A stretch of DNA of 47,213 nucleotides from NCBI GenBank assembly GCA_014384505.1, contig JACNFT010000055.1, positions 1-47,213 of the forward strand. The letters run 5' to 3'. Shown here one piece after another: positions 1 through 47,213 of this stretch (positions are counted from its first letter, which is position 1; every line of letters starts with the position of its first letter). Both the position numbers and the translations under genes were made by a program. The notes under the pieces were generated by a model. It had not been told where the DNA came from, did not search any database, and saw only the letters and a program-made list of their open reading frames with translations. This DNA comes from Cryomorphaceae bacterium. GTDB lineage: Bacteria > Bacteroidota > Bacteroidia > Flavobacteriales > BACL11.

Positions 1-110
1 GGTAGGGCTTCTTCTTTAATCTTGTCATAGCGAACCTTTAGGTGTGGCTATCTATTTGTTCGCAAAGACATTTATTCAATAATTATTTTCTACTGTACCA
101 TTATAATAAA

Positions 111-140
111 AGCAAGAGCCAATTGGCTCTTGCTTTATAT
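111..140 (-). terminator. Rho-independent-type hairpin downstream of the 155..451 lipoprotein gene (could act bidirectionally)
   Basis: Perfect 10-bp inverted repeat agcaagagcc/aatt/ggctcttgct (111-134), flanked by T-rich sequence on both strands. It lies about 20 nt past the stop of the minus-strand gene. Confidence 0.6.
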
Positions 141-154
141 TTTTTATTGCAGAA

Positions 155-451
155 TTATTTACACTCGTAATAGACTCTATAATCTGTTGTTCCATCTCCA
201 TCCATATCATATGTCATTTCCGTATCCTCCATTGTATCTAAGTCATCACCACAAAACTCACTATCAGAAACCTGTATAGTAGCATTCATATATTCCTCAA
301 AAGTAGCATAGCCTAACATTTCTGCCAGTTCTTGAAAATCTGCCTCCAATGCACCATTAATAAATTCATATTTCTGTTCGCAATCCTTACATTTTTTACA
401 TGATGTTAACATCATCCCTGCTACTGCAATTAATAAAAATACTTTTTTCAT
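155..451 (-). CDS. small secreted lipoprotein, Cys-rich N-part, strongly acidic C-part (hypothetical)
   Basis: 98-aa ORF with lipoprotein-type signal MKKVFLLIAVAGMMLTSC. Has CKKCKDC, an acidic DMDGDGTTD loop and a C-terminal YYECK. Followed by a hairpin terminator. Confidence 0.6.
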   Translation of the reverse strand: MKKVFLLIAVAGMMLTSCKKCKDCEQKYEFINGALEADFQELAEMLGYATFEEYMNATIQVSDSEFCGDDLDTMEDTEMTYDMDGDGTTDYRVYYECK

Positions 452-515
452 TGTTTAACTAATTTAAATTTTGCATACTCTAAAATGGTTTTCGGCTTGC
501 CCTATCATTAGGTTT

Positions 516-523
516 CAAATGTA
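516..523 (-). promoter_or_regulatory. candidate -7 box TAcaTTTG (Bacteroidota sigma-A consensus TAnnTTTG) for the 155..451 gene
   Basis: Plus-strand caaatgta equals minus-strand TACATTTG, about 65 nt upstream of the ATG at 451. Confidence 0.35.
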
Positions 524-543
524 TTATTTTTATTTTTATTTTT

Positions 544-571
544 GTTATATGTTATATGTTATATGTTATAT
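544..571. repeat. tandem heptamer GTTATAT x4
   Basis: gttatat gttatat gttatat gttatat read directly; preceded by (tattttt)-like T-rich repeats at 523-543. Confidence 0.9.
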
Positions 572-615
572 TTTTATTCAAATTTACCCTAGTAATCCAA
601 TCTGAAAACCAAAAC

Positions 616-693
616 CAAAGTAGTTGTAAAAGCCATCAAAGTAGTTGTAAAAGCTATCAAAGTAGTTGTTTTAGCTATCAAAGTACTTGTAAT
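616..693. repeat. 21-bp tandem direct repeat, about 3.7 copies (caaagtagttgtaaaagcyat)
   Basis: Copies at 616-636, 637-657 and 658-678, plus a partial copy at 679-693, with 1-4 mismatches. Intergenic, between the stop of 746..1150 and the promoter of 155..451. Confidence 0.9.
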
Positions 694-727
694 AAAAAAA
701 CCAGCAAATTGCTTTGCTGGTTTTTCC
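694..727 (-). terminator. Rho-independent terminator of the PUR-like gene (bidirectional-looking)
   Basis: ccagcaaa-ttgc-tttgctgg hairpin (701-720), with an A7 run on the left (a T-run on the minus strand) and T5 on the right. It lies 26 nt past the stop at 746. Confidence 0.75.
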
Positions 728-745
728 ACTTGTTTTTGGGATTAC

Positions 746-1150
746 TTAGTCTTTCCCTAAATCATCAAAATTAACTTCAGTAAAGTCAGTTGATGATGAT
801 TCTTCATCTTGTACGGGTTTAGGGGTAGTTTTTGTTTCAATTTTATTTTCTTCTTTCACTTCCTCTGTTTTCTTTTCTGTATTAGAAATTACTTCCTCTC
901 CTTTTTCTTTAATTATATAATCGCTTACTTCATTTAAAGCTTCTTTGAACTTTGCGAAATCTTCCTTGTACAGGTATATTTTATGTTTCTTGTAAAAAGG
1001 GGTTCCGTCCTCATTAAAATCACGCTTACTCTCGGTAACGGTCATGTAATAGTCCTCTGCTCTTGTCGATCTTACATCAAAAAAATAAGTTCTTCTTCCT
1101 GCACGAACCGATTTTGAAAAAATTTCTTCTATATCTCTGTTTTCAGCCAT
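746..1150 (-). CDS. PUR-alpha-like ssDNA/RNA-binding protein (DUF3276 family)
   Basis: 134 aa. SKSVRAGRRTYFFDVRSTRAEDYYMTVTESKR...HKIYLYKEDFAKF matches my memory of the Bacteroidota DUF3276/PUR family. Low-complexity Glu/Lys-rich tail. Confidence 0.75.
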   Translation of the reverse strand: MAENRDIEEIFSKSVRAGRRTYFFDVRSTRAEDYYMTVTESKRDFNEDGTPFYKKHKIYLYKEDFAKFKEALNEVSDYIIKEKGEEVISNTEKKTEEVKEENKIETKTTPKPVQDEESSSTDFTEVNFDDLGKD

Positions 1151-1199
1151 CTGTAATTTTTTTTAAAAGCCAAATATATTAAAATATATTAAGTAGTAG

Positions 1200-2945
1200 T
1201 TACGATTCTTTATTTGTCTGTATTTGATGCATCTCGAAATAAAATCCTTTTTGGCTAAGTAATTCACTGTGCGAACCGGATTCTGTTATCTCTCCATTGT
1301 CAAGTACTATAATTTTATCAGCATCTTTCAGGGTTGATATTCTGTGCGAAATAATAATACTGCTTTTTGCCTTACTTTCTACTTTCAATTGTTTTAAAAT
1401 TCTTTGTTCTTTCGTTGCATCAATTGCGGATAGACAGTCATCAAAAATATAAAGGCTAGGGTTTTTGTAAAAAGTTCTTGCAATGGCAAGCCTTTGTCTT
1501 TGTCCGCCAGATAGCTGTACACCTCTTTCGCCTATTATAGTGTCCAATCCTTCTTTAAAATTATTTATTTCATCTAAAATATCTGCTTTTTTAGCAGCTT
1601 CAATTATTTTTTGGTTATCAATAGTGTCACTTGAAAAAGCAATATTTTCTCTTATTGTTCCCGAAAATAAATAACCGTCCTGCGGAATGTAGCCTATGGC
1701 AGTTCTTAAACTATTTAGGTTTAAATTTTTAATGTTCGTATTTCCAAAGCTAATACTACCAGTTGAGGTGTCGTACAAGCGGCAAACTAGGTTAGCAATA
1801 GTTGATTTCCCACTTCCTGTTTTACCAAATATACCAAGCGTGTTTCCTTGTTTTAGTCTAAAGCTTAGGTTTTTCAGGGCCTGAATATTAGTGTCAGTAT
1901 AACTTAAATTAACTTCATTAAACACAATATCGCCTTCAATGGGGGTGTGTTCTGTTGTTTTGTTTTCAATGTCTGAAGTAAGCAATAAAAAGTCGTTTAT
2001 TCTTTCTTGTGAAGCTGCTGCTCTTTGTACTAATGAGGTAATCCAACCAATTGAAGCAACAGGCCAAGCCAACATGTTTACATAAATAATAAACTCAGCA
2101 ATATTTCCTGTACTGATATTTCCTTTAAAGCTTTCCAACCCTCCAATATAAACCGTTAGTACGCTACTAACCCCAATCATGGAAATTATTAAAGGAAAAA
2201 ATAAGGCTTCTATTTTTACGAGTTCTAATTGTCGCTTGGTGTAGCTTTTGCAACTATTCATAAATACCTCTAAGGCATTTTCTTCATTACTAAACGATTT
2301 AATAATTTTTATTCCTGAAAAAGTTTCCTGAGCAACAGTAGTAATATCCGAAAGTTGTGCTTGCACTTTTTCACTTCTTTTATTCATAGTACTACTTACA
2401 AAATAAACTGAAACAGCAAGTATAGGTAAAGGCAAAAGCACAAAAAATGTTAGTGTTGTACTTATACTTAGCATTTTACTAATCACCAGTAAAAACAAGA
2501 TAAATATATTGATGGCATACATAAGGGCAGGACCTAAGTACATGCGCACTCTACTTACATCTTCCGATATTCTATTCATCAAATCGCCAGTTTTATTTTT
2601 TTTGTAAAACGAGATGCTTAAAGCTTGATATTGTTGATAGATTTCATTCTTTAAATCATATTCTATTTTCCTTGATATTACAATAATGGTCTGTCGCATG
2701 AAATACATAAAGATACCTTTGAGTATGGCAAACAAAACAATTAAGCTACCATATTTTATGAGTATCTCACTTGTGTTCGAACTGTTTCCCGTATTCATGC
2801 TAAGAATTACTGCATCAAAGGCTTTCCTTACAAATTCAGCAGGGTATAAGGCAAATAAGTTGGCTATGATAATAAAAACCGTACCTATTGCTAGTAATGT
2901 TCGGTATTTCCAAAAGAATTTATTGAGGTAAAATAAGTGTTTCAT
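1200..2945 (-). CDS. ABC transporter, fused permease/ATP-binding exporter (MsbA-like type)
   Basis: N-terminal multi-TM domain. Walker A GKTGSGKST, signature LSGGQRQR, Walker B LYIFDD, H-loop SHR. The track ORF starts at a TTG at 3002; the ATG at 2945 (MKHLFYLNKFFWKYR) looks like the real start. Confidence 0.9.
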   Translation of the reverse strand: MKHLFYLNKFFWKYRTLLAIGTVFIIIANLFALYPAEFVRKAFDAVILSMNTGNSSNTSEILIKYGSLIVLFAILKGIFMYFMRQTIIVISRKIEYDLKNEIYQQYQALSISFYKKNKTGDLMNRISEDVSRVRMYLGPALMYAINIFILFLLVISKMLSISTTLTFFVLLPLPILAVSVYFVSSTMNKRSEKVQAQLSDITTVAQETFSGIKIIKSFSNEENALEVFMNSCKSYTKRQLELVKIEALFFPLIISMIGVSSVLTVYIGGLESFKGNISTGNIAEFIIYVNMLAWPVASIGWITSLVQRAAASQERINDFLLLTSDIENKTTEHTPIEGDIVFNEVNLSYTDTNIQALKNLSFRLKQGNTLGIFGKTGSGKSTIANLVCRLYDTSTGSISFGNTNIKNLNLNSLRTAIGYIPQDGYLFSGTIRENIAFSSDTIDNQKIIEAAKKADILDEINNFKEGLDTIIGERGVQLSGGQRQRLAIARTFYKNPSLYIFDDCLSAIDATKEQRILKQLKVESKAKSSIIISHRISTLKDADKIIVLDNGEITESGSHSELLSQKGFYFEMHQIQTNKES

Positions 2946-3078
2946 TAATTGTTGAGTTACTTTATTTAAAAAGCCAAAAATAATAAGTAAATTCGCGTCC
3001 AATTTAAAAATGAGAAGAAATTAATTTTTAAAGTAGATTTATCTGATTAAATAATTTAATTTAATACAAGAAAAAGAA

Positions 3079-4164
3079 ATGGCATTAACAGAAATAAAAG
3101 CTAAAAAAGAAGGATTGGTAATGAGTGAAATGAGTTTAATGGGGCATGAACAAGTTATTTTTTGCAATGATGCGGAAACAGGATTAAAAGCAATTATTGC
3201 TATTCACGATACAACTTTAGGTCCCGCTCTTGGTGGTACGCGTATGTGGGATTATGCTAATGAAGAGGATGCTATTCAGGATGTGTTGCGTTTGTCAAGA
3301 GGGATGTCATTTAAAGCTGCTATTTCTGGTTTGGAATTAGGAGGTGGTAAAGCGGTTATTATTGGAGACGCTAAAACTGAAAAAACGGAAGCGTTAATGC
3401 GTAAATTTGGTCAGTATGTCGACAGCTTAGGGGGTAAATATATTACTGCTGAGGATGTTGGTATGAATACTAAAGATATGGAGTATGTACGCATGGAAAC
3501 TAAGCATGTAACAGGAATTCCTGAAAGCATGGGAGGTAGTGGTGATCCTTCACCAGTTACTGCTTTTGGTGTGTTTATGGGAATGAAAGCTTCTGCAAAA
3601 TACAAATGGGGAAGTGATAATTTAGACGGTAAAACAGTACTTGTACAAGGAATTGGGCATGTAGGGGAAAACCTAGTAAAACATTTAACGGATGATGGTG
3701 CTAATGTAATTATCAATGATATTAATGAAACACGATTGGCTGAGCTTGCTCAGCAGTATGGAGCCAAAATTGTAATGGGTGATGCTATTTATGATTTGGA
3801 TATTGATATTTACGCTCCATGTGCTTTAGGTGCAACAGTAAACCCTAACACGATTAGCCGATTGAAATGTGAAATAATTGCAGGTGCTGCTAATAATCAG
3901 TTAGCTGATGAGGTAAGAGATGGGCAATTGTGTACAGATAAAGGAATTGTTTATGCTCCTGATTTTTTAATTAATGCTGGAGGTTTGATTAATGTTTATT
4001 CTGAAATTCATGGATATGATAGAGAGCATGCTATTAACCAAACAAGAGCAATTTATAATACAACGTTAGAAATTTTAAAGAAAGCAGAATTAGAGAGTAT
4101 AACAACTCATGCTGCTGCTTTAGAGATAGCTGAACAAAGAATTAATGATAGAAAAAACGCGTAA
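3079..4164 (+). CDS. Glu/Leu/Phe/Val dehydrogenase family, leucine-dehydrogenase-like
   Basis: 361 aa. GPALGGTRMW, catalytic-Lys region GGGKAVIIGD, Rossmann GIGHVGENL. Length is typical of Leu/Phe dehydrogenases. Confidence 0.85.
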   Translation: MALTEIKAKKEGLVMSEMSLMGHEQVIFCNDAETGLKAIIAIHDTTLGPALGGTRMWDYANEEDAIQDVLRLSRGMSFKAAISGLELGGGKAVIIGDAKTEKTEALMRKFGQYVDSLGGKYITAEDVGMNTKDMEYVRMETKHVTGIPESMGGSGDPSPVTAFGVFMGMKASAKYKWGSDNLDGKTVLVQGIGHVGENLVKHLTDDGANVIINDINETRLAELAQQYGAKIVMGDAIYDLDIDIYAPCALGATVNPNTISRLKCEIIAGAANNQLADEVRDGQLCTDKGIVYAPDFLINAGGLINVYSEIHGYDREHAINQTRAIYNTTLEILKKAELESITTHAAALEIAEQRINDRKNA

Positions 4165-4170
4165 TTTCAG

Positions 4171-5100
4171 ATGCTAAGTAGAAGACATATCAGGTTAAAA
4201 GTAATGCAATCATTGTATTCATATTTTACAGTAAAGGAGGATAATATGCCAGTTGCTGAGCGTGCAATGCTAAAACATATTAATGAAGTAGTAGAACTTA
4301 ATTTAGTGATTATTTCTTTATTGATTGAGTTGGTGAAACATGCTGATAATTTCTTTGAACAAGGTAAGAAAAAACACTTACCATCTGCTAATGATTTGAA
4401 TCCTAATAGACGATTTGTTGAAAATAAAATTATTGCACTAATCCGTGACGATAATCCTTTGATGCATAAGGTAAGTAGAGTCTCAGGTATTTGGTTAAAG
4501 AATGATCATGATGTTGTAAGAAAGTTATTCTCTGAACTGTTTAAATCAGAATTATATACAAAATATATTTCTACAGAGGAAAAAGGAGTTGATGTTGATC
4601 AAAGATTTATTGTAAATGCATTGAATGAAATTATATTGAACAATGAGTTAGTACATCATATACTAGAAGAAAGAAGTATATACTGGACGGATGACTTGCC
4701 ATTTGTTGCCGCTATTGTTATGGGACAGATTAAGTCAAATAAAATCATTAAGCCTGATTCAGCATTTAAGGATGATTCGGATGAAAAATTTGCATTAAAA
4801 TTATTTCGTAATACAATAAATAACAACAAAGAGTATGAGGATATAATTGTAAAATTCTCAAAAAACTGGGAATTAGATCGTATTGCAATTATGGATCAAT
4901 TATTCTTAAAAATGGCTTTTGCTGAAATTTTTTCAATGGAAGATTTGCCCGTAAAAGTTTCTATGAATGAATATATTGAAATTTCAAAATATTATGGCGC
5001 AGCAAAAAGCAAACTGTTTGTGAATGGTTTGTTGGACAATGTAGTAAAAACCTATACTAGAGAAGGGAAAATTAAAAAAATAGGGAGAGGATTAGTTTAA
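4171..5100 (+). CDS. nusB: transcription antitermination factor NusB (long Bacteroidota form)
   Basis: 309 aa. N-terminal RRHIRLKVMQSLY; C-terminal NusB core DRIAIMD...EYIEISKYYG...FVNGLLD; nusB-DUF1573-yajC synteny. Confidence 0.8.
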   Translation: MLSRRHIRLKVMQSLYSYFTVKEDNMPVAERAMLKHINEVVELNLVIISLLIELVKHADNFFEQGKKKHLPSANDLNPNRRFVENKIIALIRDDNPLMHKVSRVSGIWLKNDHDVVRKLFSELFKSELYTKYISTEEKGVDVDQRFIVNALNEIILNNELVHHILEERSIYWTDDLPFVAAIVMGQIKSNKIIKPDSAFKDDSDEKFALKLFRNTINNNKEYEDIIVKFSKNWELDRIAIMDQLFLKMAFAEIFSMEDLPVKVSMNEYIEISKYYGAAKSKLFVNGLLDNVVKTYTREGKIKKIGRGLV

Positions 5101-5131
5101 AAAAACCTTATTTTTGAAATCAAAAATTAAA

Positions 5132-5584
5132 ATGAAGCAACTTATCTTATTATTAGTATCCTTAGCGTTAGTTTCTTGTAACTTATCATCAGATGAAAAG
5201 ACAATAACTACCGACTTAGTGAATAGCCCACTTACAGCAAATAGCAATGCTGAAAAAGTATTGACACCTAACATTGAAATGCTCGAAACGAGTTACAATT
5301 TTGGTGAAATGCTACAAGGTGAATCAGTTACACATGACTTTATTCTAAAAAATACTGGTGAGGCTGACCTTATAATTTCAGCTGCAAAAGGAAGTTGTGG
5401 TTGTACAGTGCCTGAGTGGCCTAAAACACCAATTGCAAAAGGGGAAGAGGCTGCAATTAAAGTTACTTTCAATAGTGCAGGGAAATCAGGAAAACAAAAT
5501 AAAACCGTTACTTTGGTGACCAATGCAATGCCAAATACTAAAGTATTAACTATAAATGGGAATGTAATTGTTCCTCAAAATTAA
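5132..5584 (+). CDS. DUF1573 domain lipoprotein
   Basis: Lipoprotein signal MKQLILLLVSLALVSC. GSCGCTVPEWPKTPIAKGE motif characteristic of DUF1573. The track start at 5114 is a TTG; the ATG at 5132 is preferred. Confidence 0.8.
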   Translation: MKQLILLLVSLALVSCNLSSDEKTITTDLVNSPLTANSNAEKVLTPNIEMLETSYNFGEMLQGESVTHDFILKNTGEADLIISAAKGSCGCTVPEWPKTPIAKGEEAAIKVTFNSAGKSGKQNKTVTLVTNAMPNTKVLTINGNVIVPQN

Positions 5585-5589
5585 TAAAT

Positions 5590-5883
5590 ATGATATTATT
5601 ACAATCAGCAGGAACGGGAACTTCATCATTAATTATGTTCGGTATGATATTTGCCGTAATGTATTTTTTTATGATTCGTCCGCAAATAAAAAAACAAAAG
5701 CAAGAGCGTGAATACCGTTCAGCATTAAAAATTGGAGATTCAGTAATTACTATTGGTGGTATTTATGGTAAAGTTACGGATGTAAAGGAAGATGCTGTTG
5801 TTGTTGAAGTGCATGGAGGTACAAAGTTAAAAATAGCTAAAACTGCAGTTTCAATGACAGGTGAATCTGGTATAGAGAAATAA
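5590..5883 (+). CDS. yajC: preprotein translocase subunit YajC
   Basis: 97 aa, single TM, then FFMIRPQIKKQK...GDSVITIGGIYGKV, typical of YajC. Confidence 0.85.
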   Translation: MILLQSAGTGTSSLIMFGMIFAVMYFFMIRPQIKKQKQEREYRSALKIGDSVITIGGIYGKVTDVKEDAVVVEVHGGTKLKIAKTAVSMTGESGIEK

Positions 5884-5885
5884 TA

Positions 5886-6869
5886 ATGATTGAGCGCTTA
5901 AAAAACAGAATACGTAGTTTTTTTAAGTCAGCATCAAATAATAAAAGGATAACTACTTACGCTTTATTTCTTTTTATTTCTCTCTCGTTTTGGTTTTTAA
6001 GTATGTTGTCCAAGCAGCATGAAACAACCTTAAAAGTTCCTCTTATTTATAGTAATTTCCCAGCTGATAAATTAGTGTCAGCTCCAGTTGCTAATTTTGT
6101 TGAGGTTAGAGTGAAAGCGCCAGGATTTTCTATTTTATTTTATAATCTGTTTAATTTTTCCAAACTAAGTTTGGATATTGATAAGGCAAACACTAAGCCT
6201 AATAAAGGGGGGAGTGAAGTGTTTTGGATAATGAATGCTAAGCGAAAAGCTGTGGTTGAAATTATTTCTACTTCTATGGAGCTACTTGATATAAGTCCCG
6301 AAAGGTTAGTTATACCCTTTAGTGATAAAGCCAAAAAGAAAGTGGCTATTAAACTTAATCAAACCATTAGTTTGAAAGCTGAAATGTGGTTTGCAAATCC
6401 GATTATTTTAATTCCTGATAGTATTATGATTTATGGAGAGAAACAACAATTGGATACCATAGATTTCATTGATACAGAAGAGCTTTTATTGACAGATGTT
6501 AGTGAAAGCAATAGTAATAAAGTATCCCTTAGTATTCCTGACCAGGTACAATGTAAAATAAAAAATATTGAGGTTATAATTGAGGTAGAGCCTTTTGTGG
6601 AACAACTTATAGAATACAAGGTGCAAGTAGTGAACTTAAAAAAGGGATATACTATTAAGTTGTTTCCTGAAGTAGTACAAGTAACCCTTAGGGCGCCAAA
6701 AGATAAATACAGTATGCTACAAACTGATTTTTTAACATTAAAAGTAGATGCTTCTCTTATTTCAACCGAAAATTCAACCTTAGCTGTTGAGGTGGAAAGT
6801 TTGCCTTCCTTTATTAAATTGCAAAGGGTATATCCTTCAAGGCTTGAATTCTTACTGATTAAGGAGTAA
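5886..6869 (+). CDS. YbbR-like domain protein (CdaR family)
   Basis: 327 aa. N-terminal TM, then repeated beta-rich modules. The position after yajC is conserved in Flavobacteriia, from memory. Confidence 0.6.
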   Translation: MIERLKNRIRSFFKSASNNKRITTYALFLFISLSFWFLSMLSKQHETTLKVPLIYSNFPADKLVSAPVANFVEVRVKAPGFSILFYNLFNFSKLSLDIDKANTKPNKGGSEVFWIMNAKRKAVVEIISTSMELLDISPERLVIPFSDKAKKKVAIKLNQTISLKAEMWFANPIILIPDSIMIYGEKQQLDTIDFIDTEELLLTDVSESNSNKVSLSIPDQVQCKIKNIEVIIEVEPFVEQLIEYKVQVVNLKKGYTIKLFPEVVQVTLRAPKDKYSMLQTDFLTLKVDASLISTENSTLAVEVESLPSFIKLQRVYPSRLEFLLIKE

Positions 6870-7919
6870 TGAATCATTAATCTCCACCTCACAACTTACC
6901 GCATAATGATCAGATAATTTCTGCTTGTGTTTGGTGTAATTATAGCTTTTAAACCTTTCGGTATGCAAAATATAATCAATACGTAAAGCAGGCAGTTTTA
7001 CAAAGCTTTGTCCAATTCCTTTTCCTGATTCTTTAAAGGCATCTTTAAGGTTTTCACTAATCGTATTGTAAGCATAGGAAAGTGGGGTGTCATTAAAGTC
7101 CCCACACAAAATAATTAGATAGGGTGAGCTTTGCATATGCTCCTTAATTGCTCGGGCTTCTTCAGCTCTTTTTTTATAGCTACTTTTCATTCTTTCAACT
7201 ATCCCTTTTATGCCTTCTTTTAGGGTTTCTTTTTTAGGATTTTGTAAAAATGAATAATCACTATTCTTAAACCAATTAGAGGCCAAATGAACATTGTAAA
7301 CGCGTATTGTATCTGTACCTATAAGTAGGTCGGAATAAATGCAAATATTGTTCATACGCTCTCCTTTTATGCTTACAGTCGATTTGTTTATTTGAGGGAA
7401 GTTACTGTAGATAGCCATGTGCCATTGATCCTTTTTGCTTTGTAAGCCTATGTGTTTATGCACATAATTTAAAGTTGGAATTTTATCGGGGGTGTAAAAT
7501 TCTTGTATGCAAAGTATGTCTGCTTTTTCAGTTTTTAAAAAAGCTACTATTTCTGATTTTATATCAGGTTTTGCTATCCATCCGTAGCGATTGAAAAGAC
7601 GTACATTATAGGAAAGCACTTTAATGCTATCAGTATTTTCAGTTGTTTTGGGCTGAGTGCCAAAAAACAAACCTATGTATTGTATGCCGATTAGCAATAT
7701 GATAATATTTGCCCAAATTTGTTTTTTAAAACCAATTATCCAATAAATAAGAAATAAAATATTTACAATGTAAAAAATAGGGAATAGCAAGCCAAAAAAG
7801 GAAATAGGCCAAAAAAATGTGGGACTTATATAAGGAGATAAATAGGAAAGAAGTAACAATAGTAAACAAATGGAATTTGTTAGATAAAGAAGTTTGTTAA
7901 TGAGTGAAAGTCCTTTCAT
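6852..7919 (-). CDS. membrane-anchored endonuclease/exonuclease/phosphatase (EEP) family protein
   Basis: N-terminal TM helices, then EEP motifs: LSYNVRLFN, ADILCIQE, GDFND, SDHYAV. The ATG at 7919 avoids overlap with the upstream rhomboid gene. The 3' end overlaps the convergent YbbR gene by 18 nt. Confidence 0.85.
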   Translation of the reverse strand: MKGLSLINKLLYLTNSICLLLLLLSYLSPYISPTFFWPISFFGLLFPIFYIVNILFLIYWIIGFKKQIWANIIILLIGIQYIGLFFGTQPKTTENTDSIKVLSYNVRLFNRYGWIAKPDIKSEIVAFLKTEKADILCIQEFYTPDKIPTLNYVHKHIGLQSKKDQWHMAIYSNFPQINKSTVSIKGERMNNICIYSDLLIGTDTIRVYNVHLASNWFKNSDYSFLQNPKKETLKEGIKGIVERMKSSYKKRAEEARAIKEHMQSSPYLIILCGDFNDTPLSYAYNTISENLKDAFKESGKGIGQSFVKLPALRIDYILHTERFKSYNYTKHKQKLSDHYAVSCEVEINDSLLLNQ

Positions 7920-7920
7920 T

Positions 7921-8799
7921 TTATTTTTTACTAGCACTAAATAAAGTTGCCTTTTCTTCTTTGCTTAAGCTTTCATAACCTGATTTTGATATTTTCTCTA
8001 AAACTATATCTACTGCTATTTGCTGTGCTGACTTTTCAGTGTTGAACTGTGTATCTGTCTTTTTTCTTTTGTGTACAGTTTTGAGTTTACTTTTGGGTTT
8101 AAACAAATTGGATATATTATTTATCCATTTTGTAAATCCTATTGAAAAATCATTCCCTTTTTGCAATTGCTTAATGTATAGGTAACCAAATAATGCTCCT
8201 CCTAAATGTGCAATATGTCCTCCTGCATTTCCTTTTGGAATACTTAATAAATCTAGCATAACACTAAAAATAGCTATGTGTTTCAATTTAACAATTCCTA
8301 TAAAAGGGAAACGAACGCTATAGTTTGGCGTGTAAGTGGCAATGGCTACCATAATAGCAAGTACTGCAGCTGATGCACCCAGAGCTTGTGCGTTTTGGGT
8401 GTAAATAGCTAAAGCAGGAATATAGTTATAGGCAATAATAAAGATTAGTCCTCCAGAAATTCCACCTAGTATGTAGGTGCTGAGTAGTTGTTTAGGACTT
8501 AAGTATTGTAAAAATATTTTTCCTGCAAAATGTAACCAAACCATATTAAACAGCAAATGTAAAAAGCCATTATGGAAAAACATATAAGTGATAAACGCCC
8601 AGGGTTGACTAAGCAATCTGCTGTTTTCAGCAGGTAAATAAAGTTGGTTTAAAATAGGCGATAAATTAAACTGAAACATAAAAGAGAATACACCTAAAAT
8701 ACTGAAGAGTAAAAATACACCAACATTTAGATAGATGAGTTTATTCAAGATTGTTCCTTGTTTAAACTCTTGTTTTAGGTTATTTAGAATACTATCCAT
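7921..8799 (-). CDS. rhomboid family intramembrane serine protease (with basic C-terminal extension)
   Basis: 292 aa. HxxxxHxxxN-like FFHNGFLHLLFNM, catalytic GASAAV, and a downstream HLGG histidine. Confidence 0.85.
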   Translation of the reverse strand: MDSILNNLKQEFKQGTILNKLIYLNVGVFLLFSILGVFSFMFQFNLSPILNQLYLPAENSRLLSQPWAFITYMFFHNGFLHLLFNMVWLHFAGKIFLQYLSPKQLLSTYILGGISGGLIFIIAYNYIPALAIYTQNAQALGASAAVLAIMVAIATYTPNYSVRFPFIGIVKLKHIAIFSVMLDLLSIPKGNAGGHIAHLGGALFGYLYIKQLQKGNDFSIGFTKWINNISNLFKPKSKLKTVHKRKKTDTQFNTEKSAQQIAVDIVLEKISKSGYESLSKEEKATLFSASKK

Positions 8800-9512
8800 T
8801 AATAAAATTGAGTATTATTTTTCTGCCAATATTTTAATAAAATAAAGCCAAATAGCATTCCTCCCAAATGAGCAAAGTGTGCTACATTATCGGCAGGATT
8901 ATTGCTTATTCCTGCATATAATTCCATTATTCCATAAATGATAACAAAGTATTTTGCTTTTACTGGAATCGCAAAATAAATATAAAGCAGAGTGTTGGGA
9001 AAAAGCATTCCAAATGCCAATAGAATTCCAAATACCGCACCTGAAGCTCCTACAGTTGGAGTAGATACTAACTGTGTTAGCCTTAAAGAATTTACATTTC
9101 CAGGATTATAACGGCCATTTTTTGCCAGCTCCATAAGTTCAGGAAAACCATTTGCTAATTCTATAATTTGATATTGACTAACAGCCAAATGAACAAAGGC
9201 TGCCCCAATTCCTGTTATCATGTAATAGGTTAAGAATCGTTTTCCTCCCCATACATTTTCTAATATTTTGCCAAACATCCAAAGTGCAAACATGTTAAAC
9301 AATAAATGAGTGAAGTTTCCATGCATAAAAAAATGGGTAATCAACTGATGTGGCATAAAATCAGGTGATTGAAACTGATGGAGAGCAAACAATTTTGTGA
9401 AGTTTATTCCGTAACTTTCTAAGGAAATGGTTGCTAAAAAAAACAAACCATTAATGATGAGTAAATTTTTAACTATTTCGGGTAATTGGCTAAAACTAGA
9501 TGGTCGGTACAT
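8799..9512 (-). CDS. rhomboid family intramembrane serine protease
   Basis: 237 aa. FMHGNFTHLLFNM, catalytic GASGAVFG, AHLGG. Confidence 0.85.
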   Translation of the reverse strand: MYRPSSFSQLPEIVKNLLIINGLFFLATISLESYGINFTKLFALHQFQSPDFMPHQLITHFFMHGNFTHLLFNMFALWMFGKILENVWGGKRFLTYYMITGIGAAFVHLAVSQYQIIELANGFPELMELAKNGRYNPGNVNSLRLTQLVSTPTVGASGAVFGILLAFGMLFPNTLLYIYFAIPVKAKYFVIIYGIMELYAGISNNPADNVAHFAHLGGMLFGFILLKYWQKNNTQFY

Positions 9513-9513
9513 G

Positions 9514-11253
9514 TTAAAAATATTTTTCTAATTCGTTAGTTTGTAAATTAATTAAGGTAGTTTTTCCTAAGGGGCATATACTTGGGGTACTGCATTTTAA
9601 TAATTCAGTTTTTAAAGAAAGCATTTCTTGAGTACTGAGTTTCTTCTGTTCGCTTATGGCTAGGCTTATGGCAAGGCTTATGGCAAGACCATTATGTTGG
9701 ACAGTTTGTAGTTGTTCATTATTCTTGTGTTGTTCTATTAAACTTTCTATTACAAACTGCAAATTTTCTTCTTGGCATTCAGTAGGTATTCCAAGTATAG
9801 CTATGCTGTCATTTTCTCGTATTTCAAATGAAAATCCTACGGCTAATAAATCTCCTTTCAATTGCTTGATAATAGTTATATCATTCTTATTAAGGTGTAT
9901 TTCTTTTGGAAATAATAGTTGCTGAGATTGTCCCTTATTTTTGGAAAGAACAGCACTAAAATATTCAAATAAAATGCGTTTATGTGCTCTGCGTTGGTGC
10001 AATAAAACCATTCCTTCCTCTGTAGTAAAAGCAATAAATTTATTTCCAATTTGCATCACATCACTTGAATTGTTTTCTGGTTCAAGATGAGTTTTAACTT
10101 GTATTTCTTGTGAAATGGGTTGCTTATTAATTCTGAAATCATTAGCTTTTCCAAAAGGATTGTAGGAACTGTCTACTTTTATCTGTGGCTCCTTTATTGT
10201 TGCAGTACTCATACTTGGGCTAATATTCAAGGAAATTTCCTGAGAAAAATCCAAAGAAGGCGCTATGTTATATTGTCCTAATGATCTTTTTACACAAGCC
10301 CTCATAATAGCATAAATTGCTTGTTCATCCTCAAACTTTATTTCTGTTTTTGTTGGGTGGATATTAATGTCAATCAGTTTAGGGTCTATCTGAAGGTTAA
10401 TAAAGTAAGATGGAAAATAATTGCTTGGAATTAAATCCTCAAAAGCTTTACTCACAGCATGATGTAAGTAGTGATTTTTAATAAATCTACCATTCACAAA
10501 AAAGTATTGCTCACCTCTAGTTCTTTTAGCTGATTCTGGCTTTCCTATAAATCCGTTCAATTCAACAACTGAAGTTTCTTCTTCAATGGGTACTAACGTT
10601 TCGTTTTTCTTCCCCCCAATAATATTTACTATTCTTTGCCTAAAGTTTCCTTTTGTAAGGTGATAAATTTCAATATTATTATGAAATAGTTGCATCTTTA
10701 TTTTAGGATTTGCCAAGGCTATTCTTGTAAACTCTTCCGTAATATGACGCATTTCAACTGTATCTGATTTTAAGAAATTACGTCTAGCTGGGACATTATA
10801 AAATAGGTTTTTAACTTTTATTGAAGTTCCGTTTGCTGTGGCGCAATCGGTATGTTCTCTTATTTCACTTCCTTCAATTACTAAATGCGAACCTAATTCA
10901 TTGGTGGTTAATTTGGTATTTGCTTCTACATGCGCTATTGCAGCAATTGAGGCCATTGCCTCACCTCTGAATCCCATAGTTTGTATAGTAAACAAATCAT
11001 CCGCACTTTTTATTTTTGAAGTAGCGTGTCTTTCAAAACACATCCGCACATCTGTTTTGCTCATACCAGAGCCATTGTCTACTACTTGAAGCAAGGTTTT
11101 CCCTGCATCTTTTACATACAGCTTTATTTCACTTCCTCCAGCATCCAATGCATTTTCAAGCATTTCTTTTACAGCAGAAGCAGGTCTTTGGATGACTTCT
11201 CCTGCGGCAATTTGGTTAGCCACATGGTCTGGTAATAATTGTATAATATCCAA
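9514..11253 (-). CDS. mutL: DNA mismatch repair protein MutL
   Basis: 579 aa. GHKL ATPase motifs IAAGEV...ELLENALDAG-like (EMLENALDAG), DNGSGM, GFRGEA. C-terminal dimerisation domain. Apparent TTG start at 11253. Confidence 0.9.
   Translation of the reverse strand: MDIIQLLPDHVANQIAAGEVIQRPASAVKEMLENALDAGGSEIKLYVKDAGKTLLQVVDNGSGMSKTDVRMCFERHATSKIKSADDLFTIQTMGFRGEAMASIAAIAHVEANTKLTTNELGSHLVIEGSEIREHTDCATANGTSIKVKNLFYNVPARRNFLKSDTVEMRHITEEFTRIALANPKIKMQLFHNNIEIYHLTKGNFRQRIVNIIGGKKNETLVPIEEETSVVELNGFIGKPESAKRTRGEQYFFVNGRFIKNHYLHHAVSKAFEDLIPSNYFPSYFINLQIDPKLIDINIHPTKTEIKFEDEQAIYAIMRACVKRSLGQYNIAPSLDFSQEISLNISPSMSTATIKEPQIKVDSSYNPFGKANDFRINKQPISQEIQVKTHLEPENNSSDVMQIGNKFIAFTTEEGMVLLHQRRAHKRILFEYFSAVLSKNKGQSQQLLFPKEIHLNKNDITIIKQLKGDLLAVGFSFEIRENDSIAILGIPTECQEENLQFVIESLIEQHKNNEQLQTVQHNGLAISLAISLAISEQKKLSTQEMLSLKTELLKCSTPSICPLGKTTLINLQTNELEKYF
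9652..9687. repeat. in-frame 12-bp tandem repeat x3 inside mutL (encodes LAIS-LAIS-LAIS)
   Basis: gcttatggctag / gcttatggcaag / gcttatggcaag read directly; translates on the minus strand to (LAIS)3. Confidence 0.9.
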
Positions 11254-11266
11254 TGCTATTTTTGGC

Positions 11267-11506
11267 TTAAGTGATTATTAATTTGTAAGCTAGCAAAGAT
11301 AAAATAATAATCAGAAATAGAATCCTAAATTTTCTTGCTTTTTGTGGAGGAGATTTTAAATTGTTCCTTTTGAATTTCAAAGGAGATTTTTCTGCTTTTA
11401 ATAGTTGCTCTCTTCTTTCTTTACTCTCGTTATAATACCTTGGTTTAAATAAAAAATATTTTGAGCTAGGTGCTTTGAAAAAAGAAGGCAGTTTGGGTGC
11501 TTGCAT
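11267..11506 (-). CDS. small basic protein with C-terminal TM anchor (hypothetical)
   Basis: 79-aa ORF, Lys/Arg-rich, hydrophobic C-terminal FRILFLIIILSLLAYKLII. No family recognised. Confidence 0.45.
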   Translation of the reverse strand: MQAPKLPSFFKAPSSKYFLFKPRYYNESKERREQLLKAEKSPLKFKRNNLKSPPQKARKFRILFLIIILSLLAYKLIIT

Positions 11507-11612
11507 ACTGCGAAAATAATGAAAAAGGTTTTAATAATTTTGGTTAATAAGTATTGATTTTCAAATTGCAATTTGTTTTAAAAATCACAAACAATTTTTA
11601 TTTTTACCAGCT

Positions 11613-14552
11613 ATGAGAAAAATATTATTTCTATTTATTTTCACTACTATTCTAGTTAGTATTTCCAATGTTTTACAGGCACAAAATAAAGCTGTTTTTT
11701 TAAGTGATTCTACTCAGTGGGCCGACAGTGTAATAGCTACTCTTTCTCAGGATGAGCGTATTGCACAGCTTTTTATGGTAGCCGCTTATTCCAATAAAGA
11801 TGAATTGCATAAACAGCAAATTACTGATTTGGTTAAGCATTATAAAATTGGAGGTGTGATGTTTTTGCAAGGCGGTCCGGTAAGGCAAGCTAATTTTACA
11901 AATTATTTGCAGCAGCATGCTAAAGTTCCATTGATGATTGCCATTGATGCTGAGTGGGGAGTAGCTATGCGTCTTGATTCTGCTTTGCGTTTTCCTTGGC
12001 AAATGACACTTGGCGCAATTGAGGATACTACTTTGATTTATGATATGGGAGTAGAGGTGGCTCGCCAGTGTAAGCTTTTAGGAATTCACATTAATTTTGC
12101 TCCTGTTGTGGATGTAAATTCTAATCCTAAAAATCCAATTATTAATAATCGCTCTTTTGGTGAAAACCCTGATAAAGTGGCGAAAATGGGAGTCGCTTAC
12201 ATGAAAGGAATGCAAGATAATCATGTATTGGCGTGTGCGAAACATTTCCCAGGTCATGGCGATACAGATACTGATTCTCATAAAACCTTACCTGTTGTTA
12301 AGCATTTAAAGTACCGCTTGGAAGAAGTTGAGTTAGTTCCTTTTAAAAAATTAATTAATAACGGTTTGGGTTCTGTTATGGTGGCTCATCTTAATATTCC
12401 AGCATTGGATGATGCTAAAGATTTATCAGTATCCTTATCGCCTAAGGTTGTGATTGGGTTGCTGAAAGAGGAAATGGGCTTTACGGGTCTTACCTTTACT
12501 GATGCACTAAATATGAAAGGGGTAAGTCAGTTTTATAAGCCAGGTGAGGTAGATGTAAAAGCATTATTAGCTGGAAATGATGTATTGCTTTTTGCTGAAA
12601 ATGTACCCAAAGCAATTGACGAAATAAAGAAAGCAATTTCACAAAATAAAATCTCACAAGCTGAAATTGATGCTAGGTGCCATAAAATATTAATGGCAAA
12701 AAAGTGGATGGGATTAGATAATTATAATGCTGTAGATGTAAGTAAAGTAGCAGATGAGATTATTACTATTGAAACTAAGTTACTAGATAAAAAATTAGTA
12801 AAATCTTCAATAACATTATTGCAAAATTATGATGATTTATTGCCTTTAAAGCGCTTGGATACATTAAGGATTGCTTCAGTAAGTATTGGAGAGCAAGCTA
12901 ATGATTTTCAAACTATGTTGAGTAATTATGCTTCAATTACTCATTTTAAAATTGCTGAAAAAGCAACTATAAGTCAGCAAGCAGTTTTGTTGAATGAATT
13001 GTCAAAATATAATTTGGTGATAGTTAGTGTACATAAATCCAACGCTAATGCTTGGAAATCCTATGAAATTGATAGAAAAGCAGATATTTTTATGCAATCA
13101 ATTGCTATGCAGTCTAAAGTAGTAGTTTCAATTTTTGCGAATCCATATAGTTTAAACTCTTTTTTGTTTACTAATAATTTTGATGCTCTTGTGTTAGGAT
13201 ATCAAAATTCTAATATTGCACAAGAACAAGTTGCGCAAGCAATTTTTGGAGGAATAGGAATGAGCGGTAAAATTCCAGTAACTACCAAACATTTTGAGAT
13301 AAATTCAGGAATAAATACCAATGCATTAAGGATGTCTTATGTAAGTGCTGAAGAAATAGGATTTAATACTGAATTGCTCTACAAAGTAGATAGTATTGCT
13401 AAAAATGCTATTGCTCAAAAAGCAATTCCTGGTTGTCAGATTCTTATAGCAAAAGAGGGTAAAATATTCTTTAACAAATCCTATGGCTTTCATACTTATG
13501 ATGAAAAAATAGTGGTTAAGAACTCTGATGTATATGATATTGCATCTATTACTAAAATTGCAAGTACTGTTCCGCTTTTAATGCAAATGGTAGATAAAGG
13601 AGATTTGAATTTAGATGATAAATTAGGAAAATATTTGAAATTAGATTCAACTAATAAAGAACATTTAATTATCCGTGATATTTTAGCACACCAAGCAGGG
13701 CTTTATCCTTGGATTCCTTTTTACCAGCAAACTTTAGTTAAGGATTCTGTTTCAAGATTAATGCAGTTAAGAGATACGCTTTATAGTGAAGAGTTTAGTG
13801 CAGAATTCCCTATCAAAGTTGCAAATAATATTTATCTTCATTATTCATATCCTGACAGTATAATACAGCAAATTATTAATTCAGAATTATTAGAGAAAAA
13901 AGAATATCGTTATTCTGACTTGGGTTATTATTTGTTAAAACAGATCATTGAAAAGAAGTATGAAAAAGCTATTAATTCTATTGCTGCTGATGAATTCTAC
14001 ACTAAATTAGGAATGGAGAACTTAGGCTATTTACCTTTAGGTAGGGTCGCAGAAGAAAGAATAGTGCCAACTGAGGATGATTTTTTGTTTAGGAGTCAAT
14101 TGTTAAAAGGTTATGTACATGATATGGGTGCTGCTATGCAGGGTGGTGTAGGCGGTCATGCAGGGCTTTTTTCCAATGCTAATGATTTGGCAAAATTGAT
14201 GCAGATGTATTTGCAAAATGGAGAATATGCAGGTGAAAGATACTTGTCACAAGAAGTAGTAAGGGAATTTACAAAATGTCAATTTCCTAAAAATGAAAAT
14301 AGGAGAGGGGCTGGTTTTGATAAGACTGCTTTATCTGATCAAAAAGGAGGTCCTGCAAGTGAAAATGCAAATCAGGAAGGGTTTGGTCATTCAGGATTTA
14401 CAGGAACATTAGTTTGGGCCGACCCAAAAACTCAAATTGTTTATGTATTTTTATCCAATAGAATTCATCCTGATGCAACAAATAAAAAACTGTTAACTAT
14501 GGATGTGCGTACTAATATTATGGAGGTAATTTTTAAAAGTATTAATGACTAA
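11613..14552 (+). CDS. GH3 beta-N-acetylhexosaminidase (NagZ-like) fused to a serine beta-lactamase/PBP-like hydrolase domain
   Basis: 979 aa with signal peptide. GH3 motifs KHFPGHGDTDTDSH and FTDAL in the N-half. SxxK (ASITK), YSD and a HSGFTG box in the C-half. Confidence 0.85.
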   Translation: MRKILFLFIFTTILVSISNVLQAQNKAVFLSDSTQWADSVIATLSQDERIAQLFMVAAYSNKDELHKQQITDLVKHYKIGGVMFLQGGPVRQANFTNYLQQHAKVPLMIAIDAEWGVAMRLDSALRFPWQMTLGAIEDTTLIYDMGVEVARQCKLLGIHINFAPVVDVNSNPKNPIINNRSFGENPDKVAKMGVAYMKGMQDNHVLACAKHFPGHGDTDTDSHKTLPVVKHLKYRLEEVELVPFKKLINNGLGSVMVAHLNIPALDDAKDLSVSLSPKVVIGLLKEEMGFTGLTFTDALNMKGVSQFYKPGEVDVKALLAGNDVLLFAENVPKAIDEIKKAISQNKISQAEIDARCHKILMAKKWMGLDNYNAVDVSKVADEIITIETKLLDKKLVKSSITLLQNYDDLLPLKRLDTLRIASVSIGEQANDFQTMLSNYASITHFKIAEKATISQQAVLLNELSKYNLVIVSVHKSNANAWKSYEIDRKADIFMQSIAMQSKVVVSIFANPYSLNSFLFTNNFDALVLGYQNSNIAQEQVAQAIFGGIGMSGKIPVTTKHFEINSGINTNALRMSYVSAEEIGFNTELLYKVDSIAKNAIAQKAIPGCQILIAKEGKIFFNKSYGFHTYDEKIVVKNSDVYDIASITKIASTVPLLMQMVDKGDLNLDDKLGKYLKLDSTNKEHLIIRDILAHQAGLYPWIPFYQQTLVKDSVSRLMQLRDTLYSEEFSAEFPIKVANNIYLHYSYPDSIIQQIINSELLEKKEYRYSDLGYYLLKQIIEKKYEKAINSIAADEFYTKLGMENLGYLPLGRVAEERIVPTEDDFLFRSQLLKGYVHDMGAAMQGGVGGHAGLFSNANDLAKLMQMYLQNGEYAGERYLSQEVVREFTKCQFPKNENRRGAGFDKTALSDQKGGPASENANQEGFGHSGFTGTLVWADPKTQIVYVFLSNRIHPDATNKKLLTMDVRTNIMEVIFKSIND

Positions 14553-15690
14553 ACATTTAAAAATAGGGATTGTTTGTTACCCTACTTATGGGGGTAGTGG
14601 TGTTGTGGCTACTGAATTGGGTATTGCTCTGGCTGATAAGGGTAATGAAGTTCATTTTATTTCTTATGACCAACCTTTTCGGTTGGATTTATATTCTGAA
14701 AATATCTATTTTCATCAAGTAAATGTTCCTGATTATCCTTTATTTGAATATACTCCTTATGAGCTAAACCTTACTAGCAAGCTAGTAGATGTTGCTTTAC
14801 ATGAAAAACTAAATATATTGCATGTTCATTATGCAATACCTCATGCTTCAGCAGCTGTAAATGCTAAACAGATTTTAGCAACTTATGGTATTCATATTCC
14901 TATTGTAACTACTTTGCATGGCACAGATATAACGCTTTTAGGTAAGGATAAATCCTTTAAGCCGGTAATTGAGTACGCTATTAATCAATCAGATGCAGTT
15001 ACAGCTGTTTCTGAAGATTTAAAAGAAGAAACTTTATTGAACTTTAAGATTAAGGGTGAGATTAAGGTAATTCCTAATTTTATTGATATCAGTTTGTATA
15101 AGCAAGAGTGCAATCAGCTCCTAAGGGATAAATTTGCAAAAAAGGAAGAAGCAATTTTGGTGCATATTTCTAATTTTAGAAAAGTAAAAAGAGTGCAAGA
15201 TGTAGTAAAGATTTTTGAAAAGGTAAATAAGCAAGTTCCATCAAAATTATTGATGATTGGTGATGGACCTGAACGCTTAAAGGCAGAACAGTTGTGCAGA
15301 AAGTTAGGGATTGCTAAAAACGTAAGATTCTTAGGGAAACTAAAGGTAATCGAAAAATTTCTTTGTATTGCTGATGTATTTGTTTTACCTTCTGAAACAG
15401 AAAGCTTTGGATTGGTTGCTTTGGAAGCAATGGCGAGTAGAGTGGCTGTAATATCCACTAATAGTGGAGGATTGCCAGAAGTAAATATTGATGGGAAGAC
15501 AGGTTATTTATCGGATGTTGGGGATGTGAATAAAATGGCAAATGATACTATTGATCTACTAAAGGATGCTGACAAGTTAAATCAATTTAAAAATAACGCT
15601 TTAGCGCATGCTAAAACTTTTGACTTACCAAATATACTACCACAGTATGAGCAAATATATCAAGAGCTTTCTTGTGAAATGAATAAATGA
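14545..15690 (+). CDS. bshA: N-acetyl-alpha-D-glucosaminyl L-malate synthase BshA (GT4; bacillithiol biosynthesis)
   Basis: 381 aa. KIGIVCYPTYGGSGVVATELG N-terminus and E..FGLV.LEAMA GT4 motif are characteristic of BshA. Confidence 0.8.
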   Translation: MTKHLKIGIVCYPTYGGSGVVATELGIALADKGNEVHFISYDQPFRLDLYSENIYFHQVNVPDYPLFEYTPYELNLTSKLVDVALHEKLNILHVHYAIPHASAAVNAKQILATYGIHIPIVTTLHGTDITLLGKDKSFKPVIEYAINQSDAVTAVSEDLKEETLLNFKIKGEIKVIPNFIDISLYKQECNQLLRDKFAKKEEAILVHISNFRKVKRVQDVVKIFEKVNKQVPSKLLMIGDGPERLKAEQLCRKLGIAKNVRFLGKLKVIEKFLCIADVFVLPSETESFGLVALEAMASRVAVISTNSGGLPEVNIDGKTGYLSDVGDVNKMANDTIDLLKDADKLNQFKNNALAHAKTFDLPNILPQYEQIYQELSCEMNK

Positions 15691-16262
15691 AGAAAATAGG
15701 ATTAACAGGAGGTATTGGAGTAGGAAAAACTTACGTAAGTAAGATTTTTCAAAAAATGGGTATTCCTATTTTTAATGCAGATGAACAGGCAAAAAAATGC
15801 ATGGTTGATGATGCAAATCTTAAGGCTGCTGTTCAATTAGCTTTCGGAGAAAATATGTATTTAAAAGGAGTTCTTCAAAAAGAAGCATTAGCCAAAATTG
15901 TATTTAATAATACTGAAGCTTTAGCAGAGTTAAACGCTTTGGTTCATCCGATTGTAAAACAAAAATTTGAGGATTGGTGTTCTTTGCAATCTACCTCAAT
16001 GGTAATTAAAGAAGCCGCTATTTTATTTGAATCAGATGCTCATTTAGGTTTAGATTCAGTTGTTTGTGTAAGTTCACCTGAAAATCTGAGAATTGAAAGA
16101 GTGCAAAAGCGAGATGGAAGCTCAGTTGAGCAAATTCAAAGTAGGATAAGTAAGCAAATGCCACAAGCTGAAAAAGAAGAATTAGCTGATTTTTTAATTG
16201 TTAATGATCAGGTGCAATTATTGCTGCCTCAAGTTTTAGCAATTATTAAAGAAATGGAGTAA
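15687..16262 (+). CDS. coaE: dephospho-CoA kinase
   Basis: 191 aa. P-loop GLTGGIGVGKT; size and layout typical of CoaE. Confidence 0.85.
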   Translation: MKKIGLTGGIGVGKTYVSKIFQKMGIPIFNADEQAKKCMVDDANLKAAVQLAFGENMYLKGVLQKEALAKIVFNNTEALAELNALVHPIVKQKFEDWCSLQSTSMVIKEAAILFESDAHLGLDSVVCVSSPENLRIERVQKRDGSSVEQIQSRISKQMPQAEKEELADFLIVNDQVQLLLPQVLAIIKEME

Positions 16263-16866
16263 TATCCCCTTTTCCTTTACGGATTATTTCAGGAGTATTA
16301 TTAGTGCAATCCACAATAGTAGATGGAATTGCCTCTCCATATCCTCCATCAATTACGATATCTACAAGTTTGTTAAAATGTTCGTAAATTAGCTCAGGGT
16401 CAGTGCTATATTCTATTAGCATGTCCTTGTCTTTTACTGATGTGGTCGCTATTGGGTTTCCTAATTCTTTTACAATTTCTCTAGGGATATTATTGTCAGG
16501 TATACGAATTCCAATTTCTTTTTTTGAGTTTTTGAATAGCTTGGGAATTGAATTATTGGCTTCCAAAATAAAGGTATAAGGTCCAGGTAATGTTTTTTTC
16601 ATCAACTTGTAAGTTGAGGTTGCTAATTGCTTAGTAAAAGCCGCAATATGACTTAAATCATAACACACAAAGGCAAGGTTATGTTTCTTTATATCTAAAC
16701 CTTTTATACGGCATATTCTTTCCATAGCTTTTTTATTATTTACATCACAACCAATTCCGTAAACGGTATCAGTAGGATAAATAATAACACCTCCATTTCT
16801 TAGGCAGTCTACTACTTTTTTTATTTCCTTAGGGTTCGGGTTTTCAGGGTATATGCGTAATAACAT
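16246..16866 (-). CDS. tsaC: L-threonylcarbamoyladenylate synthase (TsaC/YrdC/Sua5 family)
   Basis: 206 aa. PTDTVYGIGCD, KGLDIKKHNLAF, LPGPYTFIL motifs of the YrdC domain. Confidence 0.85.
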   Translation of the reverse strand: MLLRIYPENPNPKEIKKVVDCLRNGGVIIYPTDTVYGIGCDVNNKKAMERICRIKGLDIKKHNLAFVCYDLSHIAAFTKQLATSTYKLMKKTLPGPYTFILEANNSIPKLFKNSKKEIGIRIPDNNIPREIVKELGNPIATTSVKDKDMLIEYSTDPELIYEHFNKLVDIVIDGGYGEAIPSTIVDCTNNTPEIIRKGKGDITPFL

Positions 16867-16985
16867 TATGAAATAATATATTGAATAATAAAATAGAGTA
16901 TTGTCAGATCAATAAATAATAGAATTCCAAAAAGAGTTGGGTTCTGATCATATAGTTCCTTTAATTTTTCCCAAATATTTTTCAT
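16866..16985 (-). CDS. possible 39-aa membrane micro-protein, translationally coupled to tsaC
   Basis: Manual translation gives MKNIWEKLKELYDQNPTLFGILLFIDLTILYFIIQYIIS. Its TAA stop shares one base with the tsaC ATG (TAATG). Below the track cut-off and unsupported by homology. Confidence 0.2.
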   Translation of the reverse strand: MKNIWEKLKELYDQNPTLFGILLFIDLTILYFIIQYIIS

Positions 16986-17019
16986 TGTTAATCTATTTTT
17001 TTTAAAGTCCAAACATAAT

Positions 17020-18432
17020 CTATCTTTTCTCCAAAACTACAATATTTTCAACATGATGTGTTTGCGGGAACATATCAACTGGTTGAATGTGGATGACTTT
17101 ATATTTTTCATCCATTAATGCTAAGTCACGGGCTTGTGTGGCGGAGTTACAACTTACATAGACAATTCTTTTGGCGCCAATCTTAAGGATTTGTTCCACT
17201 ACTTTTTTGTGCATCCCATCTCTTGGAGGGTCAGTAATTATCACATCAGGAGTTCCATTCTTTGCAATAAACTCATCTGTGAAAATCTCTTTCATATCAC
17301 CAGTATAGAAGGTGCAGTTTTTAATGTTATTGCGTTCTGCATTTTCATAAGCTGCTTTTATTCCTTCTTCAACAGAGTCAATGCCCACTACCTTTTTGGC
17401 TGATGTAGCCACATATTGTGCAATGGTTCCTGTACCGGTATATAGGTCGTATACTAAATCATTTTCATTGATTTGAGCAAGTTCTTTTGTTTTTCGGTAC
17501 AATATTTTTGCTTGTTCGCTATTGGTTTGGAAAAAAGATTTTGCTCCAATTTTAAAATGCAATCCATCCATTTCCTCCATGATATAATCTTCTCCATTAT
17601 AGCAAACAACATCTTGATCGTACATGGTGTTATTTGCTTTTTGATTTACAATATAAAGCAATGAAGTAATTTCAGGAAAAGAGATTTTTATGTGTTCCAT
17701 TAACAGATTGATATTCTTTTTATCATTTTCATAAAACTGAACTAATACCATCAAATCATTAGTGGAGGAAGTCCTAACCATTAAGTTTCTCAGTAACCCT
17801 TCTTGGTTTCTAATATCAAAATAAGTTAGTTTGTTTTCATCAGCAAATTGCTTAACGGACAAACGAATAGCGTTAGAAGGCTCTTTTTGTAAATGGCAAT
17901 TGTTAAGGTTAATTACTTTGTCGAACATCCCAGGGACATGAAATCCCAGGGCATCTTTATCTTCAATTTCTGCTTCCGATTGTACTTCTTCTACGGTAAG
18001 CCATCTTTTATTAGAGAAAGTAAACTCCATTTTATTTCTATAAAAATATTCGTTTTCACATCCTAATATTTCCGAATGAGGTGGTAGTTCTATTCCTCCA
18101 ATTCTTTTTAGGTTGTTGAGAACCTCATTCTGCTTAAAATCTAGCTGGGATGCGTATTTCATGTTTTGCCATTTGCAACCGCCACAAGTCCCAAAATGTT
18201 CGCATTTTGGTTCTGTTCTTCTATCAGAATAGGTATGTATTTTCTCAATTCGAGCTTCCCAAAATTTCTTTCTTCTTTTAAAAACCGTAATATCACAAAT
18301 ATCTCCTGGCACACCTCCTTGTACAAAAATAGCTCTCCCTTCATGTTTAGCTACCGATTTCCCTTTGTTTGCAGTATCAATTATTTCAATATTTTCTATT
18401 AAAATAGGCTCTCTTCTATTTTGTCTTCCCAT
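17020..18432 (-). CDS. rlmD: 23S rRNA (uracil-5-)-methyltransferase RlmD/RumA
   Basis: 470 aa. TRAM-like N-terminus, Fe-S Cys cluster CEHFGTCGGCKWQ, SAM motif DLYTGTGT, catalytic YVSCN. Confidence 0.85.
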   Translation of the reverse strand: MGRQNRREPILIENIEIIDTANKGKSVAKHEGRAIFVQGGVPGDICDITVFKRRKKFWEARIEKIHTYSDRRTEPKCEHFGTCGGCKWQNMKYASQLDFKQNEVLNNLKRIGGIELPPHSEILGCENEYFYRNKMEFTFSNKRWLTVEEVQSEAEIEDKDALGFHVPGMFDKVINLNNCHLQKEPSNAIRLSVKQFADENKLTYFDIRNQEGLLRNLMVRTSSTNDLMVLVQFYENDKKNINLLMEHIKISFPEITSLLYIVNQKANNTMYDQDVVCYNGEDYIMEEMDGLHFKIGAKSFFQTNSEQAKILYRKTKELAQINENDLVYDLYTGTGTIAQYVATSAKKVVGIDSVEEGIKAAYENAERNNIKNCTFYTGDMKEIFTDEFIAKNGTPDVIITDPPRDGMHKKVVEQILKIGAKRIVYVSCNSATQARDLALMDEKYKVIHIQPVDMFPQTHHVENIVVLEKR

Positions 18433-18466
18433 TCGGCAAAAGTAGAGATTTACTAATTAATTCTAC

Positions 18467-18474
18467 TATATTTG
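18467..18474 (+). promoter_or_regulatory. -7 box TATATTTG (TAnnTTTG) upstream of rocD
   Basis: Exact match to the Bacteroidota -7 consensus, 21 nt upstream of the ATG at 18495. Confidence 0.45.
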
Positions 18475-18494
18475 CACTTCCTAAAATTTAAGAA

Positions 18495-19706
18495 ATGAAA
18501 TCACCAGAAGAATATATAGCATTAGAAGACAAGTATGGAGCGCATAATTACCACCCACTACCAGTTGTTTTGGCAAAAGGAGATGGTGTTTTTGTATGGG
18601 ATGTAGAGGGTAAAAAATATTATGACTTTTTGTCTTCTTACTCTGCAGTAAATCAGGGGCATTGTCATCCTAAAATTGTAGCTGCACTTAAAGAACAAGC
18701 TGATACTTTAACGCTTACTTCTCGTGCATTCCACAATGATGTATTAGGTCAGTATGAAGAATTTGTAACTAAACTTTTTGGTTATGATAAGGTTTTACCA
18801 ATGAATACTGGAGTTGAAGGAGGTGAGACTGCTAATAAATTAGCCCGAAAATGGGCTTATATGAAAAAGGGTATTGAAAAAAATAAAGCTAGAATTATTT
18901 TTGCCAAGGGTAATTTTTGGGGGAGAACACTTGCTGCAATCTCTAGTTCTGACGACCCTTCTTCTTATGAGGGTTTCGGTCCTTTTATGCCAGGATATGA
19001 TTTGATTCCATATAATGATCTTGAAGCACTAGAAACAGAGCTTAAAGATTTTAATGTTTGTGCTTTTATGGTTGAACCAATTCAAGGAGAAGCTGGTGTA
19101 GTTGTTCCTGATGAAGGTTATTTGGCAGGTGTAAGGAAATTGTGTGATAAATATAACGTTTTATTTATTGCTGATGAAGTCCAAACTGGTATTGCCCGAA
19201 CTGGAAAGATGCTTGCCTGTGATTATGAAGATGCTAGACCAGATTTATTAATTCTTGGAAAAGCTATTTCTGGAGGAGTTTTTCCTGTATCAGCCGTATT
19301 AGCTGATGATGAAATTATGCTTTGTATTCAGCCTGGAGAGCATGGTTCTACTTTTGGTGGTAATCCTCTTGCTTGTAAAGTAGCACAAGCTGCTCTTGAA
19401 GTAGTAATAGATGAAAATCTTGCTGAAAATGCATATAGATTAGGGAAGATATTTAGAAGAGAATTACGAGCTTTCGATAACGATATGATTACTCTTGTTA
19501 GAGGTAGAGGATTACTTAATGCCATTGTGATAAAACCTAAAGACGGGAAAGAAGCATGGGATGTCTGTTTAAAATTAAGAGATAACGGTTTGTTAGCAAA
19601 ACCAACTCATGGAGATATTATTCGTTTTGCCCCTCCTTTGGTAATTACGGAAGATCAATTAATGGACTGTATCGCCATTATTAAAAAGACTATTCTTTCT
19701 TTTTAA
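18495..19706 (+). CDS. rocD: ornithine--oxo-acid aminotransferase
   Basis: 403 aa. [13 protein letters not shown]..., [24 protein letters not shown]-Lys region [10 protein letters not shown]. Confidence 0.85.
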
Positions 19707-19746
19707 ATTTGAGGTAAAACTTCAGATTTCCTACAGATTTCAAACT

Positions 19747-19754
19747 TATTTTTG
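19747..19754 (+). promoter_or_regulatory. -7 box TATTTTTG upstream of the TonB-dependent receptor gene
   Basis: TAnnTTTG match 15 nt upstream of the GTG at 19769. Confidence 0.4.
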
Positions 19755-19768
19755 CATAAATTTTTGAA

Positions 19769-21844
19769 GTGAAAAACTTTGTAATTATATTTTGTATGCT
19801 TTTGACCTATTTTTCTTTTTCTCAGAATCAAAAGGAAGCTATTGTGTTTGATAGAAAGTTAGAAGAAGTAACTATCTCTGCTACAAAAACAGCTAAGTCA
19901 ATAGCTAAATTACCTATTCCTGTTATGATAATTTCTGAAAAGGAAATTGAAGAGTTTGGTTCAAGTAAATTATTTGATGTAATTAAAAGGCAAACAGGCA
20001 TTGTAAGTGTTACTACAAAAACAGGAACTGAAGGATTGCAAATGCAAGGTTTAGACGCCTCATACACCACAATACTTCTTGACGGCTTCCCGATTATTGG
20101 AAGATCATTTGGCGCTTTAGATTTAAATAGGATTGCATTAGTTGATGTTGAAAAAATTGAAGTTATAAAAGGAGCTTCATCAAGTTTATATGGATCCAAT
20201 GCCTTGGGAGGAGTGATAAACCTGGTAAGTAAAAAGAAACTTATTGATGGGAAAAGCACTACTTTTTCATTAAAACATGCTACTCATAATACAACTAATG
20301 CTAGTTTAATTTATCAATATAAAAAAGAACATCTTCAACTTTCTAATTCTTTCGATTATTATAATTCAGATGGTTATGATTTGATAGATTCTGATAAGCT
20401 TAGTACTGTTAATCCTTATTCCAATTATACAATTAGCTCTAATTTAAAATATGGAATTTCTGATAAAATTTTATTAAATACAAATGCTCGCTATTATAAA
20501 CAAGAGCAAGTGTATACTGCTGAGCATTTAAACTCTTTACTAAAAGGAAAAAGCAATATTGAGGAGTGGAGTTTGGGTAGTTCACTTAAATACTTGATGA
20601 GTTCTAATTTTAATCAGCAGATAGATGTTTATAAAACTAACTATAGGGCAGACGAGTTTTTAAATACGGAAGAAGGTATATTGCATGATAATAATTATTT
20701 TGATCATATATTATTGCAATCTGAATTGAAATCATATTTTACCTACAAAGGATTAAATACTGTTATCGGTTTTGGTATGACAAAAGAAGAATTATCCAGA
20801 AGAGATTTTTCAAATAATCCAAAGCAAGATTTAAAATTTTTGTACGGACAATTGGATGCAACTGCTTTTGATAAATTAAATATTATATTGGGAAGTAGAT
20901 ATGATTCTTATACTGATTATACTCCAGTAATTTCTAATAAATTAGCTTTAGGAATTCCGATTACTAAAAAACTGAATATAAACAGTTCTGTTGGTTCGGG
21001 TTTTAAAACTCCTGATTTCAGACAAAAATATTTTGATTTTACAAACTCAACTATTGGCTATACTGTACTTGGTAGAGATGTTGCCTTTGATAGACTAGCC
21101 ACTATGCAGGCTGAAGGGATGATACAGGAAATAGTTCCATTTTCTGAATTAATATCTCCTTTAAAATCAGAAACTTCAATAAACCTTAATCTGGGAATAA
21201 AATATTATCCTACCCATAACTTAACTTTTGACGTAAACTTGTTTAATAATAAGGTGAATGATTTGATTGAATGGCAATTAGTAGCCAAAGGTGTAAATAA
21301 TACAAATATCTATAGTTATTTTAATATTAACCAGGTTGAAACCAAAGGGCTAGAATTTAACGCTAGCTATAAAAAAACAAATAATTTGGAAATTAAATTT
21401 GGCTACCAACTGCTTTACGCATATGATACGGAGGTTGTAAAAGATATTGAAAAAGATGATAGTGATTATTACGCTTTGAATACAGAAACATTAACAAGTG
21501 TCAGGCTTAACAAAGAGGATTACTTTGGATTGTTTAATAGATCCAGACATATGGGGAATATTAAACTAAACTATAATCTAAACGATAAAACAGAATTAAA
21601 TACCATACTTACCTATAGAAGTAAATATGCCCTTTCTGATTCTAATGGAAATGAAATCTTAGATACTTATGATAAATTTGTGGTTGGGTATAGTTTATGT
21701 GATGTAGCTATTACTCACCAAATAAACTCACTCAAATCTTGTCAAATAGGCGTTAAGAATATCTTTGGATTTACAAACCCAGAGTTTATAAGTAATATCA
21801 CAGGAAGGCTATATTATATGAGCTTTAAAGTCAATTTTAAATAA
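19769..21844 (+). CDS. TonB-dependent outer-membrane receptor
   Basis: 691 aa with signal peptide. Plug domain (LDGFPIIGR, IEVIKGASSSLYGSNALGGVINLV), then a long beta-barrel with aromatic-rich alternating strands. Confidence 0.85.
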   Translation: MKNFVIIFCMLLTYFSFSQNQKEAIVFDRKLEEVTISATKTAKSIAKLPIPVMIISEKEIEEFGSSKLFDVIKRQTGIVSVTTKTGTEGLQMQGLDASYTTILLDGFPIIGRSFGALDLNRIALVDVEKIEVIKGASSSLYGSNALGGVINLVSKKKLIDGKSTTFSLKHATHNTTNASLIYQYKKEHLQLSNSFDYYNSDGYDLIDSDKLSTVNPYSNYTISSNLKYGISDKILLNTNARYYKQEQVYTAEHLNSLLKGKSNIEEWSLGSSLKYLMSSNFNQQIDVYKTNYRADEFLNTEEGILHDNNYFDHILLQSELKSYFTYKGLNTVIGFGMTKEELSRRDFSNNPKQDLKFLYGQLDATAFDKLNIILGSRYDSYTDYTPVISNKLALGIPITKKLNINSSVGSGFKTPDFRQKYFDFTNSTIGYTVLGRDVAFDRLATMQAEGMIQEIVPFSELISPLKSETSINLNLGIKYYPTHNLTFDVNLFNNKVNDLIEWQLVAKGVNNTNIYSYFNINQVETKGLEFNASYKKTNNLEIKFGYQLLYAYDTEVVKDIEKDDSDYYALNTETLTSVRLNKEDYFGLFNRSRHMGNIKLNYNLNDKTELNTILTYRSKYALSDSNGNEILDTYDKFVVGYSLCDVAITHQINSLKSCQIGVKNIFGFTNPEFISNITGRLYYMSFKVNFK

Positions 21845-21856
21845 ATACAACTACTT

Positions 21857-21898
21857 AATAATAATAATAATAATAATAACAATAACAATAACAATAAC
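21857..21898. repeat. trinucleotide microsatellite (AAT)7 followed by (AAC-AAT)3-AAC
   Basis: Read directly. Occupies almost the whole 58-nt gap between the receptor stop and the next ATG. Confidence 0.9.
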
Positions 21899-21902
21899 AA
21901 AA

Positions 21903-22415
21903 ATGAAAACAAAAATGAAAACAAAAACAATTTTATCAGTATGCATGTTAACAGTTTTACTTTATGCATGTACAAAAAATTCTGTAAGACCAGAAGTGCT
22001 TACAGACTGTATGGGGGTAGAAAATGGAGTTGCTACTTATGATGACTGCCGTGATTGTCATCAATCATATATATATAATTTTGTAACACATGTACCAACT
22101 TATATAGATGATACTACAGGATTAGTGTTAGATACATCATCTGAAATGCTTATATTAGCTGGATCTGCTCAGGATATAGCTTCTAATCCAAATTGGAATG
22201 CTTGTATTGATTGTATGGGTACTGCAAATGGATTAGCAGCTATGGATGATAGTAGTTGTTGTCATCAATCATATATATATAATGATTCAACGCATGTTCA
22301 AATGGATATTGATGACACTACAGGATTAGTATTAGGAACCAATGAAATGGTTATTTTAGCTGGATCTGCTCTTGATATAATGTTCAATCCAAATTGGAAT
22401 ACTGGCTGCAAATAA
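21903..22415 (+). CDS. lipoprotein with two tandem ~67-aa Cys-bracketed repeats (hypothetical)
   Basis: 170 aa. Duplicated MKTK-MKTK start and lipobox LLYAC. The two repeats are DCMGxxNGxAxxDDxxxCHQSYIYN...IDDTTGLVL...ILAGSAxDIxxNPNWNxxC. Confidence 0.7.
   Translation: MKTKMKTKTILSVCMLTVLLYACTKNSVRPEVLTDCMGVENGVATYDDCRDCHQSYIYNFVTHVPTYIDDTTGLVLDTSSEMLILAGSAQDIASNPNWNACIDCMGTANGLAAMDDSSCCHQSYIYNDSTHVQMDIDDTTGLVLGTNEMVILAGSALDIMFNPNWNTGCK
22005..22409. repeat. intragenic tandem duplication (2 x ~201 bp) within the lipoprotein gene
   Basis: Units at 22005-22205 and 22209-22409 share long identical stretches (tgtcatcaatcatatatatataat, acaggattagt, ttagctggatctgctc). Confidence 0.85.
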
Positions 22416-22419
22416 AAAC

Positions 22420-23055
22420 ATGAAACACACTATTTTCTTTTTTCTACTTAGTTTTTTGCTTTTCACCTCTTGTGAAAAGAGTAGTACTGAGGAAATCCTT
22501 TGGTGGCATAATGCTGATGTTGTTGAGCTAAATGCAAGTGATTTTGAGCTTAATATTGCTGACACATTAGCAACAGGAGATTTTATTAAGTTTAGTTTCT
22601 CTGAGGGAAGCATTGTAACTAATGAAGATTGGGATGTTGCTTTTAGAGGTACTACTCTTATTGTAAATGGTGGAGAAAAAGCCAATAATGATCAGCCTGG
22701 TCGCACGGGTGATGCTGCTGTTTATATTGCCACCGGAAGTATGTCAGAAATAAACAGTGTTGATACCAATAGTTTATTACAAGATAATAGTTCTGGTTCT
22801 GCAATACTAAATAATATAATGATAGACGATTTAGGAGTGTCTGGACAAGGATGGGCTTCATATAGTTTGAGTACCCACTTATTTTCCCCAAGAGCAGGTA
22901 GAATATTGGTTTTCAGAACTCATGATAATAAATATGCTAAAATGGAGATTATTTATTTTTATGACAGCCTTAATCCTGATACGGGAAGTGGAGATATTGG
23001 TGGATATTATACATTTAACTATGTGTATCAATCAACAGGAGAAATTAATTTCTAA
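22420..23055 (+). CDS. HmuY-like lipoprotein (putative haem/tetrapyrrole- or ligand-binding partner of the receptor)
   Basis: 211 aa. Lipobox LLFTSC. DWDVAFRGTTLIVNGG and an all-beta C-part resemble the HmuY-like family, which sits next to TonB-dependent receptors (from memory). Confidence 0.55.
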   Translation: MKHTIFFFLLSFLLFTSCEKSSTEEILWWHNADVVELNASDFELNIADTLATGDFIKFSFSEGSIVTNEDWDVAFRGTTLIVNGGEKANNDQPGRTGDAAVYIATGSMSEINSVDTNSLLQDNSSGSAILNNIMIDDLGVSGQGWASYSLSTHLFSPRAGRILVFRTHDNKYAKMEIIYFYDSLNPDTGSGDIGGYYTFNYVYQSTGEINF

Positions 23056-23072
23056 AAAATGAAAAAACAATT

Positions 23073-23110
23073 AAGGACTTGCTTATTTTTGCAAGTCCTT
23101 AATTGTTTTA
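23073..23110 (+). terminator. hairpin terminator after the HmuY-like gene
   Basis: aaggacttgc-ttattttt-gcaagtcctt (10-bp stem) followed by a T-rich stretch. Confidence 0.6.
23084..23091 (+). promoter_or_regulatory. possible -7 box TATTTTTG embedded in the terminator loop, upstream of 23124
   Basis: TAnnTTTG match 33 nt upstream of the ATG at 23124. Could be coincidental. Confidence 0.25.
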
Positions 23111-23123
23111 ATAAAATATTCTA

Positions 23124-23318
23124 ATGGCAATCAAAAATTTATTTAAATCAAAGTTTTTGAGTAAATATACTCAAATTTATAAGCAAGGTGGTTTCAAGGG
23201 GGTTATTAAAGAAGGTGGTTGGAAAATAGTAATTTATTTCTTTTTATTTTACTTAGTTAGAGATTCATTTCTGTACATAATTCTACCTTATTTTTTTATG
23301 AAAGGGGTTTTCTCTTAA
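23124..23318 (+). CDS. small membrane protein (hypothetical)
   Basis: 64 aa. Basic amphipathic N-half and one aromatic-rich TM (IVIYFFLFYLV...ILPYFFM). No family recognised. Confidence 0.4.
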   Translation: MAIKNLFKSKFLSKYTQIYKQGGFKGVIKEGGWKIVIYFFLFYLVRDSFLYIILPYFFMKGVFS

Positions 23319-23362
23319 CGGCTAAGAATTATTCTATTGCTATTTAAAAACACATAAATTAT

Positions 23363-23593
23363 ATGAAAGCTAAATTAGTATGGAGTTTTAGTGGGGAAGG
23401 CGCATTAAAAACTGCCGAACATCATCTTATACATTTAAAAGAGTATTCCGATAAAGAAAAAGTTCAGGTTATAGAATTCGGAACCCAGCAACAAACTGAA
23501 TTTACTGCAATCGCTTTTATTATTGTAACGAAAGACTTGGTAAACGACTTACGACAAAGTTTAAAGCCTCATCAAGGCTTTTTGGTGGAATAA
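23363..23593 (+). CDS. small soluble protein (hypothetical)
   Basis: 76 aa. No signal peptide and no recognised motif; alternating pattern suggests an alpha/beta fold. Confidence 0.4.
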   Translation: MKAKLVWSFSGEGALKTAEHHLIHLKEYSDKEKVQVIEFGTQQQTEFTAIAFIIVTKDLVNDLRQSLKPHQGFLVE

Positions 23594-23626
23594 TATAAAA
23601 ACCATTTTCTTTCGTATTTTCGCACC

Positions 23627-24070
23627 ATGTATTCGGCTATTCTTATATCACATATTGTTATTAGTATTCTGCTCATTTTATTGGCGATTTATATTGTAAT
23701 GCGTTCGCTTTTTGGGGTATTTGGGAAAGTTAATTTCTCTATATTTCATGATATAAAGTTACCAATTGTAGCAGTTATATTTTTGTATTTGGAGCTTATT
23801 CTAGGTGTTCTGCTTTATGCGATTTACATTAACAAACTGGAGATTTTAATCTCTCAGGTAAATGCTAATGCTTATTTTTCGGCTCGTTTTTGGGCAGTGG
23901 AACATGCTATTCTCATGTTATTTGCTATAATATTTGGGCATTTGGGTTTGGTATATGCTAAGAATTTGGAAGATGATAGGCAGAAGTTTAAAAAGAACTT
24001 TTTGTATTTTGGATTATCATTTGTACTTATTTTTATTTCAATCACAATGAATATGTTTCGAAATGCTTAA
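23627..24070 (+). CDS. 4-TM membrane protein with intramembrane histidines (hypothetical)
   Basis: 147 aa with four predicted TM helices. His in or near TM1 (SHIV) and twice in TM3 (VEHAI, FGHLG). Its 3' end overlaps the response-regulator start by 8 nt. Confidence 0.55.
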   Translation: MYSAILISHIVISILLILLAIYIVMRSLFGVFGKVNFSIFHDIKLPIVAVIFLYLELILGVLLYAIYINKLEILISQVNANAYFSARFWAVEHAILMLFAIIFGHLGLVYAKNLEDDRQKFKKNFLYFGLSFVLIFISITMNMFRNA

Positions 24071-24752
24071 AAAACATAATATACTAGTAGTTGAGGATGA
24101 ATTAGAATTAGCTAAATCAACTATTTCTTCTTTATCAGAAAATGGATTTTTACCTTTTCATGCTAAAGATTTAAATTCAGCCAGAAAATTATTGAAACAA
24201 GAAAAATTTGCTGCTGTACTTTTGGATTTAGGCTTGCCTGATGGAGATGGTATTTCTTTGATAAAAGAAATAAAAAACACTAAAATTGAAATTGGCTTGA
24301 TTATTGTTTCGGCCAAAGATGCTTTGGAAAAAAAAGTACAGGGTTTAGAATTAGGGGCGGATGATTATTTAACTAAACCTTTCTTTTTTTCAGAACTAAA
24401 TGCTCGTTTAAAATCAGTTATAAGAAGATTAAATTTAGAAGATAATCAGCAATTAACCATTAATGAAATTACTTTATTCCCTGAAGAAATGCGTACATTG
24501 ATTCATGGTGATATAGTTGAGCTAACGGGAAAAGAGTTTGGTTTGCTTTTATACTTTTTTTCTAATCCTAACAGAGTGATTTCTAAAACTACTTTAGGTG
24601 AGTTTATGTCATCAAGCTATGCTGACTATGGTTTTACTGATGATGTAGTCTATACACATATTAAAAACCTGAAAAAGAAAATTACAAATAGTGGTGGAGA
24701 TGATTATATCAAAAATGTTTATGGTGTAGGTTATAAATTTACTGTAGCATGA
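24063..24752 (+). CDS. OmpR/PhoB-family response regulator
   Basis: 229 aa. Receiver domain with VLLDLGLPDGDG and conserved Lys (TKP). Winged-helix C-terminus ...VYGVGYKF. Confidence 0.9.
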   Translation: MLKKHNILVVEDELELAKSTISSLSENGFLPFHAKDLNSARKLLKQEKFAAVLLDLGLPDGDGISLIKEIKNTKIEIGLIIVSAKDALEKKVQGLELGADDYLTKPFFFSELNARLKSVIRRLNLEDNQQLTINEITLFPEEMRTLIHGDIVELTGKEFGLLLYFFSNPNRVISKTTLGEFMSSSYADYGFTDDVVYTHIKNLKKKITNSGGDDYIKNVYGVGYKFTVA

Positions 24753-25987
24753 AATTATTAACGAAAACTTCTCTTAATTTTATTTCGGCTTCAGTTATTT
24801 TCTTCCTTCTTGGAAGTGTCGCTATGTATTTTTCAGTGCGTAACATCATAGCTGAGGATTTGCAAAACCGATTGTTACAACAGCAAAAGGATTTTTTTTA
24901 TACTGCTGATCAAAATAATCTTACTGACTTATCGTCCAAATTAGTATTTATTCAAATTACCGATAAAGAAATAATACATTCTTTTTCAGACACGGTCTTA
25001 ATCGTAAATGATTCCTATATTCTTTATCGAAAACTGCAATTTTCTTATTTGAAAGATGAACAATATTATAATGTAAGTATCTTGAAAAACCAAAGCCAAA
25101 GTGATTCATTGATCAAAAAAATAGTAATTATGAATGTTGGTTTTGCTATGCTCTTTTTCCTAATTATGTTTTTTGTGAATAGGCATTCTATTAAAAGTGC
25201 GCTTAGTGTTTTTTACAGTACCATCCGTAAGTTAGAAGATTTTGAACTTAGTAAATTACAAACACTAACCCTTGAAACTGCTGAGGTTCAGGAAATAAAA
25301 AAACTGAATGAAGTATTTGAGAAAATGGCCACTCAAATTTATAATGATTTTGAAGCCCAGAAAGAATATACTGAAAATGTATCACATGAATTGCAAACAC
25401 CTTTAGCAATTATAAGTTCCAAAGCAGATGAGCTAATGCAGGCAGATAATCTTTCCAAAGAACAGATGGAGCAATTGGAGCTACTTTTGGAAACGACCAA
25501 CCGACTATCTAAAATCAATCAGGCACTTATTTTCCTTACCAAAATTGACAACCGTTTTTATACCCAGGGATCATCCTTTTCGTTAAATGATTTAATTAAG
25601 GAAAAACTACAAATTTTTGAGACTGCAATTCAAGATAAAAATTTGAAGTTGGAACTAGATTTATTAGATATTACTCAAATTTATATGAATCCTTATTTGG
25701 CAGAAACCTTAATTATTAACCTTATTAAAAATGCAATTATACATAATTCAAATGGAGGTTTGTTGCGTATTCATTTAAGTAATAATATCTTGAGTATTTC
25801 TAATAGTGGCTCTCCACTTTCATTCCCTGAAAAGGATATCTTTAAAAGATTTACAAGAAGTGAGAATAGTAAAAAGAATCTTGGTATTGGGCTTTCAATT
25901 GTGCAAAGGATTTGTGAATTGTACACTTTCAAAATTGCTTATACTTATGCTAGTGTACATCAATTTAAAATAATTTTTAAAAAATAA
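24749..25987 (+). CDS. sensor histidine kinase (two TM, ~100-aa periplasmic loop)
   Basis: 412 aa. H-box SHELQTPL, N-box LIKNAIIHN, G-box GIGLSIV. 4-nt overlap with the regulator gene. Confidence 0.9.
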   Translation: MKLLTKTSLNFISASVIFFLLGSVAMYFSVRNIIAEDLQNRLLQQQKDFFYTADQNNLTDLSSKLVFIQITDKEIIHSFSDTVLIVNDSYILYRKLQFSYLKDEQYYNVSILKNQSQSDSLIKKIVIMNVGFAMLFFLIMFFVNRHSIKSALSVFYSTIRKLEDFELSKLQTLTLETAEVQEIKKLNEVFEKMATQIYNDFEAQKEYTENVSHELQTPLAIISSKADELMQADNLSKEQMEQLELLLETTNRLSKINQALIFLTKIDNRFYTQGSSFSLNDLIKEKLQIFETAIQDKNLKLELDLLDITQIYMNPYLAETLIINLIKNAIIHNSNGGLLRIHLSNNILSISNSGSPLSFPEKDIFKRFTRSENSKKNLGIGLSIVQRICELYTFKIAYTYASVHQFKIIFKK

Positions 25988-25990
25988 ATA

Positions 25991-26266
25991 ATGAATATAC
26001 TAGAATTAATTAACGACACAGCAACCACTATTGTTGATGTGAGAACAGAGATTGAATTTGAAGAAGGAAATGTAGAAGGGTCAATAAATATCCCTTTACA
26101 TAATATAATTGAAAAGGTTGAAGAATTAAAGGCAATGCAGCCTTTAGTTTTGTGTTGTCTTTCAGGAGGTAGAAGCGGACAAGCTACAGCCTTTTTACAA
26201 GCTCAGGGTTGTGATGATGTACATAATGGAGGGGGTTGGGAATTTGTAGATGCTCAAAAACGATAA
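25991..26266 (+). CDS. single-domain rhodanese (sulfurtransferase)
   Basis: 91 aa. Active-site loop CCLSGGRS (CxxGxR). Confidence 0.85.
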   Translation: MNILELINDTATTIVDVRTEIEFEEGNVEGSINIPLHNIIEKVEELKAMQPLVLCCLSGGRSGQATAFLQAQGCDDVHNGGGWEFVDAQKR

Positions 26267-26271
26267 TATCC

Positions 26272-27069
26272 TTGGAAACCTTTAATATATTAGGTGTTAT
26301 TGGAGCGCTAGTTATTGGCGTAGTTCTTGGTATAACAGGAGGTGGTGGTTCTATTTTAACAGTTCCTATTCTTGTTTACCTTTTAGGTGTTATGCCTATT
26401 ACTGCAACTGCTTATTCCTTATTTATTGTAGGAACAACTTCATTGTTTGGTACATTCCGTAATATAATGAAACGGATGATTGATTTTCGTGTTGCTTTTG
26501 TATTTTCAATTCCGGCATTTATTGCAGTTTATTTAACTCGCAAGCTGATTATCCCGTCAATACCTACTATTATTTTTACAGTTCAAGACTTTGTTTTAAC
26601 TAAGGATTTGGCTATAATGATTTTCTTTGCATTTATTATGTTTTTTGCTGGAATCTCTATGCTAAGATCAAGGAAGAGTATTAAGGTTAAACAAGTTAGT
26701 GAATTTAACTACTTTATTATAATTATTGAAGGTTTTGTAGTTGGAATTCTTACTGGCCTTGTAGGAGCAGGTGGAGGTTTCTTAATCATTCCTGCCTTAG
26801 TGTTATTTGCTAATTTACCAATGAAAAGGGCAGTAGCTACCTCCCTTATGATTATTTCCATAAAATCATTAATTGGCTTTTTAGGTGATATTGGAAATAT
26901 TGAAATTGATTGGGAGTTTCTGCTTATGTTTTCAATATTATCTATTATTGGAATTATTATTGGAATTTATCTTAGTAATTTTATAGACGGAAAAAAAATT
27001 AAAAAAGCTTTTGGTTGGTTTGTACTAGTCATGGCAATATATATCATAATTAAAGAAATACTATTTTAA
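26272..27069 (+). CDS. TauE/SafE family sulfite/anion exporter
   Basis: Multi-TM protein with duplicated G-rich motifs (GITGGGGSILTVP and GLVGAGGGFLIIPAL). The track ORF (TTG 26236) overlaps the rhodanese gene. The TTG at 26272, just after the rhodanese stop, is more plausible but uncertain. Confidence 0.8.
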   Translation: METFNILGVIGALVIGVVLGITGGGGSILTVPILVYLLGVMPITATAYSLFIVGTTSLFGTFRNIMKRMIDFRVAFVFSIPAFIAVYLTRKLIIPSIPTIIFTVQDFVLTKDLAIMIFFAFIMFFAGISMLRSRKSIKVKQVSEFNYFIIIIEGFVVGILTGLVGAGGGFLIIPALVLFANLPMKRAVATSLMIISIKSLIGFLGDIGNIEIDWEFLLMFSILSIIGIIIGIYLSNFIDGKKIKKAFGWFVLVMAIYIIIKEILF

Positions 27070-27070
27070 A

Positions 27071-28474
27071 ATGAAAGTAGAACAAATTTATACAAGCTGT
27101 TTAGCCCAGGGTGCTTATTACATTGAAAGTAATGGCCAGGCTGCTGTGATTGATCCTTTACGTGAAGTTGAGGCTTATATTGAAATGGCGGCAGAAAGAG
27201 GAGCTAAAATTAAATATGTTTTTGAAACACATTTTCATGCGGACTTTGTAAGTGGACACCTTAGCTTGGCAAAAAAAACAGGAGCTCAAATTGTATTTGG
27301 ACCTACAGCAAAAACTAATTTTGAAGCTGTTATTGCTGAGGATAATCAAGTATTTGAAATAGGAAATATAAGCATCAAAGTTTTGCATACACCAGGACAC
27401 ACTATGGAAAGTTCTTGCTACTTACTAAGTAATGAAAAGGGAGAAGATAAAGCTATTTTTTCAGGAGACACCTTGTTTTTAGGTGATGTAGGTCGCCCTG
27501 ATTTAGCACAAAAATCAGATATGACTGAGCAAGATTTAGCAGGAATTTTATTTGATAGCTTAAGAAAAAAAATAATACCTTTAGCGGATGATGTAATTGT
27601 TTATCCTGGGCATGGAGCTGGTTCGGCTTGTGGGAAAAATATGAGTAAGGAAACTGTAGGAACTATAGGGCATGAGAAAGCGAATAATTATGCTTTGCGT
27701 GTTGATATGACTAAGCAAGATTTTATAAATGAACTAATAGATGGAATTTTGCCTCCACCAGCTTATTTCTCAGAAAATGTAAGGTTAAATATTGAGGGAA
27801 CTTCTTCAGTTGATGTGGTTATTGAAAAAGCTTTTAAGCCCGTTTCAGTAGCGGATTTTAAAGAATTTTCAACAAAGAAAAATACAATTATTTTAGATGT
27901 ACGTCATCAAAAAGAATTTGTAAAAGGTTTTATTCCAAATTCTATTTTTATTGGAATTGATGGAGGTTTTGCTCCTTGGGCAGGGGCCATTATTAAAACT
28001 GTTGATACATCAATTTTATTGGTGTGTGATAAGGATAGGTTGCAAGAAACAGCTACTCGATTATCACGTGTAGGTTTTGATAATATACTTGGACATTTGC
28101 AGGGTGGTATTAATGCTTGGGATGTAAATGATTTAGACACTATGCAATCTATTTCATCTGAAAATTTTGCAAGCATTTATAAGAAAAATAATGCTATTCA
28201 TATTGTTGATGTACGTAAAGCGAGCGAATACAATAGTCAGCATATTAGCGGTGCTGAATTGGCTCCTTTAGGTAACTTGGATAAGCAGCACGATAAATTT
28301 ACTACAATAAATGAAAATTTTGTGCACTGTGCAGCAGGTTACCGATCAGTTATTGCTGGTTCATTGCTAAAAAAACAAGGAATTAACAACGTCATTAATG
28401 TTGAGGGAGGCTTTGCTGCTATTAAAGAAACAGCTATTCCTTTGTCTGATTTTATCTGTCCTACAACTTTATAA
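27071..28474 (+). CDS. MBL-fold persulfide-dioxygenase-like domain fused to two rhodanese domains (CstB-like architecture)
   Basis: 467 aa. Metallo-beta-lactamase motif THFHADFVSGH, HTPGHT, PGHGAGS. C-terminal rhodanese with active-site CAAGYRS; the middle rhodanese-like domain has CDKDR. Confidence 0.85.
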   Translation: MKVEQIYTSCLAQGAYYIESNGQAAVIDPLREVEAYIEMAAERGAKIKYVFETHFHADFVSGHLSLAKKTGAQIVFGPTAKTNFEAVIAEDNQVFEIGNISIKVLHTPGHTMESSCYLLSNEKGEDKAIFSGDTLFLGDVGRPDLAQKSDMTEQDLAGILFDSLRKKIIPLADDVIVYPGHGAGSACGKNMSKETVGTIGHEKANNYALRVDMTKQDFINELIDGILPPPAYFSENVRLNIEGTSSVDVVIEKAFKPVSVADFKEFSTKKNTIILDVRHQKEFVKGFIPNSIFIGIDGGFAPWAGAIIKTVDTSILLVCDKDRLQETATRLSRVGFDNILGHLQGGINAWDVNDLDTMQSISSENFASIYKKNNAIHIVDVRKASEYNSQHISGAELAPLGNLDKQHDKFTTINENFVHCAAGYRSVIAGSLLKKQGINNVINVEGGFAAIKETAIPLSDFICPTTL

Positions 28475-28477
28475 AAT

Positions 28478-29086
28478 ATGAGTAAGGAGCATTGGGAAAA
28501 TATATATGCAACTAAAGATATGCAAGAAGTAAGTTGGTTTCAAAAAGTTCCTACAACTTCTTTGGAATTAATTAATCAAGTTGCTGAAAATAAGCAGGAC
28601 GCAATTATTGATATTGGGGGTGGTGATGGATTTTTGGTTGATAATTTACTTGCATTAGGATATACTGATATTACAGTTTTAGATATTTCCAAAAATGCAA
28701 TTGATAGAGCAAAAAAACGATTAGGTAAGTTGGCTGAAAAAGTAAAATGGATAGTAGCTGACATTAATGAATTTGTTCCTAATAAAGAGTATGTCATTTG
28801 GCATGATAGAGCAGTGTTTCATTTCTTAACGGAGCAGCAAGACAAAGAAAATTATCGTATATTAGTAAATACAGCTGTTAGCGGTTATTTTATTTTAGCT
28901 ACTTTCTCAGATCAGGGGCCAGATAAGTGTAGTGGATTGGAAATTTGCAACTATGCTAAGCAGGATATTCAAGCTTTTTTTTCTTTTAATTTCAGAATGA
29001 TACGCTCCTTTAAATACAACCATCCAACCCCATTTGGTTTGTACCAGAATTTTATATTTTCAGTCTTTAGTAAGATGAACGAATAA
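28478..29086 (+). CDS. class I SAM-dependent methyltransferase
   Basis: 202 aa. HWENIY...VSWFQ N-terminus and SAM motif I IIDIGGGDG. 3-nt gap from the upstream gene. Confidence 0.8.
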   Translation: MSKEHWENIYATKDMQEVSWFQKVPTTSLELINQVAENKQDAIIDIGGGDGFLVDNLLALGYTDITVLDISKNAIDRAKKRLGKLAEKVKWIVADINEFVPNKEYVIWHDRAVFHFLTEQQDKENYRILVNTAVSGYFILATFSDQGPDKCSGLEICNYAKQDIQAFFSFNFRMIRSFKYNHPTPFGLYQNFIFSVFSKMNE

Positions 29087-29135
29087 GAATTCATTTTTTT
29101 TAGAAAATATTAGCTAATTAACACATAAATTATTA

Positions 29136-29143
29136 TATTTTTG
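29136..29143 (+). promoter_or_regulatory. -7 box TATTTTTG upstream of the T9SS-cargo gene
   Basis: TAnnTTTG match 27 nt upstream of the ATG at 29171. It overlaps the track's TTG start at 29141, which argues against that start. Confidence 0.45.
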
Positions 29144-29170
29144 TATACTAAATTAACTAAAAAAGTTATC

Positions 29171-31195
29171 ATGAATAAATTTTATTTCACAATAGGACTA
29201 TCAATATTATGCCTTTTTGCTTTTGCCCAATGTCCAACAGGGCAAACTGAAGTTACCATTGATGTAGGTACAGATAACTATGGATATGAAATTTATTGGG
29301 AATTAGCACCTACAGGAAGTAATTGTGGTAGTACAGCAATACTTTTTTCAGGTGGAAATTCTGCTGTTGGCTGTAATGCTAATAATGTAAATTCTGGAGG
29401 CTATTCTAGTAATACTGTAATTTATGAAGGTCCTTGGTGCTTAACGGATGGAGCTAGTTATGATATTATATCACGTGATGGTTATGGTGATGGAATGGCT
29501 AGTTTTGTGACTAATATTGGTTCCTGGCCTATGTATAATTTCTCTCATGGAAATTCTAATAATGAAACTTTTACTTTCTCTGTTGTCCCTCCTCCTGCAA
29601 TTGATGGTGCAATGCTAAACATTAAAACTCCTTCGTATATTTTAGTTGGTAATATTAATTTAGAAGCAAAAATTAAGAATTTGGGTTCTATGACTATTAA
29701 TTCTATAGATGTTAACTATACTATTAATGGGGGTGCTATTGTTAGTCAAAACTTATCAGGATTAAATATTTATGCGCTTACATCATATGATTTAACTCAT
29801 CCTACAGTTTGGACTCCTGCTACAACAGGAGCTTACTCTGTTGAATTATGGATTTCCAATATTAATGGACAAGGCGTAGATGCAGTGCCTTCTAATGATA
29901 ATTTGATAAAAACAATTAATGTTAAAGATCCTATTCCAAACATTATTCCATCTTATACTTCAGTTAATAATACTTTCACATATGATGTGATAGTGAACTC
30001 TAGTAATCAAATTAATCAGCCAAGAGATTTAGATTTTCATCCTAATGGAGATTTATGGATTATAAATACAGGCACTGAAAACTCAGGAGGTAGTACGGTA
30101 AAAGTGACAAATCCTGGAATGACTTCTCAAAACTCACTTTGGGAACAAGATGGAAATGCATGGCACTTTATGTCTTTACCTTCAGCAATTGCCTTTAGTG
30201 ATAATGGTAATTTTGCAACTTCAACTTCTGTCTTAGATGCCAATCATGGTGGAAATCAATTTACAGGTCCCACATTATGGTCGTCAGATCCTTTAATTTA
30301 TGCTAAAGATGCAGGTCCTGGAACTAATGGATCTCATTTAGATATGTTACATGCAAGTCCATACTCAATGGGAATTGCATCAGAAAAAGATAATGTTTTT
30401 TGGGTGTATGATGATTATAGTAATGATATAGTTCGTTATGATTTTGCAGAGGATCATGGTCCTGGTAATTCTGATCATGATGATGGAGAGTTAATAAGAT
30501 ATCAAGGAATGGGGCTTAGTGCAATTAATCATACTATTGTAAATCATTTAGTATTAGATGAAGATAAAAAGTGGTTATATTTTGTAGATGGAGGGAATCA
30601 AAGAGTATTACGATTAGATATTACGAATGGAACAGCTATTCCAGCACCATCTTCATTTTTACTGCAAGAAACTCTAGCTGAATATCAAAAGATGACTGGT
30701 TTTTCTTGGGAGGAAGTAGTAATAACAGGTTTAGTTCAGCCTGCAGGAATTGATATTATTGATAATAGCTTAGTGGTTACTGACCATAGTAATGGTGATA
30801 TTGTTTTTTATGATGTAAATACTATTCCTGCAACTGAAATTGGAAGAATACAAACTAATGAGCCAGGGATTATGGGTGCTGTAATAGGTCCTAATGGAAA
30901 GCTTTGGTATGCTAATGCAACTTTAAATAAGGTTGTTAAAATTGAGCCTTCAACTATTATATCAGATGTTGTAGAAAGTCAATTCGTTTTAAATGGAAAC
31001 CGTATTTTTCCCAATCCGGTTTCTAATACCCTACATTTTACAAAAAATGCTACATTTGCAGCTGTATTTGATATCAATGGTAAATTAATTTTATCAGCAA
31101 ACAATAATATAAAAGCTATTGATGTTAGTATGTTGAATGAAGGAGTTTACTTTATTGATGTAGATGGTGTCAAATCAAAATTTATAAAATATTAA
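29171..31195 (+). CDS. T9SS-secreted multidomain protein (Cys-containing GYGDG N-domain, Ig/CARDB-like module, propeller-like region, type-A sorting CTD)
   Basis: 674 aa from the ATG at 29171, with signal peptide MNKFYFTIGLSILCLFAFAQC. The C-terminus FPNPVSNTLHF...FDINGKLI...LNEGVYFIDVDGVKSKFIKY matches the T9SS (Por) C-terminal domain. Confidence 0.85.
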   Translation: MNKFYFTIGLSILCLFAFAQCPTGQTEVTIDVGTDNYGYEIYWELAPTGSNCGSTAILFSGGNSAVGCNANNVNSGGYSSNTVIYEGPWCLTDGASYDIISRDGYGDGMASFVTNIGSWPMYNFSHGNSNNETFTFSVVPPPAIDGAMLNIKTPSYILVGNINLEAKIKNLGSMTINSIDVNYTINGGAIVSQNLSGLNIYALTSYDLTHPTVWTPATTGAYSVELWISNINGQGVDAVPSNDNLIKTINVKDPIPNIIPSYTSVNNTFTYDVIVNSSNQINQPRDLDFHPNGDLWIINTGTENSGGSTVKVTNPGMTSQNSLWEQDGNAWHFMSLPSAIAFSDNGNFATSTSVLDANHGGNQFTGPTLWSSDPLIYAKDAGPGTNGSHLDMLHASPYSMGIASEKDNVFWVYDDYSNDIVRYDFAEDHGPGNSDHDDGELIRYQGMGLSAINHTIVNHLVLDEDKKWLYFVDGGNQRVLRLDITNGTAIPAPSSFLLQETLAEYQKMTGFSWEEVVITGLVQPAGIDIIDNSLVVTDHSNGDIVFYDVNTIPATEIGRIQTNEPGIMGAVIGPNGKLWYANATLNKVVKIEPSTIISDVVESQFVLNGNRIFPNPVSNTLHFTKNATFAAVFDINGKLILSANNNIKAIDVSMLNEGVYFIDVDGVKSKFIKY

Positions 31196-31196
31196 C

Positions 31197-31655
31197 ATGA
31201 AGTTGAAAGAAATATTCAAAGTAGTTTTTTCTATTGTGATGGCCGTATTTATACTGTCTGTTTCAATGGGAATGAATATTTCCAAAATGAATTGTGATGA
31301 AGATGGAAGTGTGTACCTAGGTATTGAAGTTCCTTCTTGTAGTGAGGAATATGAAGTGGTTTGTAATGAGGAACAAGAAAAAGTTTCGTGTTGTATGCTT
31401 GAGGTTGTAAAATCATGTTGCCCTGAAACTAATGATGAATCCTGCGCAAGTAGTACTCAGAATATTCATTATGATTTTGAAACTATATTAACTGTTTTTG
31501 AACATGATTTTTCAGCAAAAGCTAGTTTACTTTCTTTCTTCAATTCGTATGATAGTAAATCATATTTTGTAAAAGTTAATAATTATTTTAGTGGTATACC
31601 ACCACCTAAGCTGAACAAACCTGAATTATCTCAAATACAATCATTTTTACTATAG
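31197..31655 (+). CDS. HYC_CC_PP-like Cys-rich, N-terminally anchored membrane protein
   Basis: 152 aa with N-terminal TM. Paired Cys (VSCCMLE, KSCCPE) and C-terminal GIPPPKL...QSFLL. Resembles the Bacteroidota HYC_CC_PP family as I recall it (HYC is MNC here). Sits 1 nt after the upstream stop. Confidence 0.55.
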   Translation: MKLKEIFKVVFSIVMAVFILSVSMGMNISKMNCDEDGSVYLGIEVPSCSEEYEVVCNEEQEKVSCCMLEVVKSCCPETNDESCASSTQNIHYDFETILTVFEHDFSAKASLLSFFNSYDSKSYFVKVNNYFSGIPPPKLNKPELSQIQSFLL

Positions 31656-31699
31656 GATTAACTCTTGTTAACTAGAGTTTTAATTTTATAAAATAAAAA

Positions 31700-33910
31700 A
31701 TGAAAAAGATAATAATTATTGCAATAGTGCTTATTGCAAGTTTAAATACAAAAGCACAAAATCAAATAATAGGAAAGGTTGTTGAAATAATCAAGGATGG
31801 ATCAGAACTTCCAATTCCTGGAGCTAATGTGTATTGGGAAGGGACTACAACTGGTGCAGCTACTGAGGGGGATGGAAATTTCTCAATTGTTGAACCAACT
31901 TCATTTCCTGCAACTATAGTCGTGAGTTTTGTGGGCTATCAACAATATACTCAGCTGATAGAGGCTAATACTCAACTTCAGATATACCTTACTCCATCCC
32001 TTGAACTAAAAGAGGTAAAAGTAAAGGGGAAGGTAAATACAACTAAGTTCTCTACAGTTAACTCTATTAATATGCAAACCCTTTCAACTGGTGAGTTGGA
32101 AAAAGCAGCCTGTTGTAATCTCTCGGAAAGTTTCAGTACAAACGCTACTGTTGATGTTAATTTTACTGATGCTGTTTCGGGAGCTAAGAAAATTCAAATG
32201 TTAGGTTTGGATGGTGCTTATACGCAGATAACACAAGAAAACATGCCTTTAATAAGAGGGATTTCCTCTGCTTATGGTTTGAGTTATGTCCCAGGTACTT
32301 GGATAGAATCGATACAAATTATAAAAGGAAGTGGTTCAGTTGTGAATGGTTTTGAATCCTTTGCCGGTCAGATTAATTTGGAATATTATAAGCCAGAATC
32401 AGCTCCTAAATTATTTTGGAATGGCTATACGAATTCTGAAGGAAAATTAGAAAATAATTTGTTGTTTGCTAAAAAAGTAGGAGCTTGGAAAAGTAATCTG
32501 TTTACACATGTTTCTTATTTTGACGGAGAGCCAGACCACAATGAAGATATGTTTTTAGATGTGCCAAAAGTAAAGCAGGTAAATATGTTAAACAGATGGG
32601 ATTATAAGGGGGATGGGAGTTATCACATTTCATTAACTGCAAGAGGCTTAGTTGAGGATAGATTAGGAGGGACTATCGAAAATGCGATTAACCCCTATGA
32701 TGTTAATATTCATAATGACTTATTAGAGTTTACTTCAAAAACTGGAGCTATACAACCAAACTCTCCTGGTAAAAGTGCAGGTTTGCAAACTTCTTTCAGA
32801 AGGCATAATCAAACGGCTATTTTTGGAGAGAATAATTACAAAGGCTTACAGGAAAGTGCATACCTTAATCTTATCAGACAAACTTATATTGGAAGTACTA
32901 ACCATAAATTGAAATATGGAACAAGTTATTATGCGGATAGATATACCGAAAGTTTTTCAGGACATATTGATACTGCTTTTACCGATAACGTAAGAGTAGA
33001 TTTGATGACAGGTGTTTTTTCAGAGTATTCTTACAAATGGGGTGAAAGTTTTAATTTGACTGCTGGAATACGTGCAGATTATTACAATAATTCTGAAGAA
33101 ATAAATTATCTACCAAGGTTAAATATGAAATACAATCCAACAGAAAAAATGGCAATTCGTTTTTCAGCAGGAAAGGCTTTTCGTGTAGCTAATGTGTTTG
33201 TTGAAAATGCTTCTTTTTTAGCTTCTAATAGAGAAATTTCAGTTGGCAATTTAAATCCTGAAATAGCTTGGAATTATGGTGCGAACATTACGTATTGTTT
33301 TTATCTCTTTGGAAGAGAAGGTACTATTAATGCAGATGCCTATCGTACTGATTTTGAAAATCAAATTGTGGTTGATATTGAAAATCAAAATGAGTTATCG
33401 TTTTATAATTTAGAAGGAGATTCCTATGCAACTAGTATGCAATTGGATTTTGCTTATGAGTTGTTTGATCGCTTTGATATAAAGATGGCCTATAAGATAA
33501 ATGATGTGAAAAGCACCTATGATGATGAGGGAATTAAAGAATCTCCGCTTACTCCAAAAGATAGAGCATTATTAAATCTTTCTTATGCTACTAATTTTGA
33601 TAAATGGATGTTTGATGTTACGGCTAACTATGTAGGTGAGAGTAGGATTCCTAATCATAATTTAAATTCAGATCCATCTGTTTTGAATAATTTTTCAGAC
33701 CCATTTTACTTGTATAATACTCAAATAACCAAGAAATTTCGCAAATTTGATGTGTATGTTGGGGGGGAAAATTTACTAGGTTATGTCCAGAAAAATCCAA
33801 TATTAGGAACACCTATTCCAAATTCAGATACTGCTTTTGATGCTTCATTAATTTATGCGCCCATTAATGGTAGAATGATATATGCAGGATTTCGATTTAA
33901 AATTAAATAA
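31700..33910 (+). CDS. TonB-dependent receptor with N-terminal carboxypeptidase-regulatory-like domain
   Basis: 736 aa with signal peptide. CarboxypepD_reg signature GKVVE...PIPGANVYWEGTTTGAATEGDGNFSI; plug IQIIKGSGSVVNGFESFAGQINL; C-terminal YAGFRFKIK. Confidence 0.85.
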   Translation: MKKIIIIAIVLIASLNTKAQNQIIGKVVEIIKDGSELPIPGANVYWEGTTTGAATEGDGNFSIVEPTSFPATIVVSFVGYQQYTQLIEANTQLQIYLTPSLELKEVKVKGKVNTTKFSTVNSINMQTLSTGELEKAACCNLSESFSTNATVDVNFTDAVSGAKKIQMLGLDGAYTQITQENMPLIRGISSAYGLSYVPGTWIESIQIIKGSGSVVNGFESFAGQINLEYYKPESAPKLFWNGYTNSEGKLENNLLFAKKVGAWKSNLFTHVSYFDGEPDHNEDMFLDVPKVKQVNMLNRWDYKGDGSYHISLTARGLVEDRLGGTIENAINPYDVNIHNDLLEFTSKTGAIQPNSPGKSAGLQTSFRRHNQTAIFGENNYKGLQESAYLNLIRQTYIGSTNHKLKYGTSYYADRYTESFSGHIDTAFTDNVRVDLMTGVFSEYSYKWGESFNLTAGIRADYYNNSEEINYLPRLNMKYNPTEKMAIRFSAGKAFRVANVFVENASFLASNREISVGNLNPEIAWNYGANITYCFYLFGREGTINADAYRTDFENQIVVDIENQNELSFYNLEGDSYATSMQLDFAYELFDRFDIKMAYKINDVKSTYDDEGIKESPLTPKDRALLNLSYATNFDKWMFDVTANYVGESRIPNHNLNSDPSVLNNFSDPFYLYNTQITKKFRKFDVYVGGENLLGYVQKNPILGTPIPNSDTAFDASLIYAPINGRMIYAGFRFKIK

Positions 33911-33929
33911 TAATTAAATAAATAATAAC

Positions 33930-34301
33930 ATGAAAAAAATATTCATTGCCTTATTCAGCATTTTAACTATAAATGCTTGGGCACAAAAAGAAACAGTACA
34001 GATTAAAACTTCAGCAGAATGTGTTGCTAATTGTTGTAAAGATAGGATTGAAGAAGAAATGCAGTTTACAAAAGGAGTTACTGCAGTAAATTTGGATGTA
34101 GAAAGTCAAGTTTTAACGGTTACTTTTAAAACGAAAAAGAACTCAGTTGAGAATATTAGAAAAATTATTTCAAATCTTGGTTATAATGCTGATGATGTAA
34201 GGGCCAATGAGAGTGCTCATAATGCTTTGCCTAATTGCTGTCAAAGTCTTGATTTTACAAAGCCAAAAGTTAAAAAATTTCAATTGAAAAAGCCTGATTA
34301 A
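33930..34301 (+). CDS. periplasmic heavy-metal-associated (HMA) fold protein with variant Cys site
   Basis: 123 aa with signal peptide ...INAWA/QK. HMA beta-alpha-beta-beta-alpha-beta pattern (VQIKTS..C..RIEEEM...GVTAVNLD...VLTVTF...IRKIISNLGYNA). The metal site is ECVANCC rather than MxCxxC, with an extra LPNCCQS. Confidence 0.7.
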   Translation: MKKIFIALFSILTINAWAQKETVQIKTSAECVANCCKDRIEEEMQFTKGVTAVNLDVESQVLTVTFKTKKNSVENIRKIISNLGYNADDVRANESAHNALPNCCQSLDFTKPKVKKFQLKKPD

Positions 34302-34328
34302 TTTTTAAAGGAAGTTTTTTCAATCTTT

Positions 34329-37300
34329 TTACATCATTTTATTTATAATATCTATTGCTGATTCTGCAATTACTGTACCGGGGCCAAACACACCACTCAC
34401 TCCAGCATTGTATAGGTAATCATAATCTTGCTGGGGAATTACACCTCCTGCAATCACTAAAATATCATCACGACCATATTCTTTTAGAGCTGCAATTACT
34501 TGCGGAACTAATGTTTTGTGTCCTGCTGCTAATGAGGATATTCCTAGAATGTGAACATCATTTTCAACTGCTTGTTTAGCTGCTTCCTTTGGGGTTTGAA
34601 AAAGAGGTCCAACATCAACATCAAAACCTAAGTCAGCAAATGAAGTTGCTATTACTTTTGCTCCTCTATCGTGTCCGTCCTGTCCCATTTTGGCAATCAT
34701 AATTCTTGGTCGTCTTCCTTTCTTTATTGCAAACTCATCCGACAAGGCAAGGGCTTTTTTAAAGGTTTCGTTATTTTGTATTTCCATTTTATATACTCCT
34801 GAAATAGTTTGATTTTTTGCAATATATCTTCCGAACACTGTTTCCATAGCATCTGATATTTCTCCTAGTGTTGCTCTTTCTCTTGCTGCTATTACTGCCA
34901 GTTCCAATACGTTTCCTGTGTTGTTTTTACAAGCTAAAATTAGTGCATTTAAGGATGCTTTTACTTTTTCACTATCTCTGCTTGCTTTTATGCTATTGAG
35001 CCTTTCAATTTGTAATTTTCTAACAGAAGTATTGTCAACTTCCAATATTTCAAGTTCTTTATCTTCTTTGGTTAAGCGATTTGTATTTACACCAACAATA
35101 ATATCCTTTCCACTATCAATTCTTGCTTGTTTTCTTGCAGCAGCTTGTTCAATTCTCATCTTTGGAATTCCTGTCTCAATAGCTTTTGTCATACCACCAA
35201 GTTCTTCTATCTCCTGAATGTGTTTCCAAGATTTTTCAGCTATCTCCTGTGTTAATTTTTCAACATAGTAAGAGCCACCCCAAGGGTCAACTGTATTGCA
35301 AATTCCTGTTTCTTTCTGTAAATATATTTGAGTGTCTCTAGCAATTTTTGCTGAAAAATCTGTCGGTAGTGCAATAGCCTCATCTAAAGCATTGGTGTGT
35401 AAGCTCTGTGTTCCACCCATTACAGCTGCCATTGCTTCTATACATGTTCGGGTAATATTATTAAACGGATCTTGCTCTGTTAAGCTCCAGCCACTAGTTT
35501 GGCAATGTGTACGTAAGGCTAATGATTTCGGATTTTTTGGATTGAATTCTTTCACCATTTTTGCCCAAAGCATTCTTGCAGCTCTCATTTTAGCAATTTC
35601 CATAAAGTGATTCATTCCTATGCCCCAAAAGAAAGATAATCTTGGTGCGAATGTATCAATTTCCATTCCTGAAGCAATTCCTGTTTTTATATATTCTAAT
35701 CCATCAGCTAGAGTGTAAGCTAACTCAATATCAGCTGTTGCACCTGCCTCTTGCATGTGATAACCTGAAATAGAAATACTATTATATTTTGGCATATTAT
35801 TTGAAGTGTACTCAAAAATATCAGAGATAATACGCATAGAATGTTGTGGTGGATAGATATAGGTATTACGCACCATAAATTCTTTTAGAATGTCATTCTG
35901 TATGGTTCCTGAAAGTTTTTCTAAGGATACTCCCTGTTCCTGAGCAGCTACAATATAGAAGGCTAAAATGGGTAAAACGGCTCCATTCATAGTCATTGAA
36001 ACAGACATTTTATCCAGTGGAATCTGATTGAATAGAATCTTCATATCCTCAACAGAATCAATTGCAACTCCTGCCATACCTACATCACCAACTACTCTTT
36101 CATGGTCGGAATCATATCCTCTGTGAGTTGCTAAATCAAAAGCTACTGAAAGTCCTTTTTGACCAGCAGCTAAGTTTTTTCTGTAGAACTCATTGGATGC
36201 TTCTGCCGTTGAAAACCCTGCATATTGCCTTATTGTCCAAGGACGCATAACATACATAGTTGAATAAGGTCCTCTTAAACTTGGCGCTAATCCAGCAACA
36301 AAATTTAAGTGTTCAACTTCTTTAACATCTTGTTTTGTATATTGACTTTTAATTTCAATTTGCTCAGGGCTTATCCAAGTTAGCTTATTGTTAATTCCTT
36401 CTTTGTTCGTATTTTCTAAGTTATAATCTTTTAATAATTCATTTACTAAATAATCAATATAGTATGCACCCTTTGTTGGGTCGCTTACCTTATCCAAATA
36501 ACTTTCTTGCCTAAGTATAGTTTGCTGATTTCTTGCAATTCTTTCAGAAAACTCTGTTGGCATTTCAAAGCTATGATTGTAGGAATTAATCATAATTGCA
36601 TTGGCTCCCCCAAAAATTGCTGACATACATTCTGTAGTACTTCTAAGAATATTATTATAAGCATATTCTTGTTCTTTATTGCTAAGCGAGCTTGAAGCAA
36701 AAATAAATGGAGTAGTTCCTGTTTTTTCTTCCCAGAGTATTCTAAATGCTTTAAGTTTTGCAATCTCTAAAAAATAGTTACTACTTATTTCAAAATGAAA
36801 TTGGATATTTTTTATCGTATCAATTCCTTTTATAAAAGCAGTGTCAATTTCTTCTTTAGCCGTCTTTCCTTTAGCAAAAATGGTACTTAATAGAGTAGTG
36901 TCTTCTATTCCGTGAAAAGCACCTTTTACATTTTTTCCTTTTGAATATTCCTTCCATTGAGATATAAATTCAGCATCATAATCTTTAAAATCAATTCTGA
37001 TGTGTTCTATTTCAATGCCTTTTAGTAAAATCGCTAGTTTGTTTGGGTTAGTGAAACATAATCCACTTACATCATTTTGTAAAGCTTCTAATGCTCTTAT
37101 ATTTCCTTCTTTTGGGTTTTTTGCATTAATAAGCTGATAGCTTTCCCAATTGTCAGGAAAAGAACTATTGAAAACAGGAGTGTTGTCGTTAGCATGATAA
37201 ATAGGAAAAATCTCAATACCTTGAGCATCTGAAACTAATTTTTCATTATAATCAGCTCCTTTTAGGTCAGTTGTGATTTTCTCAATCCATTCCTTTTTTG

Positions 37301-37334
37301 TTGCAGCATTAAATGCTGAAAATAATTTACTCAT
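34329..37334 (-). CDS. methylmalonyl-CoA mutase, single polypeptide: MutA-like N-domain + MutB catalytic barrel + B12-binding domain
   Basis: 1001 aa. Residues ~1-310 resemble the small-subunit barrel. After that, the sequence runs [39 protein letters not shown], then the C-terminal B12 motif [13 protein letters not shown] and GGVIP. Confidence 0.85.
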
Positions 37335-37644
37335 TTTCTTTTTCTCGTATTATGAATATATCTTCATTTTCTTTTTTCATTAAGAATTTTTCTCTAGCAA
37401 ATCTTTCTTGCTCAGCAGGGTCATTTTGTAGCTTATATAATTCAGTGCTATCTGATTTGATTTCGGAAATGTAGAATTCTTTTTGAATCTTTAAATCATC
37501 AACAGTATTCTTGATTTTACTTTGATTAATTAAATTATAATCATCTATAAAAACGACCCATAAAATGAATAATAAAAATAAAATAAGATATTTATTTCTT
37601 AAAGGTTTTGGAAGTTTTTTAATTATGTCCTGTATTCTATCCAT
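37327..37644 (-). CDS. septum formation initiator family protein (FtsB/DivIC-like)
   Basis: 105 aa. One TM, a coiled coil, and C-terminal [16 protein letters not shown] typical of the family. Confidence 0.75.
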
Positions 37645-37698
37645 TAGGCAAATATAGAAAATTACTTACGATAAATATAAGCGAATAAAATTTCTTGT

Positions 37699-38403
37699 TT
37701 AAGAGAGTAAAAATATAGACGGTTGTTTGTGTATGTCTACTTTTGTTTGTTTCCATTCTTCAATAGTTTTGGTCTGAATAAATTCAGTTTTTGAAGTAAT
37801 ATTTGCGGCAATACATAATCTTGTTTTGTTATTGCATTGTGCTTTTAAAGTATCCAATAATTGATTATTTCTATAAGGGGTTTCCATAAAAATTTGAGTT
37901 TGTCCAGTCTTTTTTGCCAAACTTTCTAAGTTACGAATTGCTCTGTTACGCTCTACTTTATCAATTGGAAGGTAGCCTGTGAATGCAAAATTTTGGCCAC
38001 TCATCCCCGAGCTCATTAATGCAAGTAGGATAGAGGATGGGCCAACTAAAGGTACTACCTCAATCTGAAAATCATGGGCATATGCTACAATTTTTGAACC
38101 AGGATCAGCAATACAAGGCAAGCCTGCTTCTGAAAGTAATCCGACATTTTCTCCATTTAAAATATGAGGTAGGAAATCCTGTTCTAAGCTAAGTGTATCA
38201 TGTTTTCCGTAAGCATAGAAAGTCGTATTATCAATATCCTTTTCTCTATAAATTTTTTTGATATGTCTTCTGGCAGTTCTTATGTTTTCAACAATAAAAA
38301 TATTTATTTCTTTAATATGATTCGTGATGATAGAAGGTAAGACGGCTTCTTGTGAGTCGTCACTTAAAACTGTTGGGATTAGATATAATTTTCCTTTATT
38401 CAA
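37699..38403 (-). CDS. tetrapyrrole-methylase-fold SAM-dependent methyltransferase (RsmI-like)
   Basis: 234 aa. KLYLIPT..., SEAGLPCIADPG, GPSS..LALMSSG motifs. Confidence 0.75.
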   Translation of the reverse strand: MNKGKLYLIPTVLSDDSQEAVLPSIITNHIKEINIFIVENIRTARRHIKKIYREKDIDNTTFYAYGKHDTLSLEQDFLPHILNGENVGLLSEAGLPCIADPGSKIVAYAHDFQIEVVPLVGPSSILLALMSSGMSGQNFAFTGYLPIDKVERNRAIRNLESLAKKTGQTQIFMETPYRNNQLLDTLKAQCNNKTRLCIAANITSKTEFIQTKTIEEWKQTKVDIHKQPSIFLLS

Positions 38404-38845
38404 TGTTTTGTATTATTTTGTCACATGCTTTGTCAAGCATGTTGTATATATCTTGAAAGCCATTCTCTCCACCATAATATGGGTCAGGTACTGACTGATA
38501 AGCTTTTGGATTAATTTCATTCAAAATCATCCTTATTTTATTGCGTTCTGTTTCGGTAGAAGCTAAGCTAATAAGGTGAGTGTAATTATTAGTATCCATA
38601 GCATAGATAATGTCAAATTTATCAAAATCTGCTCTTGAAAATTGCCTAGCTCTTTGTTGATTTAAATCAATAGTGTATTTATTGGCAATTTCAATTGATC
38701 GAATATCAGGTTGTTTTCCAATATGATAAGCGGCTGTTCCAGCTGAATCTACTTCAAGGTTAAGGTGTTTTCCTTTAGACGAAAGTATTCCCTCTGCAAG
38801 AGGTGATCGGCAGATGTTTCCTAAACAAACCATTAGGATTTTCAT
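38396..38845 (-). CDS. low-molecular-weight protein-tyrosine phosphatase
   Basis: 149 aa. P-loop VCLGNICRSP (CX5R-S) and a downstream DPYY Asp loop. Confidence 0.9.
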   Translation of the reverse strand: MKILMVCLGNICRSPLAEGILSSKGKHLNLEVDSAGTAAYHIGKQPDIRSIEIANKYTIDLNQQRARQFSRADFDKFDIIYAMDTNNYTHLISLASTETERNKIRMILNEINPKAYQSVPDPYYGGENGFQDIYNMLDKACDKIIQNIE

Positions 38846-38848
38846 AGT

Positions 38849-40279
38849 TTAAGAAAGCGTTAACTTTTTCTCAATATCGGAAATATACCCTTTGAAGCGC
38901 TTGTCCGTATCGGCTAAGTTATTGACTGTTTTGCAAGCATGTAAGACAGTAGCGTGGTCTTTGTTTCCGCAATGTTTTCCAATCATAGCTAAAGAGTTTT
39001 TGGTCATTTGCTTGGAAAAATACATGGCCAATTGACGACATTGTACAATTTCTCTTTTCCTAGTTTTTGACTTCATAGTTTCAATAGGAATATCAAAATA
39101 ATCACATACAACTTTTTGAATATAATCAATAGAAACTTCTCTTACTGTATTTTTCACAAATTTATCTAGCATGTTTTTAGCTAGGTCAATTGTAATTTCT
39201 TTTCTGTTTAAAGAGGATTGGGCTAATAATGAAATTAATGCACCTTCCAATTCTCTAACATTTGTAGTGATAGAATAAGCAATATACTCTATTACTTCAT
39301 AAGGAATGTCAATACCATCTTTTTTGATTTTCTTTTTCAAGATAGCTAATCTTGTTTCTAGGTCAGGATACTGTAAATCAGCTGAAAGTCCCCATTTGAA
39401 ACGAGATAACAATCTTTGTTCCATCCCAATAATATCAACAGGAGCTTTGTCGGAAGTTAAGATAACTTGTTTTTTATTTTGGTGGAGGTGATTGAAAATA
39501 TGGAAGAAAACATCTTGTGTTTTTTCTTTTCCACAAAGAAATTGTACGTCATCAATAATTAATACATCAATAGATTGGTAGAAGTGAACAAAATCATTTC
39601 TTTTATTATCCTTAATTGCGTCAACAAATTGGGTTAAGAATTTGTCAGCAGAAACATATAATACAATTTTTTCAGGGTGATTATTTTTTACTTCAATACC
39701 AATAGCATTGGCTAAGTGAGTTTTGCCAAGCCCTCCTGATCCATAAATGAATAGTGGGTTGAAGGATGTTCCTCCAGGGTTTTGTGAAACAGCAAATCCT
39801 GCAGAACGGGCTAAACGATTACACTCACCTTCAACGTAAGAGTCAAAGGTGTATGACTCATTTAATTGAGGGTTGATGTTTATTTTTTGTAAACCAGGAA
39901 TTATAAAAGGATTTCTGATAGAAGAACTATTCATGCTAATAGGCATACTGATAGGATTGTTCTTTACATCAGCTTGTCCGCTACTTGGTACTTTAGAGAT
40001 ATATGGTTTCTTATTTGATGAATTTTCAAGTAAGATATTGTATTCTAATTTTGCATCTTTTCCTATCACTCTCATGATTGTTTTCTTCATAAGAGTTAGA
40101 TAATGTTTTTCTAACCATTCAAAACAAAACTGACTAGGCACCTGTATAGTAAGTGTTTTGTATTCAAGAGCAACTGCTTTAATAGGTTTGAACCAGGTCT
40201 TAAAGTTTTGAGCAGTTACATTGTCTCTGATTATTGTTAGGCAGTTATTCCAAACTTCTTGATGACTTTTTTCTTGCAT
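38849..40279 (-). CDS. dnaA: chromosomal replication initiator DnaA
   Basis: 476 aa. Domain I WNNCL...F.TWFKP, AAA+ Walker A GGLGKTHL, Walker B IIDDVQF. Domain IV KDHATVLHACK. Confidence 0.95.
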   Translation of the reverse strand: MQEKSHQEVWNNCLTIIRDNVTAQNFKTWFKPIKAVALEYKTLTIQVPSQFCFEWLEKHYLTLMKKTIMRVIGKDAKLEYNILLENSSNKKPYISKVPSSGQADVKNNPISMPISMNSSSIRNPFIIPGLQKININPQLNESYTFDSYVEGECNRLARSAGFAVSQNPGGTSFNPLFIYGSGGLGKTHLANAIGIEVKNNHPEKIVLYVSADKFLTQFVDAIKDNKRNDFVHFYQSIDVLIIDDVQFLCGKEKTQDVFFHIFNHLHQNKKQVILTSDKAPVDIIGMEQRLLSRFKWGLSADLQYPDLETRLAILKKKIKKDGIDIPYEVIEYIAYSITTNVRELEGALISLLAQSSLNRKEITIDLAKNMLDKFVKNTVREVSIDYIQKVVCDYFDIPIETMKSKTRKREIVQCRQLAMYFSKQMTKNSLAMIGKHCGNKDHATVLHACKTVNNLADTDKRFKGYISDIEKKLTLS

Positions 40280-40464
40280 TTTGTGGTCTTGATTTAGCTT
40301 TTAGTAATTCGTTTTAAGCTCTGTTCTATTCTTTTTGGTTTGAGCAAATATGAAGAACTTATCGTTAATAAAAAAGAAAATTTGCGCTTGACTTTACATT
40401 TTTTTTTACAGAGTTGAATTATCAGATAAGAGCTTTTGTTTAAAACTTTTTAAAAGTCATATTA

Positions 40465-41394
40465 TTATGCATTTTCAGAGCCATTTTCAATAAATATTGA
40501 TCTACCAAAAACTTTTTTTAAACCATCATTTTGACTAAAATGATAATCGATCTTGCCAATGTTAATTCCTGCCCATCCAACTTGGTTGATTAGCACTTCT
40601 TTTTCGTCTAAGTTAAGTTGCTTGACAGGCTTTTTTAAGAAGGTGTGTGTGTGTCCTCCTATAATTAAATCAATATCACGCGTTTGGCTTGCAAAAGTCA
40701 TGTCTGATATCTTTTCTTCCTTGTATTTGAAGCCTAAATGAGACAGGCAAATAACTAAATCGCACTTTTCTTTTTGCTTTAAAAGATTTGCGTAATGATT
40801 AGCTGTAGAAATAGGGTCTTGATATACAGTATTTTGATACAATTTTTTAGGGACTAGACCATCTAATTCTATACCAATTCCGAACACTCCTATTTTCAAA
40901 TCTCCTTTTCGGAATACTTTGTATGGTTTAAAAGTATTCTTTAATATGGTGTCTGAAAAATCATAGTTTGCAATTAAAAATGGAAAGTTAGCGTGAGGGA
41001 GTTGTTTTTTTAATCCTTCTAATCCATTATCAAAATCATGATTACCTAAGGTTACGGCATCATATTTCATTTCACTCATAAGTTTAAACTCTAGCTCTCC
41101 TCCATAAACATTGAAGTAAGGAGTTCCTTGAAAAATATCTCCAGCATCTAATAAGAGTACATGCTCTTCTTGTTTTCTTATTTGTTTGATTAGTGCAGCT
41201 CTTTGTGCCATTCCTCCTAAACCTTTATTTCTTCCACTTGTAAAGGGGTGAATATGGCTGTGCATATCATTCGTGTGTAAAATAGTAAGTTTTATGTCCT
41301 TATTATTTCCAAAGGAAAGTTGTGGAATAAACGAGAGTCCAATAGCTCCTAATCCGCTTTGTTTTATAAAGTGTCTTCTGTTACTCATTGTCAA
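40465..41394 (-). CDS. metallophosphoesterase half of a split 5'-nucleotidase (Tat signal)
   Basis: 309 aa. Twin-arginine signal SNRRHFIKQSGLGAIGL. Calcineurin-like motifs HTNDMHSH, DAGD, GNHDF, GGHTH. Confidence 0.85.
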   Translation of the reverse strand: MTMSNRRHFIKQSGLGAIGLSFIPQLSFGNNKDIKLTILHTNDMHSHIHPFTSGRNKGLGGMAQRAALIKQIRKQEEHVLLLDAGDIFQGTPYFNVYGGELEFKLMSEMKYDAVTLGNHDFDNGLEGLKKQLPHANFPFLIANYDFSDTILKNTFKPYKVFRKGDLKIGVFGIGIELDGLVPKKLYQNTVYQDPISTANHYANLLKQKEKCDLVICLSHLGFKYKEEKISDMTFASQTRDIDLIIGGHTHTFLKKPVKQLNLDEKEVLINQVGWAGINIGKIDYHFSQNDGLKKVFGRSIFIENGSENA

Positions 41395-42091
41395 TTATTT
41401 TTATCCTTCCGTCAAGTGTTGCAGTGATGGTATCAGTTTTGGTGCAATGATCAATAATTGCATCTCTCAATTTTAAACCTACTTTATATTGTTCTTTATT
41501 TTGAAAAAAACTCATTTTATCTCCTCCATTAGCTAAATAATCAGAAGTAATAACTTTTACTTTTTCATTATTTTCAAAATTTACTGGCCAGGAATTACTT
41601 AACACATTCCCTTCTTTATCCATAGTTATATTGATACCCGAAAAAGGCTCTCCACCTCTTTTGCAGATGTAATCTAAAAGTCCTAAATAATCTTCTTTAT
41701 TTAATTCTAGCACTACTAATTCATTGTCAAAAGGCATTAGCTCGTATAGTTTTCCTCTATTAATAGGGCCTTTATCTATTGTGGTTCTCAATCCTCCATT
41801 ATTCATTACACACATATGTGCATCAGCATAGTTTAGGCATAGGTCAGTTACAAAATTCCCTAATAACGACTCAGTGCCTTGTTTTGTTAAGCTAATTTTT
41901 GAAAAGGTAAGCACCTCATTCATTTCTGCTTCAATTCCTTTTTGATAGGGAGCAATAATAGCTAATGCACTGCTATCTGCATTTGCTTTTATTTCAATTG
42001 TTTCGCTATCAGACGATTGTAAATTGTAGGTTGCAGTGCACGAAAAAAGCAAAAGCACTGCTATATATATTGTATATTTTTTTAACTTCAT
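41381..42091 (-). CDS. 5'-nucleotidase C-terminal (substrate-binding) domain lipoprotein
   Basis: 236 aa. Lipobox LLFSC. GNFVTD, MNNGGLR, PFDNELV, SDYLANGGD motifs of 5_nucleotid_C. Overlaps the downstream metallophosphatase gene by 14 nt. Confidence 0.8.
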   Translation of the reverse strand: MKLKKYTIYIAVLLLFSCTATYNLQSSDSETIEIKANADSSALAIIAPYQKGIEAEMNEVLTFSKISLTKQGTESLLGNFVTDLCLNYADAHMCVMNNGGLRTTIDKGPINRGKLYELMPFDNELVVLELNKEDYLGLLDYICKRGGEPFSGINITMDKEGNVLSNSWPVNFENNEKVKVITSDYLANGGDKMSFFQNKEQYKVGLKLRDAIIDHCTKTDTITATLDGRIKIIDNE

Positions 42092-42138
42092 AAGGCTACA
42101 ATATTAAGAAATAAAAATATTGTACGTATTATTGCAGC

Positions 42139-42546
42139 ATGTATTCTTTTGAAACAAAAATTAGAGTAAGGTATGGCGAAACGGATCAAATGAGTTTTGT
42201 GTACTATGGAGTCTATGCTCAGTATTATGAAGTAGGAAGGGTGGAGCTTTTGCGTTCCTTAGGGCTTTCATATAAAGAAATTGAGGCAATGGGCTTTGCA
42301 CTTCCTGTTGTAAATATGAATATTAAGTATAAGAAACCTGCTTTTTATGATGATGAGCTAACTATAAGAACAACTATTAAAGAATTGCCGTCAGCAAAAA
42401 TTACTTTTCATTACGAAACTTTAAATGAAAAAGGTGAACTGTTGAATGTTGGTGAAGTGATTTTGGTTTTTATAAATAAAAAAACGGGTAAACCTTGTTT
42501 TGCTCCTGAGGTAATTATGAATAAATTAAAAGAAAAAATATTATGA
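42139..42546 (+). CDS. acyl-CoA thioesterase, YbgC/4HBT hot-dog family
   Basis: 135 aa. RVRYGETDQMSFVYYGVYAQYYEVGR signature with catalytic Asp. Confidence 0.85.
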   Translation: MYSFETKIRVRYGETDQMSFVYYGVYAQYYEVGRVELLRSLGLSYKEIEAMGFALPVVNMNIKYKKPAFYDDELTIRTTIKELPSAKITFHYETLNEKGELLNVGEVILVFINKKTGKPCFAPEVIMNKLKEKIL

Positions 42547-43205
42547 AAAAGTATTGGGCAGAATTATTAGGAACTTACATTTTGGTATTTGTAGGTACTG
42601 GCGCGATTATTATTAATGAAATTACTGGAGGTACAGTAAGTCATCTGGGAGTTGGCATTTCATTTGGATTAGTGGTAATGGCTATGATATATGCAATTGG
42701 TGATATATCGGGAGCACACATTAATCCTGCAGTAACGATTGCTTTTGCAGTAGCAAAACGCTTCCCAAAAAATCAGATTTTACCTTATATTTCTTTTCAG
42801 TTGTTAGGGGCAATTTTGGCATCAGCAAGTTTATATTTTATTTTTCCAGAGGCAAGTACTATGGGTGAAACCTTACCTTTAAAAGGGAATTGGGAGCAAT
42901 CCTTTATATTGGAGTTTATTTTGACTTTTATTTTAATGTTTGTGATTCTGAATGTTTCAACTGGGTCAAAGGAAAAGGGAATTACGGCTGCCTTAGCTGT
43001 TGGTGGAGTTGTTGCTTTTGAGGCTACTTTTGCAGGACCTATTTGTGGGGCCTCTATGAATCCGGCTAGATCTATAGCTCCAGCAATTTTTTCAGGAGAT
43101 TTAACCCATTTATGGCTGTATGTTGTAGCAACAATCCTTGGGGCTATTTTGGCAGTTTATTCATGCAAACTAGTACAAGCTGAAGAGTGTTGCGATAACT
43201 GCTAG
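42543..43205 (+). CDS. MIP/aquaporin family channel (AqpN/NIP-like)
   Basis: 220 aa, six TM. Two NPA boxes (HINPAVT, MNPARS). Unusual C-terminal EECCDNC. Confidence 0.85.
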   Translation: MKKYWAELLGTYILVFVGTGAIIINEITGGTVSHLGVGISFGLVVMAMIYAIGDISGAHINPAVTIAFAVAKRFPKNQILPYISFQLLGAILASASLYFIFPEASTMGETLPLKGNWEQSFILEFILTFILMFVILNVSTGSKEKGITAALAVGGVVAFEATFAGPICGASMNPARSIAPAIFSGDLTHLWLYVVATILGAILAVYSCKLVQAEECCDNC

Positions 43206-44065
43206 CAGATTCTTTTAAGTACTAAGTCTATCATTTTTTCTACTGTTTTTTTGTAATCCTTACTGTACTCTTTTGTTAGTCGGTTAGCTATTATAGCGCA
43301 TATTGTTAACGTATTATGACCCAGTGATTGTCCTAAATAATATAGAGCAGAAGTTTCCATTTCAAAATTTGTAATTCTATTCTCCTTATACTTAAAACTC
43401 TCCATCTTTTCATGTAAGTTTGTAATAGAGGGGTTTAATCTTAAGGTTCTTCCTTGAGGACCATAAAACCCAGGAGCAGTTGCTGTTATTCCTTTTTTTA
43501 CATCTGGAAAAAGTGAAAGCAGATTGTCTGATGCTTTTACAATATAAGGGTTTGATAAATTTTCTGGCCAGTTAGCATGTTGCTTGTATTTGCAACTCAT
43601 CTCCTGTTCAATTATTTCTTCTGATTCATAGAAATGAGCAATGTTATCGAGCCCTAATCCAAAAGATGAAACTAGAAAAGAGTCAACTTCTATATCTTTT
43701 TGTAAGGCTCCTGAGGTTCCTAAACGAATAAGGTTAAGGGTTTTCTTTTTCTTATTTATGGTTCGGGTTTTGAAATCAATATTTACTAAAGCATCAAGTT
43801 CATTAACAACAATATCAATATTGTCAGGACCAATTCCGGTTGCTATTACACTAATTCTTTTTCCATTTAATATTCCTGTGTGGGTAACAAATTCTCTGTT
43901 CTGTATTTTATGTTCAATACTATCAAATTTATTTGAAATTATGCTTACCCTGTCAGGATCTCCTACTAGTATTATGTCGTTAGCAATTTCATCTTTAGAT
44001 AAATTGAGGTGGTAAATTTTATTTTCTGGAGTAAGTATTAATTCAGTCTCTGCTATTATATGCAT
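43202..44065 (-). CDS. nucleoside phosphorylase (PNP/UDP family 1)
   Basis: 287 aa. GDPDR, GTSGAL and FEMETSALY motifs. Confidence 0.8.
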   Translation of the reverse strand: MHIIAETELILTPENKIYHLNLSKDEIANDIILVGDPDRVSIISNKFDSIEHKIQNREFVTHTGILNGKRISVIATGIGPDNIDIVVNELDALVNIDFKTRTINKKKKTLNLIRLGTSGALQKDIEVDSFLVSSFGLGLDNIAHFYESEEIIEQEMSCKYKQHANWPENLSNPYIVKASDNLLSLFPDVKKGITATAPGFYGPQGRTLRLNPSITNLHEKMESFKYKENRITNFEMETSALYYLGQSLGHNTLTICAIIANRLTKEYSKDYKKTVEKMIDLVLKRIC

Positions 44066-44074
44066 ATAAATATG

Positions 44075-44082
44075 TAATTTTG
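44075..44082 (+). promoter_or_regulatory. -7 box TAATTTTG upstream of the universal stress protein gene
   Basis: TAnnTTTG match 22 nt upstream of the ATG at 44105. Confidence 0.45.
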
Positions 44083-44104
44083 TATCGTCAAAAATATAAA
44101 TAAT

Positions 44105-44986
44105 ATGTCAATATCAGCAAGTAAAATATTAGTTCCTATTGGTTTTTCAGCACAATCTATGATAGCTCTAGGTCAAGCCTTTAATTTAGCAAAAATTAAA
44201 AAATCTGAAGTAGTTTTACTCTCAGTAGTTGAAGAGCAAAGCATGATGCAGTCTTTATTTTTAGATGATAAAAGTCATGAATTACAGCTAAAGGTAAATC
44301 AGAAGCTACAAGAAATAGGCAAAGAATATGGTGATAAATATGGTGTTCATGTTGAAACTTTGGTAGCTAAAGGAAAAGTATATAACCAAATTAATGAAGT
44401 GGCTGAAATGATTTCTGCTGACTTAATTGTTATGGGAACTGATGGTTCAGATGGTTCAGCTAAAAAAATAATGGGTTCTAATGCTGAACGTGTAGTAAGA
44501 TTGGCACATTGTCCTGTTATTACAATTAAAGGAAAGTATCATCGTGAAGGTTGCGAGAATATTATTCTTCCACTTGACTTGGAAAAACAAACAAAGGAAA
44601 AGGTTACTTACGCTTTAGAGTACGCTAGGTATTGGGATTCAACTATTCGTTTAGTGTCTGTCGTATTGAGGGATAATCAAGAGGTAAGAGAAAAACTAAT
44701 TAAAAATATTAATCAAGTAAAAAAATTCATTACTGATGCTGGGGTAAAATGTTCTGCTGAGTTGGTTGAGGGAGAGAAGAAACAAACTTTAGGTGATTTT
44801 GTTTTTAAATATCAAAAACGTTTTGATGCTGATTTAATTATGATAATGACCAAGAAAGAGGAATTAACATTGTCTAATAATATAAGCGTTACCGCTAGAT
44901 ATATTATTAATAATTCTGAAATTCCTGTGATGAGTATTCGTCCTAAAGAACAAAAACATTTGACAGGACCAACTATTGGTTTCTAA
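44105..44986 (+). CDS. tandem-domain universal stress protein (UspA family)
   Basis: 293 aa. Two Usp modules (ILVPIGFS...DLIVMGT.G...GSNAERVVRLAHCPVITI, and a second with ...PVMSI). Confidence 0.8.
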   Translation: MSISASKILVPIGFSAQSMIALGQAFNLAKIKKSEVVLLSVVEEQSMMQSLFLDDKSHELQLKVNQKLQEIGKEYGDKYGVHVETLVAKGKVYNQINEVAEMISADLIVMGTDGSDGSAKKIMGSNAERVVRLAHCPVITIKGKYHREGCENIILPLDLEKQTKEKVTYALEYARYWDSTIRLVSVVLRDNQEVREKLIKNINQVKKFITDAGVKCSAELVEGEKKQTLGDFVFKYQKRFDADLIMIMTKKEELTLSNNISVTARYIINNSEIPVMSIRPKEQKHLTGPTIGF

Positions 44987-44989
44987 GAA

Positions 44990-45463
44990 ATGTCATTGCT
45001 AAATAACTTACAGCAATTGTGTATAGAAAAGGGAGTCAGTATTGCAGTTGCCGAAAGTTGTACTGCAGGATTAATTGCTTCAAAATTAACTAGCCTACCA
45101 GGTAGTTCTTCTTTTTTTAAAGGTGGTGTTGTCGCTTATCAGAATGAAATTAAAACAAAAATTCTAGGGGTTAGACAATCCATTATTGATGAAAAAACTG
45201 AGGTAAGTGTTGAAGTTGTTAATCAGATGGCTAAAAGTGTTTTGGAAAAATTTGACGCAAACTTTGCTATAGCGACAACTGGCTATGCAGGTCCTGCTGG
45301 TGGTACAAATAAAAATCCAATTGGAACTGTTTTTATTGCTATTGCAAGTGTAGTAGGGGTAGTGGTTAGTCGCTTTGTTTTTTTAGGAGATAGGCAATCT
45401 GTTGTTAATCAAGCATCTGAAAGTGCCTTAAGCTTACTTTATACTGAGATAAAAAAACAGTAA
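44990..45463 (+). CDS. CinA C-terminal domain protein / nicotinamide-nucleotide amidohydrolase (PncC-like)
   Basis: 157 aa. VAESCTAGL, GGVVAYQNE..K, TTGYAGP motifs. Confidence 0.85.
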   Translation: MSLLNNLQQLCIEKGVSIAVAESCTAGLIASKLTSLPGSSSFFKGGVVAYQNEIKTKILGVRQSIIDEKTEVSVEVVNQMAKSVLEKFDANFAIATTGYAGPAGGTNKNPIGTVFIAIASVVGVVVSRFVFLGDRQSVVNQASESALSLLYTEIKKQ

Positions 45464-45491
45464 TAAATTTCAATTTATTTAGATTAGATTG

Positions 45492-45499
45492 TATATTTG
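45492..45499 (+). promoter_or_regulatory. -7 box TATATTTG upstream of rpmB
   Basis: TAnnTTTG match 20 nt upstream of the ATG at 45520. Confidence 0.45.
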
Positions 45500-45519
45500 C
45501 AGCCCTAAATTAAGAAGAT

Positions 45520-45759
45520 ATGTCAAGAATTTGTCAAATAACAGGAAAGAAAGTAATGGTAGGGAACAACGTTTCTCACGCTAAGAATAGATCAAAAAGA
45601 AAATTCTATCCGAATTTACAAACTAAAAAGTTTTTTATTCCTGAAACTGGTGAAACAGTTATTCTAAAAGTTTCAGTAAATGCATTAAGAACAATTGATA
45701 AAAAAGGTATTGCTGCTGTTTTAGCTGAGGCTAAAGCAAACGGTAATGTGCTTGTTTAA
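45520..45759 (+). CDS. rpmB: 50S ribosomal protein L28
   Basis: 79 aa. MSRICQITGKK...GNNVSHA.N+.KR.F.PNLQ signature. Confidence 0.9.
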   Translation: MSRICQITGKKVMVGNNVSHAKNRSKRKFYPNLQTKKFFIPETGETVILKVSVNALRTIDKKGIAAVLAEAKANGNVLV

Positions 45760-45786
45760 TCAATAAAATATATTAAATAATAAAAA

Positions 45787-45818
45787 AGTTGCTATCTTTG
45801 ATGGCAACTTTTTTTTAT
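45787..45818 (+). terminator. Rho-independent terminator after rpmB
   Basis: agttgctat-ctttg-atggcaact hairpin (one G-T wobble) followed by T8. Confidence 0.75.
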
Positions 45819-45841
45819 TTAATAACTAAATTATATTCAAA

Positions 45842-46390
45842 ATGAAAAATATCTTTAAAATATCAACAGTATTGTTTATAGGAGTATCTCTTGTTGTTTC
45901 TTCTTGTAAGAAAGAAGAAGTGCTTATTGATGGTTGTACTGATATTACTGCTATGAATTATAAAGATCTAGCAACTAATAATGATGGAAGTTGTGAGTAT
46001 GCTTATGATAACGCTCAAGGGTTATGGAGTATTTTCTCTGTATGTGATGATCTTGTTATTAGTATTCCTTTAGTAGGAGATTTTCCAGTTCCATTAAATG
46101 ATATGTTTCCTGAATCTATTGAGATAACAGGTGAGGAATATGGAGTTGTTTCTATGGATATAAGTGGAGAAAATGTGTTGGCTGATGTTTCTTATGATGG
46201 AGCCGTTACTATTCAGGATGATCAAAAAATTTCACTTGATACAGGAGACTTTGGTGTGGTTGATGTTGATATTACAGGTTCTGGAAAAATTGAAACTGCG
46301 ACAAATGGAGATTTAACATTGAATCTTGCATTTGATGTTCCTTTAGCAGGCACCCAAACTTCATCTTGTGAAATAACATTTTCAAAATAA
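45842..46390 (+). CDS. secreted lipoprotein (hypothetical) with N-terminal GCTD..A.NY...DGSCEY motif
   Basis: 182 aa. Lipobox VVSSC, then an acidic beta-rich body. Followed by a strong terminator. Confidence 0.65.
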   Translation: MKNIFKISTVLFIGVSLVVSSCKKEEVLIDGCTDITAMNYKDLATNNDGSCEYAYDNAQGLWSIFSVCDDLVISIPLVGDFPVPLNDMFPESIEITGEEYGVVSMDISGENVLADVSYDGAVTIQDDQKISLDTGDFGVVDVDITGSGKIETATNGDLTLNLAFDVPLAGTQTSSCEITFSK

Positions 46391-46410
46391 AAAAGTATAT
46401 ATATTTAAAT

Positions 46411-46434
46411 AGCCCTTGAAAAAGGGCTTTTTTT
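46411..46434 (+). terminator. Rho-independent terminator
   Basis: agccctt-gaaa-aagggct hairpin followed by T7, immediately before the next ATG. Confidence 0.8.
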
Positions 46435-47213
46435 ATGAAAAAAAAGACGATAATATTATTCTTTATTGCTTTTTCCTTTTTAGGAACAGCACAAGAGTAT
46501 AGTAGAAAAGATTCTTTGAGAGGAAATCTTACCGAACTCAGGACTTGTTTTGATGTAACTTTTTATGACTTATCTGTAATGGTTGATGAAAAGGAAAAAT
46601 CTTTAGAAAAATCGTATAACATTATTTATTTTACTGTTGTTTCTGACTTTGATAAAATGCAAATTGATTTATCTCAGAACATGGAGGTGATACGAATTGA
46701 GTTTGAACAGAAGGAACTTGAATATAGTCGTGAGTTTGATGCAATCTATATTGATTTCCCAAGAGTACTTAAAAAAGGAGAACAAGCCAATATTAAGGTC
46801 TTGTACAGTGGCTATCCTAGGGAAGCGGTAAATGCACCATGGGATGGAGGTTTTTCTTGGAAAAAAGATGATAATGGAAATCCTTGGATTGGAGTTTCTT
46901 GTCAAGGTTTAGGAGCTAGTGTTTGGTGGCCATGTAAAGATCATCAATCTGATGAGCCAGATAGTATGCGTATTACCTGTACAGCTCGTTACCCTTCAAA
47001 AATTGTTTCAAATGGGGATTTAAGAAAAGATACTTCAGAATGGAATCAGTATTTTAACTCTTGGGTAAATGTTAGTGAATGGTTTGTTTCCTATCCTATT
47101 AACAATTATAATGTAACGTTAAATATTGGAGATTATGAGCATTTTTCTGAAGCGTATATTTCAGAAAAAGATACTTTGCGTATGGATTATTATGTCTTAC
47201 ATGATAATTTAGA
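46435..47213 (+). CDS. M1-family metallopeptidase (aminopeptidase N-like), N-terminal part; runs off the window
   Basis: Not in the ORF track because there is no stop before the window end. Manual translation from the ATG at 46435 is open for 259 codons. It starts MKKKTIILFFIAFSFLGTAQ (signal) and includes RGNLTELRTCFDVTFYDL and GLGASVWWPCKDHQSDEPDSM, typical of the Bacteroidota M1 N-domain. Confidence 0.75.
   Translation, partial: MKKKTIILFFIAFSFLGTAQEYSRKDSLRGNLTELRTCFDVTFYDLSVMVDEKEKSLEKSYNIIYFTVVSDFDKMQIDLSQNMEVIRIEFEQKELEYSREFDAIYIDFPRVLKKGEQANIKVLYSGYPREAVNAPWDGGFSWKKDDNGNPWIGVSCQGLGASVWWPCKDHQSDEPDSMRITCTARYPSKIVSNGDLRKDTSEWNQYFNSWVNVSEWFVSYPINNYNVTLNIGDYEHFSEAYISEKDTLRMDYYVLHDNL

What the first reader, a model, noticed from the sequence alone, without database searches (positions are those of the whole stretch)
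29136..34301. Four-gene envelope module: T9SS cargo + HYC_CC_PP-like protein + TonB-dependent receptor + variant periplasmic HMA protein (candidate uncharacterised metal-capture/import system)
Seen in sequence: four plus-strand genes sit behind their own TAnnTTTG box (29136-29143), with 1-, 44- and 19-nt gaps between them.
(i) A 674-aa secreted protein. It has a Cys-containing N-domain (GYGDG motif), an Ig/CARDB-like module, a propeller-like central region and a canonical T9SS C-terminal sorting domain.
(ii) A 152-aa N-anchored protein with paired cysteines (SCC, SCCPE) and a C-terminal IPPPK...QSFLL. This is the pattern I associate with the Bacteroidota HYC_CC_PP family.
(iii) A 736-aa TonB-dependent receptor with a CarboxypepD_reg N-domain.
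(iv) A 123-aa signal-peptide HMA-fold protein. Its canonical MxCxxC site is replaced by C-x3-CC (ECVANCC), and it carries a second CC pair (LPNCCQS).
Established knowledge: HMA domains bind soft metals, TonB-dependent receptors import scarce ligands, and T9SS CTDs direct secretion or surface attachment.
Inference: an extracellular or surface capture protein feeds a receptor, with thiol-rich periplasmic or inner-membrane handlers. To my knowledge no function has been shown experimentally for HYC_CC_PP/receptor/HMA triads. Linkage to a T9SS cargo would add an extracellular component.
Basis: partly seen in the sequence, partly recalled or inferred. Interest (0 to 1): 0.7.

Follow-up and report, generated by a model that had tools for sequence, protein, structure and literature searches.

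The report
Leader-controlled copper uptake operon, Bacteroidota
Four adjacent genes in a marine flavobacterium most likely form a copper-import unit: an outer-membrane receptor and a metal-binding partner, apparently switched by a small copper-sensing leader peptide, plus a secreted protein from a family that keeps turning up next to copper genes; none of this has been tested in this bacterial phylum.

Summary
The four plus-strand genes, their 1-, 44- and 19-nt gaps and all domain calls are confirmed.

The interpretation needs revision on four points.
1. The conserved unit is three genes: a HYC_CC_PP-like gene, a TonB-dependent receptor with an invariant Cys-Cys in its plug, and a secreted HMA protein. 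This triad occurs across Bacteroidota.
2. The T9SS cargo sits directly upstream only in one marine Flavobacteriales subclade.
3. The cargo family (Ig plus six-bladed NHL propeller, invariant His/Met cluster) recurs in copper islands. Close relatives carry the same four-gene module next to MbnP/MbnH and T9SS multicopper oxidase genes. Copper is therefore the best-supported metal.
4. The 152-aa protein looks less like a metal handler than like a CutF/CruR-type copper-sensing leader peptide. It has an export anchor and Cys motifs. About 60 residues separate the last Cys-Cys from a PPP motif, and 15-17 residues follow to the C-terminus. The mature part is predicted to be disordered. Across the family it is usually the first gene in its operon.

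No experimental work on this system was found. All function is inferred. I rate it a new variant of a known kind.

The parts
29136..29143 (+). Bacteroidota -7-type promoter box (TATTTTTG), 28 nt upstream of the cargo ATG
   Evidence: The sequence is shown. The motif occurs at chance frequency in the window. The box and its flanks (TTATATTTTTGTA) are conserved upstream of the cargo gene in L012, L013, L021, L037 and L038. In cargo-less relatives an equivalent box lies about 16 nt upstream of the HYC gene.
29171..31195 (+). T9SS cargo, 674 aa. Layout: signal peptide (aa 1-19, cleaved before Gln), Cys-containing beta-sandwich N-domain (about aa 20-140, GYGDG), CARDB/Ig domain (about 145-255), six-bladed NHL propeller (about 265-600) with invariant His/Met residues, and a type A C-terminal sorting domain (aa 612-674, nt 31004-31192).
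   Evidence: Family hits are. The AlphaFold model is and the Foldseek matches. Across 72 homologues H210, H332, M334, H389, D391, M392, H394, H429, H436 and H459 are invariant.
31197..31655 (+). 152-aa HYC_CC_PP-like protein, a candidate CutF/CruR-type copper-sensing leader peptide. Layout: N-in TM anchor (aa 3-23), eight clade-invariant Cys (33, 48, 56, 65, 66, 74, 75, 83), PPPK (aa 135-138), and the conserved tail KPELSQIQSFLL.
   Evidence: Supporting calls: 4, 19, 29-31, 71, 93 and 99.
31599..31607 (+). CCA CCA CCT, the PPP codons (P135-P137), a candidate ribosome-stalling motif. It lies 15 residues before the C-terminus and 60 residues after the last Cys-Cys.
   Evidence: The sequence is. 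Spacing across the family: the PP motif is 15-17 aa from the C-terminus, and the last CC-to-PP distance has a median of 60.
31656..31685 (+). Conserved interrupted 10-bp stem-loop that starts on the first base after the HYC stop codon and ends 14 nt before the receptor ATG. Inner arms: AACTCT (31660-31665) and AGAGTT (31674-31679).
   Evidence: The fold is. In an 18-sequence alignment 87.6% of cells are paired, against 34-50% when the partners are slid. Five of 10 pairs show compensatory changes, and 0 of 500 shuffles reach the observed pairing or covariation score. HYC-to-next-gene spacers are more structured than control spacers.
31700..33910 (+). TonB-dependent receptor, 736 aa: CarboxypepD_reg-like N-terminal extension, plug and barrel. 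The plug carries the motif ELEKAACCNLSESF, conserved across the family (C138-C139, nt 32111-32116).
   Evidence: Supporting calls: 3, 24, 25, 50 and 51.
33930..34301 (+). Secreted (SPI signal peptide) HMA-fold protein, 123 aa. Variant site C31-x3-C35-C36, plus the conserved C-terminal LPNCC (C103-C104).
   Evidence: Supporting calls: 3, 4, 40 and 60.

Best explanation
This is a TonB-dependent uptake operon for copper (Cu(I)-type soft metal) of a kind found across Bacteroidota.

**Shown here.**
- The conserved core is leader gene, receptor and HMA gene. It travels as a self-contained unit through unrelated neighbourhoods.
- Each of the three proteins carries conserved vicinal cysteines.

**Inferred: transport.** The receptor imports copper across the outer membrane. 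The soluble periplasmic HMA protein takes it over through its CxxC-type site and/or its LPxCC motif.

**Inferred: regulation.** The 152-aa protein is mainly a cis-acting regulator of the CutF/CruR kind.
- While it is being translated and exported, its Cys motifs emerge on the periplasmic side.
- About 60 residues later the ribosome reaches the PPP motif and the conserved C-terminal tail.
- Copper binding to the nascent chain would change ribosome dwell time near the end of the gene.
- That would decide whether the stem-loop starting at the stop codon forms, and so set transcription or translation of the receptor and HMA genes.
- The direction of the response was not determined. For an importer, repression by copper is expected.

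**Inferred: cargo.** The cargo is exported by the T9SS to the cell surface or the medium. It belongs to a copper-associated family with an invariant His/Met cluster. In this clade its gene lies between the promoter and the leader. It probably binds or processes extracellular copper for the receptor.
For: **The core triad.**
- Across 80 genome loci anchored on the receptor, most loci with enough flanking DNA carry HYC-receptor(-HMA), or HYC-HMA-receptor in Bacteroidales and other orders. Flanking genes there are unrelated.
- One locus has an HMA-receptor fusion.
- Small upstream genes in distant loci pass the HYC_CC_PP cutoff at 34-54 bits.

**Copper.**
- Close relatives L048, L106 and L108 (cargo 77-81% identical) carry Reeler(T9SS)-cargo-HYC-receptor-HMA next to MbnP/MbnH/MbnH and HYC-multicopper oxidase(T9SS).
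- L004/L129 and L015/L017 have T9SS multicopper oxidases beside the module.
- Distant cargo homologues sit in copper islands L152, L161 and L164. These contain CusB/RND/OEP, a CopA-type ATPase, multicopper oxidase, MbnPH, DUF326, DUF305 and DUF3347.
- Copper genes flank 12 of 23 cargo loci, against 3 of 66 control loci.
- The nearest solved HMA relatives are CopA and ATP7B domains.

**Leader role.**
- In CruR and CutF an export signal, a Cys motif, a conserved C-terminal Pro motif, fixed spacing, disorder, first position in copper operons and a downstream regulatory RNA element are shown to work together (PMC9426467; PMC9973294; bioRxiv 10.1101/2025.02.05.636593).
- HYC matches each: a TM helix with the rest at pLDDT 55-65; PP-to-end 15-17 aa and CC-to-PP about 60 aa; usually the first gene, with its own -7 box; a covarying stem-loop at the stop codon.
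- Canonical HYC genes also head OEP/RND and multicopper oxidase operons. That fits a regulator better than a receptor-specific chaperone.
Against: - There is no experimental datum of any kind.
- The copper assignment rests on gene neighbourhood and on the general preference of HMA domains.
- In most lineages the triad stands alone, with no copper gene nearby.
- HYC_CC_PP does not match Pfam DUF2946, so the leader analogy is architectural only.
- The PP motif lies 16 residues before the stop codon, not 3-10 as in CruR and CutF. A ribosome paused at PPP would therefore not touch the stem-loop.
- Of 151 family members, 37 have no PP in the last 35 residues.
- The stem-loop is short and AU-rich (about -5 kcal/mol for the inner helix). 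The aligned sequences are related, so the shuffle statistics overstate significance.
- In the window HYC is the second gene, not the first.
- The cargo adjacency is confined to one subclade and patchy within it, so a direct cargo-receptor hand-off is weakly supported.
- No inner-membrane importer is encoded in the window.
Confidence: 0.5

Rival explanations
1. The 152-aa protein is a stable inner-membrane-anchored thiol chaperone. It receives metal from the HMA protein in a Mer-like relay (MerP to MerT), and has no regulatory role.
For: - Eight Cys residues are invariant in the clade.
- Vicinal Cys pairs occur in all three core proteins.
- The best NCBIfam hit of the HMA protein is MerP.
- In L048, L106 and L108 an HMA-fused polytopic membrane protein with a CAC motif follows the module. 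This suggests thiol-based onward transport.
Against: - The mature part is predicted to be unstructured.
- Spacer length and C-terminal tail are tightly conserved while the sequence between them is poorly conserved.
- Canonical family members also head efflux and oxidase operons.
- A conserved stem-loop follows the stop codon.
- The MerP score of 38 bits is far below the 92.55 cutoff, and no merA or merR is present.
Confidence: 0.22
2. The module imports another thiophilic metal (Zn, Co, Ni or Cd) rather than copper.
For: - HMA domains also bind Zn, Cd and Co; ZntA domains are among the PDB hits.
- Most triads have no copper gene nearby.
- The CutF-like survey noted subgroups that are probably Ni/Co-specific (PMC9973294).
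Against: - Every informative neighbourhood points to copper: multicopper oxidase, MbnPH, CopA, Cus-like RND, DUF326 and DUF3347.
- The Ni/Co CutF-like groups have His-only motifs, whereas this family is Cys-rich.
- No Zur- or Nik-type genes are present.
Confidence: 0.13
3. The cargo does not feed the receptor. It belongs to a surface copper-detoxification or redox suite, together with T9SS multicopper oxidase, MbnP, Reeler and thioredoxin-like proteins. It is merely co-located or co-transcribed with the uptake genes.
For: - Homologues at 66% identity or less are not next to the triad. They are often next to efflux, oxidase or MbnPH genes.
- Adjacency to the triad is patchy.
Against: - A 1-nt junction with HYC is kept in three different upstream contexts: the window type, L038 and L048.
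- The promoter box moves to the front of the cargo gene when the cargo is present.
- The four genes recur as a block at a second chromosomal site in genome OZ238992.1.
Confidence: 0.3
4. The receptor imports a reduced sulfur compound or a metal-sulfide species. It would be functionally tied to the upstream rhodanese / TauE / persulfide-dioxygenase-rhodanese / methyltransferase genes.
For: - The sulfur cluster lies directly upstream on the same strand in many Flavobacteriales loci.
- A DsrE-like gene follows the receptor in another subclade.
- T9SS thioredoxin-like CGPC proteins follow the HMA gene in several loci.
Against: - The association is limited to related genomes that share one chromosomal position.
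- It is absent from the triad in other orders.
- A conserved promoter box separates the sulfur genes from the module.
Confidence: 0.05

Closest known systems
CruR (DUF2946)-BfrG-Bp2921 operon of Bordetella pertussis (PMC9426467)
   Same: - A small exported, Cys-bearing, poorly structured protein precedes a TonB-dependent transporter.
- It has a conserved C-terminal proline motif and a fixed Cys-to-Pro spacing.
- The family is found with MbnPH and AhpC_TSA genes.
- Copper is the ligand.
   Different: - There is no detectable sequence homology.
- The motifs are HYC/CC and PPP followed by a 16-residue tail, not CXXC and RAPP followed by 3 residues.
- The spacer is 44 nt with a stem-loop, not 162 nt with a Rho site.
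- The partners here are an HMA protein and a T9SS cargo, not a PepSY_TM protein.
- The phylum is Bacteroidota.
CutF-CutO-CutG of Rhodobacter capsulatus, and the 'CutF-like proteins' survey (PMC9973294; bioRxiv 10.1101/2025.02.05.636593)
   Same: - The leader has a signal peptide, a Cys motif and a C-terminal PPP stalling motif.
- A short spacer carries a stem-loop that controls the next gene.
- The survey found 19-40% of CutF-like proteins in Bacteroidota, with OEP/RND and TonB-like neighbours.
   Different: - CutF controls a multicopper oxidase and is induced by copper. Here the downstream gene is an importer.
- No Shine-Dalgarno sequence is expected to be shielded in Bacteroidota.
- No Bacteroidota member has been tested.
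- Whether this particular family was in their list could not be checked.
OprC/NosA TonB-dependent copper transporters (TIGR01778)
   Same: An outer-membrane TonB-dependent receptor implicated in copper uptake, with cysteine in the plug region.
   Different: - There is no TIGR01778 hit.
- The receptor has an N-terminal CarboxypepD_reg domain.
- The Cys-Cys lies at the start of the plug in ELEKAACC, not in a CxxxM-HxM site.
MerP/MerT, and CopZ/CopA HMA relays
   Same: A secreted HMA protein with a CxxC-type site, and vicinal cysteines in partner proteins.
   Different: - MerP and CopZ scores are far below their cutoffs.
- No MerA, MerR or P-type ATPase is encoded in the window.
- The window's site is C-x3-CC.
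Surface-binding protein plus TonB-dependent receptor pairs in Bacteroidota (SusD/SusC, HmuY/HmuR), and the T9SS cargo HBP35
   Same: An exported or surface protein encoded next to a receptor that has a SusC-like N-terminal extension. The Foldseek hits include Ig plus NHL 'auxiliary nutrient binding proteins' of polysaccharide utilisation loci.
   Different: - The cargo is T9SS-sorted, not a lipoprotein.
- The receptor is not a SusC/RagA member (61 bits against a cutoff of 368).
- The comparison with HBP35 rests on my own knowledge and was not tested.

Membership tests
HYC_CC_PP (NCBIfam NF047658) | Score at or above the curated cutoff (28 bits) | tested here: not met
   The score is 24.7 bits, E = 2.6e-5. 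Relatives reached by profile search do pass: 19 of 34 hit the model, the best at 1.9e-19. Canonical neighbours score 34-54 bits.
HYC_CC_PP (NCBIfam NF047658) | The name-giving motifs after an N-terminal TM segment: H-Y-C, C-C and P-P | tested here: inconclusive
   CC (C65-C66 and C74-C75), PPP (135-137) and the TM segment (3-23) are present. HYC is replaced by K-M-N-C, so there is no His. The motif definition is inferred from the family name and from the alignment.
CruR/CutF family (Pfam DUF2946) | Sequence match to DUF2946 | tested here: not met
   None of 34 family members gave a DUF2946 hit at E <= 1.
CruR/CutF family (Pfam DUF2946) | Architecture: export signal, Cys motif, C-terminal Pro motif, conserved spacing, and a short protein at the head of a copper operon with a regulatory spacer | tested here: met
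   Supporting calls: 71, 93, 99, 98 and 67-69. Two caveats apply. In the window the gene is second, after the cargo. The PP motif is 16 residues from the C-terminus.
CruR/CutF family (Pfam DUF2946) | Copper-dependent ribosome stalling that controls the downstream gene | not testable with these tools
   This needs toeprinting or ribosome profiling, and reporter fusions.
T9SS type A cargo | C-terminal sorting domain (TIGR04183 / PF18962) above cutoff, plus an N-terminal signal peptide | tested here: met
   The scores are 31.8 bits (cutoff 23) and 40.5 bits (cutoff 27). The signal peptide ends ...FAFA|QC.
TonB-dependent receptor | Plug (PF07715) and barrel (PF00593) above cutoff | tested here: met
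   The scores are 32.3 and 92.1 bits.
OprC/NosA copper receptor (TIGR01778) | Match to the family model | tested here: not met
   The model is not among the NCBIfam hits at E <= 0.1.
SusC/RagA (TIGR04056) | Score at or above 368 bits | tested here: not met
   The score is 61.2 bits, covering the N-terminal 180 residues only.
HMA domain (PF00403) | Domain score above cutoff | tested here: met
   The score is 33.3 bits (cutoff 24.8).
HMA domain (PF00403) | Canonical GMxCxxC metal site | tested here: not met
   The window has E-C-V-A-N-C-C, that is C-x3-CC. The wider triad family keeps C-x-M-C.
MerP (TIGR02052) / CopZ | Equivalog cutoff | tested here: not met
   MerP scores 38.3 bits against 92.55. 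CopZ models score 23-28 bits against 91-95.

The most novel reading that the evidence does not exclude
Bacteroidota may run an extracellular copper-handling suite exported by the type IX secretion system. Its candidate members are the His/Met propeller cargo, MbnP-CTD, multicopper oxidase-CTD, Reeler-CTD and thioredoxin-like CGPC-CTD proteins. This suite would feed a dedicated Cys-Cys-plug TonB-dependent receptor and its HMA partner. The whole would be governed by HYC_CC_PP, an arrest-peptide copper sensor with no detectable sequence similarity to DUF2946 that acts through a stem-loop at its stop codon.
Probability: 0.3. Interest if true: 0.8.

Novelty: new variant of a known kind. Interest (0 to 1): 0.62.

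Why it matters
I found no study of how Bacteroidota acquire and sense copper. They include abundant marine flavobacteria living where copper is scarce and tightly bound to organic ligands.

If this reading is right, it offers four things:
- a phylum-wide candidate copper importer;
- a compact regulatory element that can be tested directly (leader peptide plus stem-loop);
- a functional assignment for the HYC_CC_PP family;
- a first functional context (copper) for a large family of T9SS cargo proteins.

It would also extend the CutF/CruR principle of metal sensing by a nascent exported peptide to a second phylum, with unrelated sequence. That would argue either for convergence or for very old common ancestry.

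Tried and rejected
- **Riboswitch or other known RNA.** Rfam at gathering threshold found nothing in the window. A cobalamin riboswitch was suspected because methylmalonyl-CoA mutase lies next door.
- **Sigma-70 promoter and intrinsic-terminator scans.** They were uninformative: counts were at or below shuffle expectation, and no terminator was found at either end of the module.
- **PDB sequence searches.** The cargo gave nothing as a single sequence; its profile hit only sorting domains and designed propellers. The receptor hit only N-terminal-extension domains and Cir.
- **Foldseek on the cargo.** It gave generic Ig plus NHL propellers, with no enzyme or metalloprotein assignment.
- **HYC structure.** The model's confidence was too low for a fold search.
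- **Neighbourhoods of the triad in distant orders.** They hold unrelated housekeeping genes and give no extra clue to the ligand.
- **Small T9SS neighbours as cargo relatives.** The T9SS proteins of 216-261 aa next to the triad in relatives share only the sorting domain with the cargo. They are not related to its N-domain.
- **Literature.** Searches for HYC_CC_PP, for TonB plus HMA in Bacteroidetes or Flavobacteria, and for T9SS plus copper found nothing specific.
- **Supplement of PMC9973294.** The held text contains no list of Bacteroidota members.
- **Hairpin as a classical intrinsic terminator.** The T-run after it is not conserved in relatives, so this was not adopted.


Full report
**1. 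Observation**

- cargo, ATG 29171 to 31195 (674 aa);
- HYC_CC_PP-like gene, 31197-31655 (152 aa);
- receptor, 31700-33910 (736 aa);
- HMA protein, 33930-34301 (123 aa).

The gaps are 1, 44 and 19 nt.

Family scans confirm each call.
- The cargo has a T9SS type A sorting domain above cutoff, a near-threshold CARDB hit and weak NHL/SGL hits.
- The receptor has CarbopepD_reg_2, Plug and barrel domains.
- The last protein is an HMA domain.
- The 152-aa protein scores 24.7 bits against NCBIfam HYC_CC_PP, under the cutoff of 28.

An exhaustive profile search found 112 cluster representatives of the 152-aa family. The distant ones carry H-[YH]-C where the window has K-M-N-C. Nineteen of 34 sampled relatives hit the HYC_CC_PP model, the best at 1.9e-19. 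The window protein therefore belongs to a divergent subfamily of that family.

The organism is an uncultured marine member of the Flavobacteriales, close to 'Cryomorphaceae bacterium BACL11'.

**2. What is conserved**

I scanned one genome per species with a receptor alignment. This gave 80 loci with 29-89% receptor identity. I then called ORFs and searched them with profiles built here.

The recurring unit is three genes.
- In Flavobacteriales the order is HYC-receptor-HMA.
- In Bacteroidales, Chitinophagales and others it is HYC-HMA-receptor.
- In those orders the small upstream genes read HYCHG...CC...PPP, and those scanned pass the HYC_CC_PP cutoff.
- In L060 the HMA domain is fused to the front of the receptor.
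- Outside Flavobacteriales the flanking genes are unrelated housekeeping genes. The triad is self-contained.

All three proteins carry conserved vicinal cysteines.
- HYC has SCC and SCCPE.
- The receptor plug has ELEKAACC[NDE]L, conserved even in 30%-identical receptors that lack the partner genes.
- The HMA protein has a C-terminal LPxCC in addition to its CxxC-type site.
- The window's clade has the variant C-x3-CC. The wider family keeps C-x-M-C.

**3. The T9SS cargo**

A full-length cargo gene lies directly upstream of HYC only in one Flavobacteriales subclade, and patchily within it.

A metagenome scan with the cargo alignment gave the following.
- Homologues at 71% identity or more are nearly always followed by HYC-receptor when the contig continues.
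- Homologues at 66% identity or less are not.

Within the subclade the linkage looks functional.
- The 1-nt cargo/HYC junction is kept in three different upstream contexts: the window type, L038 and L048.
- Genome OZ238992.1 has two triads. Only the one at a second chromosomal site (L048) carries the cargo and the HMA gene.
- The conserved TAnnTTTG box sits upstream of the cargo gene when the cargo is present. It sits about 16 nt upstream of HYC when the cargo is absent.
- Where other T9SS genes precede the cargo (L004, L048), no box lies directly before it.
- The box motif itself occurs at chance frequency in the window. Only its conserved position counts as evidence.

The AlphaFold model of the cargo (pLDDT 81.7) shows a beta-sandwich N-domain, an Ig domain, a six-bladed NHL propeller and the sorting domain. 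Foldseek finds only generic Ig plus NHL proteins.

Across 72 homologues (43-100% identity) these residues are invariant: H210, H332, M334, H389, D391, M392, H394, H429, H436 and H459. Such a His/Met pattern is typical of extracytoplasmic copper sites. That is an inference. I could not inspect the coordinates.

**4. Which metal**

Context points to copper in several independent ways.
- L048, L106 and L108 (cargo 77-81% identical to the window's) carry HYC-multicopper oxidase(T9SS), MbnH-MbnH-MbnP on the other strand, and then Reeler(T9SS)-cargo-HYC-receptor-HMA. An HMA-fused membrane protein follows.
- L004/L129, L015 and L017 have T9SS multicopper oxidases beside the module.
- L152 holds a distant cargo homologue among DUF326, DUF4396, HYC, a triad-type HMA, T9SS AhpC-like, T9SS multicopper oxidase, MbnP, HYC, OEP and CusB-like genes.
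- L161 holds HYC, MbnP(T9SS), MbnH, cargo, HYC, RND, OEP and a CopA-type ATPase.
- L164 holds DUF3347, cargo, DUF305, an HYC-like gene, two DUF3347 genes and an HMBD-multicopper oxidase (canonical HYC genes confirmed).

Among cargo loci of at least 8.5 kb that are not next to the triad, 12 of 23 carry at least one such copper gene. Among receptor-anchored control loci the figure is 3 of 66.

The closest solved relatives of the HMA protein are CopA and ATP7B metal-binding domains. The receptor is not an OprC/NosA family member.

**5. The 152-aa protein as a leader peptide**

Two experimentally characterised proteobacterial systems match its anatomy.

*CruR.* This DUF2946 protein heads a copper-repressed TonB-dependent transporter operon.
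- It has an export signal and a CXXC motif, which in CruR senses copper.
- It has a RAPP arrest motif near the C-terminus and a fixed Cys-to-Pro spacing.
- It is predicted to be poorly structured.
- The family is 'systematically' the first gene of copper operons, which include MbnPH and AhpC_TSA genes (PMC9426467).

*CutF.* This protein senses periplasmic copper during co-translational export.
- It stalls at a C-terminal PPP motif and opens a stem-loop that shields the next gene's ribosome-binding site (PMC9973294; bioRxiv 10.1101/2025.02.05.636593).
- The accompanying survey defined CutF-like proteins as shorter than 150 aa, with a signal peptide and a PP motif near the C-terminus.
- It found 19-40% of them in Bacteroidota, most often upstream of OEP/RND and TonB-like genes (PMC9973294).

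*HYC_CC_PP.* It shows the same set of features.
- It has an N-in TM helix at residues 3-23 and a short hairpin. The remainder is at pLDDT 55-65.
- It has conserved Cys motifs.
- The PP motif lies 15-17 residues from the C-terminus (median 16). The last CC-to-PP distance has a median of 60, interquartile range 57-61. The sequence in between is poorly conserved.
- It has a conserved hydrophobic C-terminal tail.
- In cargo-less loci it usually stands at the head of the module, and 30 of 49 such loci have a TAnnTTTG box within 80 nt upstream.
- It occurs upstream of receptors, of OEP/RND operons and of multicopper oxidases alike.

An interrupted 10-bp stem-loop begins on the first base after the HYC stop codon (window 31656-31685) and ends 14 nt before the receptor ATG.
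- In 18 Flavobacteriales sequences 87.6% of cells pair, against 34-50% when the partners are slid.
- Five of 10 pairs show compensatory changes.
- None of 500 shuffles reaches the observed pairing or covariation score.
- More distant lineages have hairpins of unrelated sequence at the same place.
- Non-redundant HYC-to-next-gene spacers are more structured than control same-strand spacers from the same loci: median z -1.57 against -0.35, Mann-Whitney p = 3e-7. Relatedness of the sequences inflates this.

A ribosome sitting at or near the HYC stop codon would cover the 5' arm of the stem-loop. A spacing of about 60 residues is roughly what is needed to span the ribosome tunnel plus the translocon. 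Both points are inference.

Caveats on the leader model:
- There is no Pfam DUF2946 match.
- The PPP motif is farther from the stop codon than in CruR or CutF.
- About a quarter of family members lack PP.
- In the window HYC is the second gene.

**6. Mechanism proposed**

*Shown:* gene order, conservation, motifs, spacing, RNA covariation and neighbourhood enrichment.

*Inferred:*
- Transcription starts after the -7 box.
- The cargo is made and exported by the T9SS.
- Translation and export of HYC report periplasmic copper and set expression of the receptor and HMA genes through the stem-loop.
- The receptor imports copper, and the HMA protein accepts it in the periplasm.
- No inner-membrane importer is encoded here. 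This is compatible with periplasmic use of copper, or with a transporter encoded elsewhere, such as the HMA-fused membrane protein in L048.

My rough probabilities:

| Claim | Probability |
|---|---|
| The triad is one functional unit | 0.95 |
| The ligand is copper | 0.65 |
| HYC acts mainly as a cis regulator | 0.55 |
| The cargo family is copper-related | 0.75 |
| The cargo feeds the receptor directly | 0.35 |

**7. Novelty and verdict**

I found no experimental work on this triad, on HYC_CC_PP or on the cargo family.

The regulatory principle, and the broad statement that CutF-like genes precede TonB-like genes in Bacteroidota, are already published (PMC9973294).

The following appear to be new:
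- the specific HYC_CC_PP / Cys-Cys-plug receptor / HMA module;
- its stop-codon stem-loop;
- the T9SS-exported set of genes that recur in copper neighbourhoods.

All function is inferred. My rating is a new variant of a known kind, of moderate to high interest.

Noticed in passing
window 19769-23055 (+): A second TonB-dependent receptor (691 aa, Plug plus barrel, no N-terminal extension) is followed by a 170-aa ORF and an HmuY-like protein (PF14064). This is probably a haem-uptake HmuR/HmuY pair.
   Followed up: partly
window 23363-29086 (+): A same-strand run of genes lies directly upstream of the module: two small ORFs, an OmpR-type response regulator, a histidine kinase, a rhodanese, a TauE/SafE exporter, a metallo-beta-lactamase-rhodanese fusion (persulfide-dioxygenase-like) and a SAM methyltransferase. 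The run is conserved, with variations, in related Flavobacteriales. Whether it is functionally tied to the copper module is open.
   Followed up: partly
window 18495-34329; loci L011-L090: The stretch between the class-III aminotransferase gene and the convergent methylmalonyl-CoA mutase gene is a variable slot in this Flavobacteriales group. Different genomes hold different combinations of the sulfur genes, cargo, T9SS genes and HMA gene around a constant HYC-receptor pair.
   Followed up: yes
L014, L016, L019, L022, L038, L074, L113, L120 (downstream of the HMA gene): A T9SS-sorted protein of about 260 aa follows the HMA gene in many relatives. It has a thioredoxin-type motif (VMPCGPC), and its L152 homologue has a sub-threshold AhpC/TSA match. 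In L014, L016, L019 and L038 a predicted outer-membrane barrel comes next, whose mature N-terminus reads QGCCSGG.
   Followed up: partly
L060:7146-10157: An apparent single ORF of 1003 aa fuses an HMA domain to the CarboxypepD_reg domain and barrel of the receptor. This is independent support for a functional link between HMA and receptor. An assembly or frame artefact is not excluded.
   Followed up: partly
L048:10588-11325, and the equivalent genes in L106 and L108: A 245-aa protein follows the HMA gene in the copper-island version of the module. It has a canonical GMTCGSC HMA domain fused to about four TM helices that carry a CAC motif. It is a candidate inner-membrane partner and is missing from the window.
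   Followed up: no
L030-L034, L041-L045, L049, L053, L059, L066 (downstream of the receptor or HMA gene): In another Flavobacteriales subclade a DsrE/DsrF-like gene of about 106 aa follows the receptor or HMA gene.
   Followed up: no
L136, L138, L140, L142 (with P0209-P0229): Shorter cargo variants of about 430-455 aa match only the propeller and the sorting domain (query residues about 252-673). They lack the N-domain and the Ig domain, and still sit directly upstream of HYC.
   Followed up: no
cargo-less loci, about 16 nt upstream of the HYC ATG: The TAnnTTTG box sits at a fixed position, starting 16-17 nt before the HYC start codon, in about 18 loci. This implies a very short or absent 5' leader on the HYC mRNA.
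   Followed up: no
L007, L048, L106, L108, L135, L159, L163: Reeler-domain proteins (T9SS-sorted where checked, in L007 and L048) recur next to cargo homologues. I found no bacterial function described for this domain.
   Followed up: no
window 38849-40279 (-): By synteny with the annotated relatives L001 and L004 this ORF is dnaA. The module therefore lies about 5 kb from the dnaA gene.
   Followed up: no
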